A stretch of 63,473 bases of DNA, counting the filler, from Folioceros fuciformis (Eukaryota): NCBI GenBank assembly GCA_049999805.1. It is 19 parts of 19 records of this genome, joined end to end, with 100 filler letters (N's around TTAATTAATTAA, not from the genome) between each part and the next. Parts side by side here need not be neighbours in the genome. Positions count along the whole stretch, not along the records: positions 50,481 to 52,150 come from JBNGIO010002995.1; 18 more parts are not named here. One strand, given 5' to 3'. The notes under the pieces were generated by a model. It made no database searches. It saw nothing but the letters and a program-made list of their open reading frames with translations, and was not told the DNA's origin. Shown one piece after another: positions 1 through 63,473 of the stretch (position 1 is its first letter; every line of letters begins with the position of its first letter). The translations under genes and the position numbers were made by a program.

Positions 1-2
1 GG

Positions 3-653
3 GTTCTGGACAGGGAGAAGGCTCAAGCCGAGGAAGAGGCGCGCGAGGCGAGGGCGGAAGTGCAGGCGCCGAAAGAGCAACAGGGGGCCCTGCTAGCTCA
101 GGTGAGGGAGGCTCACGAAACTAACCTGGAGTTGCAACAGGAAATGGCCAAGGCACAGGAGATGGAGATAGCCGTTGTGGAGCGGGCTCAGAAGTTAGCT
201 GACAGATACAAGCAGGAGCGGGATGAGGCCAGAGAGAGAGTGAAGGGGAAGAGCAAGGCTGGGCGCCCGAGTGAAACGACGACCCCGGTAGCCGACGGGG
301 CTACCGGTAGCCGAACCAGGGAAACGGTAGTCGAGGGGGCTACCGGTAGTCCGGTAGTCCATGGGACTACCAGCAGTTGGGTAGCCGACGGGGCTACCGG
401 TGGCCCAGCAAGGCCTAGGATAGCTGAAGAACCAACCCTGGAAAAGGAGGAAGCAGTAGGTGCGCCTGCCCCTAGGCGCTCCAGGAGGGTGACCCGTACC
501 AGGAGAACAGAACCGGAGGAGACACCAGCTGGGCAGGCAGAGAACCTTCAGGTACCCCAGCAGGAGGGGGAGCAGGCAACCCGAGGTAGCCCAAGGGAGG
601 AAAGGGGTAAGCACCTCTGTGATGACAGAAGGTTGGATTGTGCTGCAGTATGA
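3..653 (+). CDS. C-terminal part of a coiled-coil/low-complexity retrotransposon accessory ORF (5'-truncated)
   Basis: Frame is open from the window start. E/Q/A/R-rich helical segment followed by V(A/V)xGATG repeats. Lies about 700 nt upstream of a putative LTR. No recognisable gag/pol motif. Confidence 0.4.
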   Translation, partial: VLDREKAQAEEEAREARAEVQAPKEQQGALLAQVREAHETNLELQQEMAKAQEMEIAVVERAQKLADRYKQERDEARERVKGKSKAGRPSETTTPVADGATGSRTRETVVEGATGSPVVHGTTSSWVADGATGGPARPRIAEEPTLEKEEAVGAPAPRRSRRVTRTRRTEPEETPAGQAENLQVPQQEGEQATRGSPREERGKHLCDDRRLDCAAV

Positions 654-1371
654 GGAGGAGGCCTCCTATGTGCCAGGACTGTATGTAGAAGGAGCCAGGG
701 TTCTGAAGCTGTTTTTGTATGTACGTATGGGCACAGGAGGGACGCGGGGCTACGTCCTGCAGTTGAGGACGCGCCTGGGACTCTACCACTACAGATGGTG
801 GGTGACAGGACTACCCCACTGCTATGCGGAGGCAGTTCTGGAGGAACTGACGGAAGAGGAGGCCCAGCGCTGGGTAGAACGGGGGCCTGTGGCTGTCCTC
901 AGCAACCAGAGAAGGAGGAGGGGTGGTGGACCACAACGGCTGGACCCGCCAGCCAGGCTTAGCAGCAGCAGCAGTGATGTGGAGATCCTCTAGGAGGACC
1001 TGCCGGATCAACGGAGGGGCAGAAGAGCGAGAGGAGGAGCAGCGAGGGGTGACGTGCGAAGGCCAGGAGGAAGCCGCCAGCGGCGCAGGACAGGGCAATA
1101 GTAAATGCAGGCTAGAATAGTTTTTTTTAGCGTGCTTTATTTGGACCCAAGTCGCTCAGAATTTAAGAGCGCAGCCCCCTTGCCTGACAGACTTTATGGC
1201 ACAAAAACTGCCATCACCGTGTACAAGAGGCCGGTTTGAAGGCCTAAGGAAGTAGCAAAACACCAGCCGAGCAGTCGACCTTGCAGAAACCTAGCGATGG
1301 CCGTTGCTGGACAGGAGGTCCAGGCAAGTACGTACCTACCACGTAGCGCACGTAGCAACCTGGGGTGCGGG

Positions 1372-2439
1372 TGTAGGTGGTGGGCGCTCCGTGATCAGGT
1401 CCGGGGCCGAATTGGGAGGAGGAGCCTCGCCGAGTGGGAGAGAAGCTCCCCAGCTATCCTCGGAGTGGTCACGTGGGTGGTGTGGGTGTCGGAGCCGAAT
1501 CCGCGAGTTCGGAGTGGAAGAGGTCCCTCTTCCCTTAGCTCCGGTACCTCACCATTCCTCAATGTTCATGGAAGCCCAGGAGGGGCATTGCTGAGAAAGA
1601 AGACGGAGGATTGGATAAAAAAGAAGCGCGAGGGTGCGCGTGTGTGAGAAAGAGGAGAAGCGAGTAACCAGAGACGAGGAGAACGTATATCGAAAACTGG
1701 TGAGTGGAGAACGAAGCCGGAGAAACCCTGGAAGCGAGGTGAGTAATGTGTAACGAGACGTGGTAAGTGGAGAACGAAGCCGGAGAAACCCTGGAAGCGA
1801 GGTGAGTAATGTGTAACGAGACGTGGTGTGTATGAGTGACTAGCCGCGATGAGACTGGAGAGACTGTGAGGAAGTTGATTTGAGACTGCAGAGGGTGTAC
1901 CTAGAGTGTGAAATCACATGGGTGGAAGGCGACCGGCAGATTGTTGCTGTTCATATGTGTGCGCGTTTGATCCTAAGGGTGAGAGGCGATTTTGTGGAGA
2001 ACCAAGGAAGGAAAGCGCAAAAGGGAAAGCGCGAGAAAACAGTCGGGTAGGGACGACTCAGAGAGAGAGAAAATCCTAGAGAGAGAAAGAGAGAGAGAGT
2101 GGGGCCTACGAGTGGTAGCCCGAAAGACGAAGGTAGTAGTCCATTGGGGAACGGAGGGTAGTTCGGTGGCCCACCAAGAGTAGTCCAGGGGGAGGTAGTC
2201 CCTGGTGCGACTGGGTGGTAGGAGAGTCGTCTGGTGGGAGAAGTAAGGGGGCTGGGTAAGGACCAAGCACTGGACGTGTGTGCGTGGGTCAGTCGAGTTT
2301 AGGTGCTGATTGACTTTAGAAGCTAACCTGTGTAGTTTAACGCGAATCATTCCCTTGGGATCGAATCCCAGAGCTACAACAACATAGAGGGCTTGTGTGG
2401 ACCTCGCGGTACCCCCGGGTACCATATTTTAACCCCACA
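1372..2439 (+). mobile_element. Gypsy-type LTR, probably a 3' LTR
   Basis: Ends TTTTAACCCCACA at 2439. About 1450-2439 is the reverse complement of 60831-61752, and similarity stops at this CA. The left edge (TGTAGG after G-rich TGGGGTGCGGG) is tentative. Confidence 0.6.
1698..1827. repeat. 63-bp tandem duplication inside LTR
   Basis: Units start at 1698 and 1761. The homologous LTR at 60831-61752 has a single unit. Confidence 0.9.
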
Positions 2440-2744
2440 ATTGCCATGTTAGGTTTTTAACTCCGTGGGTAGTTGCCTTCTTTACGCTCACTCTTCAGCT
2501 CTACGTTAGGTGATCATCACCTAGGTTGGCTCACACATGTGGTGTGAGCCCATGCACTTATGTTGGGCAAGTAGCCCTGGCTGGCGCTTCGGCTATTCGC
2601 CTAATTTGGTTCAACCGAATCTAATTATCTTTTTTTTCCCCTAATAAGCTACTAATCACCATTCTGCATTAAACTATTCATTTTGTTGTGACTCTCTAAA
2701 ATGCATTTTTAGCACAATTTCACGACAGTACTCAATTTCCACCA

Positions 2745-3349
2745 TATCACAATTCTTGGAGTCACCTGGAAGGCGCACTAGGCAACCGTAAAGAGAGTCT
2801 TCCGCTACCTTAAGGGAACCCTTACCTATGGCCTGGCGTACACAAGCCAAGACATAGGGAAGCTGTCGCTTGTAGGATACACCGATGCAGATTGGGCGTC
2901 CGACCCCAACTCACGGAATAGCCTCAATGCACACTGTTTCCTTTTGTCTTCTAGAGCTGTGAACTGGAGTTGCAAGAAGCAAACTTCCATAGCTCTCTCC
3001 TCCACAGAAGTAGAGTATAAGTCACTCACATATGCTGCTAAGGAGGCAGAGTGGGAAAGAGCTTTTCTGGCCAACGTTGACCAGAAGCAAAACAATCCTA
3101 CACCCCTACATTGCAACGACATGTCTTCGCTGGCCTTGGTCTTCGCTTGGCCATCCCAGGACGAAGCACATCGAGATTCAACATCATTGTGTACGGGACG
3201 GTGTTGAGCGCGGCGTAGTGAAGGCTGCCTATGTCTCAACAGAGGACAATGTTGCAGACATACTAACTAAGGGCCTACCAAACCTACGCCACTACCAGCA
3301 CATGCTTGTGCTAGGTCTGATTGATTTCTCACCTCAACTTGCCTTGTGA
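2745..3349 (+). pseudogene. Copia RT C-terminus/RNase H fragment
   Basis: RYLKGT, GYTDADWASD, WSCKKQTSIALSSTEVEY, RTKHIEIQHH and NVADILTKGL motifs, with frameshifts. Confidence 0.92.
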
Positions 3350-3399
3350 GCCTAATGCGAAAGGCTTGAAGAGAAAGTTTCTTGGATAGAATTAAGGGT

Positions 3400-3672
3400 A
3401 GTAGCAAGTTGAGTGTAGATCACTAGACTTGTTTTGTAAGTATCTTGAATAAAGAGCAGCACCTAAAAGAGATGGTCTACGAGTTGTTAGTGGCCGGTGG
3501 GCTACTTGGAGCCTTAGTGTTGAGTAGTGAGATGGTAGAGTGATTTGTAAGTGGAGCACTAGAGCCTAGTGTTGAGTCATGAAAGAGGTGAGTGATTTTT
3601 TTTAAGTGGCATGTTGCAAAATGAAAAGACAAGATGCAAGGTCTTCACTTCTTTTCATAAGGGGGCATTGTT
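3400..3672 (+). mobile_element. Degenerate LTR 3'-end fragment of the family at 25693-32330
   Basis: Aligns by eye with the reverse complement of 31285-31460. Ends AAGGGGGCATTGTT versus AAGGGGGCGTTACT. Confidence 0.7.
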
Positions 3673-3765
3673 TAATAACTACACCCCTTTCAGCGAGGTG
3701 GGGCAGAACCACACAGTTAGAAGCAAAAGTAAGAGTTAGAAATTAAACATCAAACATAGTACTAC

Positions 3766-3876
3766 GCCTCCAAGTAGCCCGCCCTCCTCTTCTATGAGAA
3801 CTCGCAGCCAGCTATTATTAGGCCTCCAAGTAGCGCGCCCTCCTCTTCTATGAGGACTCACAACCAGCTATTATTT
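3766..3876. repeat. 56-bp tandem duplication
   Basis: GCCTCCAAGTAGC... units start at 3766 and 3822. Confidence 0.85.
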
Positions 3877-4110
3877 CAAACCACGAATCAACAAGAACAT
3901 ACAAGAGCTAGAGGGCTAGAGAGAACTCCCCATCTTTGCATAAGATAAGAGCTTAGTTCTTCCTTCTCTTGACCTCCTTTGATAGCTCATTCACATCACA
4001 CCTCTTATGTGTCCTTTATAACACACCTCGTATGTGCTCAGAGCCAAGAAACACATGCTCTCAAGGCGTAGCCTAAGCACCCAGTGCTCTCAAGGCTTTG
4101 ACGAGATACT

Positions 4111-4517
4111 GCACTCAAATCAACTGTATTGTCCTTAGCCCTTGGCTAGGTCCCCTTTTATACACAAGCTCTAGTCACTAACTTAGTAACTACTTACTTA
4201 AGCTTTAAACTATTATTCACTACTACACACTTTCGTAGGGCTGCATGCTTCTCGTGGTCTTAGTAACTTGCTCTGCTAAACATGCTTCTGCATGGAGCTT
4301 TCTTGGTAGGCACTCAAATCAACTGTATTGTCCTTAGCCCTTGGCTAGGTCCCCTTTTATACACAAGCTCCAGTCACTAACTTAGTAACTACTTACTTAA
4401 GCTTTAAATTATTATTCACTACTACACACTTTCGTAGGGCTGCATGCTTCTCGTGGTCTTAGTAACTTGCTTTGCTAAACATGCTTCTCCATGGAGCTTT
4501 CTTGCTAGGCACTCAAA
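4111..4517. repeat. 199-bp tandem duplication in LTR-like sequence
   Basis: GCACTCAAA recurs at 4111, 4310 and 4509, with near-identical intervening sequence. Confidence 0.92.
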
Positions 4518-4917
4518 CCAGCATTGTTACTATTTAGAGAATTTTTATTTAACCTTTTTTTAGCACCCTAATTATTTTGGACTAGGGCCGAAGGTCCCAT
4601 TTAGGGAGGGGCTGGTACAGATGTATTGTACTCCGCTCATAAGGCGGAGCAATTTGAAGTACAGAGCGCTTTTCCACGTACACCTCCGTGGTGGGAAAGG
4701 TGAGGGCTCGGGAGTTCATGACTGAAAGTGTGAGGCGAGCAGGAGGATCGGATCGAGTAGCATGATGCAAAGCTTGTAAGCAAATCGAGGGAATCGGAGC
4801 CCTCCCGTTTCCGTTCCGGTTTCGGCTCGGGTTCCCGACCAGGAGGCGGGGACACGGCGTGCCCGTCCCAAAGAGCTCGCTTGCACGTTGCAACTCGCAA
4901 GCCATGGTGCGCTCTGT

Positions 4918-5017
4918 NNNNNNNNNNNNNNNNNNNNNNNNNNNNNNNNNNNNNNNNNNNNTTAATTAATTAANNNNNNNNNNNNNNNNNNNNNNNNNNN
5001 NNNNNNNNNNNNNNNNN
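4918..5017. other. Artificial contig spacer (first of 18)
   Basis: 44 N + TTAATTAATTAA (stops in all six frames) + 44 N. The same 100-nt spacer starts at 4918, 6676, 10635, 13952, 16920, 19245, 24928, 32732, 36460, 37564, 39686, 40808, 43764, 45035, 47434, 50381, 52151 and 61753. Adjacency across spacers is not biological. Confidence 0.99.
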
Positions 5018-5064
5018 AAAGTTTAGTCGATAGCAATTGCCTTGCTCTCTCCGCAAAATACACA

Positions 5065-5076
5065 TGGTATCAGAGC
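5065..5076 (+). promoter_or_regulatory. Primer-binding site (tRNA-iMet) of a Copia element
   Basis: TGGTATCAGAGC immediately after an LTR-ending CA at 5063-5064. Confidence 0.92.
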
Positions 5077-5107
5077 CTCATATGCTTCGACAATCCCTCA
5101 AGCCATG

Positions 5108-5900
5108 ATGCCTGAAGGAGGAGCTCTCGTGCAAGGAGACGCCAACAGAACAGCAGGAGAAATCGCGGCAATTACTAGCGATTACAAAACAATCTGCCTG
5201 CTGCTTTGAACAACATCTTAGACTTGTACGAGGCCAACTACCTAGACATCTGGCTAAGACATTTTGTAGACACACATTCAGGTAGTGCTGTTGGTCGTGC
5301 TAGAGCAGCTAGCAGGCAGGAAGGAAATTCTAGAGTTCATTCCCTTTACCGTGCTCGTTGCCTTAGCAGACACCAAAATCATGATTTGTTCTACAAGCCA
5401 CCCTCTAATCGGATCTCTCTGGAATCCACCATCCCCGAAATCTCCAGCCGAGTAGCTCCCCTTGTTCCTCTAGCAAACAACCTATTGCATGTACCTGTTA
5501 GACATCAGGATAGGAATCAAGGGAGCCTCTCAAAAACAAGTCAAAATTTTGAGGAAAGGATCGAGGATACTCTCCAAAGGATGCTGTCAAATCAACTCAT
5601 TGAGGGATGGAGTAGTCTGAGCCCAATTCACTCTTAGTCAAGAAACCTGCAGAATCAACAGTGCGATTGCAAGGATTTCAGAATCACTCAAGGAGATGGA
5701 CCTTGGTCAGGGCTTCTCATCGAAATCTTCTCCAGCTAGAAGAGATTTCATCCTGTGACTTTACTTCCGCTGGTGGAGAGGGCAGGAGACGCGAATCGAC
5801 AGCAAAAGCAGCAGTGACCTTTGGTGCAGACTTGAATAGGCGCAAAGCCATTGCTGCCCCCTTGCTAGTCTCGTGTCTTCTTGCATTTGATAGGTCCAAC
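5108..5900 (+). pseudogene. Degraded ORF0 between PBS and gag
   Basis: MP..RRSSRARRR-like start. Open 5206-5637, then a shifted frame giving the heptad INSAIARISESLKEMDLG. Confidence 0.45.
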
Positions 5901-6394
5901 TAACCTGTCATTCTGCGTGCTTGGGACATATCAGTTAGAAACCCTAAAAAAAAAAGTAACTGAAACGTTGCATGAGAAGAAGCGTCATCAACCTTGACTG
6001 TGCACCTTTTGTATCAGGAAAGTCGATGAGGGAGGAAGCTTGTTAGAGGTCAGATCCTCTGGTCATATCAGAGTATCCGCCCACCCTCCCAGGCTGTCTC
6101 TCCCATCGAGCCCCCTGAACACAAGTCGTCAGCCCTCAGTATTCTCATGAACATACGATCAAACGAGAACAGAAACCAACATTCGAACTCAGCTATTTCT
6201 TTTTATCACTCTGACCATAGCAAAGAAGTGATCTTAGCAGAGTTCGCATGTCCAGTTTTGTTTTGGACGATAGTGACCAAGCTAGTTGTCACCAATCTAC
6301 CTCCTCAGAGGAGGACGTAGGTGAAGTCGATTTAGCGGCCTACCTTGCCGCTAACTTTTGGCAGAATCCACCTATCACATAGACCGTAATAAAA

Positions 6395-6675
6395 ATGACA
6401 ACCCCCTCTTTTACGTCAGACTTGAAGGAAAAAGATAGGTTTAATGGCACTAAGTACCCTGTATGGAGAGTGCGCATGAAAGCCATCTTGATCCAAAAGG
6501 TTGTTGGAGTGTGGTTGGTGGATCTTTTGCAGAACCCGATCCCATATCAGGCCCTCAAGTTGACAAGGACAGGTGGGTAGCTTGCAATGAGGTTGCTGTT
6601 GCCGTCCTCATTAATGGGCTGGACACAATCCTTGTCCCTGACGTTGAGTACCTGACCAAGGGAATTCAAATATGG
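6395..6675 (+). pseudogene. Copia gag N-terminus (frameshifted, cut by contig end)
   Basis: KEKDRFNGTKYPVWRVRMKAIL, then CWSVVGG...W, typical of the Copia gag N-terminal region. Confidence 0.85.
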
Positions 6676-7402
6676 NNNNNNNNNNNNNNNNNNNNNNNNN
6701 NNNNNNNNNNNNNNNNNNNTTAATTAATTAANNNNNNNNNNNNNNNNNNNNNNNNNNNNNNNNNNNNNNNNNNNNAGGTCATCGGGAGCTCGTCCTGGAC
6801 CGCTTGGTTGCGTCCAGAGAGAATGCACCCCCGACAGGTCACGATGGCATGATTGAATTGCAAAGCTGCAGACAGCCATGCTCCAGCCCCTCGTATAGAT
6901 GCAACAAAGAGGAACGCGGCACAGGCCGCCAGTTGCCTTTTGAAGGCCTGTCCAAGCACTGGTGGCTCAGTGATGGTGGATGCGCTGGGTGCAAACCGGT
7001 TCATAAGCTTAGTTCAGTCCACAATAAAATTCTTTTTTTGAGATTTATATATCTTTTTTATTATGCGTTTCATTCATTTGAGTTCGTTCTTGTTACTTAC
7101 ATGTTTGGGGTTACTTCTTCTTATTGTTATATGTTTGATTTATTTATGTTTGTTAGGTTCATGTAGGTTAGGTTAATTATCAGTAAAGAGTTTCAATCCA
7201 AGACACATGTGCCAAAAGAATCAGCCCTAACTAAAGGGCAAACTTGAAGACCAATCTCGCAAAGCCTTAGATATGGTGATACAATACTTGCCTGGTAGCA
7301 TCAAATAGCTTGCTTTGAGTAAAGAGTAAAGAGGAGGGATAGATATAACATCTTTCACCACAATCTCCATGGAAAAGTTTACGAATACCGGTGATAATAT
7401 GA

Positions 7403-7566
7403 GGTAAGTGAGGAAATCCTTAATTTAGATAACCCTCTTATATATATAAAGACTAGGATAGAAAGCATGTATGTACTTGGATAATATAGGTAAGCAAGGA
7501 AGTACTTAATTTAGATAACCCTCTTATATATATAAAGACTGGGATAGAAAGCATCTATGTACTTGA
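7403..7566. repeat. 86-bp tandem duplication
   Basis: CTTAATTTAGATAACCCTCTTATATATATAAAGACT occurs twice, with units starting at 7403 and 7489. Confidence 0.85.
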
Positions 7567-7619
7567 AAGATGCATCTTCCATGTATTAGTGCAACGGATT
7601 CATCTGCACGAGTACATAC

Positions 7620-9362
7620 ATGGAAGATGCACGCCAGGTTTTTGACAGCTTGGCCACCAAGGATGTGGTGACATGGAATGCTCTGATGCCTGGGTATGCA
7701 CAGCAACGACTTGGCCAAGATGTGCTTCTTCTTATTCTTCTATGTAGAAAAATGGAGCAAGAGGACCTCATTTCGTCAAACCATGTCACCTTTGCTTGCT
7801 TCTTGAATGCCTTGTGGGAGCGGAGCACTGGTGCCTTACAGAAGGGGAGGCAGCTGCACTCACAGATGGTGGAAAGAGGCCTGCTGGATGACATATTGTT
7901 GGGAACCAGCCTGGTGGACACGTATAAAAAATGTGGGGAACTGGAGGATGCACGCCAGGTTGTTAACACCATTAACACAAAGAACGTGGTGCCATGGAAC
8001 GCCCTGATTGCTGGGTATGCACAGCAAGCTCTTGCCCAAGAGGCGCTGGTTCTGTATGAACAAATGGAAGAAGAAGGCCACGTCGAGGCTAACCACGTTA
8101 CGTTGGCTTGCCTTCTTAAGGCATGCGGAAGCACGGGTGCCTTCCAGAGGGACAGGCAGCTGCACTCACAGAATGTTGAAAGAGGTCTGCTGGATGATGC
8201 AGTGATGGGCAACTGCCTGGTGGACATGTATGCAAAATGTGGTGAGCTGGAAGATGCACGCCAGGTGTTTGACAGCTTGGCCACCAAGGATGTGGTGACA
8301 TGGACGGTGCTGACTGCTGGGTATTCCCAGCAACGACTCGCACATGAGGCACTTGTGGTGTACGAAGAAATGGAGCAGGAAGGCCTTGTTTTGGCTAACC
8401 ATTTTACTTTTGCTTGCCTTCTGAACTCCCGAGCAAGCACAGGTGCCTTGCAGACTGGCAGGCAGCTGCACTGACAGATTGGTGAAAGTGGACTGCTGGA
8501 CAACGCAGTGTTGGGCGATTGCCTGGTGGACATGTATGCCAAATGCGGGGAACTGGAAGATGCACGCCAGGTTTTTGACAGCATGGGCACAAGGAATGTG
8601 GTGACATGGAATGCCCTGACATCGGGGTATGGTGCGTGTGTGGTGATGGGCACAGAGCATAAGCTTGTATTGAGGAGATGCTATTTGCTAGTATTCCGCC
8701 TGATGGTGCAACTTTTACATTCCTTGTAGCAGCATGCAGTCATGAGGGGCTGGTCCACGAGGGCCGCAAGTACTTTGATTCCATCGCTGAAGAGCATGCC
8801 ATCAAACCTGCTCTTGAGCATTACAATTGCATGGTTGACCTTTTTGGGCGTACAGGCCATTTAGATGAGGCTGAGAAAATGTTTTGTCTTGTGAGGACCA
8901 AAGGAATGTTGTGGGGCTGACGTCGCCATTGAATGCGTGCAGAAGTCACGGAGATGTAGAGAGGGCGATGTGGTGTTTCGACGGTCTGGTGAAAGTGGAA
9001 TGTCAGTGGGCGCCCGCAAATGTGCTCATGGCCAATGTCTTCGCAGATGCAGGCAGGTGGAGCGATATAGACCGGATTGAAACACGGAGACTAGTAGCAG
9101 GAGCCAACACGAAACCTGGGGTTGAGAGCATTGAGGTGAAAAAGCAAGTACATGGATTTGTGGTGGGGGGCAGGAGAGAGGATATTGCGCTGAAGGCACA
9201 GTGCACGAATGCACGACTGAAGCAGGAAGGAGGCCACGTTCCTCGCACAAATTTGGTCTGGAGCCTGTGCGTCAGAAGGAAAAGGAAGATGCGCTTTGTG
9301 AGCATGCTGAGAAGCTAGCCTAACTCTGGCGTTTGGTCTGTTGAACACTTCGAGTGGGACCT
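7620..9362 (+). pseudogene. PLS-class PPR-E1-E2-DYW:KP RNA-editing factor pseudogene
   Basis: P-L-S triplets (VVTWNAL.AGY / HVTLACLLKAC / GNCLVDMYAKCG), L2-S2 (ACSHEGLV, EHYNCMVDL), E1/E2, KPG..IEV..VHGFVVG at 9112, GGHVP, and EDALCEHAEKLA (HAEKLA at 9303-9320). In-frame TGA at 8472, several frameshifts, and the DYW 3' half is lost. Confidence 0.92.
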
Positions 9363-10232
9363 TCAGTGCACAAATCTTGAGGTTCGTGTGTTGGACGCGA
9401 GTGAGAGATTCCGATGAAGTGGGTCGTTTCCTGCTCTCTACTACAATCACAAGCGACAAGTGCATTCCTGCTTTGAGTGACGTCCTGTGGTGCATGCATT
9501 CCTGAGCCACGAACGCAGCCACTGTTGAGGAGACATTTGCTTGCACGGACAAAGCAATGCAAAACAAGGTGAGTATCTGCACCTGTACGTTTCTTCCACA
9601 GCAGGATGCGAGTGTTCCAAGAAAACGTGTCTGGCAAGCACAGCCTGTTGCAGGGGGCGAAACCTTCAGTCTCCGATGTGGCAAGGCGGTTCAGGTTCAA
9701 GTCGTAGGGAGAGGATTCGTGGTTCCGGTTGGTTTGGTAAGAGTATGGGACAGATTACACTGGAGGTGTGGGATGGAATCTCAACATGTCTAGAAGCACC
9801 TGCTGTGGCTCTGTAGCTCACCTTGATTTCCACAGCTGAATCCTCAACACATCCACATGATTCCGTTGTTTCACTGAGTCGTGACATGAGTCGTGAATGA
9901 GAAACCCCCTTGGGCTTGCATACACAAGGCTGTCTGATGAACCACGTTGGCTCTCCATGTTTCTGTCTGCACTGCGCTTCACGCAGGGCAGGAAGGTTGG
10001 CAAGACTGCTGAGATGAGATGCATATGTATGCATTGACATAATTTGTAACCATGGTTCAGGCCACCATGTTGTCACGAGTCTCAAGGCGTGCTCCGTCCA
10101 CGGCTCCTCCAGGCTGTGGTCCTGTGTCTACAGCTCTTGCCATCAGTGACAAACCTAGGGTGCCAGTCAGCTAGCTCCCACTCGTTGAATAGGATGAGTG
10201 TGATCCTGAATTTCTGTTCGTACTGACAGCTC

Positions 10233-10450
10233 TCAATTGTGGTCTCCACACGAACAAACGCCACCCTTGAAGTGATGAACTCTGTGGGCATTATGATCTC
10301 CCTATTCTCAATCTTGGAGAAGAGCTTCGTGCCTCTGTGGCAAAGGTCACACATCCGCAGATTTTTCGTTACCAGCAAGGTGGTGCCTTCGGGTGTGTTG
10401 AGGAGACCATAAGCTAATGTAAGCTTCTCAGCGGGTCCACCAATGCACTC
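10233..10450 (-). pseudogene. DYW:KP deaminase C-terminal remnant
   Basis: AEKLTLAYGLLNTPEGTTLLVTKNLRMCDLCH...REII, then a frameshift, then AHRVHHFKGGVCSCGDHN*. The Zn-ligand His is replaced by Pro. Confidence 0.88.
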
Positions 10451-10841
10451 ACCACACACCCATTCACCTCAAAGCAGCTGCCCACCAAATGAGCATGTAA
10501 CAGTTTCCCTGATGCCAAATCACCGATGTCTGCACAGGCTTTCAACACTGCCACAAACGTGCAGTCATTTGGTTTCACACGGGATTACCGCGTCTGCAAA
10601 TACAGTTTTATGGCCTGCTCAGCTTCCCCATGTTNNNNNNNNNNNNNNNNNNNNNNNNNNNNNNNNNNNNNNNNNNNNTTAATTAATTAANNNNNNNNNN
10701 NNNNNNNNNNNNNNNNNNNNNNNNNNNNNNNNNNCCTCTTCAGTGGAATGAGGTACCTTATGCCATGGAGGGACACCAGCTGCATTCAGCCACGTTAGTC
10801 CAAGCTTTTATCGCAACATCTAACTTAGGGGAGCCGCAGTC

Positions 10842-12431
10842 ATGTCAGTGGACAAAGAAAAATGGCTAGAAGCCATAAATTCAGAATTCAACTCGTTGAT
10901 TGAAAATGAGACATGGGTGTTGAAGGATTTACCACCTGGTAGGACACCAATCTCAAACCGCTGGGTTTTCAAGTGTAAACTTAATCCCGATGGCACCACG
11001 GCATGCTTCAAGGCTCGACTAGTGGTGCGTGGTTTCTCCCAGCATGAAGGCATTGATTATAATGAAACTTTTTCCCCAGTTGTACGCTTGTCATCTGTTA
11101 GGACACTGTTAGCTATAGCAGCTGCCAAAGGATATAATGTACATCAAATGGATGTACAGACCGCTTTTCTCAATGGTGTGCTGGAGGAGACCGTCTACAT
11201 GAGCCAACCAGAAGGTTTTGTTAGTAAGAAACACCCTAAACGTGTCTGTAGATTGAAGAAAACACAATATGTGCTGAAACAAGCGCCTAGGTGCTGGAAC
11301 AGGCGATTGCATAATTTCTTGCTTAAGCATGGATTCAAGCAGTCAGCAGTTGATGGAAGTGTCTACATCTACAGGCAAGGTAATGAGGTGACATACTTAG
11401 CTGTTTATGTAGATGACACCTTGATTATAGGGTCCTCCTTGCATATAGTCGATGAAGTTAAAAGAATCCTGTCGCTGGAGTTTAAGATGACGGATATGGG
11501 GCAATGCACTTTCTTCTTGGGAGTACAAGCTATGATCAATAAGCAATCTGGAACAATTCTGCTACACCAAAAACATTACATAGACAGACTTCTGGATAAG
11601 TTTAATATGAAAGATGCAAATCCTGCAGCCACTCCAGTTGCAGTTGGAGCAGTACTCACGCAGGAACAATGCCCTAGCAGCCAGGTAGAAATCCAGGAGA
11701 TGTCCCATGTTCTGTATAGAATGTTGGTGGGCTGTCTACTGTGGTTGAGTTCGTGGACGCGACCAGATATTGCATTTGCTACTTCAGTTGTTTCTCAGTT
11801 CTTGTCAAATCCGGGGCAACAGCACTGGTCAGCAGCAAAGAGAATTCTGCGCTATCTTAAAGGCACAGCTGGTTATGGTTTGCAATATAAGAAGGAATCG
11901 AGTAATCAGCTGGAGCTTACTTGTCACTCGGATTCGGACTGGGTAGCTGACAGAGATACGAGGAGATCTGTTTCTGCCTTCTGTGAAAAATTGGACAGAA
12001 ACTTGGTGAGCTGGTCCTCGAAGAAGTAGTCGGTGGTTGCTCTGTCGTCGACTGAGGCTGAATACTCAGCACTCACATCTGCAGCGCAAGAGGTTATGCA
12101 TATGAGATCTCTGTTGCAAACCTTGGGACATGAGCAGAGTTAGCCTTCCTACATTTGGTGTGACAATCAGTCAGCGATGGCGATTGCAAGAAACCCTTTC
12201 GCACATTCCAGAACGAGGCACATAGAAGTCAAACAACACTTTATCCGCAAGGCAATCGAGGATGAAGTGATTGAATTAAGTTATGTGAACACCGTCGACA
12301 ATATTGCTGATCAGCTTACAAAGGCATTGGGAAAGAGTGAGCATGCAAGGCACACCGCTGGTCTAGGTGTTGTTCAAGTCACACAGACGCCAGCAAGCTC
12401 AAGTCACAAACTATTAACAGGTTCGAATTGA
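10842..12431 (+). pseudogene. Copia reverse transcriptase-RNase H
   Basis: FKARLVVRGF, QMDVQTAFLNG, YVDD, SDSDW, RTRHIEV and ADQLTK motifs, with in-frame TAG stops. PPT-like AAGTGGGAG at 12490-12498. Confidence 0.95.
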
Positions 12432-14051
12432 AAGAAGAAGAGAAGAAAAAAAAACCTTAAACCTTTTTCAACATGCTGCCAGCCAGCCTAAGTGGGAGTA
12501 AAAAAATACTTGAAGCTAGTATAGTCTAGCTGTAGCATATCGAAATAGTTATATAGAATAAGTTAGCTTATTGTTTATATGTAGATATCGAGATGTGAAC
12601 AAATCCCGTGAACGGGTAACCTAACCACTTCCAACTGTCAAGAGTCCTTCTTAAAGACATTCAGCTGTAATACAAATTTGCTTGTTTTAATCTAAAACTT
12701 TCTACCTATCGCTCACCAGCGTACTCGATACTTGTCAGCATGTGTATGAACTACCATCAAAACTTTGTAGTCAAGCGCCCTTATAATGGATCAATACCTG
12801 GATGCAGAGCTTAGAATTTTTCATTATTCATGTAGGGCCAAAAAAGTCTCAAGTGTCAGGGGTTTCCTTAGGCCCACAAGCCAAGACCTCTAATGCCCGT
12901 TGGCCCAAGGCCTTAGGGCTCAAAAGGCCTACAAGTCTGGGCTTTTAGGCCAAAGAAACCTAGACACTTAATGTCTCGGGCCAGACCCCTTTTTCTTTAC
13001 AACTTTGCACCCAAACCTTGGAAGAAAAGAGGCATTTCTAAAAAAAAATGGCTTTGAGCCCAAAGTGAAAAAGTGGTCCATGGGAATCCTAGATTTTGAG
13101 AAAAATAGCTTTAGATTCTTTTTCTTTGAGAAATGTAGTTTTTTACTATTGCACTTAGAAATATATCTTCGATGTGTATTATACTTTATGTTAAAAACTT
13201 AAGAATGTTAATATAGTTCATAGATCAAATCACATACGTTTTTATTTCTAAGTATGATAATAGGGCACAACTTTCAATGAGATTCAAAAAGAGAAGTAGC
13301 AAGACATAAAGACTCTCCTATTCTATAGATGTAGGTTGTAGTGTCTGAATTCGGCGGAAACTATAGCAGAGGTCTAGTGGAAGGATGGGGAAGGTGTGCA
13401 CCGTCAAAGGCTTAGCGGATGATGTCTTGGTGGCAAGGGGGATGACGTCGTGACACCACTGTAATGGGGAGCACTTATGAACCTTTGGTACTTGTGAACC
13501 ATATGTGTGTTTTTAGACAATGTCCAAAATTAGTAGTTAGTAGTTGCATGTCATGCAACTACAAATTTCAAGGTCCCCTTTTGTCCATTGAATGTTCAAC
13601 ACCTTGTTTTCAAAGAAAAACATCTAGTTCCAAACACAAAATGGTTGATTTCATCAAACTTATTTAGTTTAGAAGAACAAGATGGAAAAAATCATCTGCC
13701 CCTGGAGAGGGAGATAAACCATGAAAGAAACACTAGGGGCTAACCCCCTAAAGCCTAATGACTACCAGTAGTACCTAAACCATCATCGTCTGGGATGAGA
13801 AAGGGTCTACCTACCACTGGGATTGCTAACGCCGCCTCTCCTACCAAAATTGTCGTCTTGTATATGGCATTAGTCAATGCTTGCTGTAATGCAATAGAAA
13901 CCCCGCTATGATACACAAAAGAGGAGCCGACCCCTCACGTGCTGTCATAATNNNNNNNNNNNNNNNNNNNNNNNNNNNNNNNNNNNNNNNNNNNNTTAAT
14001 TAATTAANNNNNNNNNNNNNNNNNNNNNNNNNNNNNNNNNNNNNNNNNNNN

Positions 14052-16275
14052 GATCCGGATTATGACAGCCTTGTGTCGGATCCTTACACCGATGAGGAGT
14101 CCGATAGGGCTTATGAGAAGAGGATGAGGAAGGATCTGGAGAAAGCACGCAAGAGGCGTGAGGAGGATGAGGATCGTCGAGCTGAGAAGGACAGGAGAGG
14201 CAAAGGATCCTATAGGATGGAGAGAGGCGAACCGTCCTCAAGTGGTGAAGGACTGACCAGTCAGGTTGAGGCATTGACGAGGAGGCTGGTCGAGCTGGAG
14301 GTGAAGGCTGTATGCAACCAAGCACCAAGGAGGTCACCTTCATTGGGTCGGCAGCTGGTGTACTGTTCTATTTGTCACCAATCAGGACACACTCACCAAG
14401 AGTGCACTAGGGCTCCCCGCCACGCTGTCAACCAAGTGGACGCCTACCTACCAGGAGACTATTGGTATGTGGATGACTCTTATTAGGTACAGACTGTGAC
14501 TGCTCCTCGACCACCACAGTCCATTCAGCCATCTTTCCAACCACCAGGACCTCCTGGAATGAGGTATGGTCCTCGTCCGGTATCTCCAGGCCCTTGGAGG
14601 CCAGATCCGTCCCAGCGTCCACAAGTGGTGGCAGCAGGTTGTTGTTTTAATTGTAGCTTGCCGGGACACTATGCTAACGAGTGCACATAGCCACGTCAGC
14701 AACTTGGATTTGTGCCGTTTTGTCAGGTGTGCAAGGATCCAGGGCACAGGGCTAGGGATCCAAGGTGTTCGGGCATCCCTCGGCCAGCATTGCCTAGATC
14801 CGGAGTGAGGATCACGGAGGCACCGCAAGAGGGAATTCCTCCTGTGGTGGAGACAGCAGCTCCAGTGACAAGCGCACATGTGTTGTTGGTGGAGGCTGAG
14901 GAGGAGCCTTTGATTGACTCTCAAGCATTTTCTGGCATTGTGGAGGAGGGATATTCAGGCAAAGCTAGCCATGGTGAAGAAGTCATGGTGGCAAGGGTCA
15001 CCACTCATTCCGAACATCATTATAGGGAGAAGACGAAGAAGGAAGAGAAGAGGAGGAGGAGAGAACGTGACAACACTCCTAAACCACCAGAGGCAAGGGA
15101 GGAACCACTTGTCCAGCAAGGGAAGAATGATGTGCCGACTGGGCAAGGGGTTGATCCACCTCATCGAGAGGAAGGTGAACTAGCTGAAGGAGAGGTTGAA
15201 GAATCAACATTCCCACCCGACATCAACAAGGAGGTTGCTGCAATGCTGGAGGAAGAGCTGATTAGGCTGATGCACCGGTCTAAGAAGGTCACGTTTGCAG
15301 ACCCTCTTGTGACAGGGGTGGTGGAGAGTGCAAGTCCCTTGGAGAAGAAACAGGAAGGAGAGAAGGTTGATCAAAGCGAGGAGGATGGAGGGATCAATCC
15401 TCCTAAGACAACAACAGCAAGGGAGGCTTTGGCCATGAAGGTTGCTGGATTTGCTGACGCCTTGCTTGACGAGGAGTTTGTGGTGAGCTTGAGACAGCTC
15501 TTGTCCGTTAGTCCCAAGGCCAGGAAGATCGTGAAGGAGGCCATCCGAGGGATACCGGAGCCACTCGAAGGGAAGATAGTCTCGACCTGGATGAGTTCAG
15601 TGGAGTTGGCTTATTGTGGAGCTCCTGAAATAGAGGTGGAGATTGCAGGTTGTCTGGTACCGGATGTACCGTTGGATACGGGGTCTGGTGTCAATCTCAT
15701 GACGGAGGACACAGCCCATTGTTTGGGGTTCACAAAGTTTGACCCTATCCGCGTGTACCTTTGGATGGTAAACCAGACCAAGAGGAAGCCTCTAGGAGTG
15801 TTGAAGGATGTGCCCACGGTGATAGGAGGGATCACGTTCAAGCTGACCTACATTGTCATGAGGCCAATGTCTAGCCTAGGGTACAAGGTGCTCCTTGGGA
15901 GACCGTGGTTGTACGGGACAGCTTGTGTGTTTGATTTTGGCAGGAAAGGTGTGACCTTTAGGTCTAAACCTACAGGACCTGCTGAAGTTTCGTTTGTCTC
16001 ATGGAGCAAAGCTCCCTATGGGGGAGAAACAGCAGGACCATCCCCCGGGTACACATCCAGTAGTGCTGGAGGTAGCACTTCTAGCAGGACAGGAGCCTAC
16101 AAGGGAGTAGGGCATACTGTCAAGATGGTGGATTTGGGTCAAGAGGTAACTTGTTTCCATACTGAAGTAGTGGAGAATGAAGATCCACAGGAGGATAAAG
16201 AGCAAAGGGAAGGAGCTGCCTTTTGGAAGGGGAAGGCCTATGACTACGATTTCCCGGAAGAAGGATCAGGAACAA
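14052..16275 (+). pseudogene. Gypsy (non-chromovirus-like) gag C-terminus and aspartic protease
   Basis: CCHC knuckles (CSICHQSGHTHQEC, CFNCSLPGHYANEC), and protease motifs LDTGSGVN and LLGRPWL. Interrupted by a Copia LTR at 16276. Confidence 0.88.
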
Positions 16276-16481
16276 AGTTGGAAGACTACATGCGGAAGCA
16301 TGTCTTCAAGCAAAGAATATGATTAAGAACTAATATAAAAGTACAATAGTTGTGCTTTTATAGGCATCACCCTAAAGGGTGTGACCTTTCACTAGCCTAG
16401 CTAATTAACCTTACACATAGTGTGCTAAGCTAACATGACTTAGGGTTACATAACTCTAGTGAACTGCTACCCCTTCTAACT
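16276..16481 (-). mobile_element. Copia 3' LTR (206 bp) with AG...CT termini
   Basis: Bounded by AGTTGGAAG and CTTCTAACT (9-bp inverted repeat, 1 mismatch). PPT (TGAGAGGGAG on minus) abuts at 16482. Shares ATGCGGAAGCATG with the LTR at 52770. Confidence 0.78.
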
Positions 16482-16699
16482 CTCCCTCTCATTCACGTTG
16501 AGGTTATGAGAGCTCTATCAGAGATCAGTGCTTGGAAAGTTTGTAACAAAAAGCTATCTACTCCAGCTCAGCTGTGAAGTCTTCTAGTCGCTAACACTGT
16601 CAAGAAGTCTGTCGCCGGCGACAACCTCTATAGTAGCGCACCAGTCATGACCATAATAGAAGTAATATTCCAGTTACAGTTGTCCTTGCACTTGATGGA

Positions 16700-16919
16700 G
16701 CAAGAAGGAATATCATTACCATGTCTTCAAATTTTCTTGAGTGACATAACCACTACAGTCTACAAGACCAAGTCCTTCCCTATGAAAACAATGTTTAAAC
16801 TTAGGAAGTGACTTAGTCAGAACATCAGCTACATTAAGATCTGTAGGCACATACTGTATCTTTACTAAGCCCCTCTCAGCAGCATCCCGAACATAATGAT
16901 GTTGGATCTCGATGTGCTT
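16700..16919 (-). pseudogene. Copia RNase H C-terminus
   Basis: KHIEIQHHYVRD...NVADVLTKSL on the minus strand. Confidence 0.88.
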
Positions 16920-17019
16920 NNNNNNNNNNNNNNNNNNNNNNNNNNNNNNNNNNNNNNNNNNNNTTAATTAATTAANNNNNNNNNNNNNNNNNNNNNNNNN
17001 NNNNNNNNNNNNNNNNNNN

Positions 17020-18803
17020 TGATGTTGTGGACTATGAGGGGGATCACCAATGTAATGATGAGCAGCCAAGTGCTTTTGAAGACTCAGATAACAGTGAAGC
17101 TCAAAGTGATGTTGTACTGTCAAATCTTGATGAGACTGCTGATGCTGATCCTTCTTCTCGCTATCCTGTAAGGATGAGAAGACCACGAGAGTTATGGGAT
17201 GAGCCACCTTATCAATCTGAAGATTTCAGGAGACATACAACAGCCAATGTAACAGACTTGTATGTACCTGATGTCAGACCTGATCCTCAAACACTTGATG
17301 AAGCACTGAATGGTCATGATGGGGCCCATTGGCGAGAGTCCGTTAATGACGAGTACAATAGTCTCCTAAAAACCGAGACGTGGGAGCTAGCTGATCTGCC
17401 ACCAAACAGAAAACCTATTACCTGTAAATGGGTATTTGAAACTAAACTAAAGTTAGATGGAACTATAGCAAGATATAAAAGCAAACTTGTGGCAAGAGGG
17501 TTGTCACAGATTCCTGGGATAGATTACGGAGATACTTTCTCCCCCGTAGTGAAGCCTCCATTTGTCAAAATCCTGCTTGCACTTGCCGCTGAATTTGATC
17601 TTGAACTCCATCAGATGGATGTCTGCACGGCCTTCTTACATGGAGAACTGGAAGAGGTTCTCTACATGAACCAACCAGAAGGATTTGTTAGTAAAAAATG
17701 GCTAGGTAAAGTCTACAAACTTTTGAAGACTATCTATGGTTTGAAACAAAGCCCTAGAGCCTAGTACAAACGAATTATGAAGTTCTTGTGTAAGGCAAGC
17801 TTCTCACAATCATCAACAGACTCAAATGTATTTTACTTATCTGAGTTTGGGCTCTTTGTCATCTTGGCCTTGTTTGTCGACGATGCAATTCTACTAAGCA
17901 ACAGCATACCACACATGAACAAGGTTAAGGATCTTATGAGGAGCAAGTTTGAGATGACAGATCAGGGTGCCCTTCAGTTTTGCTTGGGTATTCAAATACT
18001 TAGAAACAGGCAGGACGGGACAATTGTCCTTCATCAGTCAAAATATCTCAAGGAAATAATTAAACGATTTCACCTGGATGAAGCTCGTCCTATAACGGCC
18101 CCTTCCGTTGTGGGTGAAAAGCTTTCAGTTGACATGTCCCCTCATTCTGCAGATGAAAAAAAGGATATGGCTGGTGTCCCTTATGCTGAGGCAGTTGGAT
18201 GTCTCATTTTCCTGGCAAACTGGACTAGACCAGATATAAGCTTCTCTGTTAGTGTGGTAGCTTAATTTATCAAGACTCAAGGTCGAGTCCATTGGGCTGC
18301 AATAAAATGTATCTATCGTTACCTAAAGGGAACAGTCAATTTAGGCCTGCATTACACTGCTAGTGGCAAAAAGAGTTTTGTGCTTACTGCCCTAGCAGAT
18401 GCAGACTGGGCATCAAATTCAAACACTCGTAAGAGTCTGTCTGCCTATGTATGTTTGCTAACCTCCGGTGCTGTCAATTGGTCATGTAAAAAGCAATCTT
18501 CATTAGCACTGTCATCTACTGAGGCTTAATACAAGGCCCTCACAGACGCCTGAAAGGAACTTGAATGGGAGAGACAGTTTTTAGAATCCACGATTCCACG
18601 CAAGGACAAAGCTCATAGAGCTTTATCACCACTACATTAGAGATGTGGTGGAGAGAGGTGTGGCTAAGGTGGAGTATGTAAGCAATGATGAAAATACAGC
18701 AGACCTATTGACTAAAGGGCTTTTTAAGGTCAAGCACTATGAGCATCTTGCTTCTATGGGCTTAAGGGTGTCTACTATGCCGATACGCAAAAGTGCAAGA
18801 TAG
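17020..18803 (+). pseudogene. Copia INT-RT linker, RT and RNase H (copy A)
   Basis: YKSKLVARG, QMDVCTAFLHG, FVDD and DADW motifs. Internal stops, and a 74-bp deletion relative to the copy at 45135. Confidence 0.95.
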
Positions 18804-19002
18804 AGTGTGCTCTACTGACAAGAAGTGACTTAAACAGTTTACTACAAGCCTGACCTTCCTGTCCAGCACACAAGACACGAGGACAGCTCATTGGATGAAG
18901 CAACCTGCATATTCAGTCGTGAAATGCTCTCTGCATCGACAAAAAGCAAAGAAAAGTAAACCTTCACAGCAGTGATTTACCTTTTTCAGGCAGGCAAGCG
19001 CC

Positions 19003-19244
19003 TTAGGTATCACTAGCTTTAGGCACACCGCTGACTGCTCCAGTATATCCAGGCGTGTTCAGTTCCTTCACAAGGTGCTGTATTTCACACTCTAACAGTG
19101 AAAACATGGTTGGATCCCGTGATGGGAACTTGGCGAGCAAGTCTCGAAGGTCCAAGACCCGACACTTCGCGGCCTTGATTGCTTCTTCGACCTCCTCGCA
19201 CTTCTGAGCAGTCTGAAGCAGATGACACACCAAGTTTCTATCTG
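19003..19244 (-). CDS. Antisense ORF fragment downstream of Copia pol (copy A)
   Basis: Helical CEEVEEAIKAAKCRVLDLRDLL segment, open to the contig end, and retained in copy B (47192-47433). Confidence 0.5.
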
Positions 19245-19589
19245 NNNNNNNNNNNNNNNNNNNNNNNNNNNNNNNNNNNNNNNNNNNNTTAATTAATTAA
19301 NNNNNNNNNNNNNNNNNNNNNNNNNNNNNNNNNNNNNNNNNNNNTTTCGAGAGGGAGGAGCCTCGGTACGTTGCTTTGAGGGGGGAACTCCGATGTTTCC
19401 CAGGGTTTGCGTGGCTAGGTACTTCGAGTGGTGCTGCAACGTCACACACATTCCTTTCTGCATTAAATAAAGATTTCACCAGTCTGATGAAGTAGCTTCC
19501 GCTTTTCAGCCCCCAGCTGCTGCATACATTCGCAAATTGCTCTAGGTTTAACGTGAGCATCGCGCACTGCTAAGGTTTCATTCATGAAG

Positions 19590-20340
19590 CTACGATCAAT
19601 CCTCCTCGGGGGGGCCATTGTCTGTCACGGAGCCGGTCCAGCCTACCTGTTTCTTTTGAACGTCGTACTGCATCAGGAAGTACCGGTGGTGGTAGCTCCC
19701 CATGTCATCTTATGCTGGAGTGGCTACAGTCTCAAAGGGAAGGAGACGAAGCTGCCTCTGTCCTGCACTAATGTGCTGATGCGGTGGCGGGTTGGGATGT
19801 CGGTGAAGGCTCCTTTGGCGAACTGGACTGGTTTGTCAGGGTGCTCGGCGTTCCCGCCCGCCTGGTGAAAGTGTCGTAACTGTAGGAAAGGTAAATTGCG
19901 CGGTTATCCAGCGGTGTCCAGGTTCACTGGCTGAGAAGGCCTGCCGAAGTGCTTGTCCACCATGTATTTCCCTTTGGTGTCAGGTGCGGCTGAAGCAATC
20001 ACATGACCCGATGCCGACGCTGGCCTCATCCGGGTCACAGACCTGGCCCATGCTGCTGACCTTGAGTGTGTTCGCATCGAGCAGTGCCTTCAGATGCGCC
20101 AATCGGAGATCATCTTTGCGTATCGCCATCTGCACGTCAGGCTGACTCGAAGACCGGTTCGCCCAACTCAGAGCTCTGCTTGGCATATATGGAAGTGTCG
20201 TCTGGTTAGGCCTGGTTTGAATCCGTCTGCAACGTTCTGATCTTGGCCGACCAGGCGGGTTTCAGCAGGCGAATCAGGAAGTTGCAGAAATGCTTGGAGC
20301 GAAGAGTAGCTGAAAAGGATATTCGCCGTGCTAGGTAGTG
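19590..20340 (-). pseudogene. Highly decayed A1 aspartic protease paralog (C-terminal half)
   Basis: Collinear remnants ILFSY...SPAETRLVGQD, PDKPVQFAKGA and MGSYHHRYFLMQYDVQKKQVGW match IFSYCL...SPLIVGSD, PEVSFAFAGGA and FGNAQQQNRHIVYDLQAQRIGW of the adjacent gene. Confidence 0.55.
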
Positions 20341-20971
20341 GATGGGCTTGGAGAATGGAGTGCAAATGCAGAGGTTCAGCACTCAAGGCAAGACAGGCCT
20401 GGTCCCGAATATCATGGAACGGTTGTTAGATCAGATTCTGATTCAACGTCCAGACACTTCACCCAAAGCTTGCCCAATTCCAAGAACCCTTAGACTTCTG
20501 CACACAAACCTCAGTTTCCAATACCTTGAATTGACTCACAAGTTTGTGCTTGCACCTACCATGGCCAGCCATGGAGCACGAAAGATGTGCCGAAATAAGT
20601 CAGGACATGGCGATGAGAAAGAAAGGAGATCTCAAGCTTACTTGGGGTTTGAAGAGCTACATAAAGCCCATGGAAGATGGGCGCAGCACAGGCATTGCTA
20701 GGGAATGCTTGTGCTACGGTCGGGCGATGGTGTGGAGTGTGCTGCTGGGGGTGCTCAGCATTGAACAGGAAGCAGGGCCTGAATATGGGATCACAGGTTC
20801 ATGCTTTTACCCACCATTGGAAGCAAAGGTGGGCAAAACATGTGCCGTTTCCTGAAGTGAGGACAAGGCGATGAGAAGGAGGGGCGATTTCAACTGTTCT
20901 TGGATGTCAGAATGTCACGGATGTGAACACTAGCTCGTTAGGATTTCATTTATGAAAAATATAATCAACGA

Positions 20972-22807
20972 TCAAGCGGAACTACATTCCACAGGATGGC
21001 TCCATCCGATCCTCTGAGCCTGTAAGTCGTATACGATGTGACGATTTTGCTGCTGCGCATTCCCAAAGATGGCAGGCCCTTCCTCATTGGTTCCCAGCAT
21101 GACAAGGAGACACGCAACGTCGGAAATCTCGGAGCTGTTGAAGGGAAAGCCAAAGACGTTCTCTTGTCGAAGGTTCATGATGGCTCCTCCAGCGAATGCG
21201 AAACTCACTTCCGGAAATGTGGGATTTGAGACTTCAGAAATATCGTAGCAAAGATAGTTCCCGGTCTCCGACGTTGTGGGATAGGAGACAGTAGCTTGAA
21301 TTGTCTGGACAAGAGGATTGTAAGCGGCCGCGTAGAGGACGGTGAAAGTGGTTCCAGAGTCGAAGATAAGTCCTCCAGTTCCTGCATGAGCAACATTCAC
21401 CCAACCGTGGTTGATCAGGACCTTGCAAGAGAATGCAAGGAAAGGATTCTCACCGTGTCAAAATACTGGACAGTTGTGAATTGGAGCAAGTGGGCACCAT
21501 CATCCTGGATATCAAACGTCCCCTGTGGTATGGACAGTTGTTGGCCTCCAACAGAGATGGAGTCTAGACCAACGTAATACAGGCCAAATTCGTTGCTGAT
21601 GAGCGGAGTAAACTGAACTGCGCTGGAGATGGCATCACTGCCAACGATCAAAGGACTTGTAGCAGTCGGCGAACCACCCCAGTTCATTAAGCAGTAAGAG
21701 AAAATGTTCCCTTCTTCTGACGCCACCTGAGCCAGTGGGGAACACAACTCAGTAACTTGTTTACGCTGTTAGATCATTCCTTGCCTAGTTTAAGTGGGGC
21801 ACAAAAGGTCCATCGGCTGTCACAGAATGGTCAGATTGCAGGTATTACAAGATGGTGGAGCATCCGAGATGTACCTGAGATGCAAATGAGATATCCTGCA
21901 TCCCAAGTCCCATAACGCCATCGACGTCTGCAAATTCTTCACTGACGTCGAAGCTGAGTCCAAAGATAAAGTTTGGCAGATGATTGCTCTGCCCACCTCC
22001 TTCTTCAGGTAGTGTAACGGTGTCATAGGAAAGCGTGCCTGACGTTCTTGATCCATCTTCATAGTTGTATTCGTAGATGCAAACGCTACCTACAAGCACA
22101 AGACGAGAGTTGTGGGCCTGGCCTCCAACTCCAACGTAGTCTGATGAAATTATGTGCAACAGGTTCTTACCAAGTTGGCAATACATGGAGCCCTGGCTCG
22201 AGCACGTCACGTCTGCACAGCTCGGCACTCTGTATGTTAATGAAAGGGCAGCATTGAACTGATTTGGTCTACCACCAGTGAGCCATACCAAATCGCTTCC
22301 AGTGTCCATAATCAGCCTCACATTCTGAGGAGGGGTTCCGAGAACAAAATCCACCACGTGATCCCCCTCAAAGGCGTACGAAGGGGAAGTATACTCGGGG
22401 TTATAAACCTTGTTGCGGTGAGCTCTACGATGATGGTTCCCACTTAGCCTCTCCCGCCTGCGTTCACTTCGTTCCAGTGCGTCTTGGAAATAGGCAGCCA
22501 GCTTGAATTTTCCATTCACAGCAAACTTGCTGCTGGACTGAGACTGGTTCCCTCCTTTGTCAACACCGACGCTTCTTCTTGAAAGCGTAAACTGAAGTCT
22601 CTTTGATTCCTTCTGAGCCTGGTAGCTGCTGGTGTGCTGAGCATTTGAAAGCTCTGTAGGCCGGTCAACACCATCAGTGTCGAACACATCAGACTGCAAC
22701 CTTGTGGCAGAAGTCACAAAAAATATTGAACACACAATAACACAAAGAACAAATCTGCTGCTGCTTCGAGTTCTGCTGGGATGGAAATGGCATGGTGGTA
22801 CTGCCAT
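20972..22807 (-). CDS. A1-family atypical aspartic protease (nepenthesin/CDR1-like, TAXi_N + TAXi_C), about 496 aa, 4 exons
   Basis: Exons 22807-22171, 22089-21875, 21726-21498 and 21381-20972, joined by GT-AG introns, total 1491 nt in one frame. Hydrophobic N-terminal segment, GTPPQ, catalytic DTGSD and DSGTT, FSYCL, GNAQQQN..YDL...IGW. Confidence 0.9.
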
Positions 22808-24323
22808 GATGTTGCGAAGTAGTTGGGTTCCAAATTGCCAATGAGAATGTAGCCTGATTGGGCTCACAGAGAAGTCAGGAATCTGAAAGGGGGGCTGGTC
22901 TAGATACTACAGGTCCTCTCGAAAGCAAAGCAAGGATGTCGCCCATATTGGATGCTGGTGCTTTGTAAGGTTTGTCTTCGAGTTGGGAAGATCACCAATT
23001 CTGGTGAGCATGCAGAGGGTAGGAATTGACAACTGTTAAGAGCATGGATTGGGCGTGTGATAAACCTACCGACTGGCAGACACGGTCTATGTTTGACATG
23101 TTGCAATTGAAGGTTCCTGTGAAAGTTGGGACTGGTTAAGCATGGGAGATGCAGCCATTCTTGATTCGGTCTTCACATGTTTCTTTAAGGGAACAGGTGA
23201 ACAGCCTTGATTCAAATGGCAGCATATGTCAAGATCGATCACCATACGGTCACATCGGTTGTCGCTATCCATCACCCAAAATTGCTCCTCTTTCCTTCTG
23301 AGAATAACAGCCGTGAAACTCATGTTCCTTATGTTGTGTGTACAGAAGCTAGGCTCAATCTTCCTCAGCAACCTGCCCACACGTTAGACACAGTAGAGCT
23401 GCCGTTCCCGACGATTTTAGCGAAACCGTTCTTATGGCACACGAAGGGATTAAACATAGCATTCGATTGCGATGTAGGTCGATGTCAAAGCACGAGAGCA
23501 TTTCTTCTGCTGATGGTGCAGAAAGACTAGAAACATCGTTCCCCCGTTCCAGCTTTCAAACTTCGTTCAGACTGCGTTTCAGGTCCCTTGCGACGGGATC
23601 CACAAGAGCCACTTCGAAACCATTGTGAATTTCTGCGAACCCTTGGAGTCATTGCCTAGTCTAAAGCTCAGCCGATAACAGGGCATCCCACAAACCCCGG
23701 ACCGACACATACTCGTTCAGCTGATGGTGCCAGGATGCAGTGAAACTTGAGACTCAGACCTATGCTGTTCAGCGGTCTTGTAGGCACTGGAGCTCTTCTG
23801 AAAGCCTCAACCACATTGCAAAGGGCCATGGTAACCGTGAGCGTTTGGAGTCAGCTTTGCGGGAATCCATTCAGCATCGTTCAGGAACAGACCTGTCATA
23901 ATCTAGCCATCTCACAACATATTGAAGGTGTCAGGATGAAGCTTAAGAAGCAGCAACAGTGAAATCATATCTACAGTTGTCCAATGGCACTCCAAAAGAT
24001 GGAACCCTGGTCAGACACTCACAGTAGAACAGGATTGGAAGAACTTCAGAAGCTGTGGAATTCCAAGGACTCCAGACCCTTCAAGCCCATGAGGAAATAA
24101 TAGAGACAAATAATAGAAATAATAGGACTCCACACCCTTCAGCCCCTTGTGACGTCAAGCACTCTGGAAAGCCAGACCTATAGGACAAGGATGCCAACAT
24201 GGCCAAGCCTGCAGCTTTCGAAGGCTGTCTTGCCGTACAACTTCAGCAATGTTGACGGATCACAGTCCACCTGTGATCTTCCTGGAACAAAGCTGGTAAG
24301 CGTGTTGTTACAAGCTTGCATGT

Positions 24324-24525
24324 ATGTGGGTTGGTGATCTTTACATCTTCTACAGCTTACACCTTATTGCTTAGAACACAACTTTCTATCAATGTGTTGG
24401 TGTCCTTCCTTTGCCCCTGCAAAATATGTGGGTTGGTGACCTTTACATCTTCTACAACTTACACCTTATTGCTTAGAACACAACGTTCTACCAATGAATG
24501 GGCGTCCTTCCTTTGCCACTGCAAA
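24324..24525. repeat. About 102-bp tandem duplication
   Basis: ATGTGGGTTGGTGA...CTTATTGCTTAGAACACAAC at 24324 and 24426. Confidence 0.85.
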
Positions 24526-25027
24526 ATACGCGGTCATGCTACAAAATATGTGGTCATTCAGAGTTTGAAATTGATGAGAAGGATGAGACTTGTTGAAGCC
24601 ATACACACTTCCTTGAGAGGAATAGGCTTCCATGCAGGTAGAATCCATCCCCTAGCCAACTCAAATAAACAAGTTCCTAGAAAGGGATCTATTGAAAAGG
24701 TCCTAGATAGAATAGGAAATAGAATATATATAATAACTATTATCATGAACTTTCATATTGAGATAATAACGATTATCATGAACTTTCATATTGAGACTAG
24801 TCTAAGTAAGGTTCGTCCTCCATGAAGATCGTCCACCTAGAATACTATATAGAACATAAAGACTTTATAAAAAAAAATATACTACATGTAGAGTTCTATT
24901 CCGAGAAGGTCTGTACCTATATATACANNNNNNNNNNNNNNNNNNNNNNNNNNNNNNNNNNNNNNNNNNNNTTAATTAATTAANNNNNNNNNNNNNNNNN
25001 NNNNNNNNNNNNNNNNNNNNNNNNNNN

Positions 25028-25530
25028 CTGCCGCTGGAGCCCATTTCACCACCTCTACGCCTTCCAGGTTCAGGATTATCTGGACAGCTGGAGGCCGAAG
25101 CACCGGAACCGTGATCCACATGCATATCCAAGGAGACGAGCTGCTCATCAACCCATGCTGGCTTAAACCTGTTGTCCAACCACAGCACCTCGCCGGACCC
25201 CTTACGCCGGAAGTCAGGGGAACGGGAGCTCTTCTTGTCTCGTCTGTTATCCCACCACATGGTAGGGTCCAGAAAAAGTTGTTGCCACAAGTGCTCCTTT
25301 TCCTCCTGGCAACTACCAGCATCGTCGGAAAACCCGTCCCTGCCCACACACGTTCTCGTTCTCGGAGGTGGAAGTGCTGGGCTCCTCACACTGCTGCACC
25401 TGGAGCCTTTGTTTGCAAAGGGTTCACTCCGGAAGCTGAGGTGAGCGGGGGTTCCTGGTAGAGTCCTTGTACACACACCAATTCCAATTTGTTGGGTCCA
25501 CAACAGGTCCGGTTGCCATACTGTGGCCAT
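25028..25530 (-). CDS. 5' part of a gene with an OSB-type PDF motif (ssDNA-binding), probably organelle-targeted
   Basis: LWQQLFLDPTMWWDNRRDKKSSRSPDFRRKGSGEVLWL...PAWV (25138-25287), preceded by an R/S/P-rich N-terminus. Runs off the contig end. Confidence 0.82.
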
Positions 25531-26522
25531 CGTTCAGGGACCGCTGTCGGTCCCGCCTGAAGGGGTGAGCCGTCCTATAATACCTGTGGGCGACCTGTCG
25601 GACTGGTGCTTCAGACCTCTCGACCATGTCACGGATATTAGGTAGTAACTTGATGTTTCAGTTTAGATATACAAAACAGGTACTTGCTTGTCGGTAACGC
25701 CCCCTTCCTTACGCAGCGTAAAAAGGGAGCGCTCCACTTACAAAATCACTCACTCTCCCTCACGCGACTCAACACTAGACTCTAAGTAGCCCACCGTTCA
25801 CTTCACTGACGACTCGCAAACCACCTCCTCTAAGTGCTGCTATGGATTCTTGCAAAAGAGTTTGGCGATTACAAGAGTTTGGTGATCTGCGTCCCACTGG
25901 CTAATCTGACAAGCTTTCTCTTCTAGAGTCTGACAAGCTTGCTCTTCTAGAGTTTGGCGATCTACGTCCCACTGGCTAATCTGACAAGCTTGCTCTTCTA
26001 GCCGTCCACAGCTATGTCTCAAGGCTAGACTTCTCACTGTCTACCTCCCTCTCTCTATCTCTCTGGGTATGTCCTTAAGACCTTAACACTGGCCTGTTTA
26101 TATTCCACAACTTGGCCTATTTATACTCCACAACTAAGCCACTGCTAAAGCTGGGAATGATCCACACCACTCATCTCAAAATACTAGTAGTCATTACAAC
26201 TCCATCCTTCTTAAGAGGTTTTGCCTGGAACACACATCTTGTTTCCAAAGGCAACAAGAAGCATACTTGCTTCTTCATCAAGAAGCTCTAGATTTAACTT
26301 TCACCTTTCTACTTTTAACTTTCATCTTATTTCACTTATGCCATTCCTCTCTCCCCCATTAGGAAGGTGCTCAATGACTTGCAGTATAACGTGACATCAT
26401 CCATGATCCTTGTTGCACATCTTGAAGTGAAACCCATGATCTACAAAATGATCTACAAAATCACGAAGCCTTACTAGATACTCTAGAACATTACCACAGA
26501 CAGAAGGCACTTCTCTTTCTAC

Positions 26523-26631
26523 TAGGAATTCAACAATCTCCTGCACACTATGGTTTCTGTTAGGAATTCAACAATCTCTTGCACACTATGGTTTCTGTTA
26601 GGAATTCAACAATCTCCTGCACACTATGGTT
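26523..26631. repeat. 38-bp tandem repeat, 3 copies
   Basis: TAGGAATTCAACAATCTCCTGCACACTATGGTT at 26523, 26561 and 26599. Confidence 0.93.
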
Positions 26632-26663
26632 ATATTGAACCAGGATAACATAGTCTTTCCTAT

Positions 26664-29600
26664 TCATGTCTTCATTCTCTTTCGAAAACATGAGACATGC
26701 AAAGAGACATGAAACACATCATGAGAGAAGATCCAATAAGGCAGCTGTAGTTTGTAAGCCACATTCCCAATGCGCTTCAGAACTACAAAAGGACCTCCAT
26801 ACTTAGGCCTTAACTTTGGGAACAATCCTTGAGGTACTAGGAAGTGCTTCAACTTTACCAAAACCTTGTCACGCACTTGAAATTCTCCCTCTTTCCTGTG
26901 CCTATCAGCAAACTTCTTTTGCCTGTCTTGAGCTTTGGCCAAAATCCTCTTAGCAGTTTCATGCCTAGCCCTCAACTGCTCAATAAATTCACGTGGTTCT
27001 CTGTCTCAACCACGCCAACATTCAACATGGAAACTACGTCCATTGCTTCGTTACCTATCATTTGAAAAGGTGTATAGCCTGTGGAGGTATGTACACTATT
27101 GTTGTAACAAAACTTTGCATCCTCAAGATGATTACTCCAGTTTCTCTGGTCCATCCGTACATAATGTCGTAAGTATTCCTCTTGGATTCTGTTTACCCTT
27201 TATGTAGATCCATCTGTATCAGAGTGATATGTTGTGCTTAAACATAGTTGCACTCCCAAGGTCTTCATAATCTGTTGCCAAAATTCCGTTGTGAATTTGG
27301 GATCTCTATCACTCACAATTTGCATAGGCAATCCATGTAACACATAGATATGCTTCTTAAACAATTGAGCAAAATCTGAAGCCTTCACTTGCTTCTTCGT
27401 GGGGATAAAGTGTGCTTGCTTGCTAAACCTATCAACAACTATCATGATAGCTATGTATCCATTATTGGGTGGCAACGGCATAACAAAACCCATTGATATA
27501 CTCTTCCAAGGCCCACTTGGAATAGGCAGGGGTTGCAACAAACCTCGTGGATTTGTCTGCTCTACCTTATCCTGCTGACAATCTACACAAGACCTCACAT
27601 ACTATACAATATGTTTGTACATTCCAGGCCAGTAAAACAACTTCTCATAAGTTGTGTCAATTCCCCGATGACCAGCACTTGGCACATCATGACATTTTGC
27701 AAGCAACTGTCTTCTCAACTCTTGAGAATTAGGAATCACAATCTTGTTTTGCTTGAACATTAACAGGCCATTTCTAAGCTTAAACTTAGACCCCGGTTGC
27801 TCCATTTCATTGATCCAATCTTGCATTAATGGATCGTGCAGATAAGCCTCCTTAATCTGGGTGTGAGTGTCCCTTGGCTCAATCACCATCTGTATTGTAG
27901 CTAGCTTAGGATTCTTCAGCTTAAAAACAGATATTATACTGAACTCCTGCTTGCGACTGAGAGCATCTGCCACGAGATTCTCCTTCCCTGACTTATACTT
28001 AATCTCCATACCATACATCGCTAGGAAATCTTGCCATCTAGCTTATCTTGCATTTAGTTGCAGCTTATTAGAAAAGAAGCTTGTACTTACATCATCTGTG
28101 TACACCACAAAAGATCTTCCAACAAGATAGTGTCTCCAAATCTTGAGACAATTGATGACGGATGTTATCTCCTTCTCATATGTGGAGTATTTCCTCTCAT
28201 GTTCATGCAACTTTCTTGATTCGTAAGCCACTAGCCTACCTTTTTGCATAAGCACTTCTCCAATAGCTGTATCTGACGCATTAGTATACACTTTTATATC
28301 TTTCTTTGGATCATAGATTGCTAATATTGGGGTAGTGCTGAGTTTGAACTTGAGAAACTCGAATGCCCTTTGACATTCCTCATCCTACTTCCAAGCCTTC
28401 GCCTGCTTCAAGAGATCAGTTAATGGAGCAACAATTTTGGCAAACATCGGTACAAATCTTCTGTACACGCTAGCCAATCCCAAAAACATACGCACTTCAT
28501 GCACATTGCTTAGCGGCAGCCAACTTTGTATGGCTTTTACCTTATTAGGATCCATCCTGATTCCATCAGCAGAGACAATGAATCCAAGGAAGTCTATCTC
28601 TTCCTTAACAAAGTCACACTTTGTTATAGCTAAGAACAAAGAATTTGCTCTTAACCTTTCCAACACTTTCCTCAAGTGTTGGACATGCTCCTCTAAGGTA
28701 GAACTAAATATCAAAATGTCATCCAACACACTCATCCAACAAAATCTTTGAATATAGTATTCATGAGAGTTTGAAATGTGGCTGGTGCATTAGTGAATCC
28801 AAATGGCATGACTAGAAATTCAAAAGATCCATACCTTGTCCTACAAGCAATTTTGTATTCATGTCCTTCTACTATACAAATCTAGTAATAACCAGCCATC
28901 AAATCTAGTCTGGTAAAATACTTAGCACCTTTCAACCTGTCAAACATATCATCCATCCTTGGCAAAGGATAAGAATTCTTGACTGTTATCTGGCTGAGTG
29001 CTCTGTAATCCAAGCATAACCTTAATCCTCCATTCTTCTTTCACATAAACAATACTAGCGCACCAAATGGGGATTTTGAGACTCTAACATAGCCCTTGGC
29101 TAACAAGTTAGACATTTGTCTCTTCAACTCTTGAAGCTCATATAGCGACAATCTGTATGGCGCTCTTGAAGGCGGTACACATCCTGGCTTTAGATTAATC
29201 TAATGATCTACAACTCTCCTCTGAGTGTAAAGGAGGTAACTCAGTAGGCATCAAGTCTTTAAACTCGTGTAAGACAGCCTATATCTCCTTTGGAATCTTT
29301 GGTTGCTTTTGAGACTTCATCTCAAGACTGCCTACTAGTCCTTGCAACACCAATAAATAGAGTTCCTCTCCATTCTTGACACAACGCTTGAGCTGTTTCT
29401 TAGAGATGACTTCATCAATCTTGTGTCCAAGCTGATCCTCAAGAAGTGCACAACTCACTTTGTGCTTTTCATCTCCTAAGATCTGTATGGTGTGTGAGTC
29501 CACGTCTACACATACCTTATTGGCCTTCATCCATGCTAAGCCCAAGATGATTTTATGATCATCCATATTTACAACTGTGAAGCTTGTTTCTCCTATCCAA

Positions 29601-31250
29601 TTGCCTATCTGCAAAGGGACTTTTTGCAGCTGTCTTCAGAACTGTAACTTTCCTTTTGCTTGTTTCTCCTATCCAATTACCTCTCTGCAAAGGGACTTTT
29701 TGCAGCTGTCTTAAGAATTGCAGCTTTCCTTTTGCTTGTTTCACTATACATGGCTCTGAAGTACTAGCCCATGTCAAACCAAGCTTACTTGCTTTGCTAG
29801 GAGAAATGAAATTATGTGTTGCTGCTAGGTCAAGCAACCTCTTCGCTTCTTCACGATTCACACATCCTTCTATATACATGAGCTCTTCACCCGCCCTATG
29901 AATAATGCTGTCCTCAGCATCTTGAAACTCACCACATGTAGCATGTGCAACATGTGGCCAATCCCGTCACTTGGGATTGTCAGATCTGGATACTTCTGTA
30001 ATCCTGAGTCTTTGGGGCTGTGGGTTGTCTTGAACAACATTCAAAGTTTGTTGAGCATTGGGGCATTCATTCGTATAATGTCCCGGCTCTCCACAAGAAA
30101 AACAAACTCCTTTCCGAGAACCCATTGTCACTGTTCTCTGAGCTCCGTGCCCCCTGCGCACTCCTTGATTTCTCCCACAGAAGCTCCCACTGGAGTTGCC
30201 TCTTGCAACTGTACTTCTTTCATTATCCTTGGGAGTTCCTCTGCCAACTCTGCTGGAAGAAACCCTAGTATGCATACACCGTCCATGGGTATTACTTTGA
30301 AATCTTCGTGAGGTGCTGGATGTGTTGGAATGAAAGGTATCTGGGATAGCATTTGCTGCTGTTATGGTCTCTGCCAAGGTCATTGGACTATACAACTCAA
30401 TTCTATTAGCAGCCCAGTCCTTCCAACCAACTATGAAGCGATGTAGTTTGTCAACTTCACTCATTGAAGTATTATGCATAACAGCTTCACTAAAGGCACT
30501 TACATATTCCCGTACAATACCTGTCTACTTTATATTATCAAGTAGCTGCCGGCTCAAACGTAAAGCATTCGCAGGTTGGAACTGCTTCTTCAAGGCCTCT
30601 TTAAAAGATGCCCAGTCTGTGATGGTGTGTGCCCAGTCTGTGATGGTGTGTGAAGCATTCACAGGTTGGAATTGCTTCTTCAAGGCCTCTTTAAAAGATG
30701 TCCAATATGTGATGGTATGTGCTCGATTACCCTGGGCTACATTAGCACAATAACTTCGACACCACACCAAAGCATACCCTTTTAGAAAGTTGCCCATAGT
30801 ACCTAAGTAATGCTTAGGCTCAAGGCCAGATGAAGCAAGATCGCTTTCAATAGAGTAAATCCAGGAATCAATAGCTTCTACATCTTTTACTCCCTCATAC
30901 TTATCTAGCATGACCAACTTCATATTTGCCCTCGGAACTACTTCGAAGATATGAAAAGGATCTTGATTTTCTTCAGCTTCCTCATTCTATAGAGCTATAG
31001 GCTGTGGATCCTTCCTTGCCTTTTTCCCAAATGCCTTCCCCTTTGTCAAATCTTGGAGAACTTCATGCAATACTTCGGGAAGAATTTGTCGTAAGGCGAT
31101 CATCATCTGCGTCTTCCAATCTTTAGATTTTTCTCTAAAGGGTTCTACTGAGTCGGTAGGTGACATCTCCTTGCCTTGATTCTCTTCAAGTTGTTGAGGC
31201 AGGGGCTTAGGAGAAACTTCTCGTATCTGCATCCTTTGGCGCTTAGCCAT
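26664..31250 (-). pseudogene. Gypsy gag-pol (many stops and frameshifts)
   Basis: Gag W.SFKEALKKQF and CFSCGEPGHYTNEC; PR LLDLAATHNFI; RT LDDILIFS; RH TNASDTAIG and AYESRKL; INT HDVPSAGH, VVDRFSKQAHF, SDRDPKF and GPF/HDVFHVS. Confidence 0.93.
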
Positions 31251-31842
31251 CTTGGAGGAATAGACTATGCTCTAGTACCAACTAAGTAACGCCCCCTTCC
31301 TTACACAGTGTACAAGGAAGCAACGGCCCTGAATCTCGTCTATTCGCTTCGCAGCGTTCCACTTACAAATCACTCACTCCCACTCAAACGACTCAGCACT
31401 AGGCTCCAAGTAACTTGCCGTCCACTGACGACTCGTAGACCACCTCCTATAGGTGCTGATCTTTATTTTAGATACTTACAAAAGAGTTTGGCCATCTACG
31501 CTCCACTGGCTATTACTCTGGACTCATTCTGACAAGCTTGCTCTTCAAGCCCTCCACAACTATGTCTCAAGGCTAGACTTCTCATTGTCTACCTCCTTCT
31601 CTCTATCTCTCTATGTATCTCTATGTATGTCCGTAAGAGCTTAACACTGGCCTATTTATACTCCACAGCTAAGCCACTGCTAGCAGGGAATGATACACAC
31701 CACTCATCTCAAAATACTAGTGGTCATTACAACTCCATCCTTCTTAAGAGGTTTTGCCTAGGAATATAGACACCACTCATCTCAAAATACTAGTGGTCAT
31801 TACAACTCATCCTTCTTAAGAGGTTTTGCCATCTTCTTAAAA

Positions 31843-32258
31843 GGTTTTGCGTGGAATTCACATTTGTTTCGAACGGCAATTTCCAAAGGCTTTGCCTAGA
31901 ACTCACATCTAGTTTCCACAGGCGATTTCCAAAGGCTTTGCCTAGAACTCACATCTAGTTTCCAAAGGCGATTTCCAAAGGCTTTACCTGGAACTCACAT
32001 CTTGTTTCCAACGGCTTTGCTTTGCCTGGAACTCACATTTTGTTTCCAAAGGCTTTGCCTGGAACACATCTTGTTTCCAAAGGCTTTGCCTAGAACTCAC
32101 ATCTAGTTTCCAAAGGCTTTGCCTGGAACTCACACCTAGTTTCCAAACGCTTTGCTTGGAACTCACAGCTAGTGTCCAAAGGCTTTGCTTGGAACTCACA
32201 TCTAGTTTCCAAAGGCTTTGCCTGGAACTCACATCTAATTTCCAACGACATTTTCCAA
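31843..32258. repeat. 33-bp minisatellite (about 11 units, some 46-bp variants) inside the 5' LTR
   Basis: Unit TTCCAAAGGCTTTGCCTGGAACTCACATCTAGT. Only one unit in the sister LTR (about 26220-26252). Confidence 0.93.
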
Positions 32259-32831
32259 CAGAAACATACTCGCTTCTCATCAAGAGAGCTCTAGATTTGA
32301 CTTTCATCTTCTTTTACTTGTGCGATTCCTTTGTCAGCCGCCATAAGAACAACAAGAATTTCATATAAGGCTTGTCAACGTTAAGTGCGTGCCAACCTAC
32401 ATACCCCAAGACATTTTAACCGAGCCATGGTATCACGGTCTCTGTTTCTGATTACGCAGTTGGGTCAGTTGGTATCTTGAAGGCCGAAACGGCAACGCGG
32501 TCCTGCATTCACGTGACTAGACGAGGAATTGATTGTGATTGGGGTTGCCAGTTTCACCTGCTTCCTGTGAACTGCCAAGCTCTTGTGCCTGGATACTCCT
32601 CGGCATACTGGCTACCAATGTGCTTTCACCTGCACTGTACACCATCATATACATACGGCAGTATTGGTAAGGAAACCGAGTTCAGGAGACCCTGCAAAGC
32701 ACGTGTACAACGTGCTCATCATGAACAGTGTNNNNNNNNNNNNNNNNNNNNNNNNNNNNNNNNNNNNNNNNNNNNTTAATTAATTAANNNNNNNNNNNNN
32801 NNNNNNNNNNNNNNNNNNNNNNNNNNNNNNN

Positions 32832-32935
32832 AAGGAAAATTAGGGAAAATAAGTTGAAAAAGAAAACCAAACCATACCACTTTTAACCCTTTTTCAACCA
32901 AAACAAACTACTACCCCAAACTTTAGAGGTTCACA
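32832..32935 (-). mobile_element. LTR terminus (TGTGAACC...), same family as 49965
   Basis: Reverse complement is near-identical to 49965-50068. Similarity stops at the TG/CA end. Confidence 0.75.
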
Positions 32936-34176
32936 GTACGAGACGGGCCACCAAGGCAACTTATTGGTGTCTGGAGCATGGCATGCAAGATCTAAGGGCA
33001 AGTGAGCTAGTGGAGACGGCCACGCAACTACAGCAAGGCAGTATCACCCACACGCCCTGATCATGCTAGTAGTAGCAGCAGCAAGCTGCCCCGGCCTTCC
33101 AAAGTTCATAGTGATTGCTATAGAGGTTGGTTGCCTTCAATTTACATATCGGAGTGTTTGCCTCGTTGAGACAAATTAGTAAATGTAACTGTTGTCCACT
33201 TTTGAGTTAGATCTAGGGACTAAATGCCTTGGAGGTGCCTGGCCGTCCAAAGTTCATAATGTCCACTACAGAGGTTGGTTGTCTTTGATTCACATACCAA
33301 ACTGTTTGCCTCGCTGAGACAAATCGGTTGGTTCAACTTTTGACCACTTTTGCGTAAGATCCAGGGACTGAATGCCTTGGAGGAGTTGGTCACCAAGGTT
33401 TTTAGTTGGGGAATGTTGGTTATTTGCTGCCAACACTGCTCCTGTTGCAGCATAGGTGCTAGCGCTTGTGGACAATGACACCCCTGCTCTTCTAGTACAT
33501 GTAGCCTAGCTCTTAGCTTAGTTTTTAGGTTGGCTTCCCCAAGGACCCAAGCAACACACAACGGAGGAGAGCAGTCAAGAGACAGGAGCAGGAGCAAACT
33601 CAGAAGTTTGTGGAGTGAACCACCAAGGGCTGATGTAATTGCGTTTGGTGTGCATGGGGAATGCAACCAGGTCAGGAGGCTAGTACGCGTTACCGATTGA
33701 GAAGCCGAGACGTCCTATTAGAGCTTCACCAGAGCGTGCATAGCGCAGGCGAAGGTGGGTACCTCGACGGCGCCAACTTGCAAGTGAAGAATAAGCAAGA
33801 GAGGAGCCGGAGCCAACAACTTGAGTTGCTCAACCCAGTGGGTCACCCTTCTCAGATGTGAGCAGGATTGTTGTGCTAACTAGCTCAGATTCAGAGGGTA
33901 AGCCAGCTTGTCACGAGGGATCTGGACATCAAGGTTCCCTCCATTCACAGCCATCATTCGTGAGGTCATACCAAGCACATTCAGGGTTTGGTGGGCCTGC
34001 CCTCGGTGCAAGGCAAGGCCAAGGTGACCTGCTTGAAGGATCATACAACATGGAGGGTGGTTCACTAGGGCTTAGGCAGGCCAGGCACTCAATCCTTGAG
34101 GGATCTTCGCTTGTTCAACAATTCAATCATCAACAGGGTGAAGTTCAAACATGGTGGTACCTACACCCACTAGTAC

Positions 34177-35037
34177 ATGTTTGAACAGTTGTCTAGCTAC
34201 CTAGTAGATAAGGCGTTGGATTTGTACAAAGCTCACCAGGCTAAGCTGTCAAGTACCATCGCCACTGCTAACCTTGCCTATCAATCGGCTTTGCAGTTGG
34301 TATATAATCCCAAGCTGGCAGCAGTCGTTAATGCTCATCAGGCAGAGATTGCAACCAAGACTATCCCTGCTACTACACCACCTCCAACGATGGTGAGTTT
34401 GTCACCAGCAGAGCGTGCTACTGCCACAACTGGGGTGCAAGAGTTCATACGCACCTACAAGTATTTGAACCCAGTGGAGGAGTTGTTGGTTATTCTGGAG
34501 AAGGCCTTTCCACTGAAGACCCTAGAGAAAATTGCAGAACTTGTTGCTTCTGCTCACAAGAAGGGGGAGACAGTTTAGATGTGTTTCAAGAGGCTTCAGA
34601 AGCTGAGGGAAGGAACAGGGATGCTAATAGATCAAGAAGCAGCTGAGAGGTTTCTAACTGCACTTGAGGGGGACTCGCTATTTCATTTTCAAGTGGTTAC
34701 ATCTCTTGTGGACAAGTACGGGGATAAATACACCTTGGAGCAGGTGCATGAAGAAGCTGAGAAGAAGGAATAAGCCTTCTCAGCCTATGCCTCCAAGCAT
34801 TCCATGGCCTTCACGCACTATCAGTCCATGTTTTCCAGCAAGGGAACAACTAGCATAGGTGCAGGATCTAAGACTAGCCAGTCTAAGCCAGTTAAGATAG
34901 CTTTAGCACCAACCCTAGCGGCGGCAGTGACAGCCATGTGCAATCATTGTGGCAGACCTGATCACATGTCTCCTACGTGCAAGTGTCCCCCCGAGGGACT
35001 TTACTGCACCCATTGCCAAACGAACGGGCATGTGGTC
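34177..35037 (+). pseudogene. Gypsy-like gag with two zinc knuckles, truncated by an LTR insertion
   Basis: ORFs at 34177, 34579 and 34804 share one frame. CNHCGRPDHMSPTC, then CTHCQTNGHVV cut at 35037. Confidence 0.7.
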
Positions 35038-35274
35038 TGTAGACGAAAAAAACTTTCGGGACTCCCATTTGGAAGGACAGAATGCACAGGTTGTGATTTT
35101 TTTTTTTTGTGAATACGAGTGAATCGGCTTAGTCTGTGAATAAGACTTGGGTATTTATAGCCAAAGTCTCCTTGGTCCTTGGTGTTTTGATGGGATGGAG
35201 TGACAGGACCGAGGAGAAGTGTGAGTGTGAGTGTCCTTGGCCCTTGGTGGTTCGGGGGTACTCAGGTGTCTATA
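35038..35274 (-). mobile_element. 3' LTR (about 237 bp) of a Tat-like Gypsy element
   Basis: TGTAGAC ... GTCTA(T)A termini. G10 PPT on the minus strand at 35281-35290. Confidence 0.72.
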
Positions 35275-35648
35275 TATGCACCCCCCCCCCTGGAAATAAG
35301 AAAATAAGGAAGGGGCCATGGACTTAGGTAGTCGTGGACTTAGACAAAAAATCGGATGTTGTGACTAGGTGATGGTAGCGGGTTGGGCGACCGTCGTGGA
35401 AGAGGAACCGGCGGTAGTGGAATGGGAACGGCCAGTATAAAACCCTAGGGGGAGTCAGGGCGACCTACTCGGCATTCAAAGCAGAAATGTGACCGCGAGT
35501 TTGGAGCGGGAGCGAGAGTAGCCGTGGAGCGCAACCTCGACTAAGAGCAGAGCAGGCGCTGAGGCAACGGACCGGAGCGGGCAGAGGACGACGGGCAATC
35601 CACAGGCGCAGGAGGAAGGGTTCATAAGTGTGAGGGTGATCAGGCAGA

Positions 35649-36459
35649 ATGAGGGCCCTCCCGAAGCTGCTGCTAGGAGTAATGGCGACTAGAGAGGAGG
35701 AAGGACCTCCTGTCCCAAAGATTGATGTGGTCCTGTGGCCTAATATGGAGCACTGGAGGGTCAATCCGGAAGGCTGGTTGAAGAGCTAGGCCTCGGGTTC
35801 ATGACCCAGAGGTGGAATCATGTAGCACCGTAACTGGTCAGGGAGTGCGCCCTGAGGTTGAGGGAGCCAGCCCGGGAAGAAGGGATCCGAGGCAGACCCC
35901 AGGACTGGAACCTAGAGCTAGCAAGGCGGGTGTATGGCCGCGACCAAGAGGAGGAGGGAGGACTCGTGCTAGAGTCCTTGAAGAAGCGCAGCAGCACAGC
36001 GGTTGCCGAGGCGCTGTTCAAGCCGGGCACCAAACGAGAAGCCAACGGATGGCTGATCCGTGACATGGCCAATCCCTAGCTGATGGGTCTGGCTAGGTGG
36101 TTTCTGAGCTTCCTGCAAATTTGCAAGCAGGACTACCTATCAAGCCAAATGCTCAGGTTCCTGCATGAGGTCGTCAAGGGGAGTAAGGTGGACTGGGGGA
36201 AAATTTTGTACGCCAAGATGGACGAGGAGAGGCAGAATTTGACCCTGCCTTCTCTTCAACCTTCGATGATCTCCCCATTCATGGTACACATTTATTGCTA
36301 CGCTAACCTTATGTCTGAACTGGAGATACTCGCCTCGCTGCACATGTGGAGGCCGATAAGGGACGTGAAGTGGAAGCCTGCCGAGCCAGAGGAAGCTGAC
36401 TCCAGCAGCTGAGAGTCGGAAGGCGGGGATAGTTCAGGAGAGGAGACTCCTACCAAGCA
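35649..36459 (+). pseudogene. Antisense accessory ORF of the Tat-like element
   Basis: TATAAAA at 35436. Protein-like frame GRPQDWNLELARRVYG...NGWLIRD...VDWGKIL...ISPFMVHIY, with stops and a frameshift. Opposite to element polarity. Confidence 0.65.
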
Positions 36460-36559
36460 NNNNNNNNNNNNNNNNNNNNNNNNNNNNNNNNNNNNNNNNN
36501 NNNTTAATTAATTAANNNNNNNNNNNNNNNNNNNNNNNNNNNNNNNNNNNNNNNNNNNN

Positions 36560-37563
36560 GCCAAATCTCCAGGCACAACATACTCTTGTTTACGCAACTT
36601 CTGGTCGTGCCACTTCTTCCTCCTCTCCTGGACATCAAGAAAAACAGCCAACGCCCGTTCCCTGCCCTCATCATGCTGCAAAAAACTGGTCAGCCTCTCC
36701 AACTGGCTCTCCTCCACGGGCAACCGGTTGCTCTCCCGCATCCTCAAGGTGGGTACCTCAAATTCGATGGGCATGACCGGTGAGTGTCCATAGGTGAGGT
36801 AATAAGGGGTCTGCTGGGTAGTAACCTTCTCAACAGTCCTATATGCCCACAAGGCTGAATGGAGCTTCCTATCCCAGTCATGAGCATAGCTGACGGTGAG
36901 TTTGCTGAGAATCTTGCACAACAACCCGTTAGCCTTCTCCGTGAGTCCATTGGCCTTAGGGTTGTAGGGAGTGGTCTTCCTATGACTGATATTGAAATAT
37001 TCAGTCATGTGCTTGACCACTTCATTGATGAAGTGAGTCCCCCTATCACTCATCAGCTCCAACGGACACCCATACCTCGTGATGATCTGTTCAAACAAAA
37101 ATCTGGCCACCACATTTGCTATGTCCACGGGCAAAGCTTGAGCCTCCACCATGCGTGTGCAGTAGTCGGTTGCCACCAGGATGTATTGGTTCTGCCTTCC
37201 CTTGGATTTGGGCTGGATTGGTCCTACGAAATCAATCCCCCACTTCTCAAATGGTGCTAGGGCTAGGATGGGGACCAATGGCCATTGTGTGGTCCTGGTA
37301 GGCTTCCCCACCCTTTGGCACGCATCACACCTCCTAATGAATTCTCCAGCATCAGTATGCATTGTTGGCCACCAATACTCTGCTGCCAGAATTTTTCTGC
37401 AGGTCACATGGGCTGCGTAATGACCCCCAGCCTCTCCCTCATGTAAGGAACTGATAACTTGCTCCACTTGGCCAGGCTTGACCCACAAACGCTCCACGCC
37501 GTCAGCCCCTGTGCGATATAGCCTGCCCTTGTACTGAACAACCAGTCTTGTGAAGTACAAGAA
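36560..37563 (-). CDS. Gypsy (Tat/Athila-like) integrase fragment
   Basis: HEGEAGGH, CDACQR, FEKWGIDFVGP, SDRGTHF, YNPKANGLTEKAN and ALWAYRT motifs. Confidence 0.95.
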
Positions 37564-37663
37564 NNNNNNNNNNNNNNNNNNNNNNNNNNNNNNNNNNNNN
37601 NNNNNNNTTAATTAATTAANNNNNNNNNNNNNNNNNNNNNNNNNNNNNNNNNNNNNNNNNNNN

Positions 37664-39685
37664 TGTTGGATGGCACCTCCTTGCAGCTCTTTGATGTGTT
37701 GTATGTACCGCCTATGAGCAAAATTTTGCTCTCTGTTAGAGCAATTACCTCTGCTGGACAATATGGATTTAGCTTTGAGCACAACCACTGTTTTCTTTAC
37801 AGAATAAAGGATCCACGGTATTATGTTGCTAAAGCTATTTTGCAGGATGATTTGTATCAGTTGGATACCTCTTCTCCTTGTAGTGTTCAGGCGTTGGTGG
37901 CCTCTAATTCTCTTCAAGCTAAGCTTTGGCATGCACGTTTGGGTCATGTCAACCAGTCTAAACTCAATCTGATGTCCCATCTAGCTGCTATCGTGATAAG
38001 TTGCCTTCCTATTTCAAGCACCTTGCACCCTGCAGTGCTTGCATATTGTCTAAACAAAAGGAGCTTCCCTTTAAAAATCATATGGCTACAAGAGCTAGAG
38101 CAGTCCTTGAGTTGATACATGCAGATCTTGCAAGGAAACTTCCAATTAAATCTCTTGGTGGGTCTGAGTATTACTTATCTCTCACAGATGATTTTTCTCG
38201 CTATACCTAGACTTTTCCTTTGCAGCTGAAGAGTGATGCCTTTGATCATATTTCCACATGGATTCCTATGGTTCAAAGACAAACAGAACATTTGGTTAAG
38301 TGTTTTCGCACAGATAATGGTGGCGAATTCACTAGACATAGGTTTGATGACTTGTTTCAGCTTTATGGAATTACAAGGCAACTAGTTGTCTATTCCATAC
38401 ACACAGCAGCAAAATGGTGTGGCTGAGAGAAAGAATCAAACCTTAATGGGTATGACCAGAAGTATGTTGGCTTGGGCAGGTCTTCCAAAGTCCTTTTGGG
38501 CTGAAGCTGTGGTTGCTACCACTTATATTTTGAATAGAGTTGTCACAGCTGCTCTTCCAAGACGTACACCTTATGAGGCGTTTTGGGGTCGCAAGCCAAG
38601 TCTTCTTCATCTTCGGGTCTTTGGGTCTCCAACCTTTGCATTTGTTCCTGAAGCCAAAAGGGGGAAATCAAATCATAGGTCCAAGCCCTTAGTTTTTCTT
38701 GGCTACTCAGAAGAATCCAAGGCCTATAAGCTATTTGACCCTCAGACACATAGGATAACACTAGCTCGTAGTGTTACATTTAGGGAGATTACCTCTTGTA
38801 AGTCTGACTCTGTTTGTGGTGATGTTGTTCCCTTGACTGCTGAGTTGGATGAATCTTCTAGTGAGGTTTCTTCAGTCATGTTTCCTCTATCTGATGGTGG
38901 TCTGGATACATCTACTGGCTCCACCATTCCTGCCACTGGTGATCAGCATATAGATGCAAATTTAGAGGGAGTTGGTGCTACAGTCGCTGATGTACCTGAT
39001 GTGTTTGATCAATTGCCTTCTGATGAGGATGTTGTTGATGAAGAGGATGCTGGGCTTGGAGACTTTGTTGCTCAACCTCTTGAAGAGGACCCTCCTCTTA
39101 ATGCTGACCCAGCTCCACGTTACCCTATGCGTGAGCGTCGACTACAGGATCAGTGGTTAGAGCAGCCATATCAGTCTATTGATTTTAGGAAGCCCTCAGC
39201 CCATGTAGCTGCTATCTCTATACCTGATGTGAGACTTGATCCTCAATCGTATAGGGAAGCCTTGGAAGGACCTGATGGAGCACTTTGGCGCATCTCTATA
39301 GCTGATGAGTACAACTCTTTGATTAAAAATAACGCTTGGGAGCTAGCAGACTTGCCACCTGGGAGGAAGCCCATTACATGTAAATGGGTGTTTAAGACAA
39401 AGCTCAAGGCTGATGGGACTATAACTAGACATAAATCTCGACTGGTGGCACATGGCTTCAGTCAGATACTAGGTATTGACTATGGTGATATCAACCTTTA
39501 GTCCTGTTGTGAAGCCGCCTTCAGTGCGCATTCTTCTAGCTATGGCAATCGAGTTCGATCTAGAGCTCCATCAGATGGACGTCTGCACTACCTTTCTTCA
39601 TGGAGAGTTGGAAGAGGTCTTATACATGACACAGCCATAGGGTTTTGTTAGTAAGGAGTATCCCAACAAAGTATGTAAGTTACTC
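37664..39685 (+). pseudogene. Copia pre-integrase, integrase and RT start
   Basis: LWHARLGH, LELIHAD, DDFSRY, RTDNGGEF, QQNGVAERKN and CKWVFKTK motifs, with frameshifts. Confidence 0.95.
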
Positions 39686-39785
39686 NNNNNNNNNNNNNNN
39701 NNNNNNNNNNNNNNNNNNNNNNNNNNNNNTTAATTAATTAANNNNNNNNNNNNNNNNNNNNNNNNNNNNNNNNNNNNNNNNNNNN

Positions 39786-40412
39786 GATGAATTATCAGTT
39801 GTATCCCAACTTCATCAACGTGTCCTGCAGTGCATTCAAACAAATAAGTTACAATTACTTTCGATAGCTTATTTAAAAATAGCTTTTAATACTTTAATTG
39901 CTGCTATTTATCCACTGGAGACTAATTTGTTGTTTGATCTACCTTCACAAAGCTTACCAAATTTAGCAAGAGTGTGTGCATAGATAGGCACTGTAGGGAA
40001 TAATCTCTGTGATTCTTCTTTTACCAAATCTGCCACACATATAGATGTTAATACAATAATTCAACACCTTAAGACAAACAACAAAATTGTGGACAGACGC
40101 TATAATCAAATACAAGGACATTTATCTACAACAAGTGTGGACTTACAGCATCTGAAGGAACAAATTGCTCACATGGACTGCAAGCTGGTTACGCTCTTGA
40201 GATCCAAGCAACCTATTATTTCGTCCTTCAGAGCTGCATCTTGTAAGCATACCAATAAGATAAAACGTGATCGACAATTCTGCTCACCTAATTTATTTAC
40301 ATCTTGTTCAACAAGTACTTACAATGAAGGTGACAAGAGGAGCTATAAGAATGCTTCTAAAAGAGCAGTGTGGGGTCGAATCTTACAACATCAAAGACAA
40401 CATGCATTGTAA
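39786..40412 (+). pseudogene. Copia ORF0 (5'-truncated, one in-frame TAG at 39981)
   Basis: Single frame from the contig start, collinear with the ORF at 50567-51328 (QLHQ, FNTLI, VDR, SVDL, EQI.H.D.KL, CK, F..PN...SCST). Confidence 0.8.
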
Positions 40413-40422
40413 TTAGGAGTGT

Positions 40423-40807
40423 ATGGACGGGAAAGATAGTGATCTGGAAGGGGCAGAGCCTAATTCTGTACCATCTACATCCAACATGGGTGATACAATC
40501 TCATCATCAACTCTTAGTACAGAAACTTTCAAAGAAAAGGATAGATTTAATGGTACTGACTTTGATATTTGGCTTATCCGGATGGAGGGTGTCCTTGAGA
40601 TGAGAGGACTCCTGAAATATGCAACCGGAGTGGTAAAGTTCCCTGGCGACGGAACTGCAGCAGGAGCATATTGGTTAGCTAAAGACAGCGTAGCCAAATA
40701 CCTCATACGTAGTGGCCTAACATCTAACATGTTGAGGCAGACTGCAGGGGTAAAGACTTTAGCTGAGATCTGGACACGCCTCAAGGAACTCTACGCAGGG
40801 CAGAATA
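40423..40807 (+). CDS. Copia gag N-terminus
   Basis: FKEKDRFNGTDFDIWLIRM...AEIWTRLKELY. Likely start at 40486. Confidence 0.9.
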
Positions 40808-40907
40808 NNNNNNNNNNNNNNNNNNNNNNNNNNNNNNNNNNNNNNNNNNNNTTAATTAATTAANNNNNNNNNNNNNNNNNNNNNNNNNNNNNNNNNNNNN
40901 NNNNNNN

Positions 40908-43763
40908 GCTGCTCATCATTACATTGGTGATCCCCCTCATAGTCCACAACATCAATAGGATCTGGATCTACAGGAGGTGCACAAATAGCAGGTACCAAAG
41001 GCGGGTTAGTCTGTTCATTTTGTGCCTGTAAGAGAGCATCAACTGCTACATGGTCTAACAGAGTAGAAACATCTCCATCTGACTGTGGGTAATTATGTGT
41101 GGACTCTGTATCAATAGGTATACTCTCACGAGTGGTAGACAAGGAATCTGTTTGAGGAGTCAAAAGTTCCTTGAAGGTAACACTACGTGCTAGTGTAATC
41201 TTGGAGGTCTTAGGGTCATACAACTTATAGGCTTTGGATTCCTCTGAATAGCCAACAAAGATGGAGGGTCTAGACCTATCATCTAACTTCCCCCTCTTGG
41301 CTTTAGGGACAAAAGCAAAAGTAGGTGACCCAAAGACCCGCAAGTGCAGCAGGCTAGGCTTGCAACCCCAGAAAGCTTTATAAGGGGTGCAATTAGGCAG
41401 AGCAGAAGTAACAAGTTGATTCAGAATGTAAGTAGTTGTCACCACAGCTTCTACCCAGAATGTTTTTGGTAAGGTAGCCTACGAGATCATGCTACGTGTC
41501 ATGCCCATCAAAGTTTGATTTTTGCGCTCAGCAACACCGGTCTGTTGTTGTGTATAGGGCACTGACAACTGGCAAAGAATACCATACGCCTGGAAAAGAT
41601 CATCAAACCGATGGTCAATAAATTTCACTCCATTATCAGTCCGGAATCATCTAACAAGCCGTCCAGTGTGTCTCTGGACCGTAAGGATCCAAGTTGAGAA
41701 GTGTTCGAACACATCACTCTTTAACTTGATACGGAAGGTCCAAGTATAGCTGGAAAAATCGTCAATCAGTGATAGATAGTATTCTGCTCCACCAAGAGAC
41801 TTCACAGGCAGCTTTCCAGCAATGTCAGCATGCACAAGTTCAAGGACAATAGTTGCCCTAGTAGGTTGTTTATTCTTGAAAGGCAATTCTTTTTGTTTAG
41901 ACAGTATGCAGGATGTGCAGGTTGGCACATGCTTGAAACATCTGGGGAGCTTTTCTCTGTAGAAGGTGGAGTTCGACATGAAATCCAACTTTGACTTGTT
42001 CACACGGCCCAACCTCGCATGCCACAGGTTAGCCTTTTCATTGTACAAAGCAAGAAGGACTCTAATGCGTGACTTAGACACCTTGACCAGTTGATAAAGA
42101 TCATGTACTAAGACAGCCTTAGAAAGATTCTTCTCTCGACATGTAAGGAAATACAGATAGCACGTACTACTTTCAAAATGAAAACCATATAGATTCATTC
42201 TAGAAATGGCTCTAACAGACAATAAGTTTCTGCTCATTGCTGGAACAAACAGAACTTCCTGAAGGTGCAGGGTTGAACCATCAAGAAGTGGTATGTCTAC
42301 TGTACCTGTCCCTTTTACCTCAACGCCCCGTGCATCACCCACAAAGACTGACTGAGGGGTTTGCAGTTTGTGAAAGGAAGAAAACATTTGTCGATTGTTG
42401 CAGACGTGAGCAGTCGCTCCCGAATCAACGAACCAATGCTGAGTGTTCTATTTAGTTGAAGTCAGACAAACTGTAAGTACAGAATTGCTGCTTTGAGGTT
42501 GTTGTTGGCCATTCTGAGATTTTGCTTCCTTGGATGAAACATGAGCCTATGATCTAACATTCTTTTTGGGCTCTCCAGCTCTCTTCTTTCTACAGTCACG
42601 TTCCCAATGCCTAGGTATCTGGCACTAGTTGCAACTGACGGTGTGCTTAGTGGTGGAGGAAGAGGTACCATAAGTGTTTGAAGAATTCTTCTTACTTTTG
42701 TCAATAAGTGAATAACGTTTCAACAAACCCTAAGCATATCACATGACTTCTAACTGATAACCGTTTGTGCCTGCAGACATTCTCAGAATGCAAGGGACGT
42801 GACCCAAGGACATCTACAACACCATGACACTCCAACCAACAGGCGCAATCTACAGCACTGCCTGTTGAGAGCTCCAGGGCAACGAATTGTAAATTCGCAA
42901 GCTGTCTCTCACACCCCTTTAGATCTGAGGGGTCATCTTTGGCTGATCCTCAGCACATGCTCCATCTCTCATGGGAACAAGAGATTCCAGGTATATCGCT
43001 GCAACTGGTTGCAATGCAGAGGTAGAAGCATGTGTTTGTTGAACTCTGAATTGAGTAAGCTGAATAACAAGTTCTGCAACTTCGGATTGCAGGGACTCCA
43101 CACTTCTGATCACTTCACCAAGTCTTGGAATTGTAAAGGCAAAGGTATGGTCAGCAAGCAATTCGATACTGTTCAACTTGAGGATGAGATGGTCAGTTAT
43201 ATAAGGACTTGCTGTAGAATCAAGTTGCTCAAGTAGTACTCCATCTTCAAGAACTTCTCCTAACCAATTTTCTCGTTCAATCCTTGATTGCAGAAGCTCA
43301 ATCCGCCTGGAAACCACTTGACTGGAGTAGTTGTGGGAAGAGATAGAAAATTCTCTCACCCTGTCCTTCTTCCTAGCATCTAAGAGCAGATCATTGAGTA
43401 GTCTACTAATGTAATCTGCCCTAGCAGCCCAAGGAGATGAAGAGATAGGCTCTATACGCCTACCACTCCTTCTAGGCATTTTAAGCATAGGAACAAGAGT
43501 CAAATATGCCTATCATTTGAGATTGCTAGGACACTAGAGTAGACACACTAGACTCGACATATTTGCAATCACATTGCAAGCAACATAAGTAGAAGTAGTA
43601 CAGCGGAAGACTCAAAGCATCGAGAGCTCTGATACCATGTTATTTTATGCATTTGTTCAAGGATTATTTAGACAAAGAATACTTGAGACAATGCAGCAAA
43701 AGAACGTAATTCAATTAATACAAAATTGTAGCTTTTATAGTGTCAAGTTTGTTAAACCCAAAA
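40908..43763 (-). mobile_element. 5' half of a Copia element (LTR end, PBS, ORF0, gag with N-terminal deletion, PR, INT)
   Basis: PBS TGGTATCAGAGC at 43626-43637, zinc knuckle, WFVDSGAT, LWHARLG and DDFS. A 47-nt end overlap links it to the contigs at 17020 and 45135. Confidence 0.92.
42919..43479 (-). CDS. Intact ORF0 (about 186 aa, coiled-coil) downstream of PBS
   Basis: ATG at 43479 (MPRRSGRR...), no internal stop, heptad VIRSVESLQSEVAELVIQL. Confidence 0.65.
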   Translation of the reverse strand: MPRRSGRRIEPISSSPWAARADYISRLLNDLLLDARKKDRVREFSISSHNYSSQVVSRRIELLQSRIERENWLGEVLEDGVLLEQLDSTASPYITDHLILKLNSIELLADHTFAFTIPRLGEVIRSVESLQSEVAELVIQLTQFRVQQTHASTSALQPVAAIYLESLVPMRDGACAEDQPKMTPQI

Positions 43764-43863
43764 NNNNNNNNNNNNNNNNNNNNNNNNNNNNNNNNNNNNN
43801 NNNNNNNTTAATTAATTAANNNNNNNNNNNNNNNNNNNNNNNNNNNNNNNNNNNNNNNNNNNN

Positions 43864-45034
43864 CATGGCTGTTTGAGAGGAGGCTGAAGCCAAGGTTCTT
43901 AGGGGGCTGGAGGGGCTGGACAGCACCAAGGAGGGGTACTATGGGGAAGATACAGCCATGGCTATATGTACCCACAGTGGGAAGAGAAGAGGGAGGCAGC
44001 GGGCTGCTAAGAAGAAAGGGAATGAAGTGGAATCAGCTACAGGATCAGAGGAGGAGGAGAAGAGTACTCCGGATGGGGAGGAATCAGGTCAAGAGGAGGG
44101 AGACCAAGAAGGGCAGACACCTAAAGAGGAAAAATCAGGGGCTGGAGAGGGAGCATCTCCAGCAAGGGGGGAAACCTGGAATTTCCTCCAAATGTGAGGG
44201 GAGAGGTGCTAGACATGATCTAGGAGGAGTTGGATAGGGCAGCAAAGGAGTCAGCACCCGTGGCTGCAAGTCTGGCACCTAGGGAGGTGGCAACTGTGAC
44301 CAAAGGCACCAATGGGGCTGTCCAGAAGCCATTTGATTTGGCTAGAGCCATCATGGACCAGCAATTTGTTGTTACCTTTGGTCAGCTCCTGAAGGATAAC
44401 CCTAAATATTGACAGCAAGTCCGGAAGGCATTGCAGGAGGCCCAACCCAAGAGGAGGAAGAGGCTACCTAAATCAGGGCCAAGGTTGTCGGCTCCCATGG
44501 TCAACATGGTGTCCATGGTGGACCAAGGACCGGCTGAAATGCAGGTGGAGATTGAAGGTTGCGTGATTAAGAGGGTGCCGCTAGATACAAGTTCAGGGGT
44601 GAATATTATGACGGAGGGTACCGCCAATAAACTCGGATTGGAGATCGAGCACACAACCAAGTTCTTGAGGTTGGCTGATATATCCAAGATGTAGCCAGTG
44701 GGGGAGCTGAGAGGGGTAACCACGACCATAGGGACCATTCCCTACCTTCTCGATTTTGTGGTCATTCAGCACAAGGCACCAGGCTACAACATCTTGCTGG
44801 GTAGGACTTGGTTGTATGGATTGAGGTGCAAGCTGTCATGGGGAAGGAAGGAGGTGGCTTTTAAACCACTTGAATGGGACCCCAAGACAAAGGAGGGTAG
44901 GATTTGTTTGAGCTTGAGCCGAGATGTCTACCTTGGGGAGACCCCAATGGACACGGAGAGATACATGTCCGTAGGGGACACAACTGATTTGGAGGGAGAG
45001 GAAGGGGAAGATAAATTCCCCTTTTCTCACATCT
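43864..45034 (+). pseudogene. Gypsy gag-protease linker and aspartic protease
   Basis: VEIEGC...VPLDTSSGVNIMTE and ILLGRTWLYG, homologous to 15600-16000. In-frame stops. Confidence 0.88.
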
Positions 45035-45134
45035 NNNNNNNNNNNNNNNNNNNNNNNNNNNNNNNNNNNNNNNNNNNNTTAATTAATTAANNNNNNNNNN
45101 NNNNNNNNNNNNNNNNNNNNNNNNNNNNNNNNNN

Positions 45135-46992
45135 TGATGTTGTGGACTATGAGGGGGATCACCAATGTAATGATGAGCAGCTAGGTGCTTTTGAAGACTC
45201 AGATAACAGTGAAGCTCAAAGTGATGTTGTACTGTCAAATCTTGATGAGACTGCTGATGCTGATCCTCCTGCTCGCTATCCTGTAAGGATGAGAAGACCA
45301 CGAGAGTTATGGGATGAGCCACCTTATCAATTTGAAGATTTCAGGAGACATACAGCAGCCAATGTAACAGACTTGTATGTACTTGATGTCAGACCTGATC
45401 CTCGAACACTTGATGAAGCACTGAATGGTCATAATGGGGCCCATTGGCGAGAGTCAGTTAATGATGAGTACAATAGTCTCCTCAAAAACAAGACGTGGGA
45501 GCTAGCTGATCTGCCACCAAACATAAAGCCTATTACCTGTAAATGGGTATTTGAAACTAAACTAAAGTCAAATGGAACTATAGCAAGATATGAAAGCAAA
45601 CTTGTGGCAAGAGGGTTGTCACAGATTCATGGGATAGATTACGGAGATACTTTCTCCCCCGTAGTGAAGCCCCCATCTGTCAAAATCCTGCTTGCACTTG
45701 CCGCTGAGTTTGATCTTGAACTCCATCAGATGGATGTCTGCACGGCCTTGTTACATGGAGAACTGGAAGAGGTTCTCTACATGAACCAACCAAAAGGATT
45801 TGTTAGTCAGAAATGACCAGGTAAAGTCTGCAAACTTTTGAAGACTATCTATGGTTTGAAACAAAGCCCTAGAGCGTGGTACAAATGAATTATGAAGTTC
45901 TTGTGTAAGGCAAGCTTCTCACAATCATCAGCAGACTCAAATGTATTTTACTGATCTGAGTCTGGGCTCTTTGTCATCCTGGCCTTGTATGTCAACGATG
46001 CGATTCTACTAAGCAACAGCATGTCACACATGAACAAGGTTAAGGATCTTATGAGGAGCAAGTTTGAGATGACTGATCAGGGTGCCCTTCCGTTCTGCTT
46101 GGGTATTCAAATACTTAGAAACAGGCAGGACGGGACAATTGTCCTTCATCAGTCAAAATATCTCAAGGAAATACTTAAACGATTTCACCTGGATGAAGCT
46201 CGTCCTATAACTGCCCCTTCCGTTGTGGGTGAAAAGCTTTCAGTTGGCATGTCCCCTCATTCTGCAGATGAAAAAAAGGATATGGCTAGTGTCCCTTATG
46301 CTGAGGCAGTTGGATGTCTCATTTTCCTGGCAAACTGGACTAGACCAGATATACGCTTCTCTGTTAGTGTGGTAGCTTAGTTTATCAAGACTCAAGGTCG
46401 AGTCCATTGGGCTGCAATAAAACGTATCTATCGTTACCTAAAGGGAACGGTCAATTTAGGCCTGCATTACACTGCTAGTGGCAAGAAGAGTTTTGTGCTT
46501 ACTGCCCTAGCAGATGCAGACTGGGCATCAAATTCAAACACTTGTAAGAGTCTGTCTGCCTATGTATGTTTGCTAACCTCTGGTGCTGTCAATTGGTCAT
46601 GTAAAAAGCAATCTTCATTAGCACTGTCATCTACTGAGGCTTAATACAAGGCCCTCACAGACGCCTGCAAGGAACTTGAATGGGAGAGACAGTTTTTAGA
46701 ATCCATCTTTATGACACAAACTTTTGCAACTCAACTGCTATGTGACAATATGTCTGCTATAGCCCTTGTGGCTAATCCACGATTCCACGCAAGGACAAAG
46801 CTCATAGAGCTTTATCACCACTACATTAGAGATGTGGTGGAGAGAGGTGTGGCTAAGGTGGAGTATGTAAGCAATGATGAAAATACAGCAGACCTATTGA
46901 CTAAAGGGCTTTCTAAGGTCAAGCACTATGAGCATCTTGCTTCTATGGGCTTAAGGGTGTCTACTATGCCGATACGCAAAAGTACAAGATAG
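45135..46992 (+). pseudogene. Copia RT-RNase H (copy B)
   Basis: Near-identical to 17020-18803, with the same contig start and end. Confidence 0.95.
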
Positions 46993-47191
46993 TGTGTGCT
47001 CTACTGACAGGAAGTGACTTAAACAGTTTACTACAAGCCTGACCTTCCTGTCCAGCACACAAGACATGAGGATAGCTCATTGGATGAAGCAACCTACATA
47101 TTCAGTCGTGAAATGTTCTCTGCATCGACAAAAAGCAAAGAAAAGTAAACCTTCACAGCAGTGATTTACCTTTTTCAGGCAGGCAAGGGCC

Positions 47192-47433
47192 TTAGGTATC
47201 ACCAACTTTAGGCACACCGCTGACTGCTCCAGTATATCCAAGCGTGTTCAGTTCCTTCACAAGGTGCTGTATTCCACACTCTAACAGTGAAAACATGGTT
47301 GGATCCCGTGATGGGAACTTGGAGAGCAAGTCTCGAAGGTCCAAGACCCGACACTTCGCGGCCTTGATTGCTTCTTCGACCTCCTTGCACTTCTGAGCAG
47401 TCTGAAGCAGATGACACACCAAGTTTCTATCTG
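47192..47433 (-). CDS. Antisense ORF fragment downstream of Copia pol (copy B)
   Basis: Same frame and peptide as 19003-19244, with a few substitutions. Confidence 0.5.
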
Positions 47434-47627
47434 NNNNNNNNNNNNNNNNNNNNNNNNNNNNNNNNNNNNNNNNNNNNTTAATTAATTAANNNNNNNNNNN
47501 NNNNNNNNNNNNNNNNNNNNNNNNNNNNNNNNNATCCTAAGTTCACTAATAACTAGAACTAGTCTAGTATGAACCCAACTAGGATAACTAACACCACATG
47601 AGTTTAGCTCATATAGAGCTCGATAAC

Positions 47628-48701
47628 TCAACATAATCCACTATCATCACCTAAAAGGACAAATTGATGACTGTTTGATGTGGGTGTAAAAACTAAAATG
47701 GCTCGTCTATCAAAACAGATGTGGCTAGTTGCCCCAAAATCTAAAAACCACATGTCAATTTGAATTTGGATAGAGCTTAAGCAGACAGCTAAAATTGAGG
47801 GCGGTTTTGGCACACCTTTTCAAGTAGAAAGGTTGGACTCTACTGAAGACTACTCCCTCTTAGGCTCACCAACCTTTTTCTTTCTACAGTCTTTCTCATA
47901 ATGTCCTGGGATCTTACACCAATTACAAGTGAAGACCTTCCTTTGTAGATTTGGTTGTTTGGAATTGGAACCTCCACCACGTCCAATGCTGCCCCCTCGG
48001 CCTCTTCCTCTAAAGCCACCCCGACCACGTGAGGCAAAAAGGACTCGGGAGCCTTGTTGTGTTGAAGACTTGGACTTGTGAAGACTCTTCCTCTTCTCCT
48101 CAGCAATGAAAGCTCCGAATACTTGCTCTAAGGTCAAGTTAGCACCTGGGCTAGCAGCTTGGACAGTAGCATTCTAAGAGGATATAAATGAGGAATAACT
48201 CTTAGGAAGAGAAGATAAGAAACTAATGGCAGCTTGAGCTTCCATGAAAATGGTTTCACAATATGCGAGAGTTGCACGTGCAGTACGAAACTTGTTGATG
48301 TAAGATTCAACAGTCTCGTTGTCTCTCATACGCATGTTAAAGAAATCTCTGTGTGCCAGGATAAGTGAGGCAGAACTCTTATCTTGATAGATGACGTGGA
48401 AGTTGTTCCAAACTGCTGCCGAGGTGTCGGCTCCCAATGTGTGGGCAATCATGTTTCTGTTGAGGGAAGCCAAGATGATGGAACGTGCCCTTTTCTCCCT
48501 TCTCTGCCAAGCCAAAATATCAGCAGCATTAGCATTGTTCTATTGAGGTGCAGGAATTGGTTCCGTCCCATCAACAACCGCCATAAGCTCGTTTTCCTCC
48601 AGGATCTGGGTAACCCTCATGGTCCAGATATGATAACCAGTGCCGTTGAAACGATCTTTATTCCTGAACTCAATCTTCAAGGTCCCTTGAGGAGCGGCCA
48701 T
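47628..48701 (-). pseudogene. Copia gag and protease
   Basis: RNKDRFNGTGYHIW, UBN2-like region, CNWCKIPGHYEKDC and WFLDFGATSH. PBS-like TGGTATCAAATC at 49495-49506. Confidence 0.9.
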
Positions 48702-48839
48702 AGCTTGAGCAACAAAAGCAACTGTAGGATTTGGTGGAACTGGATTCCCGGGAAAGGGGTTAAATGCAAAACCACCTCCAAACGCAAAGCCTAGAATAAA
48801 GCCTGCTCCTAGAGCAGCTTGTTGATTGATGTTGGCAGT

Positions 48840-49408
48840 GATGCAACTACTAGTGCTACATCTTCTTCGCGTTCGCCGCCTTCATCGTGGACAACTTCAT
48901 CTAGGTCCAAATCAAGGTCATCATCATCCGGTCCAAGGTCCTCATGAGGAGGAGACGAATCTGGACGCATCACAGAGTTGAAACAGGATCAGAAATGGGG
49001 AAGGAATTCTATGCCAGAGGTATTTAAGCGTGTAATGTTGTGCCATCTGTCATCCTCATGAGATTGGCAGATCAGATACAAGCTTTTTATCCCCATGGTG
49101 AGATTCCTTAGCCGATCTTGAAGTCCTCTCATTTAGACGTTGACGGCCAAAAGCTATTCGTGCCTTTGCTGTCTCCTTGGACGGATCGGAGTAGTAGAGA
49201 CTGGGCGCCTTACCAAATGAGGGTTGCGATGTTGCCTAGTAGGAGTGTGATGTATGCGCCTAATCCCAGCTGGAGGGAAAGTAGCCGAGATCGTTGATCG
49301 AGTAGTATGTAGCTCACTCTCATAGCAATCCGGGCAGACAAGTTCCCTTTGGTATCTAGGATTAGGAAAGGATTCTACAGGGGTAGTCCTCTGTGGCATG
49401 CGCATCAC
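48840..49408 (-). pseudogene. Degraded ORF0
   Basis: One frame with three stops each explainable by C>T. Contains LLAVNV*MRGLQDRLRNL and an acidic tract. Confidence 0.55.
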
Positions 49409-49964
49409 TGTCCTACATCTAGGCGTGATGAAGTATGGCTCATTTATCGATGAGCAAAGCGTTGGGGCGTGCTCGTGGATAAATCATATCCCGGGATTTG
49501 ATACCATAACGCAAAGAAAGCGTGCAGGGGTATGAGCACGAGTGCGCGTGTGCAGCCAGTAGGAGGAAACAATGAAAAACGCTTATATTACTGAAGAGAA
49601 AATGTGAATATATACAATGAAGAAATAGTCTGTTGTAACTGTTTGTGAAACTACAAGATTAATATTTAACCTATGCATAATTAACCTTGGTTTCCTTCAC
49701 CATCTTATGTAGGCAATTGCCTGTCATGGAAACGCTGAGAGCCAAGGACTCCTGCACACATCGAGAAAAGATCAACACTCCTTGGCCTTGGACTTGCTTC
49801 TGCATATATAAGGCACTCGCTCCTTCAACCAGAAACACTTTGTCCTCCAATTTGTCTTGTCCCTTTCTTCTGATTCTTCGTAAGAGCCGGAGTAGGCAGT
49901 CCATCATTGAGCGCTAAAGAACGGGCGTAAGAGGCAAGTCTGTTTGGTGATGGCAGTCGCCGCG

Positions 49965-50380
49965 TGTGAACCTCCAAAGTTTGGGGTAGTAGTTTGTTTT
50001 GGTTGAAAAAGGGTTAATAGTGGTATGGTTTGGTTTTCTTTTTCAACTTATTTTCCCTAATTTTCCTTGATTTTCTGGTCATTTTTCCTATTTTTCTTTG
50101 TGCCAATTAGGTTAATTGACCAAGAAATAGTTGGTTTGGTTATAAGAGTGGGTATAGGTTTGGTCCCAGACCTGGGAAGGTTTAGGTTCGGTACTAGGCC
50201 ATAGGGTTGGGTGATTAGTTTAATATTAATTAAAGATATATAATATTAAATGATTTAAATAATATAATAATAATAATAAAATAATGGTTTGAACATAGGA
50301 ACGGGTATCTGGGTATGTCAGGGGTCAGGGTCTGACGATAGGCTGGCTGATTGCTTGGCTGGCATGAATGGCCATGGAGG
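49965..50380 (+). mobile_element. LTR start (TGTGAACCTCC...)
   Basis: Matches 32832-32935 in reverse orientation. Confidence 0.7.
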
Positions 50381-50566
50381 NNNNNNNNNNNNNNNNNNNN
50401 NNNNNNNNNNNNNNNNNNNNNNNNTTAATTAATTAANNNNNNNNNNNNNNNNNNNNNNNNNNNNNNNNNNNNNNNNNNNNAGAAGTGGCAGGAATTCTCA
50501 TATAAAATCATAAATAGATTATAAAATGGTTCTTGAAATTCTCAAAAACACAAAACATATGGCCTA

Positions 50567-51328
50567 ATGAATGGCAATCCTCAAGATGGTGGGCAACAAT
50601 GGCCAGGACGGCCAATTCCCTTCCACGAGCTGATCAACCAGCCAAGGAATCGACGAAGGGGACAGGGTGCGCATACAAATGCAGCAAGACAGACAACTGC
50701 ACAGCAGCTCCATCAACAGATTACAGAATGGACAGCACGCACTCCTAATCAACCTGTTCTAACACTTGAAGTGAGGGAATCCTTCAACACACTGATTGAA
50801 GCCCTCTTTCCTGAACAGCACCATTTGGCGTTCGTCCCACCACCGAGGAACCCTAACAATCTCCCAGAAATTCGGGTACAACGAGCCTTTGACGGCAATG
50901 GTAATCCAAGAGGGTTCCTAACCACACACGTTGCACCACACACCAGTGTCACAGAATTAGCCTCTAGGTTAGAAGCACATCAACGGTATGTTGATAGGCA
51001 TTTTCAGAACATAAGCCAATAACTTGCTGCTGTTTCTGTTGACTTACGTGTGCTGTTGGAGCAGATTGGGCATTTAGATTTCAAGTTGCTTGCTTTGCTA
51101 AAGCCTGCTCTTCTTGCTAACCCTGCCACTAGGGGGACAGCTTGTAAGTCAGCAGCTAAAACTAACAAGCACCATAAATTTGATTATCCTAATTCATGCC
51201 CATCGTGCTCAACCTACGCTTTTAATCGCTGGGAGATTAGAAACCAGAACATAAGGGAAATCATAGGTAGGCAGATGGTCAACCTGCGTAGGTCTGACCA
51301 GCAGATTGGACCTATCTTACCCTTGTGA
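50567..51328 (+). pseudogene. Copia ORF0 (253 codons, one in-frame TAA at 51020)
   Basis: ORFs at 50567 and 51050 share a frame. Homologous to 39786-40412. Ends 160 nt before gag. Confidence 0.8.
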
Positions 51329-51488
51329 GTTGTAGGCTGCAGTAAGCAACCTATCTCCGATGTGCTAATTGCATCAAAGTCTTCTCTGAATCCTCATTTG
51401 TTGACCTGCACAAGTTAGGTCACACAAGTACATTAGTAGCACACTCATAACATCCTCACTGTGAGGAGGGCTAACAGCAGTCTTAGAC

Positions 51489-51787
51489 ATGGGTGACACT
51501 GCTAATCTAGCGGGAGATGGATTCAAGGAGAAGGATGGATTTGGGGGGGCAGACTATGACATTTGGGTCATTAGAATGCGTGGAGCACTACAAAACAAGC
51601 TGTTGTGGGCATGGGCCAACGGAAAAGAAAAGTTTCCTGCAGTCTTAGGTACTCCAACTACTACTGAGCAGAAGGCAATAGATACCTGGACAATCAAGGA
51701 TGAAGCAGCACAGTACCTTATCCGGAGTGGTCTGACGACTGACATGTTGAGACACACCTCTGGTTGCAAAACCTCAGTTGAGATATG
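51489..51787 (+). pseudogene. Copia gag N-terminus interrupted by an insertion
   Basis: FKEKDGFGGADYDIWVIRM...YLIRSGL. Similarity ends at TGTTAAG (51788), the start of an AT-rich LTR-like insert. Confidence 0.88.
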
Positions 51788-53178
51788 TGTTAAGCATGAT
51801 TAATGTTGAGATTAATTAGTGCTAATCCAGCTTATTGAGTTTGTACTAATTAGTGGTAAGAGTGATTAAGGTTATGATTAATATATATATATATAGCTTG
51901 TTAGACTTTGTTATGTTAGGCAAAAAAGTATTGTAGGTTTGGGGTCATTTATCCCATATTGGGCACGAAATGAGAGTGCCACCCATAGGTCCATAACAGA
52001 AGGGATGAACCCACTTAGTATATGTAGTCTAACTCCTTCTTCACTTGTATTGTATTGTTTTTGTAATTCTCCTTTTTATTTGAGTTTAAGAGCCTTGTTA
52101 TAATGCTCTTAGTTTTGGGATTCTGCATCTTGCTTCAACTAACTTGTTTTNNNNNNNNNNNNNNNNNNNNNNNNNNNNNNNNNNNNNNNNNNNNTTAATT
52201 AATTAANNNNNNNNNNNNNNNNNNNNNNNNNNNNNNNNNNNNNNNNNNNNGACCCTTGATAGTTTTTGCTATATAAGACATTTTGTATTCATAAAAATGA
52301 TGCTTTTATCAACACTTGGAACATTCTTAGATCAAAGTTGATATTAAAGACTTGTCTTCAATTCAATAGGTTGCATGCACACTGTCACACAAAATCAGCA
52401 CTCCAAGAATTTTAAAAAGTGAGTATTGTCTTTATCACTAGTATGAGCAATGTGAAGATGTAGGCACATTTTGCATATGTATGATAGTTTATAAAGTCTT
52501 GTGGAAGTCCAATCGAGGAACATAAGAAGGAACTTTGACAAGCTCAACACAAGTAGTTTATTGAGTAGAAGTAGGTTTGGTGGAGGAAGGGATTGTTAAA
52601 GTGGAAGCTTTAGGTTATGGTCAAATAATCTGGCAAACTATCTTAGATCCTCGTATGCTTCGATTACTCTATCGGCAAGCATTTCATCACTGCTCAAACT
52701 AAGATAGGTAGACAAAGGTCCCTCCTAGATGCACGTAATTTGTTATTGACACTTTCCAATATATCTAACTGATAATAAATGCGGAAGCATGTTTGTAAGA
52801 AAAGCATTAATTAATACAAGGGAAGTGTCCTTTAAGTACAAAACTGAATGTGTCTTTTGAGTTATGAGTATAACCTCTAGTCTAGTAACTAGGGTATAAA
52901 CTATGTTAGGATTTCAATCCTAACACTCCTACTAAACCAACATGGTTTATACAACTATAAGTTCGGACTCATAATCATCATATACCATTATGTTCCAACT
53001 ACTCTTAGTAACGGGGTGTACTTCCAACATACACAGCCTGGAGCTCCTGACTGCCTTCCTTATATGCTGAGCTTGCTTCCTGTTCAACAGAACGATTAAG
53101 CGCACAAGCCTGAAGACGAAGACAAGCTCTGGAGCATCACACAACGCAAGCCGTGCTCAGGTTCCTCAGCATATCAAC

Positions 53179-53975
53179 ATGAAGAGTGCTAGCAGCACTG
53201 GCGGGAGCGGAGCACGCGGTCGGTTTGTAACACGTAGAGCAACTCTGCACGCGGTTGAGCCTACAATGGGCGCTCTCCCACTTGATGAGCGCCCTCCAGT
53301 GAGGACTCTGCCACCAGCTTCGATCATAGTTGAGCTGGAATCTTATGAGTTTGAGCCCGAGATGACTAACATTGACCTTGTCACCAACACCACTAATGAT
53401 GACTCAGATGCTGTAGAGAGCTTCCTTCATCGTCAAGTCGGAGCTGGAGGACGAACTCCCACTGCATCTATGCCGGAGCGGCAAGTTGCTGCCGTCATGG
53501 TAACCCTGACTGAAATGGAGGCCCCGCTGGACGTGAAGAGGGCTGAGGTGACCCGACAGCAGGCAGCCCTAGTGGAGGAAGCCGTGAGCATAGCAGCAAC
53601 CCCCTCCGACAGAGCCTTTGATGACATAGAAGTCGGCATAGCTGGAAGGAACCAAGAGTTTAGCGTGTGTGCACATAGATGTTGTCTGTGCCCCCCGTGT
53701 GGAAAGAACCTATACAAGGTATGTAATTTCCTACCTAATCCTGTTCCATGCCATGCCTACGACTCAATTCAAGCTTTACGCTTCATCCACCAGTCATGCA
53801 TGTACAGTGTTCTAACCTAAGACCTTATCTACCCCTGCAGGATGGCTAAGAGCATGGAGTTGTTTCTCATTACAGCAGTGGCAAGAGCCACTAAGGTGAA
53901 GACCCAATGTAGGGATAGCAGCATGCTTCAGCTTTAGCCATAGAATTGCCTAGGATAGTCAGTCTACTTTCATAG
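53179..53975 (+). CDS. Antisense accessory gene of the Copia element, probably 2 exons (intron 53719-53840)
   Basis: 180 open codons, then AAG/GTATGT donor, CTAAC branch point and CCCCTGCAG/G acceptor. Exon 2 has stops consistent with C>T decay. Confidence 0.6.
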
Positions 53976-56900
53976 GATAGCTAAACTCTTTCAAACCTAA
54001 GGCAGCCATATGCTGGAAATGTTTGGCCTTTGGGAGCCCATTTGTGAGTATGTCTACAGTGTTGAGATGAGTGCTGATATACTGTACCTTGATAGCCCCT
54101 CGTTCTGCAACATCCCTAATATAATGGTGAGAGAGCTCAATGTGCTTTGTACGAGCATGAAAACAGGGATTAGATACGAGAGCTATAGCGCTCATGTTGT
54201 CACAATGCAGCATAGTTGGTTCTTTGTGTGTTTGATTCACTGACTCCAGAAACTGCCATTGCCATTTAGCCTCCTTACAAGCATCCGTGAGCACTTTGTA
54301 CTCAGCCTCCGTAGAGGAAAGGGCAAGTGAAGTTTGCTTTTTGCAACTCCAACTGATAGTTCCAGAGGCCAACATGCAACAATAAGCTGACAGGCTCTTC
54401 CTGGTGTCGGCATCTGATGCCCAGTCAGCATCAGCAAATGAGATAAGTTCAAGCCTATTGCTCTCACTGCTTGTATAGTGTAGCCCATAAGATGCTGTAA
54501 CCTTTAAGATAACAATAGATCCTTTTAATGGATCCAAGTGTTGTCTTCCAGGTGACTTAAGAAACTGTGACACCATGGTAACTGGTATCTAGTTTGGTCC
54601 AATTTGCGAGATATATTTAATAGCCGATTGCATATGGGACAGCCTGCATGTCCTCAAGCTCTTGTGCATTCTGAGGAGACATGGTATATGTTAACTTCTC
54701 CCCCACTGTAGAGGGAGTGGCTATAGGTTTAGCCCCATCCAGGTAAAAACTCTTCAGTATATCTTTCAAACCCTTTGTTTGATGCAGGATAATTTGACCA
54801 TGTGGCCTGTGACGCAGAATTTGGATCCCAAGACAAAATTGCAGATCCCCCTAATCTGTCATTTCGAACTCTTGGCGCAGCATAGCTTTGACCTCTTCAA
54901 GTTGATCCTTGCTGCTACTGAGAAGTACAAAGTCATCAATATATAAGGCCATAATGACGAACAAGGTACCAACGGCAAGATAAAAAACATTAGTGTCAGC
55001 AGGGGACTGCTGAAAACCAAACTTCCGTAAGTACTTCATGATCCTTTTATACCAAGCCTAAGGAGACTGCTTATGACCATAAACGGTCTTCAGCAATTTG
55101 CAAACCTTGCTTACTGTTTTAGAACTGATAAATCCTTGTGGTTGTTCCATGTACATCGTCTCCTCTAATTCTCCGTGCAGGAAGGTAGTACGGACATCCA
55201 TCTGCTGTACTTCGAGGTCGTATTCAGCTGCCATAAGCCAACAAGATGCGGATCGAGGGAGGCTTGACGCCTGGTGAGAAGGTGTCACCATAGTCTATGC
55301 CTGGAATCTAACTAAAGCCCCTTGCAACTTAACTAGATTTATACCGAGCAATGGTTCCGTCTGCCTTGAGTTTAGTCTTGAAGACCCACTTGCAGCTGAT
55401 AGATTTCCTGCCTTTTGGTAAGTCCACAAGTTCCCAAGTATTATTTTTTATAAGGGATACATACTCGTCATCAATAGAAGTTCTCCAGTGAGGACCATCA
55501 AGGCCATTAATCGCTTCATCATACATCTGTGGATCAGAACGAACTTCAGGCACGTTAAAATCAAACACATTTGCTTGTGCTCCTCGTCGAAAATCCACAG
55601 CTTGGTAAGGGGGTTCAATCCACTGCTCATGAGGTCGTCTGTCACATGCAGGATACCGGGGTTCCTCCACAATGACAGGTACATCACCAGGTGCTCCCAC
55701 GTCTTGGGCAATAGGTAGCTCACCATCTAAAAAATCAACGGCTTCACCATCATCTGACAGTGAACAAGTAGACTCTGACTGTGCATCATGCTCATCAAGG
55801 AAGTCCTGATCGACATGTGGTCTGTTGCAGGCTCTTTGTCAACATCAACATTATCCACCACAGGTAATAAGTACTCGCCATCAGAATCACGATAGTTCAC
55901 TGCTGGTTGTGGGATAACTGATGGAGGTGGAACTGCTGCAGATACAGCTGGTGTAGAAATTTCAGCTAGTGGTTCAGAACTTGGATTGTCCTCCTCGTCA
56001 GCCAAGATGGGTATATTGGTACCATAGTTTGTAGCTGTACTCCTGCGAGGTGATGAAAGTTCATCCAAGGTTACACTACGAGCTAGTACCACTCTTCTGG
56101 TTGCAGGCTCATATAGTTTGTATGCTTTTGAAACCTCATAGTAACCAAGAAATAATAAGGACTTGGCCTTGTCATCTACTTGCATCGTTTCTGTTTAGGG
56201 ACATAAGCATACGCTATGGAGCCAAATACTCGCATGTGCAACAGACTTGGTTTCTTCTTCCAAAAAACCTCGTAAGGGGTTTTACCACGTACTGAGGTTG
56301 TCAATATTTGATTCAGTATGTAAGCAGTTGTTGTGAGGGCTTCTACCCAGTATTGTTTAGGCAGCCTTACCCATCCCAGCATGCTCTTGGTCATACCCAT
56401 TAAGGTCTGGTTCTTACGTTCGGCCACTCCATTTTGTTGCTGATTGTACGACATTGAAAGCTGGAGTACAATTCCATGGGTTTTAAACAACATTTCATAT
56501 TGGTGACCTATGAACTCTCCACCGTTGTCAGTGCGAAAGCACTTCACCAAGTTGCCAGTCTGTCTTTGTCCCATAGACATCCAGGATTCAATACACTCAA
56601 AGGCGTCACTTTTCAGACAAAGTGGGTACACCCAAGTGTAGCGAGAGTAGTCATATGTTAAGGTAAGATAATACTTAGCCCCACCTAGTGACTTAACTTG
56701 CAGCTTGCTTGCAATGTCCGCATGGACAAGTTCTAACACTGCCTGAGCTCTGTGTGCTTATTTATTTTTGAAAGGAAGCTCCTTCTGCTTCAACATAACA
56801 CAAGATTGATAGACAAGGAGATGCTTAAAGCATGAGGGCAGTTTTTCCCTAAAACAGTCCAAGGAGGCCATTAGGTTCAACTTCTCCCTGTTAACATGCC

Positions 56901-58331
56901 CAAGCCTAGCATGCCACAAGTTTGCTTCAGACGTTGTAGAGGTAACATACACTTCTGGTTCTGCAGTCATGTTCAATTGATAAAGTTCATTAACAAGATG
57001 ACCCTTAGCAATGCATCTACTAGGTTTGGACAAATCATAGAGACAACAGTGGCCTTGCTTGAAAGAGAAGCCATATTTTCCAAACTGGGTGGCCGCATGG
57101 ACTGACAGCAAATTCTTTGACATTGTTGGCACATACAGGACGTCTTCCAACAAGATTTTAGATGCTTCAAATAAGGTAATGGAAACTGAACCTACTCCAC
57201 GTACATCTGCGCCTCTAGAGTCCCCCACGTACACTGACTGTGGTGCAACCTTTGTTGTTAGTGTGGCAAACAGGTCCTTGTTATTACACACATGAGACGT
57301 AGCCCCTGAGTCAATGAACCAGGAGTCAGACAATTCAGCAGAGGACGACAAACGGAATGTAACTGTTAAGACGGTCAAGCGCTCTTCTGTGGAGTGGATC
57401 CCTTGTCTTTAGCAGCGAAATGTGCCTCAGAGCAAGGTTCCTTCTTGGGTTCTCCAGCCTTTTTCTTGCAACAGTCCCGCTCCTAATGGTTGGGAATTTG
57501 ACACCAGTGGTAGACACCTTGACGTTTGCTGGATGGAGTTGAAGTCGTCGAGCTGCTTCCAGGTGGCTGCTGGTGAGATTGCTTCTCCTTCCCCCTTCCC
57601 TTCACAAACGGCTTGCCCTTAACTGCAAATAACACTTTCTCATCTCTTGAGCGAGTGCCCTGACCTGGTTTGTGTCTACTGGCCTCCTCTTGCAGGAAAG
57701 CCCCGACCACAACATTCAGATTGAGGGAATAAGATTGATTTGCAGCAGCAGCGGCATATGTAGCAGATAGTGCCAAGTTCTGTCCAGAAATGAAGGTCTA
57801 ATAGGATGGAGGCAAGGCTGTAAACAGTTGGGCGACCATCTCAACCTCGCTAATCTTGGCTCCTAGTGCAGACAATTGTGCTCGCATCAGCCTCAGCTTG
57901 GTGACACCGAGTCCAACAGGTTCTCCCTCCTAAATCCTGAATGAATGAAAATCACTCCTGACATGCATTAAAGTACAGACATTCTGCACCTTGTATGTGT
58001 CTTTGAGCTGAATCCAGACCTCAGCGGTTGTGGCCAGGAACTCAACCTCAATTACTGTTGTGGCATCCAGCCCAGACAGCAAGATAGCAAGTGCCACTTT
58101 GTTTCCTTTGTCCCATTTCGCTTTTTCATCTGCTGTAGGTTGAACTGCTGCTGTAGCGGAGACACTGTGCGGATTTGGGATAGTGCCATCGACGAATTCC
58201 CATACATCACAGGCATTCAGGTAAACTTGCATGTGTGCTCTCCAGCTTTCATAGTTCATAGGCTTGCCATCGAAACGGTCTTTCTCTTTGAACTCTCCAA
58301 CATAGTTGCCAGCTCCAATAGTAGTAGCCAT
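53959..58331 (-). pseudogene. Copia gag-pol (gag-PR-INT-RT-RH)
   Basis: FKEKDRFDG, WFIDSGAT, LWHARLGH, RTDNGGEF, QMDVRTTFLHG, YIDD, ADADW and RTKHIE motifs, with many disruptions. Confidence 0.95.
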
Positions 58332-58639
58332 ATTGGTGACAAGTATTGCTGGGGTAGCTAAGTGTGGAGGGAGAATGAATCCAGGAAACTGAGATTGCAG
58401 GGATTGTACAAAAGCACGTTCTGTTGCTAAGTCCTAATTTAGATCACTGCTTGAGTCCGAAGACAACCAACTTGAGCCAAACGACATGGGAGAAAATGAA
58501 ACGACATCGAAAGGAGGTAAGTGACGTTTCTAAAAACACTGCCCTTAGGGTTAGATACGAAAGTATCTAAACTAACATGAAGCGTTGCGGGTGAACGCGA
58601 AATTGTGACAAGTGTCAGGACTCATCAACCGTCAACCTG

Positions 58640-59352
58640 GCGACGAACACCGGTTGAAGTCTGCTTGAGTGCCTCCAACACTACACCTTCAAGCCGCTCG
58701 CGTGATCCCCCTCCAATCTGGAGCAAAGGATCCCAAAGCGTGAGGCGCCTTCACAAATCTAACTGCCCATGCTTCGGTGCCATGGTTGGATCCTCGCGTG
58801 TCTAAAGCAAAATGAGCAAATTGGTGGTGACCTGGTGTACTTGCGGCATTGAAGTAGACGCAGATCCAATCTCCAAGCGCTCTAGTCTCTCCGACAGCAA
58901 GGAGAGTGAATTCTGTATACCGTGTAGCAGAGTTTGAACCATAATCGTGCGCTCACCCTGCTGCAACAGTAAGGACTGCTGTCGACAGATTTGTGTAAGT
59001 ATCGATCCCTCTTAGCTGGTGACGCTAGAACGCAAAGCCTCCAGCCTGAATTCAACCAAGGAATCAAGGGTATTGAACCCTCCGTCAATTTCTGAATACG
59101 TCTGTGAGTCTGACCGTCTTGGTCTGTCGTGGCTATTGCAGGGGAGCGGAGATGGAGCTCTTTCCCCCAAATTGAGCTGATGGGGCCTGTTCACAGGTGG
59201 AGGAAATCCCCACTGATTTTGATGGCCTTAAGGAAACCGATGCACAAAGCGATTATTTCCCTGCCGCTCAACTTGGTGTGTTCGACTCCTGTGTTTTCTG
59301 TTCATGTATTGTGACGAAGACTCCTCAGGACGTGGTCACTTCTTCGCGCCAT
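58640..59352 (-). pseudogene. Degraded ORF0
   Basis: MARRS start at 59352. After a frameshift, one long frame with a few TAA/TAG/TGA stops contains the heptad IQNSLSLLSERLERLEIG. Confidence 0.55.
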
Positions 59353-60830
59353 GTTGCAAATGCCACAGACTCATTTACATATCCATTATTATTTTTTAGA
59401 GAATACTAACGATCTCTAGAGTGCAAGCAAAGATGAATTAATAGTCACACAATCAAACATTTCTCAGAGAGAGATTTGTATATTATGTGGTTAGATAAAT
59501 CATCTGATGTCTGTAACATCCTAGAATCAATTAGATGGATCAATAGAGCTGGTGCTCTAATACTATGCTAATAAATGCGGAAGCGTGCTTGTAAGAAAAG
59601 CATTAATTAATAAAGGGGAAGTGTCCTATAAGTACAAAATTGAACGTGCTTTTTGGGTTATGAGTTTAACCTCTAGTCTAATAACTAGGGTATAAACAAT
59701 GTTAGGGTTTCATTCCTAACACTAACATGGGTCAACGAAGAACAAGATCTCATGTGAAGTAGACATATTCTCCACTTTTTAAGAACAAGCCAAATTTGAG
59801 ACAAAATAACCCCTATCAAATATTGTTGAATGTTGATTCTAGTAGTTTTTCTAAAAATAGTAGGAAAAAATCACCTAGTTTTAACTGAAAGCTGGTCATA
59901 TATCTTTTTAGACACACAGCTTATATATATTTTAGGGTTACTTTTTACCACTGAATATTCAATACCCAAATTTTGGTGGAAACATCTAACTTTGAACACA
60001 AAATGGATGATTTCTATATTTTGCAAATACTTTTTAATCTAAGTGTGTTCTAAGCATGAATGATGTCTATATTACTTGGAATATAAAGAGCAAATCACAT
60101 AAGATATATTGCATCCATCTCAACTTAAGTGTTCATCCAAAATGCAACATGTAAAAACATGGACTTCCACCTCTTTCTAAATGCTAGTTACCAATTGTAA
60201 CACTAACTTGCAGCCCTAATAAGTATCTTATTTTGGTTCCTGCATGCCAATTGTAGCTCGTAACCTAGGAGTTCGTCGTCCAAAATCATGTTGCTTAATA
60301 ATTCTAGTATTGTACAAGGCATTGGTGTAAAGTCTCTACTCCATGCTAAGCACAGTGTATCCTTGCTTGCTATGGAATCAAAATGTGGTACTTGGCTAAG
60401 ACGGAGACAAAGTAAAGGAGGAGTGAGGGAGGGAGGGAGAGAGAGAGAGTGATGGTGACATAGAGTCGTCACCAGCAGTCACCAAAAGCTAGAACATCAA
60501 GTAAAAGTGGGGGTGAAGTATAGGAAACATCAGTGGGAGGGAAAAAGAGTGCGAGAGCAGGAGGGAGGGGGCATGGACCTGAACAAGTAGCCTCGCCCAC
60601 GGATGAGTATGGAGTCGAGACCAGAAAGAAAGAAGGGAGCTCAAAGTGGAGGTTTGTATGAATCCCCTCCAACGTCCGAAAATGGAGTAAGGAAGGAGTA
60701 ATCGGAGGAAGAAATAGAGAGCGACAAGGGGTCGGACCTGTCTCACAAGTTTGAGGTTACACAAATACTGGGTGGGGTTGTCAATCGCATGGTTGTGGCC
60801 ACACACTCCACGATTGTTGTAGTGCACTCT

Positions 60831-61752
60831 TGTGGGGTTAAAATATGGTACCCGGGGGTACCGCGAGGTCCACACAAGCCCTCTATGTCGTTGTAGCTCT
60901 GGGATTCGATCCCAAGGGAATGATTCGTGTTAAACTACACAGGTTAGCTTCTAAAGTCAATTAGCACCCAAACTCGACTGACCCCCGCACACACGTCCCG
61001 TGCTCGGTCCTTACCCAGTCCCCTTACTTCTCCCACCAGACGACCCTCCTACCACCCAGTCGCACCAGGGACTACCTCCCCCTGGACTACTCTTGGTGGC
61101 CCACCGGACTACCCTCCGTTCCCCAATGGACTACTACTGTCGTCTTTCGGGCTACCACTCGTGGGTCCCACTCTCTCTCTATTTCTCTCTCTAGGATTTC
61201 CTCTCTTTCTGAGTCGTCCCTACCCGACTGTTTTCTCGCGTCTTCCCTTTTGCGCTTTCCTTCCTTGGTTCTCCACAAAATAGCCTCTCACCCTCAGGAT
61301 CAAACGCACACACATATGAACAACGACAATCTGCCGGTCGCCTTCCACCGGTGTGATTTCACACTCTAGGTACACCCTCTGCAGTCTCAAATCAACTTCC
61401 TCACAGTCTCTCCAACCTCATCGCGACTAGTCACTCATACTCACCACGTCTCGTTACACATTACTCACCTCGCTTCCAAGGTTTCTCCGGCTTCGTTCGC
61501 CACTCACCAGTTCTCGTTATACGTTCTCTTCGTCTCTGGTTACTCGCTTCTCCTCTTTCTCACACACGCGCACCCTCGTGCTTCTTTATCCACTCCTCCG
61601 TCTCCTTTCTCAGCAATGCCCCTCCTGGGCTTCCATGAACATTGAGGAATGGTGAGGTACCGAAGCTAAGGGAAGAGGGACCTCTTCCACTCCGAACTCG
61701 CGGATTCGGCTCCGACACCCACACCACCCACGTGACCACTCCGAGGATAGCT
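60831..61752 (-). mobile_element. LTR of the same family as 1372-2439
   Basis: Reverse complement of about 1450-2439, beginning TGTGGGGTTAAAATATGG at 60831. Confidence 0.85.
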
Positions 61753-62599
61753 NNNNNNNNNNNNNNNNNNNNNNNNNNNNNNNNNNNNNNNNNNNNTTAA
61801 TTAATTAANNNNNNNNNNNNNNNNNNNNNNNNNNNNNNNNNNNNNNNNNNNNGGCAGGACGGCCTGTCTTCTGGGCTGCCTGCCTGCACTAGTGTCGGCC
61901 CGCCACTTGCGCCAGTGTCGGGCCGCCTGCCCCTCAGCCACCAGCCGCTACTCAGCTCCAGGCCCTCGCCTGGAAACTTGCACCTCTGCGCCCAATCGTC
62001 TAAAACTGGCTCTGATCCTACCGCACAAATCCAGCAGCCCGGCTAGTCTTCCCGTCATGACCCGTCCCGCCTGGCCCATCCTCGACCAGCCGGCCGGATC
62101 CGACGGCCAAGCCCCTGCCATCCTGCCGCCGATGCAACCAGCTAGTCAGCCCCGCTGGTCGCACGATAGGGCCGCTGCTGGCTCCAAGCTCCGACCAGGC
62201 AGCCTTCCCACGAGGCCCAGCCTGCCTGCTCTCAAGATCCTCAGCCCCCAGCGCACCTGGGCAAGGCCATGGCAAGTCTAAGCACGCCACCCCCATGCCT
62301 ATGCCCAACCGCCTTCTGCACGCTCCCGAGGCCCCAACTCACCCTCACACGCCCGACTTAGGGTTCCACACACACCGGCGGCCCTCTCCACGGGCACACC
62401 TTTCCCCTACTTCACATTTTCCACGGCCACGGGCTAGTTAGACGATTGTTGACTTTCTAAACTGCACCACCACTATCTCTGATCATCCTATTTAGTCTAG
62501 CCTTATCTAACATAGTTTCCTAATTACCTGTCCAAGGAATTCTATCAAAACTCCAAAAAAAACAAATACCACCCATTTTCTAAGGGGCCTATCCACCAT

Positions 62600-63426
62600 G
62601 TGGTCTCCACAGTACTGTATGCATAGAATGTCAAGCTACCTTGTCATCTGTCCAACATGTTATATTTTAGATATTTCTGCCAAACTATCAGCCTCTGGAT
62701 GATTCCTAGAGGTAATCGTATGGTCAATAAGATACTCATTCAAAAGTTCATCAAATTCTCCCATAAACTTTGTACCTTGATCCGTCAACACTTCTGCAAA
62801 AGCTCCAAACACACTCAACACATGATCAAGAAATGGTTCTTTGATTACCGTCACTCTCTTTTTTCTTAAGGGAACCAAAACTATACATTTTGAGAAATGT
62901 TCTATCAGTACCAACACATACTTGAATCCTCTGTGAGAGACTAGCAATTCTCCAGCCAAATCCAAACTCCACCTATAAAACATCCCCCTGATAGGCAAAG
63001 GATGAAGCTGAGAAGTTTTACCCGAAAAAGTTGCTCACCCTATCACACACTTCACACTTAGACACCACCTTCTGCCACATCCATCATCCCCTTCCAATAA
63101 TAATTATTCATGAGCAAACTTAACGTTCTCTTTATGCCAAAGTGTCCCAATTTCTCATGAACCTTTCTTGTCAAATTTATCTTGTCCTTGAGTCTAGGCA
63201 CCACCTTCATGTTTTCCTTAAACAACAACTTACCATCAACCCACATATATCTTCTAGCACGTTTTGCCACCGTATCGTTTTTTTTTACCGTCAGCATCCC
63301 TTCATTTCCACCTATCCTAATGCGCTCCATTGTATTATGATCCTCCCAAATATCCACTGTTGTCAAAGAAGACACTGGCTCCACCACATTCACCGAATAT
63401 GCACTTGGTGTCCACCTAGACAGCAC
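62600..63426 (-). pseudogene. Gypsy integrase fragment
   Basis: HEKLGHFG...YYW, RWSLDLAG, IEHFSK, TDQGTKF and HPEADSLAE motifs. Confidence 0.9.
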
Positions 63427-63473
63427 TGATGAGAATCACGCACAAACGCACTTGCAAAAGAGTCTTGTAGAGT

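Follow-up and report, generated by a model that had tools for sequence, protein, structure and literature searches.

Organisation of the two loci

The window, i.e. the whole 63,473-base stretch of DNA analysed here, is composed of 19 short unplaced contigs joined by 18 identical artificial linkers made of runs of N. Two of these contigs, designated A (39786-40807; 1,022 nt) and B (50481-52150; 1,670 nt), each carry a reading frame, ORF0, that lies directly 5' of the N-terminal part of a Copia-type gag (Table 1). It should be pointed out here that both are unrelated short contigs and not chromosomal neighbours. Position 39786, taken in the original prediction as the start of copy A, is the very first base of contig A, and this copy of ORF0 is therefore 5'-truncated. 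The window as a whole appears to represent unplaced, repeat-rich plant DNA, since its other contigs hold pieces of Copia and gypsy polyproteins as well as a single gene fragment of plant type that carries a TAXi_N domain.

Table 1. Features of contigs A and B, the linkers bounding them and a further Copia element of the window.
Feature	Position	Strand	Remarks
ORF0, copy A	39786..40412	+	208 codons; 5' end cut by contig start; internal TAG 39981-39983; terminal TAA 40410-40412
Heptad-repeat (coiled-coil) segment, copy A (predicted)	40041..40187	+	residues 86-134; a/d excess 0.74
Spacer, copy A	40413..40485	+	73 nt; TAG 40414-40416 closes gag frame; in-frame ATG 40423
Copia-type gag N-terminus, copy A	40486..40807	+	runs to contig end; cut beyond gag codon 107
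ORF0, copy B	50567..51328	+	ATG 50567 to TGA 51326-51328; 253 codons; one internal TAA 51020-51022
Heptad-repeat (coiled-coil) segment, copy B (predicted)	50942..51088	+	residues 126-174; a/d excess 0.69
Spacer, copy B, ORF0 stop to conserved gag start	51329..51488	+	160 nt; 5 stops in gag frame
Copia-type gag N-terminus, copy B	51489..51786	+	ATG in strong context (MGDT...); similar to copy A up to about 51786
Very high-copy repeat interrupting copy B gag	51787..52150	+	outside the element; from word depth and loose ends
Contig linker	50381..50480	.	N44-TTAATTAATTAA-N44; artificial
Further linkers bounding contigs A and B	39686-39785, 40808-40907, 52151-52250		
Complete old Copia element	52770-59721	-	LTRs of about 156 nt; identical 5-nt flanks; PBS 59565-59554

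Similarity of the two copies and coding status of ORF0

The 253-codon frame with a single TAA that had been predicted at 50567-51328 was found with the same coordinates and content. Its alignment with the frame in contig A, claimed to be collinear over about 200 aa, was reproduced by a single BLASTP comparison, in which 60 of 196 residues are identical (31%), with 47% positives, 4 gaps and an E-value of 2e-26. The Smith-Waterman score of the pair is 225, compared with a mean of 30.9 (sd 4.8, maximum 64) over 300 shuffles, and the pairs of frames other than ORF0 reached only 24-41 on the same strand and 24-81 on the reverse strand. Each copy contains one stop in the ORF0 frame versus 7-24 stops in each of the other five frames. 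At the DNA level, the self-comparison of the window revealed no blastn match between A and B at E ≤ 1e-10, nor was there one between the A and B leaders at E ≤ 0.01 with a word size of 7; the peptides are indeed far more alike than the DNA. The observation made on the A/B pair is thus confirmed.

The single stop found in each frame could speak for a chance similarity, or for a conserved leader RNA or DNA of non-coding character. The probability of such an explanation is considered practically negligible in view of the E-value given above, of the fact that none of the 300 shuffles came near the observed score, and of the other frames being without signal; there is, moreover, no match at the nucleotide level, and a conserved RNA element would give the opposite pattern.

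In a nucleotide-only MAFFT alignment, the identity of the two ORF0 copies at codon positions 1, 2 and 3 is 0.49, 0.55 and 0.38, respectively (Fisher p 0.003), the values for the adjoining gag in the same alignment being 0.68, 0.65 and 0.41 (Fisher p 0.0002); third codon positions are thus the least conserved in ORF0 and in gag. The Nei-Gojobori proportions are pN 0.46 and pS 0.81 for ORF0, and pN 0.30 and pS 0.78 for gag, with dN of 0.72 in ORF0 versus 0.38 in the gag N-terminus, i.e. ORF0 has evolved about twice as fast. No dN/dS value is given for the A-B pair because the synonymous sites are saturated (pS 0.81). Despite this saturation, a collinear frame of about 200 aa has been retained in both families.

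The frame-specific similarity, the third-position pattern and the relation of pN to pS argue together for ORF0 being coding, and in line with the past selection on the protein postulated originally—supported here by similarity in the ORF0 frame only, by the least conserved third codon positions and by pN 0.46 versus pS 0.81—ORF0 is very probably a real, selected coding ORF. As judged from these alignments, the codon-position pattern is typical of a constrained protein. The sample behind the comparison consists of the two window copies, both of them broken.

Relation of ORF0 to gag

The stretch following ORF0 was assigned to the Ty1/copia type of gag (Retrotran_gag_2/DUF4219) based on PF14223 (Retrotran_gag_2), which scored 32.3 bits in copy A (cut-off 27); the match in copy B, where gag is truncated at 51786, reached 24.8 bits (E 1.7e-5) and lies below the cut-off of 27. 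A weak match to DUF4219 was seen in copies A and B. The two gag stretches are 50% identical to each other, and each opens with an ATG whose strong context is conserved (aacATGg in copy A, gacATGg in copy B, continuing as MGDT...). With the PF14223 matches and the short spacers of 73 nt (A) and 160 nt (B), the position of ORF0 immediately ahead of a Copia-type gag is borne out for both copies.

With regard to the reading frames, gag is in the +1 frame relative to ORF0 in both copies, and the terminal stops, TAA 40410 in A and TGA 51326 in B, are at most 2 codons apart in the DNA alignment. In copy A, the frame-0 stop TAA 40410 and the gag-frame stop TAG 40414 stand side by side, just ahead of an ATG. 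Since there are stops in both copies and gag is in the +1 frame, ORF0 appears to be a separate cistron and not an in-frame extension of gag. It corresponds in this respect to what has been called eORF-5'F or 5' aORF, i.e. a sense ORF that precedes the polyprotein frame and is distinct from it (stops 40410 and 51326), and not to an N-terminal domain of gag, the frames being separated and no Pfam match having been obtained at E ≤ 1. That ORF0 is a separate ORF of a Copia element is regarded as quite probable.

Two ways of joining ORF0 to gag expression were rejected. A +1 frameshift fusion of ORF0 and gag was dismissed for copy A, where TAG 40414 closes the gag frame after the ORF0 stop. Simple leaky scanning to gag was dismissed as well, since ATG triplets are not depleted between the starts of ORF0 and of gag, with 11 in copy B versus 13.8 expected and 7 in copy A versus 11.8 expected. 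The ATG at 40423 in copy A is located 10 nt past the ORF0 stop, and copy B has no ATG at the place aligned with it. Both gag starts are preceded by AG dinucleotides, which are not at aligned places.

The immediate vicinity of ORF0 and gag, separated by only 73 nt (A) and 160 nt (B), also suits a different view, according to which gag would be unusually long and ORF0 its N-terminal part, the stop and the frame offset being products of decay. Extra ORFs (eORFs) that are separate in some elements and part of the polyprotein in others do exist and, according to the text of the REXdb survey, were dropped from its catalogue (PMC6317226). Copies that have decayed independently nevertheless end ORF0 within 2 codons of each other and have gag in the +1 frame in both cases; the stops 40410 and 40414 adjoin just before the ATG in copy A, and the conserved strong-context ATG (MGDT) marks the gag start in both copies. 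In addition, no gag family matched ORF0 at E ≤ 1, and an annotated polyprotein with an ORF0-like N-terminus was absent among 1.84 billion representative proteins. Based on these facts, the long-gag alternative is considered distinctly unlikely.

State of the copies and identity of the element

Copies A and B are dead fragments with one premature stop each. The description of their surroundings as Copia elements holds for the gag N-terminus, which is of the Copia type, but neither the 1.0-kb contig A nor the 1.7-kb contig B displays an LTR, a primer binding site (PBS) or pol. A tRNA-Met PBS motif gave 8 matches in the window at ≤ 2 mismatches, none of them in contigs A and B, where the DNA upstream of ORF0 amounts to 86 nt (B) and 0 nt (A).

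The gag of copy B is interrupted by a nested, very abundant repeat. This is deduced from the jump in word depth, the summed value in Logan contigs of four runs being 3e4-1.1e5 from 51769 on versus 5-360 upstream, and from the loose contig ends, which cluster at 51786-51788 in each of the four runs. Relative to the neighbouring repeats, the ORF0 part has a low word depth of about 5-35. Run X7, guessed to be RNA, covers the high-copy repeat part only (7 of 30 bins).

The Logan contigs of the DNA runs X1 and X2 contain variants of the ORF0 part of the B family that differ by 0, about 2% and about 5%, from which it follows that this family is multi-copy in the source organism; ORF0 is thus spread over two deeply diverged families and at least three B-family variants in these runs. 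The differences of about 5% were counted as 6 in 128 nt and 6 in 103 nt, and the variant of about 2%, found in run X2 and covered over 704 nt, has 13 differences in that length. One of them changes the first letter of the stop 51020-51022, the frame being open there. Among the differences listed for the latter variant, 7 fall within 586 nt of ORF0 and 5 within 115 nt of the spacer (Fisher p 0.03), the 7 in ORF0 being distributed over codon positions 1, 2 and 3 as 1, 3 and 3. The recent B-family copies accordingly carry no purifying signal and what is seen in them looks like neutral decay after insertion.

It is also conceivable that A and B belong to a gene family—gag-only, non-autonomous or domesticated—with an N-terminal partner exon or ORF, the present copies being its pseudogenes. 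Only about 100 gag codons are visible per copy, unaccompanied by pol, LTR or PBS, and the low word depth of ORF0 (about 5-35) relative to the neighbouring repeats would agree with such a family. The existence of several copies that differ by 0, about 2% and about 5% is, on the other hand, what a mobile family would show; there are stops in both copies, the repeat nested in B is typical of repeat-rich DNA, and the contigs are too short to show pol. An origin from a family of this kind is therefore judged quite improbable.

Other Copia leaders in the window

When the window was searched with the hidden Markov model of ORF0, A and B were the only matches among its 2,439 six-frame pieces, and tblastn together with blastn among six leaders likewise retrieved the A-B pair alone. 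Two of these leaders were considered as candidates and rejected: the score of leader C was reached by 416 of 1000 shuffles in the comparison with B and by 100 of 1000 in that with A, and the scores of leader F were reached by 17-239 of 300 shuffles over six frame-by-query comparisons.

Three other Copia 5' leaders present in the window showed no homology to ORF0. In the complete old element included in Table 1, the gag ATG at 58331 leaves a leader of 1,222 nt, and a leader on the contig 5018-6675 extends over 1,318 nt between an exact PBS (5065-5076) and the gag ATG at 6395; no motif in these two is significantly similar to ORF0. A third element has a short leader, with the PBS at 43637-43626 and the gag ORF starting from 43509. 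It may be speculated that long Copia leaders hide ORFs evolving equally fast.

Features of the ORF0 protein

The original prediction described a protein with a basic disordered N-terminus, a coiled coil and a Cys-containing tail. The basic character of the protein is evident from the calculated pI, 9.68 for copy A and 10.25 for copy B. For the coiled coil, the excess of LIVMFY residues at heptad a/d positions was calculated in 49-residue windows at homologous positions in A and B, yielding 0.74 (A) and 0.69 (B) versus 0.39 +/- 0.07 in shuffled sequences; none of the 300 shuffles reached the observed value in either copy. Concerning the tail, two cysteines, C193 and C214 in the numbering of copy B, are conserved, but there are only these two and no zinc-knuckle family matched. 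By eye, a hydrophobic transmembrane-like stretch is not evident in the ORF0 translations.

An AlphaFold2 monomer model calculated from the two-row alignment is mostly helical but unreliable (pLDDT 44.2, pTM 0.22). The uninterrupted segment of copy A, i.e. residues 15-90 of 39984-40409, was modelled in three copies and obtained a score of 0.71, the best of 3 controls scoring 0.26. In the model, the self-interface extends over 40044-40208 and has the form of a parallel, in-register bundle (contacts 43-43, 50-50 and 57-57), with runs agreeing in ≥ 85% of contacts and a partner pLDDT of ≥ 74. Among reference proteins, 21 of 30 with structures solved as one-chain pairs attained the mark for self-association, as did none of 23 solved as single chains, this calibration having been made with two copies (not three) of microbial proteins, and a pass may reflect a generic memory of coiled coils. 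Together with the heptad segments at homologous positions, the three-copy model favours the proposed coiled coil, and it seems somewhat more probable that ORF0 is self-associating through it than that it is not. The protein is accordingly predicted—and this is a prediction only—to be basic and mostly helical, with a heptad segment of about 50 residues and a parallel, in-register homo-oligomeric arrangement.

The claim that the family is not one of those recognised so far agrees with all the database searches, as Pfam, PDB, PHROGs and protein profile searches yielded no relative. In Pfam, 0 families were found for either ORF0 copy at E ≤ 1, including the plant mobile domain, Transposase_28 and Athila ORF-1; an RRM or Transposase_22 was likewise without a Pfam match in ORF0. 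The profile search among 1.84 billion representative proteins returned 0 hits at E ≤ 0.001, and the word-based search of 5.8 billion proteins returned 414 candidates, of which 0 scored. The best E-values were 0.035 in PHROGs, which is not meaningful, and 0.89 among PDB sequences. Neither the 503 pattern matches in metagenome contigs nor the 544 in viral contigs included a confirmed one, and the ESM Atlas gave no usable match with two uninterrupted pieces of ORF0. A comparison of the copy A gag with longer proteins produced 561 candidates, 0 of which scored. From its sequence, ORF0 is placed outside gag, ORF1p and the known eORF domain families.

Some additional ORFs of retrotransposons have been attributed to a transduction-like capture (PMC7264820), and ORF0 could by analogy be a captured piece of a host gene that has no function for the element. 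Captured ORFs are, however, said in the same source to occur in one or few copies (PMC7264820), whereas the frame of ORF0 has outlasted the divergence of two families up to synonymous saturation, with the third codon positions being the least conserved; moreover, no host-like homologue was found among 5.8 billion (word-based) and 1.84 billion (profile) proteins or in Pfam. A captured host piece is thus held to be very unlikely.

Comparison with known systems

The REXdb survey (Neumann et al. 2019; PMC6317226) reported extra ORFs with a minimum of 250 codons in 582 Ty1/copia and 3,372 Ty3/gypsy elements. Those of Ty1/copia, taken over all positions, form 45 similarity groups, most of them without known domains, and the categories distinguished include eORF-5'F; the main text highlights for Copia only the eORF-3'F of SIRE, and the authors ask there whether eORFs have any function at all (PMC6317226). 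ORF0 resembles eORF-5'F in its forward orientation, its size of about 250 codons and its location between the 5' end and the polyprotein, as well as in being fast-evolving and without known domains. It differs in that the survey doubts function (PMC6317226), whereas here a constraint at the protein level can be seen directly in the comparison of the two families. The two copies themselves do not represent open frames of ≥ 250 codons as counted in the survey (PMC6317226), since B, with 253 codons, has an internal stop, and A is cut and has one stop as well. The ORF0 group may well be among the 45 catalogued Copia groups, the per-element lists of which are in the supplements of the survey (PMC6317226).

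As far as Ty3/gypsy elements are concerned, 5' aORFs are described for Tekay chromoviruses, namely in 500 of 523 sunflower group-2 elements (PMC11728184), for Ogre (PMC2533021), and for rice Retrosat-2, where the 5' aORF has itself been named ORF0 (PMC3485330). Their proteins are characterised in these sources by a biased composition, a few helices, long disordered parts and basic NLS-like clusters, with no known domain (PMC11728184, PMC2533021). The Tekay 5' aORFs (rice Retrosat-2 ORF0, RIRE3/8, sorghum Sb7 and sunflower Tekay 13-2) and the Ogre ORF1 were compared with the present ORF0 by description only. The latter is shorter than both the sunflower Tekay protein (about 400 aa) and the Ogre-type upstream ORF of Medicago (1527 bp, Mtr70), and differs from the 5' ORFs of Tekay and Ogre in its predicted long heptad coiled coil. 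The env-like ORF of SIRE (Sirevirus) shares with ORF0 that it is an extra, sequence-heterogeneous ORF of a Copia lineage, but it is located downstream of pol (eORF-3'F; PMC6317226), whereas ORF0 is upstream of gag. No description of an upstream ORF in Copia was found in the main texts searched, the per-element supplement lists of PMC6317226 being outside that search. The original suggestion of novelty therefore stands for the family, which is unrecognised, but not for the kind of ORF, which has already been catalogued (eORF-5'F within the 582 Ty1/copia elements, PMC6317226; 5' aORFs of Tekay and Ogre, PMC11728184, PMC2533021). ORF0 fits a known class, the 5' extra ORFs of plant LTR retrotransposons, and is unrelated in sequence to those of its members that were testable.

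Outside the LTR retrotransposons, an analogy of the "works like" kind is offered by LINE-1 ORF1p and the caulimovirus P3 (virion-associated protein), with neither of which ORF0 has any sequence or domain similarity, so that neither is a relative. Both are small basic proteins that oligomerise through a parallel coiled-coil domain. On a polycistronic RNA, they are encoded immediately ahead of the main gene for replication or for the capsid, which is reached by reinitiation. With regard to the ORF1p type proper, defined by a coiled coil, an RRM and a C-terminal domain, ORF0 has the predicted coiled coil and neither of the other two.

Proposed role of ORF0 and its significance

Based on the above results, it is likely that ORF0 represents a lineage-specific extra gene 5' of gag (eORF-5'F / 5' aORF) of one plant Ty1/copia sublineage, and that this gene was once under selection. 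The proposal for how it would work is that ORF0 would form the first cistron of the genomic RNA and be translated first from the full-length RNA. Its product would act as an oligomeric accessory protein, either nucleic-acid-binding or associated with the particle. The gag-pol could then be reached via termination-reinitiation, or from a processed RNA lacking ORF0; the former is suggested because only 10-73 nt separate the ORF0 stop and the next ATGs in the better-kept copy A. Both the proposed role and the proposed mode of translation remain tentative and rather doubtful.

A bolder version of the same idea, which we regard as unlikely, would see here a truly bicistronic Copia sublineage, in which an orphan basic protein with a parallel coiled coil would be encoded first and gag-pol would be translated by reinitiation after termination, only a few nucleotides further on. 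ORF0 would in such a case be a structural or chaperone component of the particle, ORF1p-like although independently evolved, or a counter-silencing factor, and the leaders of 1.2-1.3 kb in other Copia copies of this genome would be relics of versions of this gene that evolved equally fast.

It should be noted that the finding rests on two dead fragments and adds to a known class instead of establishing a new one. Extra ORFs of plant retrotransposons are numerous, and a function has been demonstrated in almost none of them. The A/B pair represents a rare clean case for Copia, with the constraint apparent across two families, a conserved end of the ORF and a tight spacing to gag, and it brings a testable biochemical property, since the basic protein is predicted to contain a long, parallel coiled coil. 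Should intact copies confirm it, ORF0 would provide a handle on the two-cistron expression by an LTR element and on the role of an upstream accessory protein.

Composition of the window

The window comprises 19 short contigs of 1-9.5 kb each, separated by 18 linkers of the form N44-TTAATTAATTAA-N44, and since the genome is thus represented by non-contiguous pieces, the neighbourhood of contigs within it is meaningless. Most of these contigs carry retrotransposon fragments, the Pfam domains RVT_2, rve, Pol_BBD, gag_pre-integrs and SH3_retrovirus being found on several of them, and a weak Pfam match to DUF4100 is present at 14691-16319. The self-comparison of the window revealed that the contigs 17020-19244 and 45135-47433, both with a Copia reverse transcriptase according to Pfam, are 96-98% identical over their full length; they either belong to one young family as two separate copies or result from a redundant assembly of a single locus. 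It should be pointed out that the aspartyl protease-like frame (see the table) is the sole clearly host-like, i.e. plant, gene piece noticed in the window; taken with the weak match to DUF4100, it points to a genome of plant origin.

Features identified in the window in addition to the ORF0 copies
Feature	Position	Strand	Evidence
Exact tRNA-Met primer binding site (PBS) preceded by an LTR end, contig 5018-6675	5065-5076	plus	motif match
353-aa open frame	21848-22906	minus	TAXi_N (E 2.6e-25) and aspartyl protease domains (Pfam)
Copia	40908-43763	minus	PBS 43637-43626, gag ORF from 43509
Very high-copy repeat	51787-52150		start coincides exactly with the end of copy B gag similarity
Complete old Copia element	52770-59721	minus	two LTRs, matching 5-nt flanks, PBS, gag ATG

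Leaders of the other Copia elements

Concerning the leaders, i.e. the stretches from the PBS to the gag ATG, the complete old element has two LTRs of ~156 nt (TG..CA, 90% identical), a 5-nt flank identical at both sides and a decayed PBS at 59565-59554. With its gag ATG at 58331, the leader reaches an unusual length of 1,222 nt and contains overlapping ORF pieces of 69-102 aa, no similarity to ORF0—the extra frame with a predicted coiled coil just upstream of the Copia gag in copies A and B—being detectable in it. The second long leader of the window (1,318 nt) belongs to the contig 5018-6675, where the Copia gag starts only at 6395, whereas the leader of the Copia element at 40908-43763 is short. 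The former leader, which is decayed and shows no significant likeness to ORF0, exhibits an Arg-rich frame directly after the PBS.

Possible rearrangements around copy B

In one contig from each of the DNA sequencing runs X1 and X2, position 51099 is joined to 51516, skipping 416 nt of copy B that extend from the tail of ORF0 through the spacer into the beginning of gag. The skipped segment has the ends AA..GA and is therefore not intron-like; the shorter side of the junction is just 30 nt. This junction probably stems either from a family variant carrying a deletion or from an artefact of the assembly.

The repeat that begins where the gag similarity ends reaches a summed word depth of 3e4-1.1e5 in the runs X1 and X2, compared with 5-360 upstream, and two further runs, X5 and X7, cover this repeat and no other part of the copy B contig. 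The repeat is probably the terminal part of an abundant element that has inserted into the gag of copy B.

Follow-up and report, generated by a model that had tools for sequence, protein, structure and literature searches.

A coding-like antisense frame and an intron-like segment between pol and the 3' LTR of a Copia retrotransposon relic in Folioceros fuciformis

An old Copia retrotransposon copy in Folioceros fuciformis (assembly GCA_049999805.1) carries, between the stop codon of pol and the 3' LTR, an open reading frame (ORF) that is antisense to the element, coding-like, and longer than chance allows, and that is followed directly by a segment with the signals of a spliceosomal intron. 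The window analyzed here is the whole stretch of 63,473 nucleotides in which this copy lies, and all positions refer to it. The explanation that we favor, with belief and doubt about evenly balanced, is that the block is a captured, intron-bearing genomic fragment of about 0.95 kb that has been copied passively, in antisense, within a Copia subfamily. The case is an in silico one made in a dead copy, for which any promoter, poly(A) site, product, or function is predicted.

The Copia relic and its long spacer

The host is a Ty1/Copia element that is complete from end to end, lies at 52770-59721 on the minus strand, and has a broken gag-pol (Table 1). Its two LTRs (156 bp each, with TG...CA ends) match as a direct repeat, 52770-52925 against 59566-59723, with 89.9% identity over 158 nt, and are flanked by a 5-bp target site duplication. 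The Pfam domains of gag-pol lie in order on one strand, and the element is assigned to Ty1/Copia because integrase precedes reverse transcriptase in that order. The short motif TAGTATTAGAGC adjoining the 5' LTR is a candidate primer binding site of the tRNA-Met type usual in Copia elements. At least five frame breaks separate the Pfam-supported pieces of gag-pol, and with such a broken gag-pol and LTRs about 10% diverged the copy is an old dead relic. Its last pol frame closes with a minus-strand stop at 53959-53961. The alignment of the RNase H end to an unnamed database protein (P0001) reaches residue 204 of the 209-residue frame, and P0001 itself ends two residues past the end of the alignment; since the ends of the two differ by no more than two residues, pol stops at its natural place here. 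The window contains 36 runs of N (1,584 bases), none of them inside the Copia element.

The window as a whole is plant DNA, a dense mosaic of Copia and Gypsy relics together with a PPR-repeat gene and a TAXi_N/aspartyl-protease gene.

Table 1. Positions of the features of the Copia element and of the spacer that holds the antisense ORF
Feature	Position	Strand	Length, content, or basis
TSD, left copy	52765-52769		CTAAC, read directly
3' LTR	52770-52925	minus	156 bp, TG...CA, direct-repeat match
Polypurine-tract-like GTTGGTTTAGTAGGAG	52926-52941	minus	adjoins 3' LTR; putative role, from position
Spacer	52926-53958		1,033 bp, pol stop to 3' LTR
Skipped stretch	52963-53914		952 bp; encloses ORF, intron-like segment, and short second exon
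TATA-like TATATG	53061	plus	just upstream of open stretch 53071-53178; putative role
Open codons ahead of ATG	53071-53178	plus	36 codons
Pyrimidine-rich CAG	53088-53090	plus	candidate acceptor if ORF is an internal exon; putative role
Exon-like ORF (exon 1)	53179-53718	plus	180 codons, ATG to AAG
Intron-like segment	53719-53840	plus	122 nt, phase 0, donor AAG/GTATGT, acceptor TGCAG/G
Short second exon (predicted)	53841-53849	plus	two codons (D, G), then TAA at 53847-53849
gag-pol, degenerate	53959-58433	minus	order gag, Pol_BBD/gag_pre-integrs, rve, SH3, RVT_2, RNase H region
RNase H end	53962-54588	minus	71% identical to P0001
RVT_2, start portion	55329-55838	minus	Pfam
SH3_retrovirus	55727-56194	minus	Pfam
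rve	56176-56757	minus	Pfam
Pol_BBD and gag_pre-integrs	56758-57408	minus	Pfam
Retrotran_gag_2	57930-58433	minus	Pfam
PBS-like TAGTATTAGAGC	59554-59565	minus	adjoins 5' LTR
5' LTR	59566-59721	minus	direct-repeat match
TSD, right copy	59722-59726		CTAAC

The distance from the pol stop to the LTR is usually about 100 to 300 bases in Copia elements, and at 1,033 bp the spacer of this copy is unusually long. Its G+C content is 0.50 (1,031 bases scored, 52928-53958), richer than that of the surroundings. Searches of the spacer for tandem repeats and for terminal inverted repeats found none, and short repeats occur there at chance level only. An Rfam match to snoR113 was rejected, since its 18.2 bits fall short of the gathering score of 47, and there was no other Rfam match in the spacer. 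The minus-strand (sense) frames of the spacer are at most 107 codons long and match no family, and the plus-strand ORF is therefore not the shadow of a gene on the sense strand.

The antisense frame and the intron-like segment

The plus-strand frame within the spacer is open from 53071 to 53817, which is 249 codons from stop to stop. Its first ATG lies at 53179, at a distance of 254 nt from where the LTR ends (52925), and begins 180 codons that run to 53718; this ATG has A at position -3, no other ATG occurs between 53064 and 53179, and TATA-like motifs are found at 52956 and 53061. The earlier note had described a pol stop at 53959, about 1 kb from there to the polypurine tract, and a plus-strand ORF of 180 codons beginning about 250 nt from the 3' LTR, and all of these coordinates were confirmed. 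A frame of 249 open codons was reached in 1 of 2,000 dinucleotide shuffles of the spacer and equally often when its G+C-rich core was shuffled instead (1 of 2,000); the scanning of the whole window calls for a correction of roughly 60-fold, after which the significance would be about 0.03. Nine frames in the window have at least 249 codons. Six of the other eight carry Pfam domains above cut-off, one runs antisense to the PPR gene, and the last (14691-16319) has a subthreshold hit only.

The composition of the 180 codons, here called exon 1, also points to coding sequence. Base usage by codon position departs from uniformity (chi-square 31.3, p 2.2e-5), with G at 73 of the 180 first positions (41%) and T at 17 (9%). 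Thirteen Pfam-supported ORFs of the window served to train a codon-usage model, with stop codons excluded so that openness could not count, and the model chose the true frame in all 13 leave-one-out trials. Under this model exon 1 scores +0.074 bits per codon when read in its own frame, compared with -0.10 to -0.18 in the other five. A score as high as that of exon 1 was seen in 6 of 2,000 shuffles read in that frame, and in 19 of 2,000 when the best of six frames was taken. Beyond the donor, at 53719-53958, the score is negative in all six frames. The product of exon 1 is acidic (25 D+E versus 18 K+R) and rich in A, V, E, T, and P, and its Cys-rich tail, CAHRCCLCPPC, with five cysteines and one histidine, stands at the extreme end of the exon.

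The point at which the coding-like signal ends is exactly the point at which the only strict donor/acceptor pair of the window begins. The 127 kb made up of both window strands contain 5 strict donors (AGGTAWGT) and 57 TGCAGG sites, and 53719/53840 is the one pair with a spacing of 60 to 400 nt. A CTAAC branch-site candidate is present at 53812, 25 nt before the acceptor, a pyrimidine tract (CCTTATCTACCCC) precedes the acceptor, and CCCCTGCAG ends at 53840. Compared with exon 1, the segment is poorer in G+C (0.44 versus 0.55) and richer in T (0.31 versus 0.20). Donor, branch site, pyrimidine tract, acceptor, and composition are all those of a spliceosomal GT-AG intron, and we take 53719-53840 to be real spliceosomal intron sequence, at present or in the past, with splicing at this site predicted from these signals. 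The earlier note had proposed a clean phase-0 intron with donor AAG/GTATGT at 53719, a CTAAC branch point, and an acceptor at 53840, and all of these signals are present in the sequence at the stated places. The alternative acceptors after donor 53719 would extend the frame by at most 68 codons, and would do so at poor sites.

That the frame is open by chance and is followed by chance splice-like motifs, in a G+C-richer noncoding spacer that serves the sense RNA or nothing, is highly improbable. An accident of this kind would fit an ORF that has no relatives and no predicted fold, in a region where the higher G+C content lowers the density of stops, and the 63 kb covered by the earlier reading would call for the 60-fold correction of the 1-in-2,000 figure given above. 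However, frame length, composition by codon position, and codon usage scored without stops are three partly independent coding signals, the one strong donor/acceptor pair of the window falls precisely where the coding-like part ends, and the sense-strand frames of the spacer are short and belong to no family.

The predicted product, its relatives, and other copies

Joining 53718 to 53841 produces a reading that runs through CLCPPCGKNLYK into DG and a stop, and then through EHGVVSHYSSGKSH to a second in-frame stop at 53892-53894. The simplest gene model stops two codons past the junction, and a long second exon is not needed. A last intron just before the stop is an ordinary gene model, so no repair of the TAA is necessary. 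If the segment is transcribed and spliced, the predicted product has 182 amino acids. It is unlikely that two stops within 18 codons would both be new at about 5% divergence.

The earlier note had read on through the TAA, as if it were CAA, and had seen in the joined reading an arrangement like that of U1/matrin-type zinc fingers. This part of the proposal did not hold. The joined reading has cysteines at residues 171 and 174, a stop at 183, histidines at 185, 190, and 197, and a stop at 198; the letters C..C..H..H are literally present, but a stop codon separates the cysteines from the histidines. The candidate finger would have the spacing CPPC-x10-H or CPPC-x15-H, whereas 12 residues is the canonical spacing of C2H2-type fingers. 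A U1/matrin-type finger was rejected on these grounds, namely, the read-through of TAA that it needs, the 10- or 15-residue spacing, and the second stop 15 codons on. In addition, no zinc-finger family in Pfam matched the 249-codon unspliced frame at E values up to 10; the profile scan covered that frame, the 17 codons after the junction being too short to scan.

The sole Pfam row at an E value of 10 or less was Toxin_8 (alpha-conotoxin precursor), which was rejected as a chance match to the CC..P.C tail (14.7 bits against a cut-off of 21.6).

No protein related to the ORF product was found in an exhaustive phmmer search of 1.84 billion protein representatives or in a word-based search, no Pfam family matched at E values up to 0.01, and no PDB sequence matched at E values up to 1. 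There was no usable match in the ESM Atlas, and the "recognition" value of the protein model was low (1473). AlphaFold2, run on the single ORF sequence with no alignment, predicted an unconfident fold (pLDDT 36.6). At the level of DNA, the window holds no second copy of the ORF (tblastn gave nothing below an E value of 0.6), and its other likenesses to the element are distant Copia pol matches only, at 63 to 69%. Metagenome contigs yielded no related locus, either by protein or by a degenerate DNA pattern, the genome contigs searched yielded none, and viral contigs matched neither the ORF nor the pol end. No donor gene for the block was found among the protein libraries searched.

These searches weigh on another possible source of the block, a fragment of an undescribed mobile element (for example, an intron-bearing transposase or accessory gene) that was nested in the spacer and then copied along with it. 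The window is dense in Copia and Gypsy pieces, and the block looks foreign to the Copia layout, as such a fragment would. We nevertheless consider this origin quite improbable, given that nothing matched although transposon proteins are abundant in databases, that the block ends show no terminal repeats or target duplication, and that the block has no DNA or protein likeness elsewhere in the window.

Other copies of the spacer were sought, at an 80% likeness threshold, in two DNA runs (X1 and X2) that contain the stretch and come from one sample of the same organism, which may be the sample behind the window assembly. At least three diverged contigs, 82 to 88% alike, overlap the ORF or the intron-like segment, and the segment is therefore not private to the window copy. 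The earlier note had raised the prospect of a host fragment present in this copy only, and this is not so, since those contigs carry the segment. The figures for individual copies hold among the matches listed (26 of 541 pieces and 40 of 871 differing places). Among these, record 7 is gapless over 53190-53555 and shows 44 differences there, and record 1 covers 53433-53551 (18 differences) and 53684-53961 (37 differences) with no gaps in either part. Between the two parts of record 1, 105 bases replace 132, and as the difference of 27 is a multiple of 3, the frame is kept. In record 2, which spans 53536-53962, there are 75 differences and 7 gaps; three or more of the gaps fall within the intron-like segment, and two inserted bases stand directly behind the GT of the donor. 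The spacer pieces diverge by 12 to 18% and the listed pol pieces by 11 to 18%, a comparison that is unpaired by copy and so says little. One further run, guessed to be RNA (X4), had two contigs on the pol part and none on the spacer, which is uninformative either way.

One contig in each of the two DNA runs joins 52962 to 53915 and skips the stretch between. The shorter side of this joint has 32 letters at 80% likeness, and the intervening letters are not known; as a hint only, the skipped stretch may mark an inserted (captured) block. An element with this joint would have about 80 nt between the pol stop and the LTR, which is the usual Copia layout.

Under the explanation that we favor, a Copia subfamily would have acquired about 0.95 kb of foreign genomic DNA at the DNA level, in reverse orientation, between the pol stop and the polypurine tract. 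The block would comprise one coding exon (180 codons from the ATG), an intron of the spliceosomal type, and the first bases of the next exon. Its splice signals would sit opposite the genomic RNA and go unused when that RNA is made, and the intron would be reverse transcribed and then copied along with the element, being retained through reverse transcription because its splice signals are on the strand opposite the genomic RNA. The earlier note had argued that an antisense intron is spared in the genomic RNA and hence survives retrotransposition, and this logic is sound and established. Both the acquisition at the DNA level and the passive propagation are steps that we infer. If the block ever acted on the element, the effect would most likely have come from an antisense transcript pairing with the genomic RNA and not from a folded protein.

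Several observations count against a captured fragment. There is no donor gene or homologue among the libraries searched, the recognition value of the protein model is low, and the predicted fold is unconfident. No target duplication or repeat was found at the block ends, the insertion joint has the short side described above, and one diverged contig carries the two-base insertion behind the donor GT. The A at -3 of the ATG and the lack of an upstream ATG after 53064 would fit a complete first exon equally well.

The same anatomy, coding statistics, and splice signals would be expected if the element carried an accessory gene that worked and was spliced. Such a gene would have a promoter in or near the 3' LTR, the junction 53718/53841, and a largely disordered, acidic 182-amino-acid product with a Cys-rich tail that acts on the life cycle of the element or on its silencing. 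The context of the ATG and the two TATA-like motifs are consistent with such a gene, as is the finding that several diverged contigs retain the segment, two of them without gaps across parts of the ORF and one with the in-frame difference of 27 bases. There are also precedents, since the antisense aORFs of Grande have their own promoter and a nuclear product, and HTLV has an antisense promoter in its 3' LTR, according to the available text of PMC7264820. We regard a working gene as doubtful all the same. For the product neither a homologue nor a domain nor a confident fold was found, the donor carries an insertion in one copy, and an AATAAA-like hexamer is lacking from the plus strand of 53841-54700, the 860 nt after the junction, which is not decisive in plants. 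Nor does the survival of the frame in the window copy help, as it is what neutral decay allows: at the density of at least five breaks in the 4.5 kb of gag-pol, a frame of 0.54 to 0.75 kb would stay open by chance about 1 time in 2, so the open frame in this copy tells nothing about selection and does not discriminate among the readings. The wider proposal of a two-exon antisense Copia gene that is transcribed from the 3' end, is spliced on the opposite strand, and modulates the element or its silencing through a lineage-specific 182-amino-acid protein or a regulatory antisense RNA seems unlikely.

Relation to known antisense ORFs

The Gypsy elements Grande (gene23, in maize), RIRE2 (in rice), Retand (in Silene), and PvRetro13 (in Phaseolus) are known to have antisense ORFs in the stretch from pol to the 3' LTR, and the available part of PMC7264820 gives these ORFs no clear database similarity and an unknown role. 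Host sequence capture is presented there as one proposed origin of antisense ORFs, antisense and spliced transcripts are said to deserve attention, and an aORF is defined as one that is present in all or most copies of a family and not in one or a few (PMC7264820). As far as the aORF-3R/eORF-3'R class is described in the same part of that paper, the ORF reported here is like those of the four elements in its position between pol and the 3' LTR, in its reverse orientation, in its lack of database similarity, and in its occurrence in several copies; its frame, at 53071-53817 on the plus strand, lies within 52926-53958 of the minus-strand element. The four known elements belong to the Tat/Retand group of Ty3/Gypsy, whereas the element in the window is a Ty1/Copia element whose ORF is shorter (180 to 213 codons) and known from sequence alone. 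A further difference is the predicted intron of the window ORF, none being mentioned for the Gypsy aORFs in the available text of PMC7264820.

Among Ty1/copia elements, extra ORFs of at least 250 codons have been reported in 582 elements, forming 45 heterogeneous groups that mostly have no domains, under a scheme with a class for 3' reverse ORFs (Neumann et al. 2019, PMC6317226, in the part available). The window frame, with 249 codons from stop to stop and 180 from the ATG, falls under the 250-codon threshold of that survey. The characteristic Copia case in the available text of PMC6317226 is SIRE, whose ORF is forward (eORF-3'F), whereas the ORF in the window is reverse. A literature search for antisense ORFs with introns in Copia elements turned up, by title, work on human or mammalian elements and no description from a plant, and the additional files of PMC6317226 may list reverse Copia eORFs.

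Capture of host gene fragments by LTR retrotransposons is documented in the available part of PMC3726574, with 672 cases in rice, 1343 in sorghum, and 424 in maize. The block in the window, if captured, would likewise be foreign coding DNA that sits within the internal region of the element and is multiplied together with it (PMC3726574). In contrast, the block is reverse and has an intron-like segment, and the available text of PMC3726574 mentions neither an intron nor the orientation of the captures.

Relative to the known antisense ORFs, what appears to be new is the Copia host together with a predicted exon-intron structure that has been preserved, position and orientation being already known. 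The antisense gene HBZ of HTLV-1 is alike in lying at the 3' end of a retroelement; it is a bZIP gene of a human retrovirus that has no sequence relation to the ORF, and the analogy is one of layout only. HBZ has a spliced form.

Antisense extra ORFs are known in Tat/Retand Gypsy elements, and a Copia passenger with exon-intron structure would be direct sequence evidence of an origin from unspliced genomic DNA in reverse orientation. It would show that retrotransposition can multiply intron-containing gene pieces. A two-exon antisense gene, if true, would be a plant Copia counterpart of the Tat/Retand antisense genes and of HTLV-1 HBZ, as well as a route to the duplication of intron-containing genes. 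If expression and selection were shown, the ORF would offer a small, tractable case for testing what antisense genes do for retrotransposons.

Coding-like frames and host-type genes

Two frames of the window have a coding character and no clear family assignment. Of all open frames in the window, the longest is strongly coding-like, with a first-position G of 0.41 and a codon-usage score of +0.143 bits per codon under a model trained on the 13 Pfam-supported ORFs of the window, and its sole Pfam match is to DUF4100 (19.7 bits, under the cut-off of 27.9). This frame may encode the gag of a retrotransposon, or it may be a further extra ORF. The frame at the left end of the window is very coding-like (first-position G, 0.48; first-position T, 0.04; +0.181 bits per codon); no Pfam family was found for it, and it may extend beyond that end. 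Amid the transposons of the window are two host-type genes, encoding a PPR-repeat protein and an aspartyl-protease-like protein, the former with an open shadow frame on its opposite strand.

Features of the window, with positions counted along the joined stretch
Feature	Position	Strand	Details
Frame at G+C-rich window start	3-650	+	216 codons; G+C 0.58
First N pair	4918-4961 / 4974-5017		
PPR-repeat protein gene	7590-8471	+	PPR_2, E 4e-30
Shadow frame opposite PPR gene	7589-8680	-	364 codons
Retrotransposon relic	10824-12026	+	
Longest open frame	14691-16319	+	543 codons
Retrotransposon relic	17021-17761	+	
TAXi_N/aspartyl-protease-like protein gene	21848-22906	-	E 3e-25
Retrotransposon relic	36562-37563	-	
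Retrotransposon relic	38386-39498	+	
Retrotransposon relic	41650-42447	-	
RNase H end of studied element	53962-54588	-	
Leader of studied element	58434-59565	-	
Longest leader frame	58882-59190	-	102 codons
Last N pair	61753-61796 / 61809-61852		

Surroundings and leader of the Copia element

The window carries 36 runs of 44 N, which form 18 regular pairs with 12 bases between the members of each pair. None of these runs falls within the studied Copia element (52770-59721), the closest being at 52151-52250. The leader of this element, which spans about 1.1 kb from the 5' LTR and primer binding site to the point where the Pfam-supported frame of gag begins, is unusually long. All of the frames within it are short, and a Pfam search of the longest found no family.

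Sequencing run X3

Nearly all of the differences between run X3 and the window at 52500-55500 are either C>T changes (126) or G>A changes (187), with each other class at 18 or fewer. This bias is absent from X1 and X2, which are runs of the same sample. The X3 library appears to have undergone conversion of the bisulfite type or a similar one. Contigs from X3 are unsuitable as a measure of divergence.

Relatives of the Copia element

Four of the five further retrotransposon relics are Copia pieces (RVT_2, SH3_retrovirus, and Pol_BBD), and the fifth is a Gypsy-type integrase (Integrase_H2C2 plus rve). The Copia pieces share only 63 to 69% DNA identity with the studied element. In the database, the RNase H end of its pol is matched best by the protein P0001, at 71% identity, and next best at 52%; named plant Copia proteins reach at most 46% among the matches listed. 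Judged by these database matches, the element appears to belong to an isolated Copia lineage.
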